This document shows, one piece after another, positions 1-64,000 of a DNA stretch of 64,000 bases. Location of the stretch: positions 13,640,001 through 13,704,000 of the forward strand of contig OZ059896.1 in assembly GCA_964057225.1 (NCBI GenBank), given 5' to 3'. The notes under the pieces are model-generated. The model did not search any database and had not been told where the DNA came from. It was given only the letters and a program-made list of their open reading frames with translations. Both the position numbers and the translations under genes were made by a program. This stretch comes from Auanema rhodensis (lineage: Eukaryota; Animalia; Nematoda). Within the stretch, counting starts at the first letter, position 1; every line of letters starts with the position of its first letter.

Positions 1-3000
1 CGGTCACATCGTGAGCACAGCCTGAACTTTTTTGTGAACAATCTTGTGGGTGTGCTTGGTATAAACCGTTTTTCCGGAAAATGGAGAGGTCCAAGCTAAA
101 TCTGAGTCGGATATTCAGATTCTTCATGTTTCATTACCCAAGTTCAGAATGTTTTTGTTTGAAAACATTTCATGATCGAAGAGAAAAACGGGGAATCACC
201 GGTCACATCGTGAGCACAGCCTGAACCTTTTTGTGAACAATCTTGTGGGTGTGCTTGGTATAAACCGTTTTTCCGGAAAACGGAGAGGTCTAAGCCTTTT
301 CTAAGTCGGATATTCAGATTCTTCATGTTTCATTACCCAAGTTCGGAATGTTTTTGTTCGAAAACATTTCATGATCGAAGAGTAAAACGGGGAATCACCG
401 GTCACATCGTGAACACAGCCTGAACCTTTTTGTGAACAATCTTGTGGGTGTGCTTGGTATAAACCGTTTTTCCGGAAAATGGAGAGGTCTAAGCCTTTTC
501 TAAGTCGGATATTCAGATTCTTCATGTTTCATTACCCAAGTTCAGAATGTTTTTGTTTGAAAACATTCCATGATCGAAGAGAAAAAAGGGGAATCACCGG
601 TCACATCGTGAGCACAGCCTGAACTTTTTTGTGAACAATCTTGTGGGTGTGCTTGGTATAAACCGTTTTTCCGGAAAATGGAGAGGTCTAAGCCTTTTCT
701 AAGTCGGATATTCAGATTCTTCATGTTTCATTACCCAAGTTCGGAATGTTTTTGTTTGAAAACATTTCATGATCGAAGAGAAAAACGGGGAATCACCGGT
801 CACATCGTGAACACAGCCTGAACCTTTTTGTGAACAATCTTGTGGGTGTGCTTGGTATAAACCGTTTTTCCGGAAAATGGAGAGGTCTAAGCCTTTTCTA
901 AGTCGGATATTCAGATTCTTCATGTTTCATTACCCAAGTTCAGAATGTTTTTGTTTGAAAACATTCCATGATCGAAGAGAAAAAAGGGGAATCACCGGTC
1001 ACATCGTGAGCACAGCCTGAACTTTTTTGTGAACAATCTTGTGGGTGTGCTTGGTATAAACCGTTTTTCCGGAAAATGGAGAGGTCTAAACCTTTTCTAA
1101 GTCGGATATTCTGATTCTTCATGTTTCATTACCCAAGTTCGGAATGTTTTTGTTTGAAAACATTTCATGATCGAAGAGAAAAACGGGGAATCACCGGTCA
1201 CATCGTGAACACAGCCTGAACCTTTTTGTGAACAATCTTGTGGGTGTGCTTGGTATAAACCGTTTTTCCGGAAAATGGAGAGGTCTAAGCCTTTTCTAAG
1301 TCGGATATTCAGATTCTTCATGTTTCATTACCCAAGTTCAGAATGTTTTTGTTCGAAAACATTCCATGATCGAAGAGAAAAAAGGGGAATCACCGGTCAC
1401 ATCGTGAGCACAGCCTGAACTTTTTTGTGAACAATCTTGTGGGTGTGCTTGGTATAAACCATTTTTCCGGAAAATGGAGAGGTCTAAGCCTTTTCTAAGT
1501 CTGATATTCAGATTCTTCATGTTTCATTACTCAAGTTCAGAATGTTTTTGTTTGAAAACATTCCATGATCGAAGAGAAAAAAGGGGAATCACCGGTCGCA
1601 TCGTGAACACAGCCTGAACTTTTTTGTGAACAATCTTGTGGGTGTGCCTGGTATAAACCCTTTTTCCGGAAAATGGAGAGGTCTAAGCCTTTTCTAAGTC
1701 GGATATTCAGATTCTTCATGTTTCATTACCCAAGTTCAGAATGTTTTTGTTTGAAAACATTTCATGATCGAAGAGAAAAACGGGGAATCACCGGTCACAT
1801 CATGAGCACAGCCTGAACTTTTTTGTGAACAATCTTGTGGGTGTGCTTGGTATAAACCGTTTTTCCGGAAAATGGAGAGGTCTAAGCCTTTTCTAAGTCG
1901 GATATTCAGATTCTTCATGTTTCATTACCGAAGTACAGAATGTTTTTGTTTGAAAACATTCCATGATCGAAGAGAAAAACGGGGAATCACCGGTCACATC
2001 GTGAGCACAGCCTGAACTTTTTTGTGAACAATCTTGTGGGTGTGCTTGGTATAAACCGTTTTTCCGGAAAATGGAGAGGTCCAAGCTAAATCTGAGTCGG
2101 ATATTCAGATTCTTCATGTTTCATTACCCAAGTTCGGAATGTTTTTGTTTGAAAACATTTCATGATCGAAGAGAAAAACGGGGAATCACCGGTCACATCG
2201 TGAGCACAGCCTGAACTTTTTTGTGAACAATCTTGTGGGTGTGCCTGGTATAAACCGTTTTTCCGGAAAATGGAGAGGTCCAAGCTAAATCTGAGTTGGA
2301 TATTCAGATTCTTCATGTTTCAATACCCAAGTTCAGAATGTTTTTGTTTGAAAATATTCCATGATCGAAGAGAAAAACGGGGAATCACCGGTCACATCGT
2401 GAGCACAGCCTGAACTTTTTTGTGAACAATCTTGTGGGTGTGCTTGGTATAAACCGTTTTTCCGGAAAATGGAGAGGTCCAAGCTAAATCTGAGTTGGAT
2501 ATTCAGATTCTTCATGTTTCAATACCCAAGTTCAGAATGTTTTTGTTTGAAAACATTCCATGATCGAAGAGAAAAACGGGGAATCACCGGTCACATCGTG
2601 AGCACAGCCTGAACTTTTTTGTGAACAATCTTGTGGGTGTGCTTGGTATAAACCGTTTTTCCGGAAAATGGAGAGGTCTAAGGCTTTTCTAAGTCGGATA
2701 TTCAGATTCTTCATGTTTCATTACCCAAGTTCAGAATGTTTTTGTTTGAAAACATTCCATGATCGAAGAGAAAAACGGGGAATCACCGGTAACATCGTGA
2801 GCACAGCCTGAACTTTTTTGTGAACAATCTTGTGGGTGTGCCTGGTATAAACCTTTTTCCGGAAAATGGAGAGGTCCAAGCTAAATCTGAGTTGGATATT
2901 CAGATTCTTCATGTTTCAATACCCAAGTTCAGAATGTTTTTGTTTGAAAACATTCCATGATCGAAGAGAAAAACGGGGAATCACCGGTCACATCGTGAGC

Positions 3001-6000
3001 ACAGCCTGAACTTTTTTGTGAACAATCTTGTGGGTGTGCTTGGTATAAACCGTTTTTCCGGAAAATGGAGAGGTCCAAGCTAAATCTGAGTTGGATATTC
3101 AGATTCTTCATGTTTCAATACCCAAGTTCAGAATGTTTTTGTTTGAAAACATTCCATGATCGAAGAGAAAAACGGGGAATCACCGGTCACATCGTGAGCA
3201 CAGCCTGAACTTTTTTGTGAACAATCTTGTGGGTGTGCTTGGTATAAACCGTTTTTCCGGAAAATGGAGAGGTCCAAGCTAAATCTGAGTTGGATATTCA
3301 GATTCTTCATGTTTCAATACCCAAGTTCAGAATGTTTTTGTTTGAAAGCATTTCATGATCGAAGAGAAAAACGGGGAATCACCGGTCACATCGTGAACAC
3401 AGCCTGAACTTTTTTGTGAACAATCTTGTGGGTGTGCTTGGTGTAAACCGTTTTTCCGGAAAATGGAGAGGTCTAAGCCTTTTCTAAGTCGGATATTCAG
3501 ATTCTTCATGTTTCATTACCCAAGTTCAGAATGTTTTTGTTTGAAAACATTCCATGATCGAAGAGAAAAACGGGGAATCACCGGTCACATCGTGAGCACA
3601 GCCTGAACTTTTTTGTGAACAATCTTGTGGGTGTGCCTGGTATAAACCGTTTTTCCGGAAAATGGAGAGGTCCAAGCTAAATCTGAGTTGGATATTCAGA
3701 TTCTTCATGTTTCAATACCCAAGTTCAGAATGTTTTTGTTTGAAAATATTCCATGATCGAAGAGAAAAACGGGGAATCACCGGTCACATCGTGAGCACAG
3801 CCTGAACTTTTTTGTGAACAATCTTGTGGGTGTGCTTGGTATAAACCGTTTTTCCGGAAAATGGAGAGGTCCAAGCTAAATCTGAGTTGGATATTCAGAT
3901 TCTTCATGTTTCAATACCCAAGTTCAGAATGTTTTTGTTTGAAAACATTCCATGATCGAAGAGAAAAACGGGGAATCACCGGTCACATCGTGAGCACAGC
4001 CTGAACTTTTTTGTGAACAATCTTGTGGGTGTGCTTGGTATAAACCGTTTTTCCGGAAAATGGAGAGGTCTAAGGCTTTTCTAAGTCGGATATTCAGATT
4101 CTTCATGTTTCATTACCCAAGTTCAGAATGTTTTTGTTTGAAAACATTCCATGATCGAAGAGAAAAACGGGGAATCACCGGTAACATCGTGAGCACAGCC
4201 TGAACTTTTTTGTGAACAATCTTGTGGGTGTGCCTGGTATAAACCTTTTTCCGGAAAATGGAGAGGTCCAAGCTAAATCTGAGTTGGATATTCAGATTCT
4301 TCATGTTTCAATACCCAAGTTCAGAATGTTTTTGTTTGAAAACATTCCATGATCGAAGAGAAAAACGGGGAATCACCGGTCACATCGTGAGCACAGCCTG
4401 AACTTTTTTGTGAACAATCTTGTGGGTGTGCTTGGTATAAACCGTTTTTCCGGAAAATGGAGAGGTCCAAGCTAAATCTGAGTTGGATATTCAGATTCTT
4501 CATGTTTCAATACCCAAGTTCAGAATGTTTTTGTTTGAAAACATTCCATGATCGAAGAGAAAAACGGGGAATCACCGGTCACATCGTGAGCACAGCCTGA
4601 ACTTTTTTGTGAACAATCTTGTGGGTGTGCTTGGTATAAACCGTTTTTCCGGAAAATGGAGAGGTCCAAGCTAAATCTGAGTTGGATATTCAGATTCTTC
4701 ATGTTTCAATACCCAAGTTCAGAATGTTTTTGTTTGAAAGCATTTCATGATCGAAGAGAAAAACGGGGAATCACCGGTCACATCGTGAACACAGCCTGAA
4801 CTTTTTTGTGAACAATCTTGTGGGTGTGCTTGGTGTAAACCGTTTTTCCGGAAAATGGAGAGGTCTAAGCCTTTTCTAAGTCGGATATTCAGATTCTTCA
4901 TGTTTCATTACCCAAGTTCAGAATGTTTTTGTTTGAAAACATTCCATGATCGAAGAGAAAAACGGGGAATCACCGGTCACATCGTGAGCACAGCCTGAAC
5001 TTTTTTGTGAACAATCTTGTGGGTGTGCTTGGTATAAACCGTTTTTCCGGAAAATGGAGAGGTCCAAGCCTTTTCTAAGTCTGATATTCAGATTCTTCAT
5101 GTTTCATTACCCAAGTTCAGAATGTTTTTGTTTGAAAATATTCCATGATCGAAGAGAAAAACGGGGAATCACCGGTCACATCGTGAGCACAGCCTGAACT
5201 TTTTTGTGAACAATCTTGTGGGTGTGCTTGGTATAAACCGTTTTTCCGGAAAATGGAGAGGTCCAAGCTAAATCTGAGTTGGATATTCAGATTCTTCATG
5301 TTTCAATACCCAAGTTCAGAAAGTTTTTGTTTGAAAACATTCCATGATCGAAGAGAAAAACGGGGAATCACCGGTCACATCGTGAGCACAGCCTGAACTT
5401 TTTTGTGAACAATCTTGTGGGTGTGCTTGGTATAAACCGTTTTTCCGGAAAATGGAGAGGTCCAAGCTAAATCTGAGTTGGATATTCAGATTCTTCATGT
5501 TTCAATACCCAAGTTCAGAATGTTTTTGTTTGAAAATATTCCATGATCGAAGAGAAAAACGGGGAATCACCGGTCACATCGTGAGCACAGCCTGAACTTT
5601 TTTGTGAACAATCTTGTGGGTGTGCTTGGTATAAACCGTTTTTCCGGAAAATGAAGAGGTCCAAGCTAAATCTGAGTTGGATATTCAGATTCTTCATGTT
5701 TCAATACCCAAGTTCAGAAAGTTTTTGTTTGAAAACATTCCATGATCGAAGAGAAAAACGGGGAATCACCGGTCACATCGTGAGCACAGCCTGAACTTTT
5801 TTGTGAACAATCTTGTGGGTGTGCTTGGTATAAACCGTTTTTCCGGAAAATGGAGAGGTCCAAGCTAAATCTGAGTTGGATATTCAGATTCTTCATGTTT
5901 CAATACCCAAGTTCAGAAAGTTTTTGTTTGAAAACATTCCATGATCGAAGAGAAAAACGGGGAATCACCGGTCACATCGTGAGCACAGCCTGAACTTTTT

Positions 6001-7344
6001 TGTGAACAATCTTGTGGGTGTGCTTGGTATAAACCGTTTTTCCGGAAAATGGAGAGGTCCAAGCTAAATCTGAGTTGGATATTCAGATTCTCCATGTTTC
6101 AATACCCAAGTTCAGAAAGTTTTTGTTTGAAAACATTCCATGATCGAAGAGAAAAACGGGGAATCACCGGTCACATCGTGAGCACAGCCTGAACTTTTTT
6201 GTGAACAATCTTGTGGGTGTGCTTGGTATAAACCGTTTTTTCGGAAAATGGAGAGGTCTAAGCCTTTTCTAAGTCGGATATTCTGATTCTTCATGTTTCA
6301 TTACCCAAGTTCAGAATGTTTTTGTTTGAAAACATTCCATGATCGAAGAGAAAAACGGGGAATCACCGGTCACATCGTGAGCACAGCCTGAACTTTTTTG
6401 TGAACAATCTTGTGGGTGTGCTTGGTATAAACCGTTTTTCCGGAAAATGGAGAGGTCCAAGCTAAATCTGAGTTGGATATTCAGATTCTTCATGTTTCAA
6501 TACCCAAGTTCAGAATGTTTTTGTTTGAAAACATTCCATGATCGAAGAGAAAAACGGGGAATCACCGGTCACATCGTGAGCACAGCCTGAACTTTTTTGT
6601 GAACAATCTTGTGGGTGTGCTTGGTATAAACCGTTTTTCCGGAAAATGGAGAGGTCCAAGCTAAATCTGAGTTGGATATTCAGATTCTTCATGTTTCAAT
6701 ACCCAAGTTCAGAATGTTTTTGTTTGAAAACATTCCATGATCGAAGAGAAAAACGGGGAATCACCGGTCATATCGTGAGCACAGCCTGAACTTTTTTGTG
6801 AACAATCTTGTGGGTGTGCTTGGTATAAACCGTTTTTCCGGAAAATGGAGAGGTCCAAGCTAAATCTGAGTTGGATATTCAGATTCTTCATGTTTCAATA
6901 CCCAAGTTCAGAATGTTTTTGTTTGAAAACATTCCATGATCGAAGAGAAAAACGGGGAATCACCGGTCACATCGTAAGCACAGCCTGAACTTTTTTGTGA
7001 ACAATCTTGTGGGTGTGCTTGGTATAAACCGTTTTTCCGGAAAATGGAGAGGTCCAAGCTAAATCTGAGTTGGATATTCAGATTCTTCATGTTTCAATAC
7101 CCAAGTTCAGAATGTTTTTGTTTGAAAACATTTCATGATCGAGGAGAAAAACGAGGAATCACCGGTCACATCGTGAACACAGCCTGAACTTTTTTGTGAA
7201 CAATCTTGTTGGTGTGCTTGGTATAAACCCTTTTTCCGGAAAATGGAGAGGTCGAAGCCAAGTCGGATATTCAGATTCTTCATGTTTCAATACCCAAGTT
7301 CAGAATATTTTTTTTTCAAAACATTTCATGATCGAGGAGAAAAA
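1..7344. repeat. 199-bp tandem satellite, left part (~37 monomers; continues beyond the window start)
   Basis: Near-identical 199-bp units, matching the 199-bp period of the ORF track. Two main variants: GGTCTAAGCCTTTTCTAAGTCGG and GGTCCAAGCTAAATCTGAGTTGG. Confidence 0.99.
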
Positions 7345-7540
7345 TAGAATTTTTTTACTATAATAAGACGTAAAAATGAGATTATATTTATTCGACTGTT
7401 AGCTATATTGTTTACATTGACCTCACGTTACAAAAAAAAAATTTTTTTTGAATAGGGTAATAAGACCGTGGGAAAGGCGGGCTTTAAGTATTGGCGGGAA
7501 CCGGGTTCTCAAGTCAATTCTATCAGTAAAACACTTCATA
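7345..7540 (-). repeat. DIRS 3' inverted terminal repeat (7,382-7,540) plus unique 3' extension (7,345-7,381)
   Basis: Inverted copy of 11,623-11,781. The extra 37 bp has no counterpart at the other end, like the rE extension of DIRS-1. Confidence 0.93.
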
Positions 7541-7726
7541 ATTTCTAAAAAGTTAAAGGGGATACAAAACGATACTGACAGAGAGATCTTCGGATAGGGA
7601 TGAGCAGGATCTATCTTCGTGGAACTGGGTTCTTCGAGGGGCGTCGGAATCTAAAGAAAAACGTAATCTAGAGAGCGCGAGGAAGGGACTCCGTAGGTGG
7701 AGACCAAGGGGTGGAAGGTGGGACTC

Positions 7727-7804
7727 CAGTCGAATAAATATAATCTCTTTTTTACGTCTTATTATAGTAAAAAAATTCTATTATATTTATTCGACTGTTA
7801 GCTA
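7727..7804 (-). other. DIRS internal complementary region (ICR)
   Basis: 7,727-7,780 is the reverse complement of 7,345-7,398, and 7,781-7,804 is the reverse complement of 11,758-11,781 (one mismatch each). It overlaps the YR stop codon at 7,798-7,800. Confidence 0.93.
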
Positions 7805-8742
7805 GTTAAAGAAAATAAGGAGTCCTGGAAAGAGCGTCTCTTGCAATAGTGTTTGAAGAAGGTGCTTTCCGAGGCCCAGTTAGCTGCGTCTAAAATAGTT
7901 TTGACAGGCAGTCCATTCTCAAAAGCTTTGGACGTAGCGGCAGCACGTACTGAGTGAGCTTTGAATTTTGTGGGGATTCCCGCTTCTTCTAGGCAAGTTC
8001 TAATCCAACCCGCTACCGTAGTTGCGACTACTGGTTCTCCTCTGTTAATGCTAACTAGAAGGTTTCGCGATCGACGAGTATGCATGGTAGCCGACAGGTA
8101 GGCATTTATGCAATCAATGGGGCAGACAAGAGGGCGTTCTGAATGGCTTTCGAAACAAGCTTCGCGGGGAGGGCCCTTGCCCCTATTCTTGTTCCTGAAT
8201 TCGATGAAGAAGGTGACCCCTCGTGTGTCAAAGCGCATGTGGTCGAGTGATAGCACCGATAGTTCCGATGCTCGTTGAGGGGAGCACATAGCTAAGAGGG
8301 TAGCAAGCTTGCGGGTTAGACAGTCTAAGGACAGCGAATCGTTAGGACCTAGACTTTCTAGGTGAGCCAAGACCGTAGAAGGGTCCCAGATATCCATGTA
8401 TCTAGCGTGTGGAGGCTTGGAACGATATATCCCGCGGAGAAGCTTTTTTAACATCGGATCGTCCCGGAGTGGGGGAGTTACGGAATAGTGTTCAGCGAGA
8501 GGGCAGAGAGCCGCCCTTGCTGTAGCAGCTGAGGAAAAACCGTTGTTCTCTGCCCGATGGGCTAAGAAATTGGCAACATTTTTTGCATTGGGGATGAACT
8601 CGATCTGGGATAGCTTGCAATAATTCTCCCAAGCTCTGTAAGCCGTGTTATATTGTTTTCGGGTACCAGGAGCGAAAGCGTTTACCAATAGTAGTTTGGT
8701 CTGGTCCGATATTCCTTCTATGTTGGCGGTGAAATCCTCCAC
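7798..8742 (-). CDS. DIRS tyrosine recombinase (integrase)
   Basis: N-terminal core-binding segment (APGTRKQY..AW..YC) and catalytic residues R (QRASE), H-x-x-R (HSVR), W (ANW) and Y (FFKHY). Overlaps the pol end and has no in-frame ATG at its start. Confidence 0.95.
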   Translation of the reverse strand: MEDFTANIEGISDQTKLLLVNAFAPGTRKQYNTAYRAWENYCKLSQIEFIPNAKNVANFLAHRAENNGFSSAATARAALCPLAEHYSVTPPLRDDPMLKKLLRGIYRSKPPHARYMDIWDPSTVLAHLESLGPNDSLSLDCLTRKLATLLAMCSPQRASELSVLSLDHMRFDTRGVTFFIEFRNKNRGKGPPREACFESHSERPLVCPIDCINAYLSATMHTRRSRNLLVSINRGEPVVATTVAGWIRTCLEEAGIPTKFKAHSVRAAATSKAFENGLPVKTILDAANWASESTFFKHYCKRRSFQDSLFSLTS

Positions 8743-11371
8743 GCCGCCAGGAAAAATTTCTTGTCCCCAGGAGGGGGTGAGAGTTGCCTTTCTTGTCTTG
8801 GAGAAGGCTGGGATGATGGAGGCTCATTGGGGGTTCCTGGACTAGTTGGGACAGAAGGGGAAACCAGATCTGGCTTTTCCAAAGTGGAGCGATCAGGATG
8901 GCCTGTCGTCCTGAGTCTGCCAACTTGTTGATGGTCCTCTTGAGGAGGTGGAAGGGCGGGAAGACGAAGAGAAGTCCTTGCGGCAGCAGTTTCCAGTTGT
9001 GAGAGAAGGCGTCTACGCAGAATGCGTTCTCGTCTAGAAGGAAAGAGCAGTAAAGTGGTGCCTTTGCGTTCCAGGAGGATGCAAAAAGATCAAATGAAGG
9101 GGTACCGAATCTTTGGAAAATACTCGCAGTCGTCTCCGGATGGAGGGACCAATCTTCGTGAAGGCATCTACCCCTGGAGAGTTGGTCTGCGATGTGATTC
9201 AGTCTGCCGGCGATGTGCGTTGCTCTGACTCGGATATTGCGCTCCCTGCAGAAGTGCCAGAGCTTACGGGCTATTTCCGAACCTCGTTCTGAGGCCGAGC
9301 CACCCCGCCTGTTGATGTAAGTTATCGCCGATGTGTTATCGATTAACAGTAACACGTCAATATTGCACCACTCAGTGCCGAAATGGACCAGGGCTTTGAA
9401 GGCCGCAATAAGTTCCAACCAGTTTATGTGATAAGCATATTTCTCCTTGATTGACCATTTCCCTGAGATAGTGTTGCCTTCCCATGATGCTCCATATCCT
9501 TCACCGGAGGCGTCCGATGTAATGGACAGGGATGGAGAGAAGGGTACAAGTGAACTCGGGGAGCCTAGTGTGCAAGATTCTTCTGATAGGAAGGCACGTA
9601 AGGTATCCCGAAGGTCTCCTACAATAGAGACCTGAGCGGAAAGCTCGTTGGGGTCGTTTAGGTTGGGAAAACCTATGCCTCGTAAATCTCTTTGAGTTTG
9701 TCTAACCCAAAAGGAAAAATGTGGGTGTACCACAGTGGCGAAGTTGATTCTCCCGAGGAGGGAGGCCAGTTTCCGGAGTGGGGAGGCCTGGGATCTGAGA
9801 AGGACCGACAGGGAGGTGCTTATAGCCTCCCGTTTCTCTGTTGGCAGGCGCCATTCAAGAGAGCGCGTGTCTATTTCTAAACCTAGAAAATCGAGCGATT
9901 GGGTAGGGCTTAAGATGGATTTAAGCATGTTAATAGAGAAACCCGCGTCACGGAATAGATCTATAGCACGAGACGCATGATCGGCCACTCTTGTGGCTGA
10001 CCTGTCTAGAAAAAGCCAGTCGTCAAGGTAGTTGATTAGGCGAATTCCCTGATCCCTGAGGAGCGCTGCAAGCACCCTCATCAGCTTATGAAACACGTAT
10101 GGGGCTGCGTTTAGGCCGAAAGGAAGGACGCAGAACACGTATGATCTGCCCTCTATATCAAAGCCCAGGTAGGGTTGATGTTCTATTGCCACAGGGATAG
10201 AATGATAGGCCGACTGGAAGTCCACCTTGCATAACCAATCATTGCGTTGCAACACCGATGGGAGGTCCCTAACGGATTCCAGCTTGAACCGGGGTGTCTC
10301 TATGAAGGTGTTAAGCGTCTTCAAGTTGAGGATAAAGCGGCTGGACCCATCGGACTTGGGTACTAGAAAAGTAGAGGACCGGAAGATCCTTTCGCCAGGT
10401 CTAGCCGGTCTGATTGCCCCCGTCTCCAAAAGCTCCGCAAGGAGAGGGTTAGCCGGAAGGGATTGCGGTAACGATGTCAGATTTGACAGAAGGCGCTTAG
10501 GTTTACTCCCTGCGAAAGGGAGGCGGTAGCCTTTTACCGTCTGAAGGATATCCTGGTCTTTAGAGAAGGAACCCCAAAAGTCTAGGTGGGACGAAAGAGC
10601 ACCTGCTCGAAAATGGACGCACCTGCTATAGGAGTTAGCCTTGTGGATGGGTCGTGTTGATGGTCCCGATCGTTGGTTCGATGACGGTCTTGGACGTTGA
10701 TGATCTCGGGAACTTGAATTGGTTCTTGAGTTTCTAGAGAGTTCAGAGAAAGCCGAGATTTCTGCCCTTAGCTTCTTTCCGAAGAGTTCCGGGACTGAGT
10801 CCTGAGAATAAAGATTAATAGACGTTGGTCGCTTATGGCATCCTACCTCCTGAGAGTTGTCGAGAGACATGGTAGAACCGTAGAGCGGGGCCCTTTTGTA
10901 GCTAGGCATAGCCTTGATGGGCTGAGAGTACTTCATTTTAAGAAGTGCGATCTCTCTGAGGTGAGTATAATCCGTCTTGATATTGGCGCTGAGGAATCTT
11001 TCTGTCACGTTGATGTATGCCTGTTGTTTGGAGGAAAGTGGAGACTTGTTATCGATCTTCGCAAGTTTCCTGATGATCCGTAGGCCGGCGAGCGCATTGA
11101 GCGTGTTCTCGTAAGAGGCCCTGATGTCAGCCTCGCTGATCTTCACTGATGGCTTGACTGAGCTATCCACGTGGGTGGTGTATTTCTCATCCAGGCATGG
11201 TAGACGGGCGAATGGAGAATCGAGTATTGGGAGCTCAGATAAGATGTCGGCTCTTTCGGTGTGCGTCATGGAGCAACCGGAGGCAAGACGCTCGAAGTCG
11301 GCAAGTTCGGAACCGGAGAGGCGGACTACAGGCCTGGTTCTAGGTCCTTGAGATTCTGGTGGCATGGGCAC
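8648..11371 (-). CDS. DIRS Gag-like + reverse transcriptase + RNase H + DNA N6-adenine-methyltransferase-like polyprotein
   Basis: RT: DFQSAYHSI, LPFGL, YLDD. RNase H: SDASGEGYG, HINWLEL, IDNTSA, NHIADQLSR. MT: DLFAS...DAFS..W...FPPF. The N-terminal ~250 aa are Gag-like by position. True start and C-terminus are uncertain (see findings). Confidence 0.95.
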   Translation of the reverse strand: MPMPPESQGPRTRPVVRLSGSELADFERLASGCSMTHTERADILSELPILDSPFARLPCLDEKYTTHVDSSVKPSVKISEADIRASYENTLNALAGLRIIRKLAKIDNKSPLSSKQQAYINVTERFLSANIKTDYTHLREIALLKMKYSQPIKAMPSYKRAPLYGSTMSLDNSQEVGCHKRPTSINLYSQDSVPELFGKKLRAEISAFSELSRNSRTNSSSRDHQRPRPSSNQRSGPSTRPIHKANSYSRCVHFRAGALSSHLDFWGSFSKDQDILQTVKGYRLPFAGSKPKRLLSNLTSLPQSLPANPLLAELLETGAIRPARPGERIFRSSTFLVPKSDGSSRFILNLKTLNTFIETPRFKLESVRDLPSVLQRNDWLCKVDFQSAYHSIPVAIEHQPYLGFDIEGRSYVFCVLPFGLNAAPYVFHKLMRVLAALLRDQGIRLINYLDDWLFLDRSATRVADHASRAIDLFRDAGFSINMLKSILSPTQSLDFLGLEIDTRSLEWRLPTEKREAISTSLSVLLRSQASPLRKLASLLGRINFATVVHPHFSFWVRQTQRDLRGIGFPNLNDPNELSAQVSIVGDLRDTLRAFLSEESCTLGSPSSLVPFSPSLSITSDASGEGYGASWEGNTISGKWSIKEKYAYHINWLELIAAFKALVHFGTEWCNIDVLLLIDNTSAITYINRRGGSASERGSEIARKLWHFCRERNIRVRATHIAGRLNHIADQLSRGRCLHEDWSLHPETTASIFQRFGTPSFDLFASSWNAKAPLYCSFLLDENAFCVDAFSHNWKLLPQGLLFVFPPFHLLKRTINKLADSGRQAILIAPLWKSQIWFPLLSQLVQEPPMSLHHPSLLQDKKGNSHPLLGTRNFSWRRGGFHRQHRRNIGPDQTTIGKRFRSWYPKTI

Positions 11372-11622
11372 GAAGTCGTCCTCGTCCGAGGAGTCATGTC
11401 GAACTTAATCGAGTTCTTCATGGGAGTTTACCGAGTGATCGCCTTGGGTTGATTCCGTAGGTGTGAGACGGCCATCGCGTCGTGAAGATTCCAAAGAGCC
11501 GTCTGATGAGATCGAGACGGATGAGCGGCCTCTTTTCGGGGCAGGCTCATGATCAGGGGCTTGTCCCTTCTTGGTAGTGCGAGCGGGGCCATAGCGACCA
11601 ACCGTGAGGCTCGAAACAAAAA

Positions 11623-11781
11623 TATGAAGTGTTTTACTGATAGAATTGACTTGAGAACCCGGTTCCCGCCAATACTTAAAGCCCGCCTTTCCCACGGTCT
11701 TATTACCCTATTCAAAAAAAATTTTTTTTTTGTAACGTGAGGTCAATGTAAACAATATAGCTAACAGTCGAAAAAATATAA
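11623..11781 (-). repeat. DIRS 5' inverted terminal repeat (159 bp)
   Basis: Reverse complement of 7,382-7,540 with one mismatch seen by eye. Confidence 0.95.
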
Positions 11782-14700
11782 CGAGGAATCACCGGTCACA
11801 TCGTGAACACAGCCTGAACTTTTTTGTGAACAATCTTGTGGGTGTGCTTGGTATAAACCGTTTTTCCGGAAAATGGAGAGGTCCAAGCTAAATCTGAGTT
11901 GGATATTCAGATTCTTCATGTTTCAATACCCAAGTTCAGAATGTTTTTGTTTGAAAACATTCCATGATCGAAGAGAAAAACGGGGAATCACCGGTCACAT
12001 CGTGAGCACAGCCTGAACTTTTTTGTGAACAATCTTGTGGGTGTGCTTGGTATAAACCGTTTTTCCGGAAAATGGAGAGGTCTAAGCCTTTTCTAAGTCG
12101 GATATTCAGATTCTTCATGTTTCATTACCCAAGTTCAGAATGTTTTTGTTTGAAAACATTCCATGATCGAAGAGAAAAACGGGGAATCACCGGTCACATC
12201 GTGAGCACAGCCTGAACTTTTTTGTGAACAATCTTGTGGGTGTGCTTGGTATAAACCGTTTTTCCGGAAAATGGAGAGGTCCAAGCTAAATCTGAGTTGG
12301 ATATTCAGATTCTTCATGTTTCAATACCCAAGTTCAGAATGTTTTTGTTTGAAAACATTCCATGATCGAAGAGAAAAACGGGGAATCACCGGTCATATCG
12401 TGAGCACAGCCTGAACTTTTTTGTGAACAATCTTGTGGGTGTGCTTGGTATAAACCGTTTTTCCGGAAAATGGAGAGGTCCAAGCTAAATCTGAGTTGGA
12501 TATTCAGATTCTTCATGTTTCAATACCCAAGTTCAGAATGTTTTTGTTTGAAAACATTCCATGATCGAAGAGAAAAACGGGGAATCACCGGTCACATCGT
12601 AAGCACAGCCTGAACTTTTTTGTGAACAATCTTGTGGGTGTGCTTGGTATAAACCGTTTTTCCGGAAAATGGAGAGGTCCAAGCTAAATCTGAGTTGGAT
12701 ATTCAGATTCTTCATGTTTCAATACCCAAGTTCAGAATGTTTTTGTTTGAAAACATTCCATGATCGAAGAGAAAAACGGGGAATCACCGGTCACATCGTG
12801 AGCACAGCCTGAACTTTTTTGTGAACAATCTTGTGGGTGTGCTTGGTATAAACCGTTTTTCCGGAAAATGGAGAGGTCTAAGCCTTTTCTAAGTCGGATA
12901 TTCAGATTCTTCATGTTTCATTACCCAAGTTCAGAATGTTTTTGTTTGAAAACATTCCATGATCGAAGAGAAAAACGGGGAATCACCGGTCACATCGTGA
13001 GCACAGCCTGAACTTTTTTGTGAACAATCTTGTGGGTGTGCTTGGTATAAACCGTTTTTCCGGAAAATGGAGAGGTCCAAGCTAAATCTGAGTTGGATAT
13101 TCAGATTCTTCATGTTTCAATACCCAAGTTCAGAATGTTTTTGTTTGAAAACATTCCATGATCGAAGAGAAAAACGGGGAATCACCGGTCACATCGTGAG
13201 CACAGCCTGAACTTTTTTGTGAACAATCTTGTGGGTGTGCTTGGTATAAACCGTTTTTCCGGAAAATGGAGAGGTCCAAGCTAAATCTGAGTTGGATATT
13301 CAGATTCTTCATGTTTCAATACCCAAGTTCAGAAAGTTTTTGTTTGAGAACATTCCATGATCGAAGAGAAAAACGGGGAATCACCGGTCACATCGTGAGC
13401 ACAGCCTGAACTTTTTGTGAACAATCTTGTGGGTGTGCTTGGTATAAACCGTTTTTCCGGAAAATGGAGAGGTCTAAGCCTTTTCTAAGTCTGATATTCA
13501 GATTCTTCATGTTTCATTACCCAAGTTCGGAATGTTTTTGTTTGAAAGCATTTCATGATCGAAGAGAAAAACGGGGAATCACCGGTCACATCGTGAACAC
13601 AGCCTGAACTTTTTTGTGAACAATCTTGTGGGTGTGCTTGGTATAAACCGTTTTTCCGGAAAATGGAGAGGTCTAAGCCTTTTCTAAGTCTGATATTCAG
13701 ATTCTTCATGTTTCATTACCGAAGTACAGAATGTTTTTGTTTGAAAACATTCAATGATCGAAGAGAAAAACGGGGAATCACCGGTCACATCGTGAGCACA
13801 GCCTGAACTTTTTGTGAACAATCTTGTGGGTGTGCTTGGTATAAACCGTTTTTCCGGAAAATGGAGAGGTCCAAGCTAAATCTGAGTTGGATATTCAGAT
13901 TCTTCATGTTTCATTACTCAAGTTCAGAATGTTTTTGTTTGAAAACATTCCATGATCGAAGAGAAAAACGGGGAATCACCGGTCACATCGTGAGCACAGC
14001 CTGAACTTTTTGTGAACAATCTTGTGGGTGTGCTTGGTATAAACCGTTTTTCCGGAAAATGGAGAGGTCCAAGCTAAATCTGAGTTGGATATTCAGATTC
14101 TTCATGTTTCAATACCCAAGTTCAGAAAGTTTTTGTTTGAAAACATTCCATGATCGAAGAGAAAAACGGGGAATCACCGGTCACATCGTGAGCACAGCCT
14201 GAACTTTTTTGTGAACAATCTTGTGGGTGTGCTTGGTATAAACCGTTTTTCCGGAAAATGGAGAGGTCCAAGCTAAATCTGAGTTGGATATTCAGATTCT
14301 TCATGTTTCAATACCCAAGTTCAGAATGTTTTCACTTGAAAACATTCCATGATCGGAGAGAAAAACGGGGAATCACCGGTCACATCGTGAGCACAGCCTG
14401 AACTTTTTTGTGAACAATCTTGTGGGTGTGCTTGGTATAAACCGTTTTTCCGGAAAATGGAGAGGTCCAAGCTAAATCTGAGTTGGATATTCAGATTCTT
14501 CATGTTTCGATACCCAAGTTCAGAAAGTTTTTGTTTGAAAACATTCCATGATCGAAGAGAAAAACGGGGAATCACCGGTCACATCGTGAGCACAGCCTGA
14601 ACTTTTTTGTGAACAATCTTGTGGGTGTGCTTGGTATAAACCGTTTTTCCGGAAAATGGAGAGGTCCAAGCTAAATCTGAGTTGGATATTCAGATTCTTC

Positions 14701-17700
14701 ATGTTTCAATACCCAAGTTCAGAAAGTTTTTGTTTGAAAACATTCCATGATCGAAGAGAAAAACGGGGAATCACCGGTAACATCGTGAGCACAGCCTGAA
14801 CTTTTTTGTGAACAATCTTGTGGGTGTGCTTGGTATAAACCGTTTTTCCGGAAAATAGAGAGGTCCAAGCTAAATATGAGTTGGATATTCAGATTCTTCA
14901 TGTTTCAATACCCAAGTTCAGAATGTTTTCATTTGAAAACATTCCATGATCGAAGAGAAAAACGGGGAATCACCGGTCACATCGTGAGCACAGCCTGAAA
15001 TTTTTTGTGAACAATCTTGTGGGTGTGCTTGGTATAAACCGTTTTTCCGGAAAATGGAGAGGTCCAAGCTAAATCTGAGTTGGATATTCAGATTCTTCAT
15101 GTTTCGATACCCAAGTTCAGAAAGTTTTTGTTTGAAAACATTCCATGATCGAAGAGAAAAACGGGGAATCACCGGTCACATCGTGAGCACAGCCTGAACT
15201 TTTTTGTGAACAATCTTGTGGGTGTGCTTGGTATAAACCGTTTTTCCGGAAAATGGAGAGGTCCAAGCTAAATCTGAGTTGGATATTCAGATTCTTCATG
15301 TTTCAATACCCAAGTTCAGAAAGTTTTTGTTTGAAAACATTCCATGATCGAAGAGAAAAACGGGGAATCACCGGTAACATCGTGAGCACAGCCTGAACTT
15401 TTTTGTGAACAATCTTGTGGGTGTGCTTGGTATAAACCGTTTTTCCGGAAAATAGAGAGGTCCAAGCTAAATATGAGTTGGATATTCAGATTCTTCATGT
15501 TTCAATACCCAAGTTCAGAATGTTTTCATTTGAAAACATTCCATGATCGAAGAGAAAAACGGGGAATCACCGGTCACATCGTGAGCACAGCCTGAACTTT
15601 TTTGTGAACAATCTTGTGGGTGTGCTTGGTATAAACCGTTTTTCCGGAAAATGGAGAGGTCTAAGCCTTTTCTAAGTCTGATATTCAGATTCTTCATGTT
15701 TCATTACCCAAGTTCGGAATGTTTTTGTTTGAAAGCATTTCATGATCGAAGAGAAAAACGGGGAATCACCGGTCACATCGTGAACACAGCCTGAACTTTT
15801 TTGTGAACAATCTTGTGGGTGTGCTTGGTATAAACCGTTTTTCCGGAAAATGGAGAGGTCCAAGCTAAATCTGAGTTGGATATTCAGATTCTTCATGTTT
15901 CATTACCCAAGTTCAGAATGTTTTTGTTTGAAAACATTCCATGATCGAAGAGAAAAACGGGGAATCACCGGTCACATCGTGAGCACAGCCTGAACTTTTT
16001 TGTGAACAATCTTGTGGGTGTGCTTGGTATAAACCGTTTTTCCGGAAAATGGAGAGGTCTAAGCCTTTTCTAAGTCTGATATTCAGATTCTTCATGTTTC
16101 ATTACCCAAGTTCGGAATGTTTTTGTTTGAAAGCATTTCATGATCGAAGAGAAAAACGGGGAATCACCGGTCACATCGTGAACACAGCCTGAACTTTTTT
16201 GTGAACAATCTTGTGGGTGTGCTTGGTATAAACCGTTTTTCCGGAAAATGGAGAGGTCTAAGCCTTTTCTAAGTCGGATATTCAGATTCTTCATGTTTCA
16301 TTACCCAAGTTCAGAATGTTTTTGTTTGAAAACATTCCATGATCGAAGAGAAAAACGGGGAATCACCGGTCACATCGTGAGCACAGCCTGAACTTTTTTG
16401 TGAACAATCTTGTGGGTGTGCTTGGTATAAACCGTTTTTCCGGAAAATGGAGAGGTCCAAGCTAAATCTGAGTTGGATATTCAGATTCTTCATGTTTCAA
16501 TACCCAAGTTCAGAATGTTTTTGTTTGAAAACATTCCATGATCGAAGAGAAAAACGGGGAATCACCGGTCACATCGTGAGCACAGCCTGAACTTTTTTGT
16601 GAACAATCTTGTGGGTGTGCTTGGTATAAACCGTTTTTCCGGAAAATGGAGAGGTCCAAGCTAAATCTGAGTTGGATATTCAGATTCTTCATGTTTCAAT
16701 ACCCAAGTTCAGAAAGTTTTTGTTTGAGAACATTCCATGATCGAAGAGAAAAACGGGGAATCACCGGTCACATCGTGAGCACAGCCTGAACTTTTTGTGA
16801 ACAATCTTGTGGGTGTGCTTGGTATAAACCGTTTTTCCGGAAAATGGAGAGGTCTAAGCCTTTTCTAAGTCTGATATTCAGATTCTTCATGTTTCATTAC
16901 CCAAGTTCGGAATGTTTTTGTTTGAAAGCATTTCATGATCGAAGAGAAAAACGGGGAATCACCGGTCACATCGTGAACACAGCCTGAACTTTTTTGTGAA
17001 CAATCTTGTGGGTGTGCTTGGTATAAACCGTTTTTCCGGAAAATGGAGAGGTCTAAGCCTTTTCTAAGTCTGATATTCAGATTCTTCATGTTTCATTACC
17101 GAAGTACAGAATGTTTTTGTTTGAAAACATTCAATGATCGAAGAGAAAAACGGGGAATCACCGGTCACATCGTGAGCACAGCCTGAACTTTTTGTGAACA
17201 ATCTTGTGGGTGTGCTTGGTATAAACCGTTTTTCCGGAAAATGGAGAGGTCCAAGCTAAATCTGAGTTGGATATTCAGATTCTTCATGTTTCATTACTCA
17301 AGTTCAGAATGTTTTTGTTTGAAAACATTCCATGATCGAAGAGAAAAACGGGGAATCACCGGTCACATCGTGAGCACAGCCTGAACTTTTTGTGAACAAT
17401 CTTGTGGGTGTGCTTGGTATAAACCGTTTTTCCGGAAAATGGAGAGGTCCAAGCTAAATCTGAGTTGGATATTCAGATTCTTCATGTTTCAATACCCAAG
17501 TTCAGAAAGTTTTTGTTTGAAAACATTCCATGATCGAAGAGAAAAACGGGGAATCACCGGTCACATCGTGAGCACAGCCTGAACTTTTTTGTGAACAATC
17601 TTGTGGGTGTGCTTGGTATAAACCGTTTTTCCGGAAAATGGAGAGGTCCAAGCTAAATCTGAGTTGGATATTCAGATTCTTCATGTTTCAATACCCAAGT

Positions 17701-20700
17701 TCAGAATGTTTTCACTTGAAAACATTCCATGATCGAAGAGAAAAACGGGGAATCACCGGTCACATCGTGAGCACAGCCTGAACTTTTTGTGAACAATCTT
17801 GTGGGTGTGCTTGGTATAAACCGTTTTTCCGGAAAATGGAGAGGTCCAAGCTAAATCTGAGTTGGATATTCAGATTCTTCATGTTTCAATACCCAAGTTC
17901 AGAAAGTTTTTGTTTGAAAACATTCCATGATCGAAGAGAAAAACGGGGAATCACCGGTCACATCGTGAGCACAGCCTGAACTTTTTTGTGAACAATCTTG
18001 TGGGTGTGCTTGGTATAAACCGTTTTTCCGGAAAATGGAGAGGTCCAAGCTAAATCTGAGTTGGATATTCAGATTCTTCATGTTTCGATACCCAAGTTCA
18101 GAAAGTTTTTGTTTGAAAACATTCCATGATCGAAGAGAAAAACGGGGAATCACCGGTCACATCGTGAGCACAGCCTGAACTTTTTTGTGAACAATCTTGT
18201 GGGTGTGCTTGGTATAAACCGTTTTTCCGGAAAATGGAGAGGTCCAAGCTAAATCTGAGTTGGATATTCAGATTCTTCATGTTTCAATACCCAAGTTCAG
18301 AAAGTTTTTGTTTGAAAACATTCCATGATCGAAGAGAAAAACGGGGAATCACCGGTAACATCGTGAGCACAGCCTGAACTTTTTTGTGAACAATCTTGTG
18401 GGTGTGCTTGGTATAAACCGTTTTTCCGGAAAATGGAGAGGTCCAAGCTAAATCTGAGTTGGATATTCAGATTCTTCATGTTTCAATACCCAAGTTCAGA
18501 ATGTTTTCACTTGAAAACATTCCATGATCGAAGAGAAAAACGGGGAATCACCGGTCACATCGTGAGCACAGCCTGAACTTTTTGTGAACAATCTTGTGGG
18601 TGTGCTTGGTATAAACCGTTTTTCCGGAAAATGGAGAGGTCCAAGCTAAATCTGAGTTGGATATTCAGATTCTTCATGTTTCAATACCCAAGTTCAGAAA
18701 GTTTTTGTTTGAAAACATTCCATGATCGAAGAGAAAAACGGGGAATCACCGGTCACATCGTGAGCACAGCCTGAACTTTTTTGTGAACAATCTTGTGGGT
18801 GTGCTTGGTATAAACCGTTTTTCCGGAAAATGGAGAGGTCCAAGCTAAATCTGAGTTGGATATTCAGATTCTTCATGTTTCGATACCCAAGTTCAGAAAG
18901 TTTTTGTTTGAAAACATTCCATGATCGAAGAGAAAAACGGGGAATCACCGGTCACATCGTGAGCACAGCCTGAACTTTTTTGTGAACAATCTTGTGGGTG
19001 TGCTTGGTATAAACCGTTTTTCCGGAAAATGGAGAGGTCCAAGCTAAATCTGAGTTGGATATTCAGATTCTTCATGTTTCAATACCCAAGTTCAGAAAGT
19101 TTTTGTTTGAAAACATTCCATGATCGAAGAGAAAAACGGGGAATCACCGGTAACATCGTGAGCACAGCCTGAACTTTTTTGTGAACAATCTTGTGGGTGT
19201 GCTTGGTATAAACCGTTTTTCCGGAAAATAGAGAGGTCCAAGCTAAATATGAGTTGGATATTCAGATTCTTCATGTTTCAATACCCAAGTTCAGAATGTT
19301 TTCATTTGAAAACATTCCATGATCGAAGAGAAAAACGGGGAATCACCGGTCACATCGTGAGCACAGCCTGAACTTTTTTGTGAACAATCTTGTGGGTGTG
19401 CTTGGTATAAACCGTTTTTCCGGAAAATGGAGAGGTCTAAGCCTTTTCTAAGTCTGATATTCAGATTCTTCATGTTTCATTACCCAAGTTCGGAATGTTT
19501 TTGTTTGAAAGCATTTCATGATCGAAGAGAAAAACGGGGAATCACCGGTCACATCGTGAACACAGCCTGAACTTTTTTGTGAACAATCTTGTGGGTGTGC
19601 TTGGTATAAACCGTTTTTCCGGAAAATGGAGAGGTCCAAGCTAAATCTGAGTTGGATATTCAGATTCTTCATGTTTCATTACCCAAGTTCAGAATGTTTT
19701 TGTTTGAAAACATTCCATGATCGAAGAGAAAAACGGGGAATCACCGGTCACATCGTGAGCACAGCCTGAACTTTTTTGTGAACAATCTTGTGGGTGTGCT
19801 TGGTATAAACCGTTTTTCCGGAAAATGGAGAGGTCTAAGCCTTTTCTAAGTCTGATATTCAGATTCTTCATGTTTCATTACCCAAGTTCGGAATGTTTTT
19901 GTTTGAAAGCATTTCATGATCGAAGAGAAAAACGGGGAATCACCGGTCACATCGTGAACACAGCCTGAACTTTTTTGTGAACAATCTTGTGGGTGTGCTT
20001 GGTATAAACCGTTTTTCCGGAAAATGGAGAGGTCTAAGCCTTTTCTAAGTCGGATATTCAGATTCTTCATGTTTCATTACCCAAGTTCAGAATGTTTTTG
20101 TTTGAAAACATTCCATGATCGAAGAGAAAAACGGGGAATCACCGGTCACATCGTGAGCACAGCCTGAACTTTTTTGTGAACAATCTTGTGGGTGTGCTTG
20201 GTATAAACCGTTTTTCCGGAAAATGGAGAGGTCCAAGCTAAATCTGAGTTGGATATTCAGATTCTTCATGTTTTATTACTCAAGTTCAGAAAGTTTTTGT
20301 TTGAAAACATTCCATGATCGAAGAGAAAAACGGGGAATCACCGGTCACATCGTGAGCACAGCCTGAACTTTTTTGTGAACAATCTTGTGGGTGTGCTTGG
20401 TATAAACCGTTTTTCCGGAAAATAGAGAGGTCCAAGCTAAATCTGAGTTGGATATTCAGATTCTTCATGTTTCAATACCCAAGTTCAGAATATTTTTATT
20501 TCAAAACATTTCATGATCGAGGAGAAAAACAGGGAATCACCGGTCGCATCGTGAGCACAGCCTGAACTTTTTTGTGAACAATCTTGTGGGTGTGCTTGGT
20601 ATAAACCGTTTTTCCGGAAAATGGAGAGGTCGAAGCCTTTTCTAAGTCGGATATTCAGATTCTTCATGTTTCAATACCCAAGTTCAGAATATTTTTATTT

Positions 20701-22930
20701 CAAAACATTTCATGATCGAGGAGAAAAGCGCGGAATCACCGGTCACATCGTGAGCACAGCCTGAACTTTTTTGTGAACAATCTTGTGGGTGTGCTTGGTA
20801 TAAACCGTTTTTCCGGAAAATGGAGAGGTCCAAGCTAAATCTGAGTTGGATATTCAGATTCTTCATGTTTCAATACCCAAGTTCAGAATGTTTTTGTTTG
20901 AAAACATTCCATGATCGAAGAGAAAAACGGGGAATCAGCGGTCACATCGTGAGCACAGCCTGAACTTTTTTGTGAACAATCTTGTGGGTGTGCTTGGTAT
21001 AAACCGTTTTTCCGGAAAATGGAGAGGTCCAAGCTAAATCTGAGTTGGATATTCAGATTCTTCATGTTTCAATACCCAAGTTCAGAATATTTTTATTTCA
21101 AAACATTTCATGATCGAGGAGAAAAGCGCGGAATCACCGGTCACATCGTGAGCACAGCCTGAACTTTTTTGTGAACAATCTTGTGGGTGTGCTTGGTATA
21201 AACCGTTTTTCCGGAAAATGGAGAGGTCCAAGCTAAATCTGAGTTGGATATTCAGATTCTTCATGTTTCAATACCCAAGTTCAGAATGTTTTTGTTTGAA
21301 AACATTCCATGATCGAAGAGAAAAACGGGGAATCAGCGGTCACATCGTGAGCACAGCCTGAACTTTTTTGTGAACAATCTTGTGGGTGTGCTTGGTATAA
21401 ACCGTTTTTCCGGAAAATGGAGAGGTCCAAGCTAAATCTGAGTTGGATATTCAGATTCTTCATGTTTCAATACCCAAGTTCAGAATATTTTTATTTCAAA
21501 ACATTTCATGATCGAGGAGAAAAACAGGGAATCACCGGTCGCATCGTGAACACAGCCTGAACTTTTTTGTGAACAATCTTGTGGGTGTGCTTGGTATAAA
21601 CCGTTTTTCCGGAAATTGGAGAGGTCCAAGCTAAATCTGAGTTGGATATTCAGATTCTTCATGTTTCAATACCCAAGTTCAGAATGTTTTCATTTGAAAA
21701 CATTTCATGATCGAGGAGAAAAGCGGGGAATCACCGGTCACATCGTGAGCACAGCCTGAACTTTTTTGTGAACAATCTTGTGGGTGTGCTTGGTATAAAC
21801 CGTTTTTCCGGAAAATGGAGAGGTCCAAGCTAAATCTGAGTTGGATATTCAGATTCTTCATGTTTCAATACCCAAGTTCAGAATATTTTTATTTCAAAAC
21901 ATTTCATGATCGAGGAGAAAAACAGGGAATCACCGGTCGCATCGTGAACACAGCCTGAACTTTTTTGTGAACAATCTTGTGGGTGTGCTTGGTATAAACC
22001 GTTTTTCCGGAAATTGGAGAGGTCCAAGCTAAATCTGAGTTGGATATTCAGATTCTTCATGTTTCAATACCCAAGTTCAGAATGTTTTCATTTGAAAACA
22101 TTTCATGATCGAGGAGAAAAGCGGGGAATCACCGGTCACATCGTGAGCACAGCCTGAACTTTTTTGTGAACAATCTTGTGGGTGTGCTTGGTATAAACCG
22201 TTTTTCCGGAAATTGGAGAGGTCCAAGCTAAATCTGAGTTGGATATTCAGATTCTTCATGTTTCAATACCCAAGTTCAGAAAGTTTTTGTTTGAAAACAT
22301 TCCATGATCGAAGAGAAAAACGGGGAATCACCGGTCACATCGTGAGCACAGCCTGAACTTTTTTGTGAACAATCTTGTGGGTGTGCTTGGTATAAACCGT
22401 TTTTCCGGAAAATGGAGAGGTCCAAGCTAAATCTGAGTTGGATATTCAGATTCTTCATGTTTCAATACCCAAGTTCAGAATATTTTTATTTCAAAACATT
22501 TCATGATCGAGGAGAAAAACAGGGAATCACCGGTCGCATCGTGAACACAGCCTGAACTTTTTTGTGAACAATCTTGTGGGTGTGCTTGGTATAAACCGTT
22601 TTTCCGGAAATTGGAGAGGTCCAAGCTAAATCTGAGTTGGATATTCAGATTCTTCATGTTTCAATACCCAAGTTCAGAATATTTTTATTTCAAAACATTT
22701 CATGATCGAGGAGAAAAACAGGGAATCACCGGTCGCATCGTGAACACAGCCTGAACTTTTTTGTGAACAATCTTGTGGGTGTGCTTGGTATAAACCGTTT
22801 TTCCGGAAATTAGAGAGGTCCAAGCTAAATCTGAGTTGGATATTCAGATTCTTCATGTTTCAATACCCAAGTTCAGAATGTTTTCATTTGAAAACATTTC
22901 ATGATCGAGGAGAAAAGCGGGGAATCACCT
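11782..22930. repeat. 199-bp tandem satellite, right part (~56 monomers)
   Basis: Resumes in exact register (CGAGGAATCACCGGTC) after the insertion and ends at GAATCACC ~22,928. More divergent monomers occur from ~20,485 on. Confidence 0.99.
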
Positions 22931-23110
22931 GGTCCCCGAGGTCCCCGAGGACCAGGAGCCCGAGAACCAGGAGCCCGAGGACCGAGGGCCCAGAACTGGG
23001 AGCCCGAGGGCCAGGACCCCGATGACCAGGACCCCGAGGACCCAGAGCTTGGAGCCCGAGGACCAGGAGCACGAGGACCAGGAGCACGAGGACCAGGAGC
23101 ACGAGGACCG
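22931..23110 (+). repeat. GC-rich ~15-bp minisatellite (GAGGACCAGGAGC[C/A]C) capping the satellite array
   Basis: Roughly a dozen imperfect units, three perfect at ~23,058-23,102. Degenerate CCAGGAC echoes continue to ~23,255. Confidence 0.85.
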
Positions 23111-24692
23111 GTTTTCGATCGTTCATTTTATTTTTTTTAACGAAACCAGATTAAACAATCACCAGGACCAGACAAATCAGGACAAGACCGATATTAGTGA
23201 GTAGCAATGTTAAAACAAGCCCATTGAACCAGGACTGGCAGCCTAGGAGCCCGGTGATGCGTTAGTTGAACATGAGGGCCTTTTCAGTTATGACTCATAC
23301 GCTATTCATCAACCCAAGATGGAAGATTGATTTCGATGTAACAAAATTTGAGATTAGGAACAAGTTAATTCATTAAAAATATTTTTAAAATTCTTAATTC
23401 AATGCACGATTAATTACAAAGTTTTTTCTATAATCTAGCTCCAAACAAGGAGCTTTAACATCTGAATCTTACTGAATATCTATGAAGAGATTTTGGTCGA
23501 CGTTCAACTAAGTTCTCCCATTTAAGTATTATATTCATGTAAAATTGATGAATTTAACGTAATGTATACTTGTACCCATCTTTCTATCGTTTTTATCGCT
23601 TTCTTTCTACCTTTTTAAAGGTTTTTTCAGTTAAAATATCAAAATTTGAATATATATATATATATATATATTTTATATTTATGTATATATTTAGAATAAT
23701 TATTATTTAAATTTAATTCATAATTTTTAAAATTTAATTAGATTTATAGTATTTATAATATGTTATGAATGTATAATAATTGAAAAACATTTTTATTTTA
23801 ATGCCAAAAATAATTATTTTCTTCTTTTTTTTTCTTTTTTTTTATTTCTCTAAAAAAAATTATAAACATATACACATATAACTAGTTTTGATTATGATCT
23901 AATGGGATAACGGAATGAACCTTTCTAATTTACATAATCGTTTGAAAGCAATAGGCTTTTTCAGGTTACAATACAAACTTTCTTCCGTAAGATGATGTAA
24001 TATGAAATAGAAAACTTCATTCAGAATTATTTGACATGATAGTAACACTTCGATGAAATTGGTTCAGGAATTATGCTGAAAAAAAGAAAAAAAAGACGAT
24101 TATGATAATCCATATTCAATCTGATTATATAAAGTCAATCACACCATTGTGACACCTATGATGAAAATCATCTGAATTTTTTTATTTTATTTGACATTTC
24201 CTCATTTCATCACCTCATCACACACATATACTCATAAACCATCTACTATATTACTGTTGGATCACTTTTTTTAAAAAAAAGTTTTTTTATTATTAAATAT
24301 TTAACTAATGACAGCTATTACACTTACTAAAAAGTTAGTTTTCTTTTAATATATTTTTCTTTTTAAAAACTTTGTTCACCGAACACTTCTTTTCGAACTT
24401 TAAGCTTAGAACTTTAATTGTGTATATAAAAAAGTTTGTTTAAAACAATAGAAAGTAAAATAGAACTTTTATAAAAAGAAATTAAAAAGCGAGGTGACGC
24501 TACGAAAAGCAAGCTTTAAGCTCAAAAAGTTGCACCAAGAATTGTTTAAACTATTTCTTTTTTTTCTTTTGTTTTCGAAACAAAAATCAAAAACACGATA
24601 CAGTATAAAGAATATAAAGAACATAAATCTTCACATCCTAATAAGAAACACATATTCTAAGTTCTTTCGGAATTGTAAGAACTGAATTTCAG

Positions 24693-27177
24693 AGCAAATG
24701 CCGACACACGACGAACACCATGGGCTTCAATTTGGATGACAAGTACAATGCTCATGCTTGTCGGTATCCAATTTAGTATATACTTTACTTCCACTTGGCA
24801 ATATATTAAGGAGGTTTGTAAGTGTGGAAGAACATTTTCTTCTTCAAAAAAATAAAATAAATGAAAATAGAAAAACTAGAAGAAACTGATAGTATACGTA
24901 AATGTATAAATCATTTTTTAGGTTGATCCAACAGCAACATTAGATCATTTCGCATTCATAATGGCTATAACAAGTATTGCAGGAGCTATGGTTAGTTTAG
25001 TTTATATGAGAAATTCTTCTTTTAAAATGTAAAAAAATATAAATTTCTAATGATAGGCTAATCCTATATTTGGGTTGTGGAATCAGAAAACGATGTCAAC
25101 GAAATATCCAGTGTGTTTAGGATTTTTGTGTTGTGCCATTGGTATGAACTCATTATGACATCATCATGTTCATATATTGTTGATAATCATGCTGCAGAAG
25201 CAACTAATGTATAAAATCTTGATTTTTAAGGAAATATTCTATATGGTTTGCTACCTTTCTTTCAATCACATGCAGTGTTTGTGGCATTGGTTTCAAGATT
25301 TCTATGTGGAATAGGAACTGGTAAGAGATGAAAAATAATAAACAAGTCGATTGAATCCTTTTCATGTTTATGAAATTTTGAAAAATAAAACTCAAACTTT
25401 AAGGAACGATGGGTGTTCTTCGTAGCTTTTTGGCTACTGCAAGTACGAAAGAAGATCGACTTAAAGCTATTTCTATAGGAACAGGAGGATTGACTTCAGG
25501 CCTAGCACTTGGTCCAGCTGTTCAAGTATCTTTTATCCAATATCAAAATAAAATTTTTATTAAATGAATATATAATTAACTTTATATTGTGTTTAAGATT
25601 TGTTTTCTACCATTGGGCACAAACGGATTCAGCATTGGCCCAATATTGTTGAACATGTACACATCAGCAGCATTTTTCATGTTAGTCATTAAGCATTTCA
25701 TCAAATTGATAAAAAACACTCTTCATTCTTTTGTAAAAAAAGAAAAAATCTTCAGAAATGCTTGTAAATATATCTTATTAAAGGTCTGTAATAAGTATTG
25801 TTTCCATACTTATTATATGGATATATTTAGTTGAAGATTATGCAGGAATTATTAGTGACGAAACAAAGAAAAGTAAGTATTTCTTTTTTATTTCAGTTAT
25901 AATAATATTTAAAAAAATAATTAAATGTTATAAAAAGAAAGAAAAAATATTCTTTTGCAGATGATCCTTTCTTAATTATACCTAAATATGATAAACTTGC
26001 TGCTTTAATAATGTTCTTTGTATGGTGGATATTATGTGGAGTTTCAAGTACTGAAGGGTGAGAAAAATACAATTTCTATACAATTTCAAAAAAAAAATAA
26101 CAACAACAAGCTATCATTTTTTTGATCTAAAAATAGATAAAATTTGAATTTAAAGATTGGCATCTCCAATAACCATGGCTATGTATAATTGGTCTAGTGA
26201 AGAAGCTGTTCTATACAATGGAATTATTCAATCTATTTCTTGTGTATGGTCAACACTCATGTATATCCTATTTGGAACAACACGTCTGGGTAAATGGTAA
26301 ATCGTCTTTCAAGTTGTGAAGGCTTGAAACAGAGAAAATATTTTTAGTGATAAGAGATATCTATTGATTTGTGGTATTGTCTTCTTCTTACTTTTCCATT
26401 TAATCCATATACCTTATCCATTCTATGAAGGACCATTAGATCGTCCACAAATCGGTTTGAAATTTTAGATTTTCCGAAAAAATTCAAAAAATTTTCAAGT
26501 TAATGGAACAGCTATGGAAACCGAAGGAGGCTGTTCATACAACTACGATTGGTGTACATCAACAACCAGGTTTGATGTTCAAAGAACTTTCTAAAATATA
26601 TGATTTTGAAAAATATTATACTTAGAAGGAGAAGTTAAAAGAAAATTGAAAAAATAAGAAGAATAGACAGAATCTATTTGATAATTATAGAGTACCACTA
26701 TATTTATATTTATTTGGCTTTTCAACAATCATGGGAATGGGTTTTCCTTTGATTTCTGCTTCATGTAATTCTATGTTGTCCGAAATTTTAGGACCAAGAA
26801 AACAGGTACTGATGACATGAAACCAATTTGTTGTCAAATTTTTTTTATAAAACCTTTTGGCTTCTTCAAGGAATTTAATGTTAAAAAAATATTTTACAGG
26901 GAATGGTAATGGGTTTGATGGCATTTACGGGCTGCATGGCTCAGACAATTGTACCAATCATAGCTTCGTAATTCAATATATTTCATATAAGTTTTCAATA
27001 ATTACTTATTTCAGAAGAGTATATGCTATATCTGGTTTTAAATGGATTATGGTATATCATGTAATCCTCTGCATAACAGCTTTAATCATTCTCTCAACAT
27101 TCCGAAAACGAATAGTACCATTGAATATGACACCTGATAAAGCAAAATATAAAACTGGAACATTCTACCATTTGTAG
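24693..27177 (+). CDS. Major facilitator superfamily transporter, MFSD8/CLN7-like (multi-exon; first exon/start not resolved)
   Basis: Spliced exons: RRTPWASIWMTSTMLMLVGIQFSIYFTSTWQYI, ANPIFGLWNQK, GTMGVLRSFLATASTKEDRLKA..GLALGPAVQ, SEILGPRKQG, ending KYKTGTFYHL*. Confidence 0.85.
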
Positions 27178-27276
27178 AAGAAATTAAAAAATTAAAAAAT
27201 AGAGAAAAAGATTTTTTTTTATATTTTTGAAAGCTTTATCAAGGAATTATCTATGGTTAAAACCTATTATACTGTG

Positions 27277-27279
<3 letters not shown>

Positions 27280-27322
<43 letters not shown>
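27280..27322. repeat. (GT)n microsatellite
   Basis: About 21 perfect GT units. Confidence 0.95.
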
Positions 27323-27323
<1 letters not shown>

Positions 27324-27921
27324 TTGTTATAGGATGAAAGAAAACGTTTTTTGTCTTTGAAATAAAACAAAATACAGGTTTTATATTATTTTATAAAAAA
27401 TATTATTAGCTATATTTATAGTTAAATATTAATTATACATAAATATATATATTTACAAAGCATTATTGTTTTATTCGTAAATTAAAATAAATATTATGAA
27501 GAAATTCGGATATATAATATTTCTTTATAACATAATAACTTATGATATTTTATTATCAAAATTTTTTCATAATTAAGAAATAAAAATAAAAATTGAATTA
27601 AGATTAAATTTGAAAAATAACGAACAAATTAACGCAATGATAACAAAATATAAGTTCGAACATTATAAATGTTTGCCACGTTTCACGTGAATTACGTAAA
27701 AATCTGTATTATCATTTTATTTGACGTAGACAAAAGAAGCGGTTGTATTTCAGAAAATATTTTTAAAATTGAACATAAAGAAATGAATATATGAGTTAAA
27801 GTTCAGCTGTATTCAAAATGAAATAAAAGGAGAAATAGTAATAAATAACTTTACTTTACATTATTTAAACGATTATCTCTCTCTCTCTCTTATTTATATT
27901 TATACAATATATGTATATATA

Positions 27922-28617
27922 CAGTCATGTGTAAAAGAAAAAGGGCAAGATTTAGAAAATATTAGAATCTGGAGCTCAGACTACAATTTAGGAATCTGAA
28001 AAAAATCGATAATGGCTAGGAATTATGTTGCTAAAAAATGGAGCTGAATTCATTTTTTTAAACTAACTTTGAAATGTATTATTTTGGAAATTAAAATGAT
28101 TCAGCTTCATTTTTAATATGCAAATTTGTATGCTTTGGATCGATTCCGCACGCGGAATAGATTCATCTTCCAGCAGGACAACGACCCAAAGCACACTGCT
28201 CATTCAACTAAACAGTGGTTTCAGCAGAATAGGGTCACTCTCTTACCCTGGCCTAGTCAATCGCCCGATCTGAATCCGATCGAACATCTATGGAGAGATT
28301 TGGGAAGAAGGGCGGCTCAATTTCCGTCATCGAACAAGGACGAGAAGTTCAGATGCCTAAGAATCCTCTGGCGAGAAACTTCTCCGGGTATTTTGAAGAA
28401 GCTCGTCAATTCGATGAATAGAAGGCTCAAAGCTGTGATTGATAATTTCGGGTATCCGACAAAATATTAATAAAGTCTTAATTTTTTGGTTTTTTTTGCA
28501 TTTTTCGATTTGTGGTCTGCTCACCATTTCTATTTTTCATAGTTTTGAATTTTTTGTAGTCTCACTACTTCAGGAGACCATTCGAAAGTTTTGCCCTTTT
28601 TCTTTTACACATGACTG
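27922..28617 (+). mobile_element. Internally deleted Tc1-family (DD34E) DNA transposon, 696 bp
   Basis: Perfect 27-bp TIRs CAGTCATGTGTAAAAGAAAAAGGGCAA at 27,922-27,948 and 28,591-28,617, with TA on both sides. Confidence 0.95.
28126..28470 (+). pseudogene. C-terminal fragment of Tc1 transposase
   Basis: FQQDNDPKH...WPSQSPDLNPIEHLW with 34 residues between D and E, ending GYPTKY*. The DNA-binding domain and first catalytic D are missing. Confidence 0.93.
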
Positions 28618-29804
28618 TATATATCATGATCAGAAATAATATATTTATATTCTTTAAAATACTTTTTTATATAATAATTGATATGTATATATGTATTATA
28701 TATAGATGAAATATGCATATCTTACTGACTATGTATGTTTTGCCATCATGTTTTTCTTTTCCCAAAAACTTTGCATTTTCATCAAACTTAATGAAAAGAA
28801 AGTGAATGGGGTTTGAACGGAATCATGGTAGACTTATGTAGAATGAGGTGGTGGGGATAGGAAGGAAGGTATGTATGAGTGAGAGCACGGTACTGGAGCT
28901 TGATAATGTAGGCGGGCGGTCGTTGTGATGGTGATGTTCGTATCATATAACATATATTACCAAATGTAAAGCATAATCTGTTTGCTACAATGATATACAA
29001 AACAGATTTTATTAATAACCTTTGATTTTAAAAGAAGAAAAAAGAAAATTTAAAAAAAAAGTTTCAAGTTCAGTGTTATTGAGCAACTTTATGATTATCA
29101 GGTTTTGTTGCTACAATGAAAACCTCAAATATAATATAGTATATCAATACAATATCCAGAAGACATAAATATTTCATTAACTATATTCTATTTTAATTTT
29201 TTTGTTCTTCTGAACCACATTGTTGTCGACTAATAACATTTTGCTGCAGCTGATGATTTTAATTTCTGTGGAAATTTGTTCTTAAAAAACCTATCTTCTC
29301 AAATTTTGTGCAAGTTTATTTAAATCTTTTTTGAAAATTCCTATTAATCTCACTTCCAGCACCGCAACGAAGTTTTACGTCCATACTGCCGCAGTGTATA
29401 GTAACCCCAGATACAGTATCCCGTCAGTCATATGGGAATCACAATCGGAATAGTATATTGAAAATAAGTTAACATATCTTTTCACATGTGGTTATGTTGG
29501 TTCATTTAGTATTTGAGGCATCTTCCGGTACTGATTTCATATTTTTAATCATAAAACTAATCGTTGTCTACATGCATGTGGATTCTTTGTTCTTTCTTGA
29601 TATTAGGATTTTAAAAATAATAACAAGTATAACAGTTGAAAGAAATTGTAGGAATGTTAGTTGTTAATTGTTATTTATAATTTATAATCTATAATGAATA
29701 TAGCTTATATATAATTATGTATAATGTATTTATATACTTTTTCATTAAAATTTTTTAAAAAGAGACTAGGAATGTAACAAAATATCAAAAAGCAAATTGG
29801 TTAA

Positions 29805-32800
29805 TTAACTAAGCTGAGTAAAAAAAATAATTTCTGGAATCTGTCCGTCTTCTACACTAGTGCCATTGTTATTTCCCGCAGCATAAGTAAACTGAAATGT
29901 TCAAAGAATGAAGAAAAATTTGCAGTTGAGTTCTAAATTTAATTAGAAAATTAGAAATATACTTGGAATGTTACAGTATCTCCATTTGGCGAAGTATGGG
30001 TCACTCGTCGTAGTCCCTTTGTGCCATAATGGGTGTCTGCCCCCTAAGGTTCAAAAACTAATTTAAAACGTATATTCGTGAATTACCTTTAGTAGAGCGC
30101 TTGCAGTATATGTAATGGAAGGTGTTATCTCAACCGGTTCCCGGAAGTGAACTTTGAAAGTTTGAGAAGATCCATCACTTGTAAATGTAGTTTCATGGTG
30201 AGCAATAACTTTTTCGGTACCACATTCAGTGATCTAAACATGCTAAACATTGAAAAGATTACTATTTCAAAGCAAACCTGAATTGTGACAGGATAGTCAT
30301 GTGTTCCAGCAATGGATCCAAATAAGCCAAAACCAACAATATAAATTTTTTTATCAACGTTGAACCTATAAAGGATAAGGCGTAGAACAATTGAAATGTA
30401 GATGTTTCAACATACTTTATACGATCAGCTGTGCCTGTATAACCCCATCGTACTTCATTTCTTTGAAACCGTGAAACGATAAGTTCTTTCCCGGCCACAG
30501 CACAACGTGGTCTGAAACCAAGAACAATTATTCTTGACGTTAATGAAAACAATGTGCTTCAAATCTTAAAAACATGTAAACTATCTATTTTCAAATAAAA
30601 AATTAAAACAAGTAGCATCCGTGACTTTATTATTCATTTTCCAGATGCATTCACTGATGACCGGTTGCATTTATCATTTATAACATTCGGCTTTTTTTGA
30701 AAAGTTTTCAATATATAAATTACAAACCGGGAAGTAAAGCAGGTATTTGGTTTAGGATTCACGGAGAAATATAAGAAAAGTTCAACAACTTCTCGATCAT
30801 CAAGTAAACCAGACTGAGCTAAATAAGAAAAACTATAGTAGGCATGTCAGAAATAAAATTGATACCTGCGGTTTGAGCGAATTCTTCCAAAGACATTAGA
30901 GGATATCGTATTAGATGTAAAGCACAACCAAGAACTTCACGTTGCGATTCAACCGTAACGTCTAAGCCTTTTCTGAGACAAGCTTCATTAGCCCACCGCA
31001 TTACAGCCTGAAAATGCCAGATCAATCTCGCGCACAAGGAATAGTAAAAATACTTGAAACAGTGAAGATTCCTTGATACGTAAACTGTCTCGGCCTAACA
31101 CTAAGCATAGAGTTTCATGATCAATTTCTGTGAAGCCTAGAATGACAGTATTAGATTTGAAACACTGGCTAAAGCTACCTTCTCCATTTAAGGCTTCATA
31201 TGTATCTCTATCAATTAGTTCTAAACATAAATGTTCCAACTGTGGTTCATCAAACAATCGAGCCTAAAAGTTAAATGATATTTTACCAGATTATTCAGAT
31301 GTTCTACCTGAGAAAGTAGCATGAAAGCATTATCCGCACCAAGACTTTGTTTGAGAAACTCTACACATGTAATCTCCATTGCAGGTACTGCATATTTTTT
31401 AGCTAAAATGTTTAAAATGGCGTCAATAATAATCATTAGCAAAATATACCTGTGTATAAGGTTGTCATTACACTCTCAGGACCGATATTAACTTCATCCG
31501 TATAAAGGAATCGGAGCAAAGTCAAAAAAGCGAATGGTTCAACATCAGGTAAATCTATTTCCATGATTTCTGAAAAGCTGTGACTGAAAAACAGAATAAA
31601 GCTCAGATATCATACCACCAGGTTTATGATCAGTAGTTAAACAACCATTAAACATAGCATCAAACACTACAGATCCAATGGAGAGTACAAACTTATGTGC
31701 TGGCACTCTCTACAAAAATTCTTGAGTTAATATAATTAGTTGAAGCAAAATCGCACCTGTTTCTCTTCATGCTTTCCGACCATGAAATATACATCAGCTA
31801 ATGTATCATTACAGAACATGAAAGCTATCCTTTCCTTTAAAGTTGTTTTATTAGCTTGCCAACCTAATGGATTGGCTTCAACAGCATTAGCTGCTCGAAC
31901 TAAATTTTATAAATGAGGAAAGGTATATAAAAATATTTTAAAATCAAGTTATTTAATCATCAGAACATGAATGCAGAAACTTACTCTTGTTGGCGTTAGT
32001 AGTTGATTGTCGAGGGAGCCATTTAAAATTATTTTTAGGAATACCAAGCTTGTGACGAGCTAAATCGTGGGTAAACTAATGAATTTGTTCAAAAATTACC
32101 TGGCAAGCTATTAACAGCAAATGTTTCATCCGATCCTGATTCTTGTTCTACTCGGGATGTATTTAGGTTAACAGGATTTGCTGAAATTATTCAAATTTCT
32201 ATCAGACTTCAGACTTAGGACTCTACATGAAGATGAGCAAGCTTGATTAGTACCCATTTCCTCCGAACTAAAAATATTAATTTTACCAATAAGAATTAAA
32301 CTAATCAATCAAACCTTGGACTACCTGAAAATCTTGAAGTGGAAGCATTTGAGTTACTTCTCATCTCATTAGGGGTATTCATGTCTGCCTCAGGAAGATC
32401 CATTCCACAAGATTCTCTGAACTGATTCTTCAATGCTTCGAAAACCTTAATAGAGATTTGAAATATTAAAAAAAAAGAAATAAATAACTACTTCATTTTT
32501 ATATCGTTTTTCAACAGTTGTATCTTCCACTGAATGTTGTGTACCTAATCGATATTGTCTGTCGTTTCTAAAAATAATGCAAAATGTAGTTTAAAATATG
32601 AATTTTACATTGTAGGTTCTTCCAAATAAGGATATTCATCGTCTAGCATCCTATCAGATTCTCTAGAATTTCCTTAAAATGAAAACATTATCATAGCTAT
32701 AAAACAAAGAGAAATTACGTGAAGAATTTCCCAAAGATGACGAAGGACCTGGTCCATAATAAAATTGATCACGTGAGGCAGTACTGAAAGACAGGAATTC

Positions 32801-32997
32801 AAATATCACTATGCACAACAGAAGTCCCACCTAGCAGAGTTTGTGTCGTTTCTTCTGTTCATTGGATTGAGACTTGAACGAGGTGAATCATTTCTAAAAT
32901 TTCTTGAGCTATTTCCCTATAAAAAAAATACTTGTAATAATATTTTATACAAACATACTTTCTCATTATTCAAGTCATTGGTATTACTTTTGCTCAT
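29805..32997 (-). CDS. BTB/POZ-BACK-PHR domain protein (BTBD1/2-like), multi-exon
   Basis: Exons: [118 protein letters not shown]. Putative start MSKSNTND follows a TTTTAAG acceptor. Confidence 0.9.
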
Positions 32998-33671
32998 ATT
33001 TAGCCTTAAAAACCCTTATCCTGAAGACAAATGGCATTAAAAAATAAATGAGTAATTTCAATCATATTAAATCAAAATCTAGATAAGAATGACACATTTC
33101 TTGAATTTTCTATCGTAAAAAAGCTTAACCACGGGAAATAAATGAAAAATGAATGAATAATGTATATATTAATATAATATATCGATGTTTCATTGTAGTT
33201 CAACTATATGACAAAAGCAAAGAACGGGAGGCGCCTTTTCAGTGCTCTGGCGCATGCATAGACAGAGCCAAAAGCCAAAAGTAAATGAGTTGAAGAACGA
33301 TATTAAATAATATATAAACGATTACAATTATGTATGAATATTTACAATAATATTGTAAAGTATAAATATAATAATTATGATTTTCTGATTATTAAAGATT
33401 GCTTGATATACAACAAAATGTATGTACTCGTATTTTAATATATTTTGTATTAATATTTTAATATATAGAAATAAAATAAAATACTTAAACTTAAATAATT
33501 TTATTTAAGAAAAAAACAGCAATATAAAAAAATTAGAAAATAATGGAAGATAAATACATATCAACCAAAAAATTCTTACAACAATAACTTTCGTCGAAGA
33601 TCAAAAATGGAATATTATTATAAAAGTTAAAACATTTCAATAATTTAAATTGAGTTAGTTTTATAGGTGAA

Positions 33672-35614
33672 TCACAAAATCTTTTCTTTCATTCTTCGGG
33701 CAATTCGAGCAACATTGGCGAATTGCTCAACTCCCAGTCTCCATCCAGTGAAGTAGTCGTCAACCATATAAGGAAGATCATTTTCTTTACAGAAATCTTT
33801 GACTATTGGCATAACCTTAGAAAAATTCATACTAATAAAAATTAAAAAAAAACAATACCTTTGATAAATTATGTCGGGGCATTGTGGGGAAAAGATGATG
33901 CTCAATCTGAAAATATAAGAATTAGCTTTATTGAATGCAACCGATTCAGGCAACTATGAAGCTAGAAATACACATTCCGCAATATTCAAATTTTTCAATC
34001 AGAAATACAAATTAATGATAGGAAATGATTTCAGAGGATATTTAGTTTACCTGATAGTTTAATCCGCCCCAAAGCCAGTCAATGAAAATTCCTGGTCTCA
34101 TGTTACGGGTAGTATACAATTGAAGACATGGATAATTGGACATAATGTTAGAATTGTCTGTAAAGAATTTAAATTAACTTCTTATAAATAATAAAAAAGA
34201 ATATACATGGGAATTTCTCAACTGAGTAATGATTGTATGTTACAACATGAGCCAAAAGGAAACCTCCAGTAAGATGTGAAACAAAGAAAAATATTATTCT
34301 GAAATTGAGATCATTTATATATTAGATTCATATTATAAACTTTCAAACCTTGTTTGCATATCTGGTAGCATATACAGTTGAAGAAGAGATAAAATCCAAT
34401 GTCCAAGTAAAGCCGTCTGAATTACAATTCATTAGAAAAATTTCAAATTTATAAATTTACCTGTTCATATATGGCTTTTTCTCTATATGAAATATAGAAA
34501 TGAGTAGGCATATTCAGGACAAATTGAACAGATTGAGATAACCAACTAAGACGTAAGAATGGCAGCATAATTGTCCAATAGATATGTTGATATGGTAAAA
34601 TGCTTAGAAGCCAGTTATCACATGCCTATAAGTAACTATTTCACATAATTAAAATGTAGAATAATACCTTTAAATCTTGTACTACAGTAGCATAGAATGG
34701 CATCAAATCCAAATCTCCATCACGACCAACAACATTCGTTGCAGCATGATGAATGTTGTGTTGTTCTTTCCAACCTCCTGATGAGAATCCTTGCAAAAAG
34801 TTTCCAACAAAGTAACTTTAAAATCAATTTTTAAAACAATTATTTTTATATTAATTATACCTTGCTAAATCATTATACCAATGATTTTTGAATACTTGAT
34901 TATGGGTGAACTCATGAATAAGCCAACCTAAAATCATGATTATCATAAAAGTTTCTAATATTTTTATAAAAACCTAATTGTTGCCAAGCTAATCCCATTA
35001 AAACAGCTGCAGGTACATAATATTCTTTACTTTGAAGATAGCAAGCCAATAAAATAATTCCGATAGATTCTATTACCTTAAAATATATTTGAATACATTA
35101 ATTTTTATAATTTTTATAAACCTTTCTGATATAAAAAACAAAACTTCCTTCCATAAAACCATCAGAACGAAGTTGCATTCGAAGTTTATCGAAGTTTTTT
35201 GCAATTTTATCCGCCTTTTCTGCAGAAATATCAAACTTTCCCATATTGATATCTTCATAACCAGGAAGTAAATCCTCCTAAAATTAGTAAAAATATAAAA
35301 AAATATTCTATATGATATATCTAACTGGTTCATTTTTTATTTGTGGATCTTGTGTTGGACAACTTTTCTTTAAATCTTGAAGCCAATTATAAGCTTTCTT
35401 CGATCCAGCATGAAAAGTATGGAAAACAGTGGAAGCCTATAAATTAATAATAATAATAATAAATATACTAATTATAAAAATATACTTCTTTATTTCTATA
35501 TGTTGTTATAGCACTACCACCTGGATGAGCTTGTAAAACTTCTTGATCAACATATACCCATTTTCCATCAATTTTTAAGTAAAATGGTTCCTTGTCAATG
35601 TCTCGTATAACCAT
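33672..35614 (-). CDS. fat-4: Delta-5 fatty acid desaturase (cytochrome b5 fusion)
   Basis: MVIRDIDKEPFYLKIDGKW..HPGGSAITTY and His boxes HEFTH, HNIHH, QIEHHLFP. Closely follows C. elegans FAT-4 (GFSSGGWKEQH..HHAATNVVGRDGDLDL). Confidence 0.92.
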
Positions 35615-36797
35615 TATGGGTTAATAACAGGTCAAACCCCTAAAGAAACACATATTAAAAGAAATAGAAATATATTAAAGAATATCAAGATATAAAGCAT
35701 TAAAACAGAAAATTGATTAATTTTTTTATAAGTTATAAAATGAAAAATAAAGGACCATTATTGACGAAAAGCGCTGAATAATCAAACAAACTTGACGGAT
35801 CAACATAGACTAAATAAATAAAAAAATTATTTTAAAAAAAGTTTTTTTTCCTTAATTTTTGAAAAAAAAAACAAAAAAAAACAACACGAATTATCCAAAA
35901 ATAAAAACGATATCATAGATGGTCAGATAACAAATAATAGTATGAAGAACAGCAATTTTCAGTTTTCGTAACACGATGAAAACCAGATTAGGCATATTAT
36001 CAATAAAAATAATAATAAGATGTAATAATTAAGATAATAATCATTGAAGAATAAAAGAAAATTTAGAGTTTTTGATAAGAAAATGAGACAAAATACTTGA
36101 AAAATAAATAATTTTGTTTGAGAACGAGGTTGAGATTTCTGTACTTTGTCCAATAGTAATGGCGCGATTTCTCTTATCATCAGCTATACAGTGCTGGTCA
36201 ACTAATTATTTCCTCTGTTTTCCAGTCAGAAAAAAGGTTGGATAATTGAAAAATGATAGAAAAATGACAAGCTATCACTATTGTGACATTCTCTTCTTAA
36301 AAACTTAAAAGAATACAAAATGTAGCTGATAGAGAACTTTATTCAGAAGGAATCATTAAATATGTTCTTATCGTTATATCTCTCTTTCTATCACTCTTCA
36401 TATTATGTTTATAACTATTTTTTGATAATAAAAATGAAAAATTAGTGTCAATCAAGTATTTCTGAAGAGGATTAAAATGAATTAAATGAAATTATCAAAT
36501 AAACTAATGGAAATCTTGAAAATGTAAGCAATACAGAAATAGATAGAGAGAGAACGAATATAGGTAACTGTTACGTATCTATAAAATAGATATAAAATGT
36601 TCAAAGTTCATACTATATACTTAACAAGATAATCTTTAAAAATGATTAATTTTCGTATAAAAATGAGTTTAAACAAGCTTTATCTATTAAAAAAATATTT
36701 TTTTCATGTGAGATACCCATGGATGTGGACACATAGTTTAGCCACAAGTCATTCAATGAAAATACTCGGAATGGCAACTTTTTCATCTACATTCTCT

Positions 36798-36799
<2 letters not shown>

Positions 36800-36850
<51 letters not shown>

Positions 36851-36851
36851 T
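36800..36851. repeat. (CT)n microsatellite
   Basis: Direct inspection. Confidence 0.9.
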
Positions 36852-37578
36852 TCACGTATTCTTTTTTCTTTTGCATTTATCTGTTCCCTTCTCTCTTTTC
36901 TCTGACCAAAACGAAATGGCGTGATTATATGAAAAAGAAAAGCGGATGAACATAGATTGATTTTAAAATTTCTATTAAACAACACGTGTATTGTTTACTC
37001 AAATCAATTGAAATAAACATCTAAATAACTTTATTTGTCGTTAAATAATTTTAAATTTCAATAAAGAGAAGTTAAAAAAAACTGAAATTTGAAGCATTTC
37101 TTTGAAGAAAATAAATAAAAATATGAAACATCGATGGGAAAAGGACAGACGAAGGAAAGAGGAACAAAATGTGCAAAGGCTGCTGCTGGCCCATGCCCCT
37201 CTTACATATCGACCAATATTCCATCTAAACAGCGTAGCTTGTGAAACAGAAAAGTCAAATTTAGACAAAAAAGAATTCTAAAAGGAGAATCTGAATGAAT
37301 AATTCATTTTTTAATATTTTAAATTTATATTATAATAGTTAATAATATGATCATATTAGTTAGATATATGTATATAAACAACATACATACCAATGTGTTA
37401 GTAGTTTCGGTTTTAGAGGATTAAAACAGGTCAAAAAGTGGAACGTGACAAAGAGAATATTTCAAATAGGATATTATTTTTTGGTGAAAAATTGAAAGAT
37501 TTGAAATGAAGAAGAGTTGATAAAGAAGAGGAAAACGATGAATAAGTACATTCCATATTGTATAGGATGATGATGACA

Positions 37579-37640
37579 AGAGAAATAGAGAGAGAGAGAG
37601 AGAGAGAGAGAAATAGAGAGAGAGAAATAGAGAGAGAGAA

Positions 37641-37695
<55 letters not shown>
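37579..37695. repeat. (GA)n microsatellite with GAAATA interruptions
   Basis: Direct inspection. Confidence 0.9.
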
Positions 37696-39606
37696 AATGG
37701 TACTTATTCACAGCATTCTAATATTCATTTTCTTTTATATATTAAAGAAAAAGACCTAACAACGTAAATAGAAGATTTTTTTCCGAAAAAAAAAGAAACT
37801 AAAACTAGTGGACGATCAGAAGATATAGTGAAAGAGTTCATATTAGAAGGTCGCAGATGGCAAAAAGGAGGACATGTTGATGCGACTGAAAATAATCAAT
37901 GCTGGTTTTGAAGGTTAGAAAAATTACATTTTGACCAATTATAAGTCTTTTCTCTAATAGTTCTAACTTTGAAAAAAAAATGTTGAAATAGGTAAATTTC
38001 AATTTTTTTTCTTTGAAAGCTGTCTCTCTCTCTCTTTCTTTTCTATGATTGTTAATAAATCCATATAGTTACATCCCATATAATTTAAATAAAGCTTATA
38101 CAAATTAAAATGTTATATAATAAATATTATTAACTATAAAATATATTTATATGTATATAAATCTATATATAACATTAAAAAGTTATAAGTATTCTTATAA
38201 TATTTATAACGAAATTCCATATTTCAAATGAAAATCAAAAAATAAAATTTATGATTTACTTTCATCTTTACCGACAATTTATACATATCATGTATAAATC
38301 AAAAAAAGAATATAAAATATGAAGAAATTAGATAAATTATTAATAAATTAAAAGAAAATGTAATTCTTTTTAATTCTTTATATGAAAAAATATTCTTTAC
38401 AATTCTTAAGAATTTTCTATTGAATTTCAAATAAATGAATATTACCTATTTCTATTTCAAAAATTTTAATAAAATTACTTTGATACAAATAAATAATTTG
38501 AAATTTAAAAATAAAAATGTTACAAACTATGTATTTTCATCATTATTATTTTAACTAATTATAATTTCGCTTGAGTAGTTGCTTCTAATATGGAAAGATA
38601 ATTGGAAACTTTTAAATGACTTAGTATTAAATGATATTATACTTATTTGTATTTTTTTTTGTTCTGAATTAAAATTATAATTATTTGAATAATTTTATAT
38701 AAAAATTACAAATATTAATAAACATATTATAAATAATTTGATCCATATATGCAACAGCATTTGTCTTTATGAATTCTAACCTTACACTTTACAAACTGTT
38801 GTTCTCTTCTTTTCAAGTTTATTGTGTTACCCAACTTTCAACAAACCTTTTTATTCAGAATTTTTCAGTGACAGAAGATGAACTATGAATTTGAATGCTG
38901 GAGATTGACATATATGTACATGCAAACTTATAAAATATAAGATATATACTTCATAAACAATAATTTTGCAACTCAAGTTTTTGGTTATTGAAGGATTGTT
39001 TTGAAACTTATTTACACCTTTACGAGCATGACCATTTAAGGAATAAGAGCATTGTCCAGATTTTTTCTACAAGTTTCAATAATTATCTGAACTTCAAGAA
39101 CTTATTTTCTTTAGAACATATAACGATTATAAGAAAAGATTCAAACATTAAGATAGTAAAGATCATTTGTTCTTGAGGAATTGATATCCATGATATTGAT
39201 TGAAGATATACATATGTTGTAATCTTTCTATTAATAGTTCAAAAATTGAATTTAATCAATTTTTAATGAAATTTCTAAAAAATTAACATTTAGCAATTAA
39301 AAAGTTCTTAATTTAAAATTTATATAATAAGATATAAATATTAAAATATTTAAAATATATTATATTAAAGATAAAATTTATTTAAAATATATAAAATTAT
39401 ATTTAAATAATTAATTTAAATTTAAATTGTTATGTATAAGTAGTAGTTTAAAGTTTAAAAAAACATGTAATAGTGTAGTATTTGCTTTGTTTGTGAAATA
39501 AAGACTTATAGTGTAAGATGAGATGAATTTAAAGTTCTAAAAACTGAGGAGAAACGACAAATCTTTTCTCATTTCTTCATTCATCTTCAAGTCTTCTATT
39601 CACAAA

Positions 39607-39926
39607 ATGAAATATATTCTTCCAATTATTATATTTCTTTTACTTTCAACTGCATTTGCTGCTCCAAAAAAGAATAAAAAGGTTTTTTTCTTTGTTTAAT
39701 ATTATTATTTTTATTTTTTTTATTAAAGAAGGATAGAGAAAGAGATAATAATGATCATAAAGATAAGAAATCATCTGAAGAATCTGATTCTAAATCATCT
39801 GAAGAAGTAGAATCTGATCAGAATTCTACAACGACTACTACAACTCAGATTGAATCTCCAAATCAACAGGAAAAAGCTACGACAATCGTAATGGATGAAG
39901 ATAAAGCTCAAGAAATCGAACTTTAA
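39607..39926 (+). CDS. Small secreted acidic Ser/Glu-rich protein (2 exons)
   Basis: Signal peptide MKYILPIIIFLLLSTAFA|APKKNKK, a GT-AG intron, then KSSEESDSKSSEE...EIEL*. AATAAA follows. Confidence 0.75.
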
Positions 39927-40012
39927 AAAATATTTTCTTGAAATAAAATACTTAGCAGCAATGTTTAATTATAAATTTCTTTATTAATAAATAAAATAAT
40001 AATTAAATTCTA

Positions 40013-40275
40013 TTATTCAACAAATGTATGAAGATGATCTGTGAATATAACTGTGTTATGTGATTTATCAAATTTCTCAACAGACCACCAAAAATCCTAA
40101 AATAAAACAAAAATTTTATTTTTGTAATAAAATTAATAAAACATACTCTTGTCATATATATTATAGTTGAAAGCCAAAAAATTAAAAGAAACCATCCTAA
40201 ACGACAAATTTGTTGTTCTCGTTGAAGTTGGCAATCCGTGACAGTGTCACAGTTATAACTTGAAATAGTAGACAT
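40013..40275 (-). CDS. ~70-aa single-pass membrane microprotein (2 exons)
   Basis: MSTISSYNCDTVTDCQLQREQQICRLGWFLLIFWLSTIIYMTR, GTATGT..TTTTAG intron, DFWWSVEKF...TFVE*. Confidence 0.55.
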
Positions 40276-40714
40276 ATAAAGCTTAATAACAATAAATAAT
40301 ATAGTTAATATAGTTAAATATAATTCTTATTTTTTTTAAAAATATGATAATCTCTTATACTATTGTATAAGATCTTATGTAAAAAAAATTTGTTTTTAAA
40401 TCTCAATAAACAGGAAAAGGTTTAGATGAATTAGCTTGTGTTTTTCTACAACAAAGTTTATACGTATTCCATATATATATAGTTATATATGGATATATAT
40501 ATATTTGTATAAAACTTAAGTAAATCTTTGAAATATTTTGTGAAAAATTGTTGGAAAAGTGCAGCAAACTTGCTTATTAAATGTTCATTTTCATCCTATT
40601 TTTCTTAAAATTATGTTTTTAAATGAAAGCATTTTGATACAAAAACATTTATTTCAACTTTCTGATTTCAGTTATACAAATTGAAAAAGAGAAACAATTT
40701 TAGATCTAATAAAG

Positions 40715-41099
40715 TTAGATCAAGTTGTTCATTTCCGCAAACTTGGCAAAAGCTGCTCGAGCAAATCGCGCATTATCTTGTTCCGAAGATGATGATCTTT
40801 TAGCAAAAGCAAAGCTTGGTTTTTCTAACTTATCAGCTGAAAAAAAGCTCAAAATTACATTTCCTTAAAAGTTTGTCACATACCACTTCTCTTGGCAAAA
40901 GCAAAAGCAAATTTGAGTCGTTGATTCAAATCACTCAAGTCTCTAGCAAATCGTCCACTTGGATTATTATCATCTAAAATTTAAATAAACATAAATAAAA
41001 ATAAAATATAAACTAACTATTAGCTTCAATTGATTCCCAAGATGTTGCTGAAACCAGAACGGCAAGTACAGATAACAAAGTTAATGATTTGAATAACAT
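40715..41099 (-). CDS. nlp-20: FAFA-type neuropeptide precursor (3 exons)
   Basis: Signal peptide and KR-flanked peptides LKFAFAFA, SADKLEKPSFAFA and SSSSEQDNARFARAAFA, matching the NLP-20 motifs FAFAFA and ARFARASFA. Confidence 0.85.
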
Positions 41100-41493
41100 T
41101 AGTATTGAATTAGAGGTTTTGAAGTTGCAAAATTTTAAAAACTGGAGTAGAGTCTGGAAGAAAAATCAGTTAATATACGGTCTGAAAGAGGAGGAGACTT
41201 GATTAAACTTTTAATCTGAAAAAAATCGTCCTTTTCATTGTTGAAGATTGAAAATAAAAAAGTTTTTAACATGAAAAGCATGTCTTTAAATGATTCCACG
41301 ATATATCCGCAAATTAGCTGACATGACATCTTTGACGTCAGTAATTGCTTACTAACTATTACTTAATCATATAATTAAAGATTCTTGTCTATTGTAAATC
41401 TAAGTTTAGTAAAAAATGATATCCGTTTAAAACGTTTTATCATGGCAGAATAAGGATTGTTCGACAAAAAAATTGAAAAGAAATTAAATGAAT

Positions 41494-41700
41494 TTAGAAA
41501 AATCCTTTGTTCTTCTTCTTATGCCGTACAGGTCCCATGACAGCTCCTTCTAAAAATAGTATTTAAACTTAAATATTCAAATGGAAAAAACCTTTTGTAT
41601 TGACGTTAAACTTGTTTTCGGAATGATCCTTAACTTCAGCAAGTCTTTGATATCTAGTTGAAAGATAAGCAAATAAGCACGATAACCAAGCATCAGCCAT
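41494..41700 (-). CDS. Putative ~54-aa microprotein (2 exons)
   Basis: ATG directly after TTTAG: MADAWLSCLFAYLSTRYQRLAEVKDH..., short GT-AG intron, GAVMGPVRHKKKNKGFF*. No recognised family. Confidence 0.45.
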
Positions 41701-42624
41701 CTAAACTTAAGCTTCAAATTCAAAAATTAGATAATTTGGTTCAAAAGGAGAAAAAAAAGTAAAAGTAGTAAAGAAGTTAATATAGTAGAACCATATGCAT
41801 CATATCTGGGATGTTATATTTGAAAGAAAATTATAGGATTGTATAGCTTGAAGTCAGCTGAATGAACTACGTACATTCATTCATATGTATAAAAAGAAAA
41901 AGAAAGAAATATAAAGAGAGAGAGAAAGCTATACGTTAAAAGAGAGAATAAGAGAAATACAGAGCGTATTGAACTAAGAAGATAGTCTTCTCTTAAATTT
42001 GTATTTATGCATTAAAGATGAGTTGTATATGGAGTTCTCTATGTTCATTTTTGGATTTTTAAATGAATATTTATCCTTGTCTCCTTAAAAGAATTGATTA
42101 TTACATATTATTTCATGTCATTTATCTATTTATTTATATTTTCTTTTATAAATATATAGTTAATTGAATTGATTAACTACCAAACAAACTCATTATTATC
42201 TACATGTACATACATACATACATACATATACTACTATGTATGAATGTAAGTATTCAATGAATATTTTATTTCTTCCTGCTTTTTCTAACGAATTTCCATA
42301 TTTTCTTTTATTATTTTTTTGTGATATTTATGTAATTTACTTGTATATATGTATATAGACCTAGTATGTACATACTATGTAGCTCAGTTATGTAGAAAGC
42401 TAGCTTTGCTGCTGCTGCAACTGCGGCTTTTAGTGAATGAAACCACTCTTTATTTGTTTTTTTTTTGTTGAGAATGAACAAAGTAACATACAATAGATGA
42501 TGATGCCACGTATTTTTGAGAGAAGTATAGTCTTTATTTCATTTTTTCCTTCACAATATTTCAATTACATATAGTTACATATAGTTAAATTGGCGAAACA
42601 TTATACTAATTCTAAATGAATTAT

Positions 42625-43037
42625 CTAGACGATGTTGATTTCGGGTTCGTATGTAGACTCCTCCATTGGCTCATCTGTTACAATATTGTCTATGAAGTCA
42701 TCAGTGAATTCTTCTGTGTATTCGGGCTCGGACGTTGTTCCAAGTTCCTCTTCAGATGATTCGGATGATGAGGATGAGCTACTCGATTCGGATGATTCGG
42801 AAGACTCGGATGACTTAGAGTCAGATTCGCTAGATTTGGATTTAGAATCAGATTTTTCGTGAGACTTCTTGTGTGATTCGTCAGATTCAGAAGATCCCTT
42901 TTTCTTGTCCTATGAAAAAATTAATAAAATTTAATTTAAAGAAAGTAAAGTAGTACCTTTCCTTCCTTTCCTCTCTTTGGTGCAGCCAAAGCAGATGAGA
43001 TAAGAAGAACAGTAAGGAAAACAGCCAAATATTTCAT
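42625..43037 (-). CDS. Small secreted acidic Ser/Glu-rich protein, paralog of 39,607-39,926 (2 exons)
   Basis: MKYLAVFLTVLLISSALA|APKRGKEGK, intron at an equivalent position, then KSSESDSKSSESSE...EPEINIV*. Confidence 0.8.
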
Positions 43038-43598
43038 TTTAGTAGTTTTTATTTAATATATAATTAATTATTTCCTTTTATACTATTTCAAACAAATTAT
43101 TTAAACAGCTGTTTAATCATTTCAATGGGGTTCAATTTCTATGATCAGGATCATAATGATTGTTATCTCCAATCTGAAGAAGTTAGAACATCGTGTCGAT
43201 GACGTGTTGTGAACAATTTTCAATAAAAGTTTCAATTATTGTTTTTGATAAAAAAAAAAACAAATAGTTGTTTATTTTTTCAATTAAAAGATAAGGATAA
43301 CATTCATATTTCCCATTTAAATTCAACTATTTCCAAATATCTTAATTAATCTAATATCTTAAAATATCATGAATATCTTCATAATTCTATTTTTTAAATT
43401 CAAATAAATTTTTTTTGTTCTGTTGTAGTTGAATAAACAACTTTTTGAACTTTTAGTCTTATTCATGTGATCTGAAATCACATTGACGATCAAACGAATA
43501 TGACACCTACGCAAACTTTTTAGTTTTTTTTCTCCTAAAGTTTCAAATTCATTTCAAACAAAAAAGAAATTAAAAAGTTTTTATTTTTAATTCAAAAA

Positions 43599-44913
43599 TT
43601 TAAATTGCATTTGCTATCGTTTTCTTTGTAAATTTCCCTTTAAATGATAAAATTATACGTTTGCCCATATTTTGAACCTAAAATAATATTTTTTTTTGTT
43701 GAAATTTTAAGATTAAAAAACTTACTTCAAAATTAAAAAATAAATAAAGTATACTTGTTATAACATTATTTGTTAATGATATAAATGTATATAAAAAAAC
43801 CCAAAGAAATGTATTTTTAGATAATATAGATGAATGAGATGCTCCTGTTATACGGTATAATATCCATTTAGCAGAAAAACATGATGAAACAGTTCCTAAT
43901 TGTATTGCTAATCTTTATAATAAATAATTAAAATAAAATAGATAGTAATAGATCAAACCGAATGTCTTTTTTACGAATTGAACGATCTGATCTTACTCGA
44001 ATTGATGAATTTCGAACAATAATGAATAGCTGAAATAGAATAAGAAGAATATTAAATAAGTTGGGGAAAGTTTAAAACTTTTTACCGAAAGATAACATGA
44101 TAAACAGATAATTGATGAAATAGCATTTAATGGAATAGAAATAACATAATTAGCATAGTTAAATAACTTATTTGGATTATACATTTGAAGCATATATGTT
44201 TCTTCACTAAATATAATCCTGAAATATATATATTTTATTCTTTTTTCTAGATAATAGAATAACTTTAAAACTTACCAACAACATGGTACTAAATAATGTG
44301 TAAATATAACAAAAGATAAAACTATTATAAACCATATAATTACAAATAATATTGTATTTTTAATTGTAAACCATTTAGTAGTATTATATCGTATAACAAC
44401 TAATCTAAAAATATATTTATTTATATATATATATATATATATAGTTAACAATATTAATTATAATTTATCTTTAATTATCTTACCTATTAACAGCCATACA
44501 AGCATGTGATCCAGAGACAAACCATGAAAAGAGATAATAAGTTCCACTTAAAAGTATTTGAGTATGATCAGTTGGATTTCCTTTTAATATAGAATGCTAA
44601 GAATAATAATATTAATTAGAAATCGTATAATTAAAATTTTTTGAATACCTTTGCTAGAACTGATGGAAATTTGAATCCAATATATAAGTTTAGTTCAGCA
44701 AAATCAGCCAAAATGTGAAAGAATGATAGAATATATACAGAATTACAACTTGAAAAAAAAGATTAAAAAAAGGTAAAAACAACTATAAACTTACTTTTTT
44801 TTTATTATAAGAAAAAATAAAGTAATTAGAGTAGTTAAAGAAATTAAATAATAAATAGAAGAAATAACAGAAAAAAAGATTAAATAGATATACCTTTCAT
44901 AGGATGTTATCAT
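43599..44913 (-). CDS. Nematode 7TM serpentine chemoreceptor, Srx-like (multi-exon)
   Basis: Hydrophobic exons with MAVNR (end of TM3), LVPCC, KKDIRLAIQL and ILYLFFNFEVQ. GT-AG introns give a continuous frame. Confidence 0.7.
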
Positions 44914-46350
44914 ATTTCACTTCAGTTTTTCACAAAAAATTTATTAAAAGGAATTGTTTAAAAATATTTTGGTTTTAATTCTCCTTTTACTTTTTGTTTT
45001 ATTTGTTTTAGTATAAGTATCGGGAGGGAAATTCGACTTGAAAATGAAGCTGACTCTGAGTTCATTTAAGTGAAATACAATGATACATATACTTCAATTT
45101 GAGATGAAATTCTTATTCTATTAAAAATTCTTTTTTGAGATTTTCAATTTATTAAATTAATGAAACAATCTTCTTCTTTGATTCCTTTGAGATAAAGAAA
45201 AGAGGGAGGATGTGAAGAGAGAAAGTAAAAAAGGAGGGAGAGAGAGCAAGGTTAAAGACAATGTAATTATAAAATTATCATATTTGATATTTTAATAGAT
45301 GATTTTTTGATATTCTTTTGTTCTTTTTATATATTTTACTTGTTATTATTGAACTATAATTGTAAAATAATTCTAATAATACTCACAAATCTCAAAAAAA
45401 GTATAAAAAACTCAACTATTATTTGTTAAAAACTTAAATTTTTTGGTCAAATAAATTTTATAAATTTTAATAAAATAATTATTTGAATATTTTTTGTTTT
45501 TTTTTAAATTTATTTACAACAACTAACAGATAATTGAGAACAAAATTTAAAAAGAAAAAGATATTCATGGGAATGAACATGTAATATGATCAACATAGAA
45601 TAAACGATACTGAAATAACTATTATAAATTCAAAAATTAAAATTAATAATAGCCTATGCTGCAACTTTTTCAAAACAAGTTAAAGTTCTTTAAGAATTTT
45701 TTAATATGTTTTAGGTTGTTCGGAAATAAAGTAGTTAAAGTGGTTCAAAAAAAAATCAAAAAAGCAATATCGTTAATTCTTTTTCTACGAGTTCAAACTC
45801 GGACCGTCAATCTGTTAAAAATATCAATGAAGCATGGAAACATGGCAGTGTTCACGAATCTACAGTAGATCGTGTTAACAGTTTAGTGGAGTAACACGGG
45901 TTTTATTCATTACAGCATCCTGATGCCTGCAGAAACAATAATTTCAGATATGAATGTTCCACAACTCCAAGAGATTCATAAGAAACTACAAAAAAGTGAC
46001 CCTCTTTGGTCAACCGAACATGACCCAAACATCTTCACGACAAAGCACGTTCTCAAACGCTCCAGAAGCTCAGCGAACTTGGCTACGAAACTCTTTCTCA
46101 TCCTGTTTATTTTCCGGACTAATAAATTCATTCGATCAAGGAAATAAGATTTTTTCAAACAAAAAATTGATGATTGACTGTTGGCAAAATGTATGGAAGT
46201 TACTTTGATTAGTAAAATTTCGTAAAAATTTATTTTTAATAATTTGAAGAATGTAATGTTTATATGTATGTAATAAAATTTTATTTATTAGAATATCCTT
46301 AAGTTAAGTTTAATCAAGTTTTATCAAAGTTTAAAAGAATAAACCTTTAT

Positions 46351-46825
46351 TTACATAGAATATTGCAATTTATGACGATGTTTTACAGAAGATAAATGTT
46401 GAACATAGAATAATGAATGTTGTATAACTTCAGATATTACACGAATCATTACAAAAATAAGAAAAATTAATAAAAATATTCTTGGAAAGAATATAATATC
46501 CGTATGTTGTATCTATAATTATAAATATTTATTAAATAATAAGAAATAATTTTAAAAATCTTACTTTATTAGATTTATTATTATTTTTATTGATTGATTC
46601 TATTGGCCATGTAAATAGAATAACAAAACATAATATTATAAATATATTAAAACCAATAGTTGACGAACTGAAATTATTTAATTTGAATTAATAAAATAAA
46701 AAAATAAATATAATTTCTTACAATCCTTTTGTTTTGCTAACTATTAAAGTTGCAAAAAAACTCATTAAGAATAAGATTATAGCTATTAAAACTCCTGGTC
46801 CTAATCCAAATGGTCGTACATCCAT
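46351..46825 (-). CDS. tmem-218: TMEM218-like ciliary transition-zone membrane protein (3 exons)
   Basis: MDVRPFGLGPGVLIAII.., TM2 ending FTWP, and DYIFFPRIFLL resemble TMEM218 (LGVGAGVFIL, LLFP, DDFFIGRYVLL). An X-box lies upstream. Confidence 0.7.
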
Positions 46826-46889
46826 TGCTATTGATTTTTATAGAAACGGTCAAGAGACATAAAAGCTCAATAGTTTTGAGCTAAGGTTG

Positions 46890-46902
46890 GTTACTAGGCA
46901 AC
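46890..46902. promoter_or_regulatory. RFX/DAF-19 X-box-like element
   Basis: GTTACTAGGCAAC, ~65 bp upstream of the tmem-218-like ATG. Confidence 0.65.
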
Positions 46903-47313
46903 GACATACACATATGATATATTGAGAATAATGGTCAAATCCTTAGGGATAATACAGAAATAAAACAAAAAAAAAAGATTAATTTTCTAATCGGATCAGT
47001 GTCATAGTTGTTACGTTGATCAAATACTACTACATGTGCCTCATTCAAATAACAGGAACGTTTATAAGATCTAGTTTGATATAAACTTGGTAAATTATTC
47101 AAATTTTAATTAGAAATTACAGTTTATTGTAAACATTTTAATAATAATATTCATTTAATATATTTTATTATAACAATTCCCGTATAAATTAATAATTATG
47201 ACTCGTGAAACAAATATTTTAAAATAAAATTAGAGATTTCTCGCATATGACACACTATATTATTAAAATAATAAAAGATTAATATATATAGATATATAGA
47301 TTATTATAAATAA

Positions 47314-50300
47314 TTAATCATCAATACAGTTACTATTATCACGTCTTCGATTAAATGATGATGGTCTCATCATTGGAGTCATTGAACGTCTCTGTCTGTT
47401 TGAGACTTTTCTTTCAAGAAATGCTCGTTTATCTTCAGATAAAGGGCTTGAAGACGGTGAATTATCTCGTGAATAATCACCCATAGTTAAACGTGATTCT
47501 CTCTAGAATTTGATTCTTATTAGTAATTGTGTGGAATTGTATAGAAAACCTTAAAAGCTTCTCGTCGGTAATGTTCTTGCTTAGCAGTTTCTACTCTAAT
47601 CCAATGAGGTATATCAGGTACAGCAAAATCAATGATAAGTTTAGACGTTAATATGAAATGTTCTAATAAAACTACTATAAGAATCTGAAAATAAACAAAA
47701 TATTTATAATTAATTTCAGAATAAATTTGTTTACCTGACCACCCCAATTGAGATCAGGCCAAATACGCTGAACTAAACCTGATTGGCCAATTAATGCACA
47801 ATTCACTATAACTCCTACCATTCCAAGCAACTAAAATACATTTTTTACATTTTTTTCTACAAAATATTAAGAATTGATTTACCTCCATAGCTTTTTGCCA
47901 TGCTCCAATGTCACGTACTTGTCTACCGAATGGCCTCTGAACCGTGTTACAAAGTTTAAAAGCATCAACTCGTATTTCAATCAAATTATTAATCAAAGCA
48001 CAAAAAGCTGCTAATGGAAATGCCGGAGAAAACAGTAATACGTATCCAAACTAAAAAGAGAATAAAGTCAAAATATCTATTAAAATGATTTTTTTCAAAG
48101 CTTTGTTGTTTTTCGACTCAATATCTCTCAAAATGTTTAAATTTTAAATGTATTCGTCTTTGAAAAAAATTTTTAATGAATATTTTTATTAAAAAATTGT
48201 TTTTAGAAATTGAATTGGAAACAAATGATTTTTGAATAGATCATTAATGCTTTTGCCATATCATGAAACTTTATTTAGTACGGTATATACCGTATCAGGA
48301 ATGATATATTCAGTTAATTTTTAAAGAAAATAATTATTTTCACCTGAATAAACATTTCCAAATAATCATCAAGAGGTCTTGCATATACTGACATTAAGCT
48401 TTCCAATTCGGCTTGCCCCAGCTCCAAACCTTCAGAAACAAAATCATTTAAATCAAAACCTAAATGATGTTTTACCTTTTGTTGTTGAATCTGGACAAAA
48501 TTCTGGAATTGGTAAGCGTGGTGATCGTAATTGAAAATTGTCAGAAGATCTTGTTGGATAATTCTAAATAAATTATTTTCCACCAACCGCTCTTTATAAA
48601 AATTTGAAAGAAAATGATTGCACGTCATATCCTAACTTTAAACTTACGCTAAGTAAATGAAGTTCATTATGAGTTCCAACCATTCTTCGTTGTGAAAAAC
48701 GACGTCTAATTTCAGAAGTAGGTGATCCAATATTGAAAGTTGGAGAAGTTGGAGGAGAAAACTGAAAAAATAATTTCAATGAAGAAATGATCTCTTATAT
48801 ATCCAATATATATACCTCTTCTGTACTACTAAAACTTTCACGTTTTTTCTTAACTTCTTCAACATGTCGTCGAAGTGTTTCATCACTCATACTTCTTGTC
48901 ATTTTATATGTTAATCGACTTAATTTTAATTTTTCAATTACAAAAGGAACAGCAGTTTCCATAACATTTTGAGTTACTTGTCTAGTAATAAGTAATGTGG
49001 CCAAAGTCTAAATAGACAAAAGGTTAAAATTTTTAATTTAAAATGAGAAATACCTCTTGTAAACGTTTCATATCTCTTAGATAAAATGCTATATAGAAAA
49101 GAGAACCAAATGCTGTTACAAATTGAAAAAGAACAATCTTTGTTATAAGAAAATTTTCATATTCATCATCTGTTCGATAATTTTCTGAAAATTTAAATAC
49201 ATTTTTCTTCTAAAAAAATAATTATTTACCTAAATCATTGAGATATAAGGCTAATAAACGATAAAGTTTATCACTTATTACTATCATTAAAGCATAAATA
49301 ATCATTGGAAGATAGCATAATCCTTTTAAAAAGAATGACGATCCAAAATAACTTAAATAAATAATTTAATTTATAAAATAATTTCATATAGTTGAAACTT
49401 ACTAATCAAATACATCTTGTATTACAAAAATCAACAGCATTGCCATAAACATACAGAAAACACAAAATATCGTTAACGGATATGTCACTCCTGAAACAAT
49501 ACTTAGAATAATGCTTTATACTAATTTTGAATTACCGTATCTGATTACAGCATGCTTCCATGCAGGATAAAATGGTTCCATTCGTCCTGATACAGGATTA
49601 GGTGCCAAGTAATCTCCCTGAATTCGTAAATATCAAGAATCTGATTAATGATCAACTATTAACCTGAAAAGCCGGTCTTGGATCTTGTAAATAGGAATCA
49701 GAATTTGAATCAAAAGTTCCCCATTTGAATGAGAGTTCAGCTTGTTTTCTTTTCCATGATTCCAAATAAGCTGTTGACCAAACACAATTGAAAAAAGCAA
49801 ATGCTACAAAGAAAATATCTGACCAAAGCTGAAATAATTAACTCAAAACTAGAGAAATTTAAATATAGTAAGAGTACTTGATCAGGTTGTGGATGAGCAT
49901 TATGATGTTCATTCTTATGATATTTGAATCCTCCAAAGAAAAACATTAACACGCCTTAAATATAAAGTTTGAATAATGTTTTTATGCTCAAATGATTAAA
50001 ACCCAAAATAGCTGGAAACCAAAGAGCTGTTGTCATATGCCCTAACCATGCAAAATACATTCCAATTTCGGTTCCAAAATAATCTTTTATCATATCAATT
50101 GGTTGTTCACCTAAATATTTTTTTTTAATTGAATAGTATTATATATAATTTACCAAATGATAATACCCATTGTTGTTGTAAATGTTTAAGAAAATCAGAA
50201 TTATGAAGAGGTAATACATTCTCAACAATATCATTTGATATAAGACGTGATACTGAAATATTTTTTAATATATTAATCAATTTCAAATTATTCTATATAC

Positions 50301-51493
50301 CTATTCCCATTCCTTCTCCAATAATTATTGTTTTATCAGCTAATTTCAATGTTATTCCACCAGCTGGAGCTCTTATCATATCAATCATCTGTTTTACTAT
50401 AAATTACATTCTTTAAATTAAAATCTTAGGTAATAAGCTATTTCATTTACCAATCAGAGCTCGTTCCATTCCCGTCAGAAATGTATTTCGTCCTTCAACT
50501 CCGGTAAAGAATTGAGCATCTTCGAAACAAAATTCTCTTAAACCTCCTCCAAATTTATTTTTTATTGTTTTTTTAATATGACATAATTCAGCTCCTTTTA
50601 GTAAACTTGAAATATTTAATTTATATAATAATTATAATATTTATACCTTTTATAATCTGCTGTAATATAAAGTGCATAACAATCTTTAAGTAAATGATGT
50701 CTAACTTGTATTTTTATATTTGGCTCATATTTTTTTATCTGAAATAAAATACAATTTAATTATTTAAATTTTAAACTTTTGAATATAACTATTCTAAACA
50801 TTCTCCACTCTTCATGAATACAAAATTTAATATTTTTTAGATCAAAGCTAGATAAGACATATAAGTCAACAAAGTTAACAAAGTAAGTTTTAAGTTAACT
50901 TAATGATCAGATGAGAAGAACCTATTAAAGTGTTCTCTATCACATCTGATACAGGATGCTTTCTAGCTTTATTATATGCTCTAATCAATAAAATTCTCAT
51001 CAAAAAACTTAATAATCATGTGAAGCATAGTACAATTAATATTTTTTTATATAAGTTTAAACTTTACAATATCGATCAGTTGAAGTGTTGCTTCTTTCAT
51101 TTGGTCTGGATTGTTTATACTCGTTTTCATTGTGATTAATAGATCACAGTGAGCAGTAACAGTTGCGTATCTGAAATATTATTTCAATTTTTATTTGTAA
51201 ATTTGAAGTTTTAGTACTACCAAGTTCATTTTTTGCAAAAACTAGTATATTCAAACGTAATGCTTAAACTTAAAGCTTAAGGTTCATGTAAACTCTTTGT
51301 GCAATCATAAGAAACTGATTTTACTTTTCTTCTTGAACTTGTTTGAAAGTTGAACTTCCTTGTTGTTCAGTCAAACAACAAAATCTTTAAAATAGAATTC
51401 ATGTAATTACCTCCAAAGATCGCTGCTAAGAGCAAAACGTTGTCCTTCAACAATTCCATCTTGTATCAAATTTTCAAATTTTTGACGAATCAT
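47314..51493 (-). CDS. anoh-2: Anoctamin (ANO8/ANO10-like), multi-exon; start approximate
   Basis: [81 protein letters not shown]...IGAWQ. Confidence 0.92.
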
Positions 51494-52780
51494 AATATTT
51501 CCATTTACAAAGTGTTTTATCACAAATCTTTAAAATAAAATATATTTCCTGAGAAAAAAAATAAATCTGTAGTAGGAGAAAGATTTTAAAATAATTCAGC
51601 TAGTCAGTCAAGAGACAGGAAAACCAAGAAAAATAGAGATGAATATGGTGAAAAAACCTTATTTGGCGATTTAGTCATATATGAGTTGATGTGAAAAGAA
51701 AACAACAAAAACATAGCTACCACAAATATTCTATATATGTATATATGTAATATTCTATGTTATATGTTATAGTAAAAATAGAAATATCATAATATTTCTA
51801 GAAAATAAATAACTTTTTTTAATGAAAATCAAAGTTTATGTTGTATGTCGAGACATATTTTATAGAAATAATAATATTATTAACTGCAAACAGCTATTGA
51901 GTGGATGAATCATGCAGAAGATCAATAGCATTCGTTATTTCTCAACCAGAACTATATAATTGTGCTCGTTTCCGGCTTCATAAGACTGTTTATGACATGC
52001 TTTTCCGAGCATTTAACACACAAAAAAAATTTAAAAATCATGTAATACGAAGTTAAACTTTGTTTTGAAGAAGACCAATCGAGAGATACTTGGTCGAGGC
52101 GAGGTCTAAGGCTAATTATGGTTGAGAGTATGTGGCAATGCTGGTGGTAGTGTGGCACACGCTCTTCCATATCGATCGCAAGTGGCGACACAACATCTGC
52201 CATGTATATGAACATAAAAGGAATATTGTATAAGAAAAAAAGACTTTGAAAAAAATTCCAATCTTCTACTGTTGAGAGGGAAAAAAGGTGGAAAACTGAA
52301 AGTATCGAAAAATTCGGACCAATTGGCAGAGCAGTCATCGGAAACACATGTGTAATGTTGATTAGAACTTCCTACGAGCACTGAAGTTCAATATTTTGTT
52401 GTTTCGGTTCATTGTCAACTTGTATTCTAACATTAAATGTTTCATAAGAATCAGAAAAAAATATAAATGTATATCACAAATTACTACATCAATTATCTAG
52501 TAGATACACGGACTAAATAAAGAATATGAAGCATTGTTTTCTAAGAAAAAACTCCACAGATGAGAAATAAGGCTACTGCTATTGGGTGAATGCAAATGTT
52601 TACAAATAATTTTCATTATTATATAATAACAGTGATAAGTGCTGGAAGCCAAGATCAAAAAGAGGTTACTAGATTACGGTAATAAGTTAGATATGAATAT
52701 ATTTCAATATAAATAATTTCGAATGAAGCATGCATACAGATTTCAAGGAAAAACAGAAAATAAATAAGAATAAGTAACGA

Positions 52781-53416
52781 TTATGCTGTGTTACCTCGAG
52801 CATTATCTACTTGATCAATTGGCTGGCTTGTCGATGTACCCAATAAATTAATTTCAATCTGTAAAATTTTAACTAAAAAAACAAAAATTAATGATAAACT
52901 TACAACTCGTAATCCTCGTACCATAGGGGAGGCAATATAAACATCATTAGGTTTATAAATATCTCTATTCTGTCTTTCAATGAATTCAGCTAACTCCGCA
53001 ATTTTCTTCTCATAAACAGTTGAAGTAAAAATCCTGCTAATATAGCATGTGGCACAGCCAATGATTGTTTCCAGGAAAGAGGACCATCCAACCTGTGTAT
53101 AAGACACTTATAAATATAATTCGTTTAACACAAATACCTTCTCTGCTTCTTCAAAAATATTATTTATTGTGGTAATAGTGTTCTCCCATATGTCTTCAGT
53201 TATCTGAAATTAGTTAACAAGATAATGACGATGTATTTCAATACAAAAACATACCGCTGTACCGTGAAATTTCAATGGATAAGATGTATCAAATTTTACG
53301 TTTAATCCTGTTGAATAATCACGTTGAACAAAAATTTTTTGGCATGAATCCAAGCTTAGCAGTCTAGTATCAGCCGTTTCCCCTTCTTTAATGAGGCTAG
53401 GGACAGGAAGAGGCAT
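52781..53416 (-). CDS. Golgin A7 / Erf4 family palmitoyltransferase subunit (4 exons)
   Basis: KIFVQRDYSTG..VKFDTSYP, TINKYFEEAEK, LETIIGCATCY, P..RGLRVIEI. Confidence 0.88.
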
Positions 53417-53951
53417 TGCCCTGCTTAATATAAAGGAAAATTAAATTCACAACTTAAAAAACAATCAATAATAACAAGTATTAACATTTTAGCTAACAAT
53501 AACCTGACATAGAGCATCAAATTGACAAGTCATATCGCGCGTCTGGCCAAAAATATAAAAAGTTTACTGCGTACAACATTCAGAAACCACTTACAGTAAC
53601 TCTCCACGAAATATATATTGTATTGTATTCTTATAAATTCAAGTAAAGGAATCATATTTATTGAACACAGTTGAATTATATACATTTGTATTATAGAACG
53701 TAATAAGACAAAGTGAAATACATATAAAAATTTTAAAAAATCATTGTCCTTGAACACTATAACTATGAATGAATATATTAGTATTTTGTATTCAATATAT
53801 TGAATAATGTATTTTTTCTTCTCTAAAAAAGAATTAAACCTATAATATTTTTGAAATCATACATCTTTTTTTTAATTCTATTCAGAAACAATATATACAT
53901 ATTTTGACAGATATAAAACAAAAGCATTCAATATATGTTTTGTATATATGC

Positions 53952-53965
53952 GTTGTCATGGTAAC
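53952..53965. promoter_or_regulatory. Canonical 14-bp X-box (RFX/DAF-19 site)
   Basis: GTTGTCATGGTAAC fits GTHNYY-AT-RRNAAC and lies ~150 bp upstream of the ATG at 54,115. Confidence 0.75.
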
Positions 53966-54114
53966 TAAGGGGAGGTTTAGCATTGAACTGCACTCCAGAC
54001 TTCTACATTTACTTTCACTATCAACACAGTTTTTCTTTTCTGTTTATTATTTTTTCATTTTGCATCTTATTCATTTTTTTTTAAATATTTTAGACTCATA
54101 ACATTATCTAGTTC

Positions 54115-57100
54115 ATGTCAAAGGAAAAATCTTTTTTTCTGGAGCCGCAACAGTTGCGTACTGCCTTGCTTTCATTTTCAACTTCAAAAGAGAAGATTGT
54201 TGATACAGCTCGTATAGTAGCAGCATACTATCTCGGATTTCCACTTTTTATCTTTGAAAATGAAAACGCTCGTTTTCCCTCCTTATTTCTTTGGACTCAA
54301 TATGCACAAGATGGTAAGCGATTTTCGATTAATTTAATACAAGTTCAAATAATCGTCAGAGTTGTTTCCTATTTTTTTTGAAATGTTTATATAAATAGTA
54401 ACTGAATTGAAAGAAATAATATTTTTCTCTGGAAAGCAAGAAAAACTTATAGTTAACACTATATATAGTAAACGATCATATTTTGAAATATCATTTAGGT
54501 CTTCCTAATGACGTCCAAGTTATATCTCGAGAATATTTTGCTTCAAAGCTTCCAATTGAGTACTCACCACGGTTTCCAATAATTCTTTTGAATTATTGTA
54601 ACTTAGAATTAGAATCAATACTCTATTCTGATCATTTCAACGATCGTAGAACTGCTCTTCTATTGAGGCTTTACATTGATAATCAGTTCAAGTATGTGAA
54701 TAATATTTTGTAAATTTTAAAATTTCATTTTACAGTCTGGGATTAGCAAATTCATATATAACGGATTTATTACATGTATCATTACCTAAATTCATTGCAT
54801 TATCAATGAATAATCTTTCATTTCTGAATAATTCTTTAGAAGCATTTATTGATTCTTTACTTGAATTAGATATAATATTAGTTAAAGATTATATGATTAT
54901 GTTAGAAAATGTCATAATTGAACGAATAGAATATCTTTTTTCTGAACTTCCTATACAAGCTTCATCAACTGAAAATGTATGTTTTATTTATGTTTATCAA
55001 CTATATGTATTATATTTGTTTTAGATACCTAGAGTGCCAGTGTATAGTACTCCAGAAAAAACTGATTTAGCAAAAGGAGAGGATAAAATTCACTTAGAAA
55101 TTCATATTTATATAAGAATGTTACTGGTTCTTTTACATAGATCAAATAGATTAACGTCAGAATTATCAAAAGCTATGATAATTATTTCAGAAAGTAGAGA
55201 AACAGTATGAATGGTTAGTAAATCATAATTATAAGTATATTTTCAGAAAAATTCAATACGAAATGCATATTCCATAATTGTACGATTAGTTCTTATTATA
55301 GTAACAATCATCTTTCGAGATTCGTTTAGTTTAGCAGTTGCAGAACAATGGGTAATCTTTAATATTTTTTTTTATTTTGCATATGCTTCACGTGTAAATA
55401 CATGAGCGTGAAAAGAATCACGTGAATACACGTGAATGTTCTCGACGCGTATACTCAGTATTTATATTTGATTGAACATAAAATCGGTTGATATTATTTA
55501 AATAATCTATCATAATTTATTCTTTTTCTTTACAGAGTGAATTGCCAGTAATAGCATTGAAATATAAATCGTTATTAAAGGATATATCTGAAGATAGTCA
55601 TATTCCATTTTCAAAGTAAATTTTTATTTCAATAACTTTACGATTTAAATTATATTATAGATGGTATTCCTTAGCAACTGATCAAGATATTGATCATCTT
55701 CATCTATTTTTTGAATGGGCACGTGAAAACTTTTCACCTGAGGTTTGTAGAATTGAATGATTAAGTAGTTTTCACATTTTTTCCAATTGAATTAAGCATT
55801 TGTTTGATTTTTCTAGGAAAAATTGATTAAAGTTTTATAATATTCTCGATTTTCAGTCAAAACTTCCTCCTCTTACCGTATTCACTCGTGATGTTTGGTG
55901 TCAAAGTTTATTAGAACGAGCTGACAATCAACGTCCCGAGAGTGCTCAGAATGATTGGATATCAGGTCTTCTTATTCATACGAATAAGGTATATATAGCA
56001 TGTAAAATATAACTATATTCATATATTAAGATTGATTATGAAACATATCATCAAATGATTTATATTTCTTCTAACTGGAAATCATTCTCTGTTCATGATT
56101 CATCGTTAATATCAATACGATTAGCTTTATCCCCATCTGATTTTTGCTCATCAAAACCAGCACCTCAACAAACTATTCGGTTAGTTAACGTTATAAATAG
56201 GATAAATTCATTTATTTCTAATTATTAGAAGAGTTGCGTCAGCACGAGAAGCTTTTCATAATGAGTATATGAATGATGATGATGATGATTATGCTGATGA
56301 TAAACTATTTACAACAAGAGATGATTTAGCTGCTTCTTATTCCAAACAAAGTCATATTATTCTTCGACAACAGATTGATGATCAGCGTAAAAAACAGAAA
56401 AAAGAAGCAAGATATATGAAAAACCTTCATCGTCATGGAATCATTGAGGTTTTATCATATCATGAAATATCCTATTATCCTTATTTACAGATGATGAATC
56501 ATCAAATGGATCTTGTTACTGAAATCAATAAGGAAAAACAATTTTTGGCTTCAATTGATCGAAACTCATTATCATCTCCATCTACATATTCTCGATCTAC
56601 ATCTTCTGGAACCAAAATATTAGATAAAGATGATGATCTATGGAGTAGTGGATTGATGAGTGGTAGAGCAGCAAATCAAAATGTATTTAGTAATTCATCA
56701 CACATTAACTCAAATAATGAAGAAAAATGCGATAAAAAGGTTTTTCTTTTTTCTTTTCAATAATTACTTATAAACATTTTTAGGAATCTGTTGATATGAC
56801 ATCAGGATGTGAAGTTGTTGATTTGGATTCTCCTTTGTTTAATTATAATGAAGTATGTTATTCAAAGGCCATAATAAGAAATATGAATTTTTTTACAGGT
56901 AGAAGCTGTTACGAATGCACTTCCATCTATTGAAAAATTAGACTTTTCAATTTTATCCCCACTTCCAACTATAAGAAATCGAACATCGTCTGTAACATCT
57001 TCAACTCAAACAACAAATTACGAAAAACATTTTAAAATGGAAGAGGTATTAAAGTATATTTTTCCATAAATAACTCAAAGTGCATGATATCAGGGGCACA

Positions 57101-57395
57101 TCAAAGAGAAGAATAAAGTTTTTCCAACTCTCCCTGACTGGATGAAGCTATTGCCTTTGGAGGAAAGAACCACAGATCGACCACAACTTTTCCAATGGGA
57201 CAGCAATGTTGATCACAGCAAGAAAAAGTTTGTTCTCAATTTCCTTATTATTTGAATATGAATTGAAATTCCAGAAATCTAACCGATCGAGGTATTCTAG
57301 TGTCACATGAAGTAAATTACAATCCAATGAGCCAACTTTCAACGCAACTGAATCGGGTTAATCTGTCGACCTATACTGATAAAGATACAATTTGA
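54115..57395 (+). CDS. Uncharacterised multi-exon protein (helical N-terminal half, low-complexity C-terminal half); candidate ciliary gene
   Basis: A chain of open exons joined by short GT-AG introns from MSKEKSFFLEP to ...YTDKDTI*. Family not recognised. Confidence 0.7.
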
Positions 57396-57635
57396 AAATT
57401 TGTTGTTAGTTTGTACTAGTTTAACATAAATCCTTTTTTTTGAATTGTAAGCGTCTTCAGGAAAATAAGTTTTCGGTTTTTAATTCTAATCAGACTTAGG
57501 GTCATACATATATATATGACTGTACTTGGGCAAGTTTCTGTTCAATTTTGTCTGATAAGGTTCGATTATGAACGTCTTATCCACATAGCAAAGCAGTCAT
57601 TGTGTTATCATCTTCGACACATTATAAGCCTTTCT

Positions 57636-58311
57636 ATGGAACTTTATAGTATCCTTATATTTTTTTCTATTTATTTCACTTCAGGTATCATTATCCTATT
57701 ATATTTTATAATATATATGTGTATTGTTTCAAGTGAATTCGTTAATTTGTCACACATGCTCTTCGGTAGAGTCTTGTATAACATCTCCACAAGATGTTGA
57801 ATGTCCTGATGGCATGAAATGTTATTCTGTTTCATGGGAAGGAGATGGTCTTTCTTTTCAAATTACAAATATTAAAATTCAGATTTAGTTTTTCATAAGG
57901 GTTGTGTCAACAAATGTACAGATTTAGTTTTTGGAGTTGGGACAAGTGTAGCATGTGCCATATGTACTTATGACAACTGTAATGGTAAGCTATAATGATT
58001 TCTAAAATGCATTTTTAATTATATTTTAGGAAAAGGTTCTAAACAACCACATTCAATTGAAGGTATTTTATAATTTCTCTAGGTAATCTTACTGAGCTAA
58101 AATATTTCAGAAATTGATGATGCTGATGGTTTGGATAGATTCTATTCGAGAGAAAGTATATTTCTTTTCTTTTTTTCTTTTAATATTTATATTTTTAGAA
58201 ATTAAAGTTATTTCAAAAAATTCAAGCTTCAAAAACAACAGCATAGTTTCAAGTTTCTATAATCTTGTTTTATTATCTTTACCTTTGATAATATTTCATG
58301 TAATAATGTAA
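57636..58311 (+). CDS. Ly6/uPAR-like (three-finger) Cys-rich, probably GPI-anchored protein
   Basis: Signal peptide, LICHTC...C...C...CYS...KGC...C...CAICTYDNCN, and a hydrophobic C-terminal tail. Confidence 0.7.
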
Positions 58312-58938
58312 ATGTTTGTTCATAGAATCTGTAACTTTTAATGATTTTATGTATGCTAAGGCAAAATATAACCTTGTATTAAATTATTTAATAAATGAAT
58401 ATAAATATTGATTTAGAATATTGAGATATAAACATGTTATCCAATTATATTCAAAAACTTTTATAACTTATTATGGCCTACAAATAATTTTAAAGTTTAA
58501 ACGGTATAATTATGTACATATCAGATGTTATGAAACAGTTCGAAATATACATATTTAAAAGCATTTCTCAAAAATATATATCAACAATAAAATAATGATT
58601 TTCCAGAGAACACATCTGAAGGAATGCAAAAAGATACTGAAACCAAAGTTTACAATTAGAATTTCAGCATTTTATCCCTTAGACTACTATTCAAATATTA
58701 CAATATTCCTTCAATTTAATTTAATGCTAAAGCGTTTTATTGATATTTGATGTAATCCATCAGTTTTTTAATAGTACATATAATTTTAAATGATAATTAA
58801 TATATATAACTTTTAAAATATATAAATAAAACTCAAAACTAAAATTAACAAAAAATTATTTAATACGTGATTTAGCGTTTTAAATTCTTTACGTATTTCC
58901 GAATATTTAAATTAATCTTGTTTAATGTTAGCTTAACT

Positions 58939-61455
58939 ATGGTACCTGACATCAAGGTAAGATTTTGTACTCCAATTTTTATAAATATAAAGTACTTAAA
59001 GATTGTACCCTTAGGAGCTGGCCAGGATGTAGGAAGATCTTGCATTTTGGTGTCTATAGGTGGCCGAAATGTAATGTTAGATTGTGGTATGCATATGGGT
59101 TACCAAGATGAAAGACGCTTTCCTGATTTTTCGTGCGTTTCTATATGTGTTAATTATCTAAGAAGAACTTTGCTCCAGATATATCGGTGGTGGTGGAAAT
59201 TTGAATGACTACTTGGATTGTGTTATTATTTCTCATTTCCATTTAGACCATTGTGGTTCTCTTCCTCATATGAGCGAAATAGTTGGCTTTGATGGCCCTA
59301 TTTTCATGACTCATCCCACGAAAGCTATTGCTCCTGTTCTTCTTGTACATAATTTCTTATTATCATATTTAATTTCATTACATTCAGGAAGATTATAGAA
59401 AAGTTCAAACTGAATTCCGAGGAGATACCAATTTCTTCACATCAGCTCATATTAAAGCTTGTATGAAAAAAGTATTTTTTTTCAATTTTCCTACTTTTAA
59501 AAATTAAAACATTCTTTAAGGTAGTCGCACTTAATCTTCATGAAACCTACGAAGTTGATAGTGAACTTTCAATTAGAGCTTTTTATGCTGGACATGTTCT
59601 GGGTGCTGCTATGTTTGAAGTTCGTGTTGGATCCCAAAGTGTTCTTTACACAGGTTTTTCTAATTTCGCATGATTTTCTCATGAAATTATTAACATAGGT
59701 GATTATAATATGACACCAGATCGACATCTGGGTGCCGCTCGAGTATTACCCGGCTTGAAGCCTGATGTTTTAATTTCTGAATCTACATATGCTACAACAA
59801 TTCGTGATTCAAAAAGAGCAAGAGAAAGAGATTTTTTGAAAAAGATTCACGATAGAGTTCAGAGTGGGGGAAAAGTAAGTTTGTAATCTAAGTTTTTGTG
59901 AAAGTTTATAAATTCTTCAGGTGCTGATTCCAGTTTTTGCACTGGGAAGAGCTCAAGAGTTATGTATATTACTAGAATCATATTGGGAACGTATGGATTT
60001 GAAAGTTCCTATCTATTTTTCTCAAGGATTAGCAGAGAGAGCAAATCAGGTTTATATCAAATAAATATAATATTTAAAATAGTTGTTTTAGTACTATAGG
60101 CTATTTATCAATTGGACAAATGAAAAAATTAAACACACCTTTGTTGAAAGAAATATGTTTGATTTTACTCATATTAAGCCAATGGAGAAAAATTATGAAG
60201 ATCTACCTGGAGCTATGGTACTTTTCTCCACACCAGGTAAATTATTTTTTGTTTTATTTATTTTTTCTATTGCTTCTGTTTTAGGTATGCTTCACGGTGG
60301 ACAATCGTTAAAAGTTTTCAAAAAATGGTGTGGTGATTCAAAAAATATGATTATTATGCCAGGTGATTCATCTTTTTCGTGTTTCATCTAAAAGCTTTCC
60401 TTTCAAGGATTCTGTGTTGCTGGAACTGTTGGAGCTAAAGTTATCGGTGGAATGAAGAAGATTGAAATTGAAAACAAAATGGTTTGTATATCTTTAGCTT
60501 ATCCAGTTGTTCCCTTTTATAGTATGAAATTAATCTTGGAGTTGAGTATATGTCCTTCAGTGCTCATGCTGATGCTAAGGGAATCATGCAGGTTTTTAAT
60601 GCTTTATATGTTTTGCCTCATTATGTTTTAAAGTTAATACGTGATTGCTCACCCCGGAGTGTAATGTTTGTACATGGAGAAGCAGCCAAAATGGAGTTCT
60701 TAAAAGAAAAAGTTATTAAGGTTTGTTGACTTTAATGTACTTTTGAAGTGAACTTTGGTTATAGGAGTTCAATCTACCTGTTTATATGCCTGCTAATGGT
60801 GAAACTGTTAGTATTCCTGGTATAGCTTCTGTTGACATTGATGTAAGACCATATATATATGGTTACCAAAGAATGTTTAATTCTGTTTCAGGTCCCGTGG
60901 GATATCATACAGAGAAGCATTGAATTAGATCCAACACCTGCAAAAAAACATTGTCCGTTTTCAGCTTGTTTATTAGTTGATAAGCAGGTAGGTAGTCTAT
61001 CAATATCTATCAGTATTATTTCTTTATTAATAACAATCTGTCTCTTATAAATTATTTTGCTAGACGGGTCCCGAAGTGGTTACATGTGAAAGTGCCGCTA
61101 AAAAATTGAATTTACCATTACATTATATATCGTTTTCCCATACGATACCGTGTAAAAAGTCTCTGCAATGGGAAAAAATGCTTGAGAAATTAATGGTTTT
61201 AGATCATAAAGCTCAGTTAAAGCAGGTATGTTAACACTTATAATACTTTATAAAGTTGTAATAAATGATTTAGGATGGTATTGAGATGTTCCATGGAGAA
61301 GTAGCTATTATGCGAGTATCAAAGAATAGAGCAGAGGTATACATTTTTTCTTTCCTTTTCTCTCACACATGTTGTAGATTGAATTGATCTGGGATGAATG
61401 TAGAGAAGCATGGCAGCCCCAGATTCTATCGATTATCGAAGAAACCATGAAGTAA
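58939..61455 (+). CDS. ints-11: Integrator complex subunit 11 (CPSF3L, metallo-beta-lactamase/beta-CASP)
   Basis: [83 protein letters not shown]. Confidence 0.96.
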
Positions 61456-61643
61456 GCACGATCTATAATAATATTGATCTCAATGTAAAAACAAAGCCGG
61501 TGATCGATAAATTTTAAATTTTAGTACTTTTCAATAAATTTCTAATGTTGTTTATTTATTTCATTTCTAATATTTTGTTGTTTAAACGATATAATACTTA
61601 TTGTTGTTTGTTTGCTCATTTTCGAGTATCTATTTCATTTAGC

Positions 61644-62638
61644 ATGATTGGGGGTCGTTTGGTGACTGAGTACCTGCCATATGAGGATGTTGTTCCGTTA
61701 TTGGAACCTGGAGATCTTATTGAATTTCAAAGAACAGTTAACATCACTGGTTATGAATCTGCAATTTATAATGTAATTTTTTTCTATCGTATGGTCTCGA
61801 ATATTTGGCTTTCAGCATTGGGCATTATATATAGGCTATATAGAGAATGAGTATAGAGTGATTCACATATCTGGAACTGATGGAGATTTTATTAGGCTTT
61901 CTGGAGAAAATCGGGTTAAAGATTCACTTCTTGTGATGACAAAGCTAAGTGGCGGATCAGATGCAGCGGTATTCAATCTTTTATTTTCTTAGTTTAGCTG
62001 AACATCTAGGTTCGTTGCGATAAACTGTCGGAAGTCTCCTCAAACGACAAAATTCGTATCAATAACTCATTAGATGAAACTCATCGAGCATTCCCCTCAC
62101 CAATTATTATTGAAAGAGCTACTCATAAGGTAACATCTACCAAAAAAAAAGTTTGATATTGAATACTACTGTTTATTTTAATAAAACCGCTCTGTGTGGA
62201 AAAAAAAGACAATGGTCTGCGTCATTAGCATATTATGTCTCGATGGAGACGCGTAATGAGCTTCCCACGTTTTTTAATGATTATATATATCCATAGTTCT
62301 AAAAATAGTTTTTTTTAGCTTGGAGAGCGAAATTATAACGTGGTATTTAATAATTGCGAGCATTTTGTCAAATGGTGCAGATACGGTAACAGAATCAGTT
62401 CCCAGGTAAGTGTTGCTCGATTTTGCGTCCCCCTTATTTTTTTTTGCAACAATACCTTCTTGGTTGATTATCTCAGGCTGTGATGGCGAAAAGCATGATC
62501 TTGAGTTCTGTGCTCGCGTTGGGCGTCAATCCTGTTATGGCTGTGGGAGTCGGAATAGCTTTCGCAGCTACATCACACAAATTATCTCGTTTCATGAACC
62601 GCACTTTCGGTTCACGAAGAAGCTTCTCTCTTTTTTGA
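61644..62638 (+). CDS. LRAT-domain phospholipase/acyltransferase (PLAAT/HRASLS-like)
   Basis: PGDLIEF..R, HWALYIG, VIH, RINNSLD, YNVVFNNCEHFVKWCRYG and a hydrophobic C-terminus. Confidence 0.9.
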
Positions 62639-64000
62639 AGCTGCTTTGAAAAAAATGTCGTCAAGTTTTTTTTGCAGATGCTCTGTTTGCATGTATAAAT
62701 TTCTGTTGTAAATAGTGTCAATTCTCGAAGAACTGATTTTTTTATTGTTACTTATTACTTATATACTTATAGCTATATAATAGTTTAAATTAATCTAGGA
62801 AACATTACGTTTTGTTTTATTTTGTTTTCTCTTTCCTTTGTATTAAATTGGCTTAATGAAATGAATAGAGTGACTGTGTAATTCCCTTGTATATGCCACG
62901 TTATAAAATAAAAAAGTAAAGTTATATGTATTTGTTCATGTATACAACCCCTTTTACATACAACGAAATAAAATATTTCTAGTTTAGGTATAATCCAGTT
63001 ATATATCATACCCATGGGTCATTATCATGAAAAGTCGTTCGTGAAGAGAATAGTAAACAACTTCCGATTTGGAGGTTCGGTTTCGGTTTGTCGTTCAATC
63101 TTCAATGATTTTGAAAGAAGCCCCAAAGAAAATGAAGGTAGTTGTGCGCCTCTTCGTCAACTTTTTGTCATTCATCGTTTCGCTCCAGCAACGATTCCCA
63201 GGCTTTAGCTGAAGTTTTTTCCGAAACGAAATTAAAGTCGTATCGTTCGTGAATGATGTATGCAATTTGCGTTCGACCTCAGCTCATCCTAATAATGTTT
63301 CGTTTTATTAAGTAAAGAAGAAGTTAATTGTGAGAACCTTTGGCTTTTTGGAATTACTTCCGTAAATTATCTGGAAATTATTTAATTATATTCATATAAT
63401 TACTAATAATATTGATATGATGAGCTTGAGCCAGACACATGAAACTATTAAAGCTGCAGCTTTCATATTTTTAGATTTTTCTCTCTTAAGTTTGGTTGTG
63501 TGTGCGTCATAACAAACATCGGAAGAAGTCTAAAGCTTTTCTTGGTGTTTGTGACAACTTTGATAATTCTTCAAGTAAATGGCACAACATTGTTCACATC
63601 TAATTGTACAAGATTCAGAAAATTCTCTTCGATTTCCAAATTGTTGTGAGTATTTTTGACGGAAATTTGATTGTATTCAGGTTAGAAGTCGTTAAAACTG
63701 ATATAAGCTTGAACGTTAATTCAAATTTATAATGCTTAAATCATAAATATCGTATTAATATCTGAGATTTTACGATATTGTCAGTCATTTTTTGAAATCT
63801 TTTTATAGAACAAACAATCTGTGATGATGATTTACTTCCTTATTGAAAATTCGTCAAATTAACTCAATTTTTGTGTTTTTCTGTAAAACACAAAATTTTC
63901 ACTATAAATGATTGTGTTTTTTAATTTTTGAACTAAAAATTTTTGAATGTTTTTTTATGTCTTACTTACTTAATAAAGAAGGATTTTGGATGTATTGTAT

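Follow-up and report, generated by a model that had tools for sequence, protein, structure and literature searches.

Introduction

Satellites derived from arrays of small-RNA genes, among them those of 5S rDNA, tRNA and snRNA, are known in both animals and plants. In such satellites, a tandem gene array loses its function and then persists and spreads as non-coding DNA. The MelSat01 (or INC) satellite of root-knot nematodes has been found to be the spliced-leader (SL) gene Mi-SL1b (PMC9673304). Each of its repeat units is a complete SL gene, in which the SL exon, the donor and the Sm site are the least variable parts (PMC9673304). Our search of the literature on satellites and spliced leaders found no decayed satellite derived from an SL gene.

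The 199-bp satellite described here resembles MelSat01 in being a short nematode tandem satellite with SL1-leader-like sequence in its unit; the direct counterparts of MelSat01 in this genome are arrays of 252-, 341- and 291-bp units. It differs from MelSat01 in that the 199-bp unit is devoid of an RNA body, a donor and an Sm site, and the leader-like stretch is among its most variable parts. It would also differ from the satellites derived from 5S, tRNA or snRNA genes, as its source would be a spliced-leader RNA gene.

Organization of the 199-bp satellite

The window, i.e., the whole stretch of DNA that was analyzed, covers 64,000 nucleotides (C4:13640001-13704000) of a 181-Mb nematode assembly. 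Positions 1-22934 were identified by TRF as a head-to-tail satellite with a period of 199 bp. A monomer map was made by mapping the consensus back onto the window with blastn, and it contained 91 full monomers in register within this interval, each with 92-100% identity to the consensus, in agreement with the ~90 units of the original prediction. The plus-strand array begins ~9 kb before the window, where the first genome match to the motif pattern lies at C4:13630775, and the whole locus, which related organisms also have, holds ~155 monomers. The features discussed below are collected in Table 1.

Table 1. Features of the satellite locus and of its repeat unit, with positions counted from the first base of the window
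Feature	Position	Strand	Description
Satellite block 1	1..7344	+	TRF and blastn monomer map; extends upstream of the window to ~C4:13630700
Upstream region, example monomer	17..126	+	110 nt aligning with the equally long stretch that precedes the leader in the 252-bp SL1 unit; every unit alike
Best-conserved box, AGCCTGAACTTTTTTGTGAACA	19..40	+	Includes the T-run that the original prediction called Sm-site-like
First SL1-leader-like motif, GTTTCATTACCCAAGTTCAG	128..147	+	Repeats every 199 bp
Short hairpin/inverted repeat, AATGTTTT / AAAACATT	148..169	+	Arms at 148-155 and 162-169
Region where an SL RNA body would sit	148..214	+	67 nt after the motif
DIRS-like retrotransposon	7345..11779	-	4.4-kb gap in the monomer map; inserted inside a monomer
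Satellite block 2	11780..22934	+	TRF and monomer map; stops mid-monomer at 22934

Smaller, diverged arrays of the family with 84-88% identity were found at C4:14.55 Mb, C4:14.73 Mb and C1:14.61 Mb, and more distant ones (75-78% identity) at C3:18.70, C6:4.71 and C6:6.76 Mb. Altogether, the family comprises seven subfamilies with identities of 68-91%, whose arrays lie on C1, C3, C4 and C6. The satellite contains no long ORFs, and when the monomer was searched against the whole genome, matches were confined to the satellite arrays. The arrays are thus long, non-coding and head-to-tail, homogenized within and diverged between one another, and present at multiple loci, as expected of satellite DNA, and the 199-bp family is non-genic satellite DNA.

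The SL1-leader-like motif

It had been predicted that every monomer carries a near-perfect copy of the SL1 leader. The pattern GTTTMAWTACCCAAGTT occurs 82 times in the window, in all cases on the plus strand and with 199-bp spacing, and no match to it was obtained in 100 shuffles of the window. These 82 monomers carry GTTTCA[A/T]TACCCAAGTT; written to its 3' end, the variant leader reads GTTTCA[A/T]TACCCAAGTTCAG. Of the two forms, that with A was observed in 51 of the 89 monomers of exactly 199 bp and matches positions 2-18 of SL1 at 15/17, and that with T was observed in 27 and matches at 16/17; the remaining 11 have other forms (14-15/17). A 15/17 match is accordingly found in ~62% of the monomers and a 16/17 match in ~30%, which bears out the predicted degree of similarity over these positions. 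The claim for every monomer was thus nearly right, but the majority form is the poorer match (15/17). Over the full 22-nt SL1 leader (GGTTTAATTACCCAAGTTTGAG), an ungapped alignment gives 15/22 identical positions, and the final four letters differ. Two frequent polymorphisms, A/T and CAG/CGG, fall within the leader-like stretch, and the letters most commonly following the motif are CAGAATGT, CAGAAAGT and CGGAATGT.

The chance of such a match was calculated analytically for matched composition: per monomer, it is 7.3e-5 for 15/17 or better and 3.2e-6 for 16/17 or better. Dinucleotide shuffles of the monomer reached at least 15/17 once in 20,000 cases, and a control with the reversed pattern gave 27 sites with up to two mismatches in the whole 181-Mb genome (~3e-5 per 199 bp). 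The match to SL1 is therefore confirmed as real and beyond chance for one monomer, as had been anticipated.

The motif shows no visible constraint and no excess of conservation over background. Its minor-allele fraction within the array averages 0.029, compared with 0.026 elsewhere in the monomer, and in the comparison across subfamilies, 176 of 199 equally long windows are better conserved. Agreement of the leader-like stretch with SL1 is 15/18 in four of the seven subfamilies and 11-15/18 among the diverged ones, with 11/18 in the most diverged. TACCCAA is the only part of this stretch common to nearly all subfamilies, and the longer core TACCCAAGTT is present in five of the seven. According to parsimony, the ancestral motif was no closer to SL1 than the present 15/18.

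Other conserved parts of the unit

The best-conserved part of the unit is the box at 19-40, which has a mean column identity of 98.7% over the seven subfamilies and ranks first among the 199 windows of 22 nt. It includes the T-run AAC(T/C)TTTTTGTG, located 96-97 nt downstream of the motif. A T-run is thus present where an Sm-site-like sequence had been predicted (~97 nt downstream), but it reads ACUUUUUUGU and not AAUUUUGG. In the upstream alignment described below, the box pairs with CCGGAAACTTTTATTGTTCAGAA, a T-run in the spacer of the 252-bp SL1 unit, and not with the Sm site. The hairpin expected directly 3' of the motif was found, with 8-10 bp, and other subfamilies also have a hairpin there, made up of different letters.

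We also considered whether the motif pairs, as an inverted repeat, with the conserved ATTCAGAT block. In two subfamilies no other inverted pair is better, and the candidate dyad was rejected with p values of 0.06-0.6. If real, such a dyad would imply that the less SL1-like form is the ancestral one; it was not used to polarize the motif because it is not significant.

Intact SL1 genes in the genome

The intact SL1 genes of this genome are themselves organized in satellite-like arrays, with 252-bp units at C3:6.74-7.10 Mb, 341-bp units at C3:14.13 Mb and 291/281-bp units with a U19A leader on C8. These three arrays jointly hold ~3,450 leaders with up to one mismatch. All three families have the donor GAG|GTA and an invariant AATTTTGGAA 44 nt past it, and their common SL RNA body has a mean column identity of 86%. 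The upstream regions of the three families are unlike one another. Both the 252- and the 341-bp units have a block, ATACGRYRCACGTGC, at about -50, and we infer that it is an snRNA-type promoter element. Some of the 252-bp units are dying and have donors that read GAG|AT.

Comparison of the satellite units with SL RNA genes

None of the 89 monomers of exactly 199 bp has a GT donor after the motif, where all read CAG|AA or CGG|AA; both these counts and the commonest continuations agree with the earlier remark that no donor follows the leader. The Sm site (AAUUUUGG / AATTTTGGAA) is absent from the monomer, and the promoter block ATACGRYRCACGTGC is absent from the whole array even with three mismatches allowed. 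Scanning the window against all Rfam models at the gathering score gave nothing. At E <= 10, positions 1-1200 gave no match to SL1 (RF00198), SL2 (RF00199) or SmY (RF01844), the Infernal check proposed with the original prediction, and the only matches were noise-level ones to ceN89 on the minus strand.

A covariance model, R1, was built from the three SL1 families of this genome and run with filters off. SL1 genes outside its training set scored 112-115 bits, compared with at most 15 bits (E >= 0.16) for all satellite subfamilies, in which the minus strand scored as highly as the plus strand. The putative 124-nt RNA folds no better than its shuffles (z = +0.29). We also compared the 67 nt that follow the motif with the gene bodies of the three SL1 families by semi-global alignment, and p was above 0.05 throughout. 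A TCAC..GTGAGC arrangement in this region is tempting by eye as a remnant of an SL RNA body; it was not significant and was rejected. The region is blank for an SL RNA body although the adjoining leader-like stretch is 88-94% identical.

Contigs from three spliced RNA assemblies cover the plus-strand gene at 24172-25872, including seven GT..AG introns. Over the array at 20000-22934, the same assemblies have zero depth; because they are only contigs of small, probably polyA-selected runs, short non-polyadenylated or rare RNAs would be missed. The array is heavily covered in a DNA run.

The satellite monomers are not SL RNA genes. Since the donor, the snRNA body and the promoter are lost, no RNA competent for trans-splicing can be produced from them, and it is very improbable that anything in the array functions in trans-splicing.

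Possible relationship to the 252-bp SL1 array

The 199-bp unit and the 252-bp SL1 unit, which is 53 bp longer and has the promoter block and the Sm site, have two parts in common in the same order and with the same spacing: the leader (15-16/17) and ~110 nt of upstream spacer. The two upstream regions align collinearly in the register set by the leader, and 72 of the 96 aligned pairs (75%) are identical. The semi-global score was 19.5, compared with 7.2 +/- 2.8 for a real-genomic null, giving p = 5.5e-4 (20,000 windows), or nearer 0.005-0.02 after correction, because many tests were run. One of the other subfamilies (L029) gave p = 1.2e-3 in this test, and the majority consensus of the family scored 17.0. 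When all 252 shifts were scanned, the peak was found at shift 0 to -8, which is the leader-anchored register. Single real units gave z values of 1.7-4.6, and the 341- and 291-bp SL1 families, used as controls, gave z values of about 0. Upstream of the leader, the 7-mers common to the monomer and the 252-bp unit line up along a single diagonal, and the ATACGRYRCACGTGC block pairs with a degenerate stretch of the satellite.

This upstream similarity was visible in three of seven scoring schemes, all of them permissive. With an nhmmer profile of the family, the 252-bp SL1 array was matched only at E about 1, which is not significant, and whole-unit alignments with cheap long gaps, which model a 53-nt deletion, were not significant either. 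In stringent local alignments of the monomer with the SL units, the leader alone aligned (p about 0.01-0.02); with the leader masked, one of 24 local tests was nominally significant (p = 0.006). A search of the whole genome for intermediate or recombinant leader forms revealed none beyond point mutants in the SL arrays. The 11-mer CCAAGTTCAGA, which also occurs in the spacer of the 341-bp unit, was rejected as consistent with chance (about 0.03-0.08).

The proposal that the satellite is an amplified derivative of an SL RNA gene thus receives moderate support from the 110-nt alignment, and is held back by its dependence on permissive scoring and by the nhmmer result. From this weak but register-specific alignment we infer, without regarding it as proven, descent from the 252-bp SL1 unit, and we lean slightly towards the view that the monomer is a decayed offshoot of that array which lost its RNA body. 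The 199-bp monomer would then be an old branch of the 252-bp SL1 gene repeat. The 22-nt leader exon, though worn, and ~110 nt of the upstream spacer would remain in the monomer, and the GT donor, the snRNA body of ~75 nt with its Sm site and stem-loops, and the promoter block at about -50 would have been lost. Such an offshoot would have survived as mere satellite DNA and reached four chromosomes. The 252-, 341- and 291-bp SL1 arrays indicate that this genome does turn SL1 genes into satellites.

Alternative explanations

The unit might instead be an ordinary satellite with a coincidental 15-16/17 match to SL1, in which case the upstream similarity would be noise from multiple testing. We regard this as a serious rival, if the less likely one. 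The nil similarity to the SL RNA body, the nhmmer E value of about 1 and the blank result with stringent scoring all speak for coincidence, as do the position of the motif among the least conserved windows, the 11/18 match in the oldest subfamilies and the reduction of the near-universal core to mere TACCCAA. The motif is possibly one arm of the weak dyad with the ATTCAGAT block, and the subfamily in the window is also the one most likely to be noticed because it is the best-matching one. However, a match of at least 15/17 has a chance of about 7e-5 per monomer, with 27 background sites in 181 Mb, and four of the seven subfamilies stand at 15/18. The upstream similarity is moreover specific to one SL1 family, lies in the correct register and recurs in individual units, and the dyad is not significant (p 0.06-0.6). 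An origin by retrocopy, in which the monomer stems from the reverse-transcribed 5' end of an SL1-trans-spliced mRNA so that the leader alone, followed by an ATG, is SL-derived, would account for the absent donor and RNA body. It fits the end of the SL-gene similarity at the 3' end of the leader and the A-ATG that follows the motif in the subfamily of the window. We nevertheless consider it improbable: the ATG is not kept, other subfamilies having ATA, the reading frame comprises eight codons before a stop, and a poly(A) tract is absent from the monomer, whose genome matches are satellite arrays only. Exact leaders followed by C/T number eight in the genome, all of them point mutants inside SL arrays, so leader-bearing retrocopies are apparently uncommon here. 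The similarity to the 252-bp spacer would also be left unexplained.

Two further explanations assign a role to the motif. The original prediction allowed for an array of SL-like cassettes or of a divergent SL/SmY-like RNA. In a working array of this kind, transcription of each unit would begin at the motif, and the product would take part in trans-splicing or aid it. The leader-like 5' end, the hairpin, the U-run ~97 nt downstream and the suitable size of ~100 nt are what such an RNA would have, yet we find this reading highly improbable. The nearest GT (AAT|GTTTTT) makes a poor donor, which other subfamilies have lost, the U-run box has ACUUUUUUGU in place of AAUUUUGG, and neither the covariance models (Rfam and R1), the search for the promoter block nor the fold gave any support. 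The poorly conserved motif carries the A/T and CAG/CGG polymorphisms inside the supposed leader, and none of the RNA contigs, which derive from small, probably polyA-selected runs, falls on the array. The role could also be exerted at the DNA level. In Ascaris, the SL leader has been described as an internal promoter element of the SL genes, and the ~250 motif copies could serve as decoys that bind a putative leader-recognizing factor, causing titration or weak transcription. This is very unlikely, although the core TACCCAAGTT is found in five of the seven subfamilies: conservation of the motif does not exceed the background level, either within an array or between arrays, no transcription was seen in the RNA contigs, and real SL1 genes are more than tenfold commoner than the motifs. 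Any decoy effect would be small because the copy number is low relative to ~3,450 real leaders. It is likewise improbable that the ~250 worn leaders recruit a putative SL1-leader-reading factor with short capped or small RNAs, or titration, as the outcome. If they did, a dead SL1 array would be kept as a regulatory sink for the supply of trans-splicing.

Implications for annotation

If the 199-bp family split from the 252-bp array, it would represent a small-RNA gene array becoming plain satellite DNA, in which the gene body was lost first and the spread to four chromosomes followed. We see in the satellite a minor curiosity that calls for care in annotation; it does not represent a new type of element. 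Its ~250 leader-like sites could mislead counts of SL genes, SL-based read trimming and RNA gene annotation, and the satellite units should not be annotated as SL genes.

Rearrangement of the arrays

Unequal exchange, together with segmental or inverted duplication, reshapes the arrays, as our data show in part. Shared transposon flanks were considered as the vehicle of spreading and rejected, as the flanks of the arrays at C4:14.55 and 14.73 Mb are large recent duplications and not short terminal repeats. The flank of the array in the window has nothing in common with the flanks of these two arrays. The insertion that divides the two satellite blocks in the window encodes, on its minus strand, ORFs with a reverse transcriptase domain (RVT_1, 1.3e-19) and a tyrosine recombinase domain (4.4e-12). 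It was classified as DIRS-like because of this combination, and it is separate from the repeat unit.

Inverted duplications and internal structure of the satellite arrays

The stretch containing the DIRS-like retrotransposon that splits the 199-bp satellite array (window 6900-12286) was found again in inverted orientation at C4:13623567-13628973 (L040:2568-7974, a stretch outside the window), with 99.1% identity across 5,407 bp. This second copy of the element, together with its flanking monomers, lies 11 kb upstream, and both apparent insertions occupy the same monomer position. Because the inverted copy spans the flanking monomers at this level of identity, it indicates one DIRS-like insertion together with an inverted segmental duplication and not two integrations that arose independently.

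Another array of the 199-bp family, at C4:14.73 Mb (L044/L045, C4:14726000-14748799), sits in the middle of an inverted duplication that extends over at least 6-10 kb with 99.9% identity. Its flank is also present at C4:14.55 Mb (L046, C4:14546000-14554600), where it adjoins a further array of the same family. The 199-bp satellite arrays seem to act as hinge markers of large recent palindromes.

Within the window array, the order of monomer variants, read as the pattern of identity to the consensus, recurs after ~3.4-3.8 kb at window 13412-20169. Near the window start, the CAG and CGG forms, two monomer variants named after the letters ending the leader-like motif, alternate with a 398-bp period. 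The recurring order and the alternation suggest that the array is built of higher-order repeats or has undergone segmental duplication internally.

Leader-like sequence and pseudogene units in the SL1 gene arrays

The spacer of the 341-bp SL1 unit (L023) holds CCAAGTTCAGATGTA, ~165 nt before the next leader. It closely resembles CCAAGTTCAGAATGT of the satellite, with an exact 11-mer in common. The spacer stretch may represent another worn leader within the 341-bp unit, or the likeness may have arisen by chance, for which the probability is about 0.03-0.08.

Some edge units of the 252-bp SL1 array (L018:1501-2100, C3:6.7445-6.7452 Mb) read GAG|ATAC and not GAG|GTAC, which leaves the splice donor dead. 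In the SL1 arrays on C3 and C8, eight more leaders have T or C as the next base (L048-L055). Pseudogene units are thus present within real SL1 arrays. In the 252-bp array, it is the GAG|ATAC edge subvariant that resembles the 199-bp satellite most.

Neighbours of the array in the window

Features downstream of the satellite array
Feature	Window position	Strand	Details
GC-rich 15-bp and 52-bp repeat	22944-23109		directly adjoins array end
Gene	24172-25872	+	at least 8 exons, 7 GT..AG introns; verified in three transcriptome assemblies
ORF	28126-28470		signature ...DNDPKHTA...WPSQSPDLNPIEHLW...

In one frame, the GC-rich repeat would translate to collagen-like Gly-Pro-Arg triplets; it may be a piece of a collagen gene or no more than a microsatellite. 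The ORF resembles the C-terminal portion of a transposase of the Tc1/mariner type and is probably a transposon remnant. Contigs of the gene start at 24172-24175, without any spliced leader.

Follow-up and report, generated by a model that had tools for sequence, protein, structure and literature searches.

[quoted passage not shown]

Architecture and coding capacity of the element

The window, which is the whole stretch of 64,000 nucleotides analysed here, comes from the nematode Auanema rhodense and carries a DIRS1-type YR retrotransposon on its minus strand, inserted in an array of a 199-bp satellite. The features of the locus are listed below, with positions numbered from the first nucleotide of the window.

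1 to 22934, plus strand: 199-bp satellite array of the host, split by the element (TRF, period 199, 114 copies)
7345 to 11781, minus strand: DIRS1-type YR retrotransposon, 4,437 bp (inverted repeats and domains)
11619 to 11781, minus strand: 5' ITR, element positions 1 to 163 (inverted-repeat search, 163 nt at 99%)
11405 to 11592, minus strand: disrupted start of the gag-pol ORF, with its ATG at 11590-11592 (alignment of seven full-length copies and translations)
8648 to 11365, minus strand: remaining ORF of about 905-907 codons from the next in-frame ATG, encoding gag-like, reverse transcriptase (RT), RNase H and methyltransferase regions (ORF list)
9872 to 10363, minus strand: RT, ORF residues 337-500 (Pfam RVT_1, E 1.3e-19)
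9164 to 9541, minus strand: RNase H, approximate limits (invariant D/E/D/D alignment columns; AF2 model)
8720 to 9151, minus strand: N6-adenine methyltransferase-like domain (the DIRS 'MT'), approximate limits (Foldseek; invariant DLFAS and FPPF motifs)
8753 to 8760, minus strand: T-run with a 1-bp deletion, T6 to T5 (sibling comparison)
7798 to 8742, minus strand: YR ORF, 314 codons from a GTG (Pfam Phage_integrase, E 4.4e-12)
7727 to 7804, minus strand: ICR, the reverse complement of the 3' end joined to the 5' end (inverted repeats)
7382 to 7544, minus strand: 3' ITR (inverted-repeat search)
7345 to 7381, minus strand: 37-nt 3' extension beyond the ITR, whose complement recurs in the ICR

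The architecture of the element is that of a textbook DIRS1. The ITRs measure about 159 to 163 bp and, read exactly, comprise about 158 perfect bases and one mismatch at element position 9, in agreement with the sequence-only reading, which had described 159-bp repeats differing at one base. Alignment of the seven full-length copies indicates that this mismatch is private to the window copy. The 3' extension and the ICR, both proposed earlier, were also recovered. One part of the ICR (7727-7782) is complementary to the 3' end of the element (7343-7398), and the other (7781-7804) to its 5' end (11758-11781). Since both arms match the termini, the ICR reads as a reverse-complemented circle junction. 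No long internal direct repeats with the split A1...B1A2...B2 arrangement of the PAT type were found in the element, the sole 34-nt direct pair being the tip of the ITR that recurs in the ICR. An Rfam scan of the whole window at gathering thresholds gave no match. The GC content of the element is 49%, against 40% for the satellite and 28% for the adjoining non-satellite DNA, which bears out the remark that it is far more GC-rich than its host.

A single ORF encodes both gag and pol, and the YR ORF overlaps the pol stop. The RT-RH-MT and YR ORFs predicted by the first reading are substantiated by the two Pfam matches and, for RNase H and MT, by motifs and modelling. The RNase H region of the AF2 model (pLDDT 92.8) matches RNase H1 structures at TM 0.5-0.69 by target, and its fold also matches the RT-RH of Ty3 and CaMV. 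The MT region of the model matches the PCIF1/CAPAM cap N6-adenosine methyltransferase in Foldseek (E 4.7e-7), with a sub-threshold Pfam match to Dam (E 0.048), and homologues carry PF05869. Residues R157, K185, H263, R266, W289 and Y299 of the YR are conserved in the alignment. Neither an integrase nor a protease family turned up in Pfam scans of the window element. Within the first 380 residues, which are gag-like, there is no C-x2-C-x4-H-x4-C motif, and Pfam gave no zf-CCHC match.

The GTG that starts the YR ORF in the window family aligns with the ATG of the sister families described below, including that of family C. A -1 ribosomal frameshift into the YR frame at A_AAT_TTT/T_TTT_TTC was also considered. 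Families A', B and C and L031, one of the closest outside contigs, do not conserve this site but do keep a start codon that overlaps the stop of pol, and frameshifting was therefore dropped as the general mechanism.

Copies, insertion sites and integration

Seven full-length copies of the family were found, differing from each other by 0.25-0.9%. The description of a young DIRS1-type element in a rhabditid-like nematode holds, with A. rhodense as the host. Four of the seven copies (L003-L006) have a single uninterrupted 958-codon ORF that starts at element position 190. The window copy (L001) was called complete, which is true of its structure but not of its coding sequence, as the latter carries two 1-bp deletions and one nonsense codon. 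The first deletion (C5 to C4, at about 11585-11588) lies two codons past the ATG of the gag-pol ORF and is followed by a CAA to TAA nonsense codon at 11405-11407. The second (T6 to T5, at about 8757) replaces the conserved C-terminus of pol and moves its stop 69 nt further downstream. Both 1-bp deletions sit in homopolymer runs, where an assembly error is possible in principle, yet they are present in two separately assembled copies.

The second of these copies, L002, has all three lesions in common with the window copy, and the two lesions near the ORF start are common only to this pair. Window positions 23022-23717 recur, inverted and at 98.4% identity, as the 5' flank of L002. The shared lesions and the duplicated flank imply that the two copies record one insertion; the window copy and its flanks were duplicated as a segment, in inverted orientation and at a distance of 19 kb.

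Joining the flanks of the window element restores an intact satellite monomer (87 of 90 bases match, and the junction is gap-free). The same holds for all seven copies, whose joined 5' and 3' flanks correspond to an intact monomer nearby, with neither target-site duplication nor deletion. The copies occupy the 199-bp satellite, two 200-bp variants (at three positions and in both orientations) and an unrelated 351-bp satellite (at two positions). Most lie directly 5' of a T-run, and at five of six independent sites the element is directly followed by TT, identical to its own first two bases. Integration displays only a loose preference, namely for sites with TT or a short T-run immediately on their 3' side that matches the first bases of the element, and does not favour any one satellite or any one place within the monomer.

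The window insertion lies about 41-44 bp from an SL1-like motif, consistent with the 44 bp noted before. On one reading, the element inserts specifically at GAGAAAAA|CG of the 199-bp satellite, next to this motif, much as NeSL elements do. The GAGAAAAA|CG site is indeed common to the window copy and L002. In L015, a truncated copy from a different chromosome, the 5' junction falls where a diverged monomer is homologous to this site. Tabulation of the flanks, however, revealed no repeated independent insertion at this site: the identical junctions of the pair trace back to a single insertion whose flanks were duplicated with it, and five other independent copies occupy different places in the monomer, in one orientation or the other, or sit in the 351-bp satellite, which is unrelated. 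The link to the SL1-like motif fails on the same ground, as independent copies do not reuse the site. NeSL-1 itself, an SL1-gene-specific non-LTR element, resembles the window family only in that one copy of the latter is near an SL1-like motif. It belongs to a different class, which uses a restriction-like endonuclease and target-primed reverse transcription, whereas the window element encodes a YR and no such endonuclease. Site specificity of the NeSL kind is therefore extremely improbable.

The element most likely follows the standard DIRS1 cycle, as deduced from DIRS-1 of Dictyostelium. An RNA without the extreme ends of the element would be reverse-transcribed by its own RT/RNase H. The ICR, which is complementary to both termini, would then be used as a template or splint for restoring these ends and joining them; in DIRS-1, which retrotransposes through cDNA, the ICR is experimentally required for this process (PMC7192593). 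Finally, the YR would recombine the resulting junction with chromosomal DNA in a conservative reaction, with which the observed absence of target-site duplications is consistent.

Relationship to other YR retrotransposons

The A. rhodense genome contains four diverged DIRS families, namely the window family (A) and its sisters A', B and C, with RT domains that are 74%, 50% and 48% identical to that of family A, respectively. The A' element on C1 has 160-nt ITRs and an ICR, and the sisters share the architecture of the window family where it is readable. The window family and its sisters also have the terminal motif TTATAT(T/G)(T/A)ATTCGAC in common. Three of the four families have a GC content of 0.47-0.49 and family C one of 0.375, which is still above that of the host.

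RT-RH-MT trees were computed under LG+G4, with rows for families B and C that lack the first ~135 RT residues and a Cylicocyclus row built, solely for the alignment, from two adjacent ORF pieces with an X in place of the stop. The four families form a single clade (100/100) that groups with ITR/ICR-type elements (100/98), apart from a strongylid PAT clade (100/99), the clade labels being based on the repeat structure of only four elements and on source names rather than on canonical DIRS-1, PAT and Ngaro sequences. Elements of the same clade with the same repeat plan come from the sponge Sycon (L067) and from a metagenome (L032). A long stem leads to the A. rhodense clade, which is the sister group of the remaining DIRS1-like sequences; no close donor is seen, and the nearest pol outside the clade is at most 36% identical in a word-based search of 5.8 billion proteins.

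Both the structure and the tree group the window family with ITR/ICR elements and not with the PAT-like elements of nematodes. A phylum-wide survey has reported that a minor lineage of the PAT elements has a Dirs1 structure, and has stressed that the structural features of YR elements are homoplasious (PMC4157794), so that the A. rhodense lineage could in principle be a derived PAT-like nematode element whose inverted repeats arose by convergence. We consider this origin very unlikely. In addition to the separation of the two clades in the tree, forcing the A. rhodense families together with nematode PAT elements costs 173.8 lnL and is rejected by the AU test (p-AU 1e-50). The gag region of the window element is devoid of a CCHC zinc knuckle, and a query of the A. 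rhodense genome with a PAT-type YR detected nothing closer than its DIRS families.

Pat1-like elements, including PAT from Panagrellus and L066 from the strongylid Cylicocyclus, do resemble the window element as members of the DIRS order in which RT-RH-MT is followed by YR. They have split direct repeats (261 nt and 62 nt in L066) and a Gag zinc knuckle, whereas the window element has ITRs, an ICR and no knuckle, and the two fall in different, strongly supported clades. Ngaro elements also have split direct repeats and lack a methyltransferase, in contrast to the ITRs and methyltransferase-like domain found here. The closest resemblance is to DIRS-1 of Dictyostelium discoideum and animal Dirs1-like elements, with which the window element shares ITRs, a 3' extension, an ICR complementary to both termini, the capacity to encode gag-like, RT, RNase H, MT-like and YR proteins, integration without target-site duplication, and residence in repeat-rich or heterochromatic DNA. 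The window family differs from them in its pol, given the low identity to any outside protein found, in its fused gag-pol and GTG-started YR ORF overlapping the pol stop, and in its host, a rhabditid nematode.

The same survey concluded that the DIRS1-like type is probably absent from Rhabditida (PMC4157794). Tree and structure fit a DIRS1-like lineage without record in this group, in keeping with the earlier suggestion of a possibly undescribed family. The DIRS1-like (ITR/ICR) lineage would thereby be extended to Rhabditida, against the probable absence deduced from the survey. Older assemblies, mostly somatic or built from short reads, could hide entire transposon lineages located in germline-only satellite DNA.

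It had also been suggested that the element was horizontally acquired. A recent transfer would explain its high GC content relative to the adjoining unique DNA, and DIRS1-like elements are otherwise unreported in Rhabditida (PMC4157794). Against this stand the four diverged families united in one clade, all of them GC-richer than the host, and the long stem of that clade, with no close donor and no outside pol match above 36%. A recent horizontal transfer of the window family is thus unsupported, and we give it very little credence.

Residence in satellite DNA

[quoted passage not shown] The eliminated DNA is also where genes derived from TEs generally concentrate. The satellites that we found in the genome have units of 167, 172-175, 199, 200, 342 and 351 bp. 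Every DIRS copy with readable flanks sits in a satellite array, at six to seven sites for family A, one for A', at least four for B and at least six for C. Family B resides in the 351-bp satellite, and family C in several satellites. The arrays that host DIRS copies are reported to be of the kind discarded from the soma, an assignment that follows the general description in the preprint and not its coordinate tables.

The most economical reading is that the copies of all four families accumulate passively in satellites, where insertion would cost nothing, without being aimed there. Yet all of about 17 independent DIRS insertion sites fall in satellites, more than a uniform-insertion null predicts (0.61^17 = 2e-4), so that some degree of targeting is possible. 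The DIRS elements might aim for satellite or heterochromatic (germline-restricted) DNA; a YR or Gag that recognises chromatin or a bound protein could, for example, provide such active targeting, and the satellites would then be a chosen safe haven. The confinement of all readable copies of four families to satellite arrays is what such targeting would produce, and DIRS-1 of Dictyostelium likewise clusters in heterochromatin (PMC7192593). T5 runs occur at 12.5 per kb in adjacent non-satellite DNA and at 19.3 per kb in the satellite; being nearly as common outside the satellite, they indicate that the weak sequence preference fails to explain the restriction. On the other hand, 61% of the genome is eliminated repeat DNA, where TE-derived genes concentrate, and the same pattern would result from purifying selection acting on the retained genome, which is a compact 60 Mb. 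Moreover, several of the sites are array-level duplications, which means that their independence is overstated, and no targeting domain was detected in Pfam scans. Active targeting is, in our judgement, unlikely, though less so than the alternatives considered above.

A broader proposal holds that the A. rhodense families are an unrecorded rhabditid DIRS1-like clade that lives exclusively in germline-restricted satellites by active chromatin targeting and not through selection alone, and leaves fragments that seed new higher-order tandem repeats there. We regard this as speculative and rather doubtful. If active targeting were true, these elements would represent a retrotransposon lineage specialised on the eliminated genome.

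[quoted passage not shown] Its young copies and exact empty sites provide, in a lab-tractable worm, a test of eliminated DNA as a passive refuge or an aimed target. The sequence GGCANTGCC, guessed to be the core of the elimination break motif, was discarded as a candidate, as its 425 matches in the genome are too many for specificity.

Structure and coding capacity of the element

Window 7345-11781 holds a 4,437-bp element that is genuinely of the DIRS1 type, young and of textbook form, with its coding sense on the minus strand. The inverted terminal repeats (ITRs), 3' extension and internal complementary region (ICR) reported by the sequence-only reading were accurately described and lie as follows.

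Features of the element and its setting (window coordinates)
1-22,934: 199-bp satellite array, 114 units, with one interruption, by the element (7345-11781)
11619-11781 and 7382-7544: ITR arms, inverted, 163 nt
7345-7381: 3' extension past the 3' repeat, 37 bases
7727-7804: ICR, 78 nt; the first 56 nt complement the 3' end (7343-7398) and the last 24 nt the 5' end (11758-11781)

On an exact reading, the ITR arms share ~158 identical bases with a single mismatch at element position 9. The ICR, read as its reverse complement, gives the 3' end and then the 5' end. This is the junction expected of a circular or head-to-tail form, and thus the ICR as defined for DIRS1-type elements. GC content falls from 49% in the element to 40% in the satellite and 28% in non-satellite DNA past 23.2 kb.

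Pfam identified RVT_1 in the long open reading frame (E 1.3e-19) and Phage_integrase in the downstream one (E 4.4e-12), which keeps the tyrosine recombinase (YR) active-site residues R157, K185, H263, R266, W289 and Y299. The RNase H D/E/D/D columns and the DLFAS and FPPF motifs are invariant in a post-RT alignment with 24 relatives. The AlphaFold model derived from this alignment (pLDDT 92.8) matches RNase H1 structures, and its last domain resembles the PCIF1/CAPAM N6-adenosine methyltransferase (E 4.7e-7); the Pfam Dam model gave only sub-threshold matches to this region. The relationship of DIRS methyltransferase domains to PCIF1, suggested by the predicted fold, may be worth examining. 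Neither a protease, a DDE integrase nor a CCHC zinc knuckle was found in the element by Pfam scans and in translations. In the model, which covers L003:3414-4562 of another full-length copy, the best structural matches of the 'MT' domain are to eukaryotic cap-specific mRNA N6-adenosine methyltransferase PCIF1/CAPAM, not bacterial Dam; Pfam adds a weak PCIF1_WW match.

The YR is read in the -1 frame with respect to pol. The first conserved codon of the YR frame, GTG in families A (that of the element) and B and ATG in family C and the outside relative L031, overlaps the pol stop, from which we infer that the recombinase would be translated through reinitiation or a near-cognate start. At the pol C-terminus, families B and C as well as L031 keep the motif HPLL...NFQLAAWR(I/V)-stop; the pol of family A ends in FFLAAWRI and that of family A' ends earlier.

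Copies, lesions and insertion sites

Family A comprises seven full-length copies (L001, the window copy, to L007), with a divergence of 0.25-0.9%, plus truncated copies. Four of the seven (L003-L006) carry a single uninterrupted 958-codon frame, whose ATG lies 27 nt past the 5' ITR. Three changes are common to L001 and L002.

Lesions common to L001 and L002
two codons past the ATG: C5 to C4 deletion
window 11405-11407: CAA to TAA
~window 8757: T6 to T5 deletion

With the T6 to T5 deletion, another sequence takes the place of the conserved C-terminus of pol (...LAAWRI), and the pol stop is displaced from the start of the recombinase. The 1-bp deletions both sit in homopolymers, where an assembly error is conceivable, although two separately assembled copies carry them. 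The element, previously described as complete, is so in structure but not in its reading frames, which carry two 1-bp deletions and one nonsense change. A single substitution and a 20-bp tandem duplication separate L001 from L002, and the L002 5' flank is an inverted 98.4% copy of non-satellite DNA from window 23022-23717. Because of this near-identity, the common lesions and the inverted flank, the two copies represent one event; the damaged window copy was duplicated together with its flanks.

The array ends abruptly at window 22935-23110 in a GC-rich minisatellite of 15-bp period with Gly-X-Y (collagen-like) repeats, and this edge is also inverted in the L002 5' flank (L002:609-678). The array edge and ~700 bp of unique DNA recur inverted ~19 kb upstream, adjoining L002, so that the region is a large inverted duplication.

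For all seven full-length copies, 45 nt of 5' flank and 45 nt of 3' flank were joined and compared with nearby monomers. The joined flanks restored an intact monomer in every case, at 90/90 bases in five copies and 87/90 in L001 and L002. Thus no target-site duplication or base loss was detected in any of the seven, as expected under conservative recombination.

Junctions of family A copies
L001/L002: 199-bp satellite, identical junction
L003: a 200-bp variant, own position
L005, L006: a second 200-bp variant (78% to the 199-bp unit); positions differ and orientations are opposite
L004: unrelated 351-bp satellite, first of two positions
L007 and array-amplified derivatives L008-L011 and L016: the same 351-bp satellite, second position

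Targeting of a single satellite site, as once proposed, is refuted by this tabulation, the only identical junction being that of L001/L002, which is one event. NeSL-like targeting related to an SL1-like motif falls likewise, as the copies lie at differing positions, orientations and satellites. Family A shows no site-specific targeting. The 5' junction of L015, a truncated copy on another chromosome, lies at the homologous position of a diverged monomer, which hints at a mild site preference. Of six independent sites, five have a T directly following the element; TT, the first two bases of the element, opens the 3' flank at 5/6 and TTTTT at three. This TT microhomology makes the exact crossover ambiguous. 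T5 runs are about equally frequent in neighboring unique DNA and satellite (12.5 versus 19.3 per kb).

One copy truncated at its 5' end (element 422-4437) forms tandem repeats together with its 351-bp satellite flank, at a period of 4,787 bp (G000:C3:4413146-4421949; L008, L009), and a 221-bp fragment (element 422-642) occurs at least 10 times, spaced ~1.5-1.8 kb, inside the 351-bp array (C3:4967960-4996508; L018-L027). DIRS fragments are undergoing amplification within higher-order satellite units.

Relationships and origin

Recombinase and RT searches revealed four DIRS families in the genome; the next RT matches (26-27%) are LTR elements.

DIRS families in the genome
A: 11 RT-bearing copies
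A': 1 copy, RT 74% identical to family A
B: ~12 copies, RT 50% identical to family A
C: ~8 copies, RT 48% identical to family A

Family A' shares the ITR and ICR plan of family A. The terminal/ICR motif TTATAT(T/G)(T/A)ATTCGAC occurs in both and again on L031, in a hairpin past the recombinase gene; it is probably the recombinase recognition sequence.

A word-based search of 5.8 billion proteins gave a best outside identity of 36% for RT-RH-MT; the named matches are sponge, caecilian and ant sequences. For the recombinase, a single match, at 59%, came from the 3.8-kb outside contig L031, which has the ICR hairpin motif in common. Elements from Sycon (L067) and a metagenome (L032) have ITRs and an ICR, as family A does, whereas that of the strongylid Cylicocyclus (L066) has the split direct repeats (A1...B1A2...B2) of the PAT type. 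A search seeded with L066 added named relatives from strongylids, of which some carry a 'zinc knuckle' annotation.

We built an RT-RH-MT tree of 44 rows (IQ-TREE, LG+G4, rooted on Ty3-like sequences). One clade (100/98) unites the A. rhodense families and L031 (100/100) with ITR-type elements; the other (100/99) holds strongylid PAT-type elements and bivalve sequences. The A. rhodense families thus group with the ITR type, apart from the PAT type, the clades being named by structural proxies (the repeat structure of relatives), not canonical reference sequences. Constraining A. rhodense with nematode PAT elements cost 173.8 log-likelihood units (p-AU 1e-50), for a grouping chosen after the tree was seen. 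A PAT-type recombinase query of the genome returned nothing nearer than the DIRS families.

When 34 nematode genomes were surveyed in 2014, Dirs1-like elements turned up in Enoplia and Dorylaimia only; that survey judged them possibly absent from Rhabditida, and warned that repeat structure is homoplasious (PMC4157794). Our literature search found no later report of such elements in Rhabditina or of a link to nematode DNA elimination. A DIRS1-type element in Auanema rhodense is a modest taxonomic novelty, of an architecture already known.

Horizontal acquisition was raised by the sequence-only reading; a recent acquisition of family A is not supported. The GC content of families A, A' and B is 0.47-0.49 and that of family C 0.375, still above the host; the four families diverged from one another long ago but form a single clade in this genome, and the data searched contained no close donor from outside.

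Satellite residence and the host genome

The germline-inclusive APS4 assembly of A. rhodense spans 180.9 Mb in seven chromosome scaffolds, with tandem-repeat units of 167-504 bp; ~61% of the genome is lost from somatic cells, mostly as multi-megabase tandem-repeat blocks (2026 preprint). All B, C and A' copies with readable flanks lie inside satellite arrays, family C in at least five different satellites, and the periods around DIRS copies include 167, 172-175, 199, 200, 342 and 351 bp. Active targeting of satellite DNA by the DIRS families would account for ~17 independent sites all being satellite, for which a uniform-insertion null at 0.61 gives p 2e-4, although the independence of these sites is uncertain. 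However, TE-derived genes at large concentrate in eliminated DNA (2026 preprint), and selection within a compact retained genome would yield an identical pattern. Active targeting is therefore unlikely, and passive accumulation is the favored explanation of satellite residence.

At window 53402-53430, GGCATTGCC, with AT-rich flanks, is a candidate likeness to the GGC/GCC core of nematode elimination break motifs, with poorly palindromic arms (~5-6 of 14). This core pattern has 425 occurrences in the genome, versus 112 for a control pattern. In megabase intervals at chromosome centers (such as C3:11.85-13.45 Mb, C7:9.3-11.3 Mb and C8:10.7-14.9 Mb), more than 100 LTR-type RT matches with frames open for 2,000-3,100 codons form clusters, a pattern suggestive of large and young families, Pao/BEL- or gypsy-like, that are concentrated in the central blocks.
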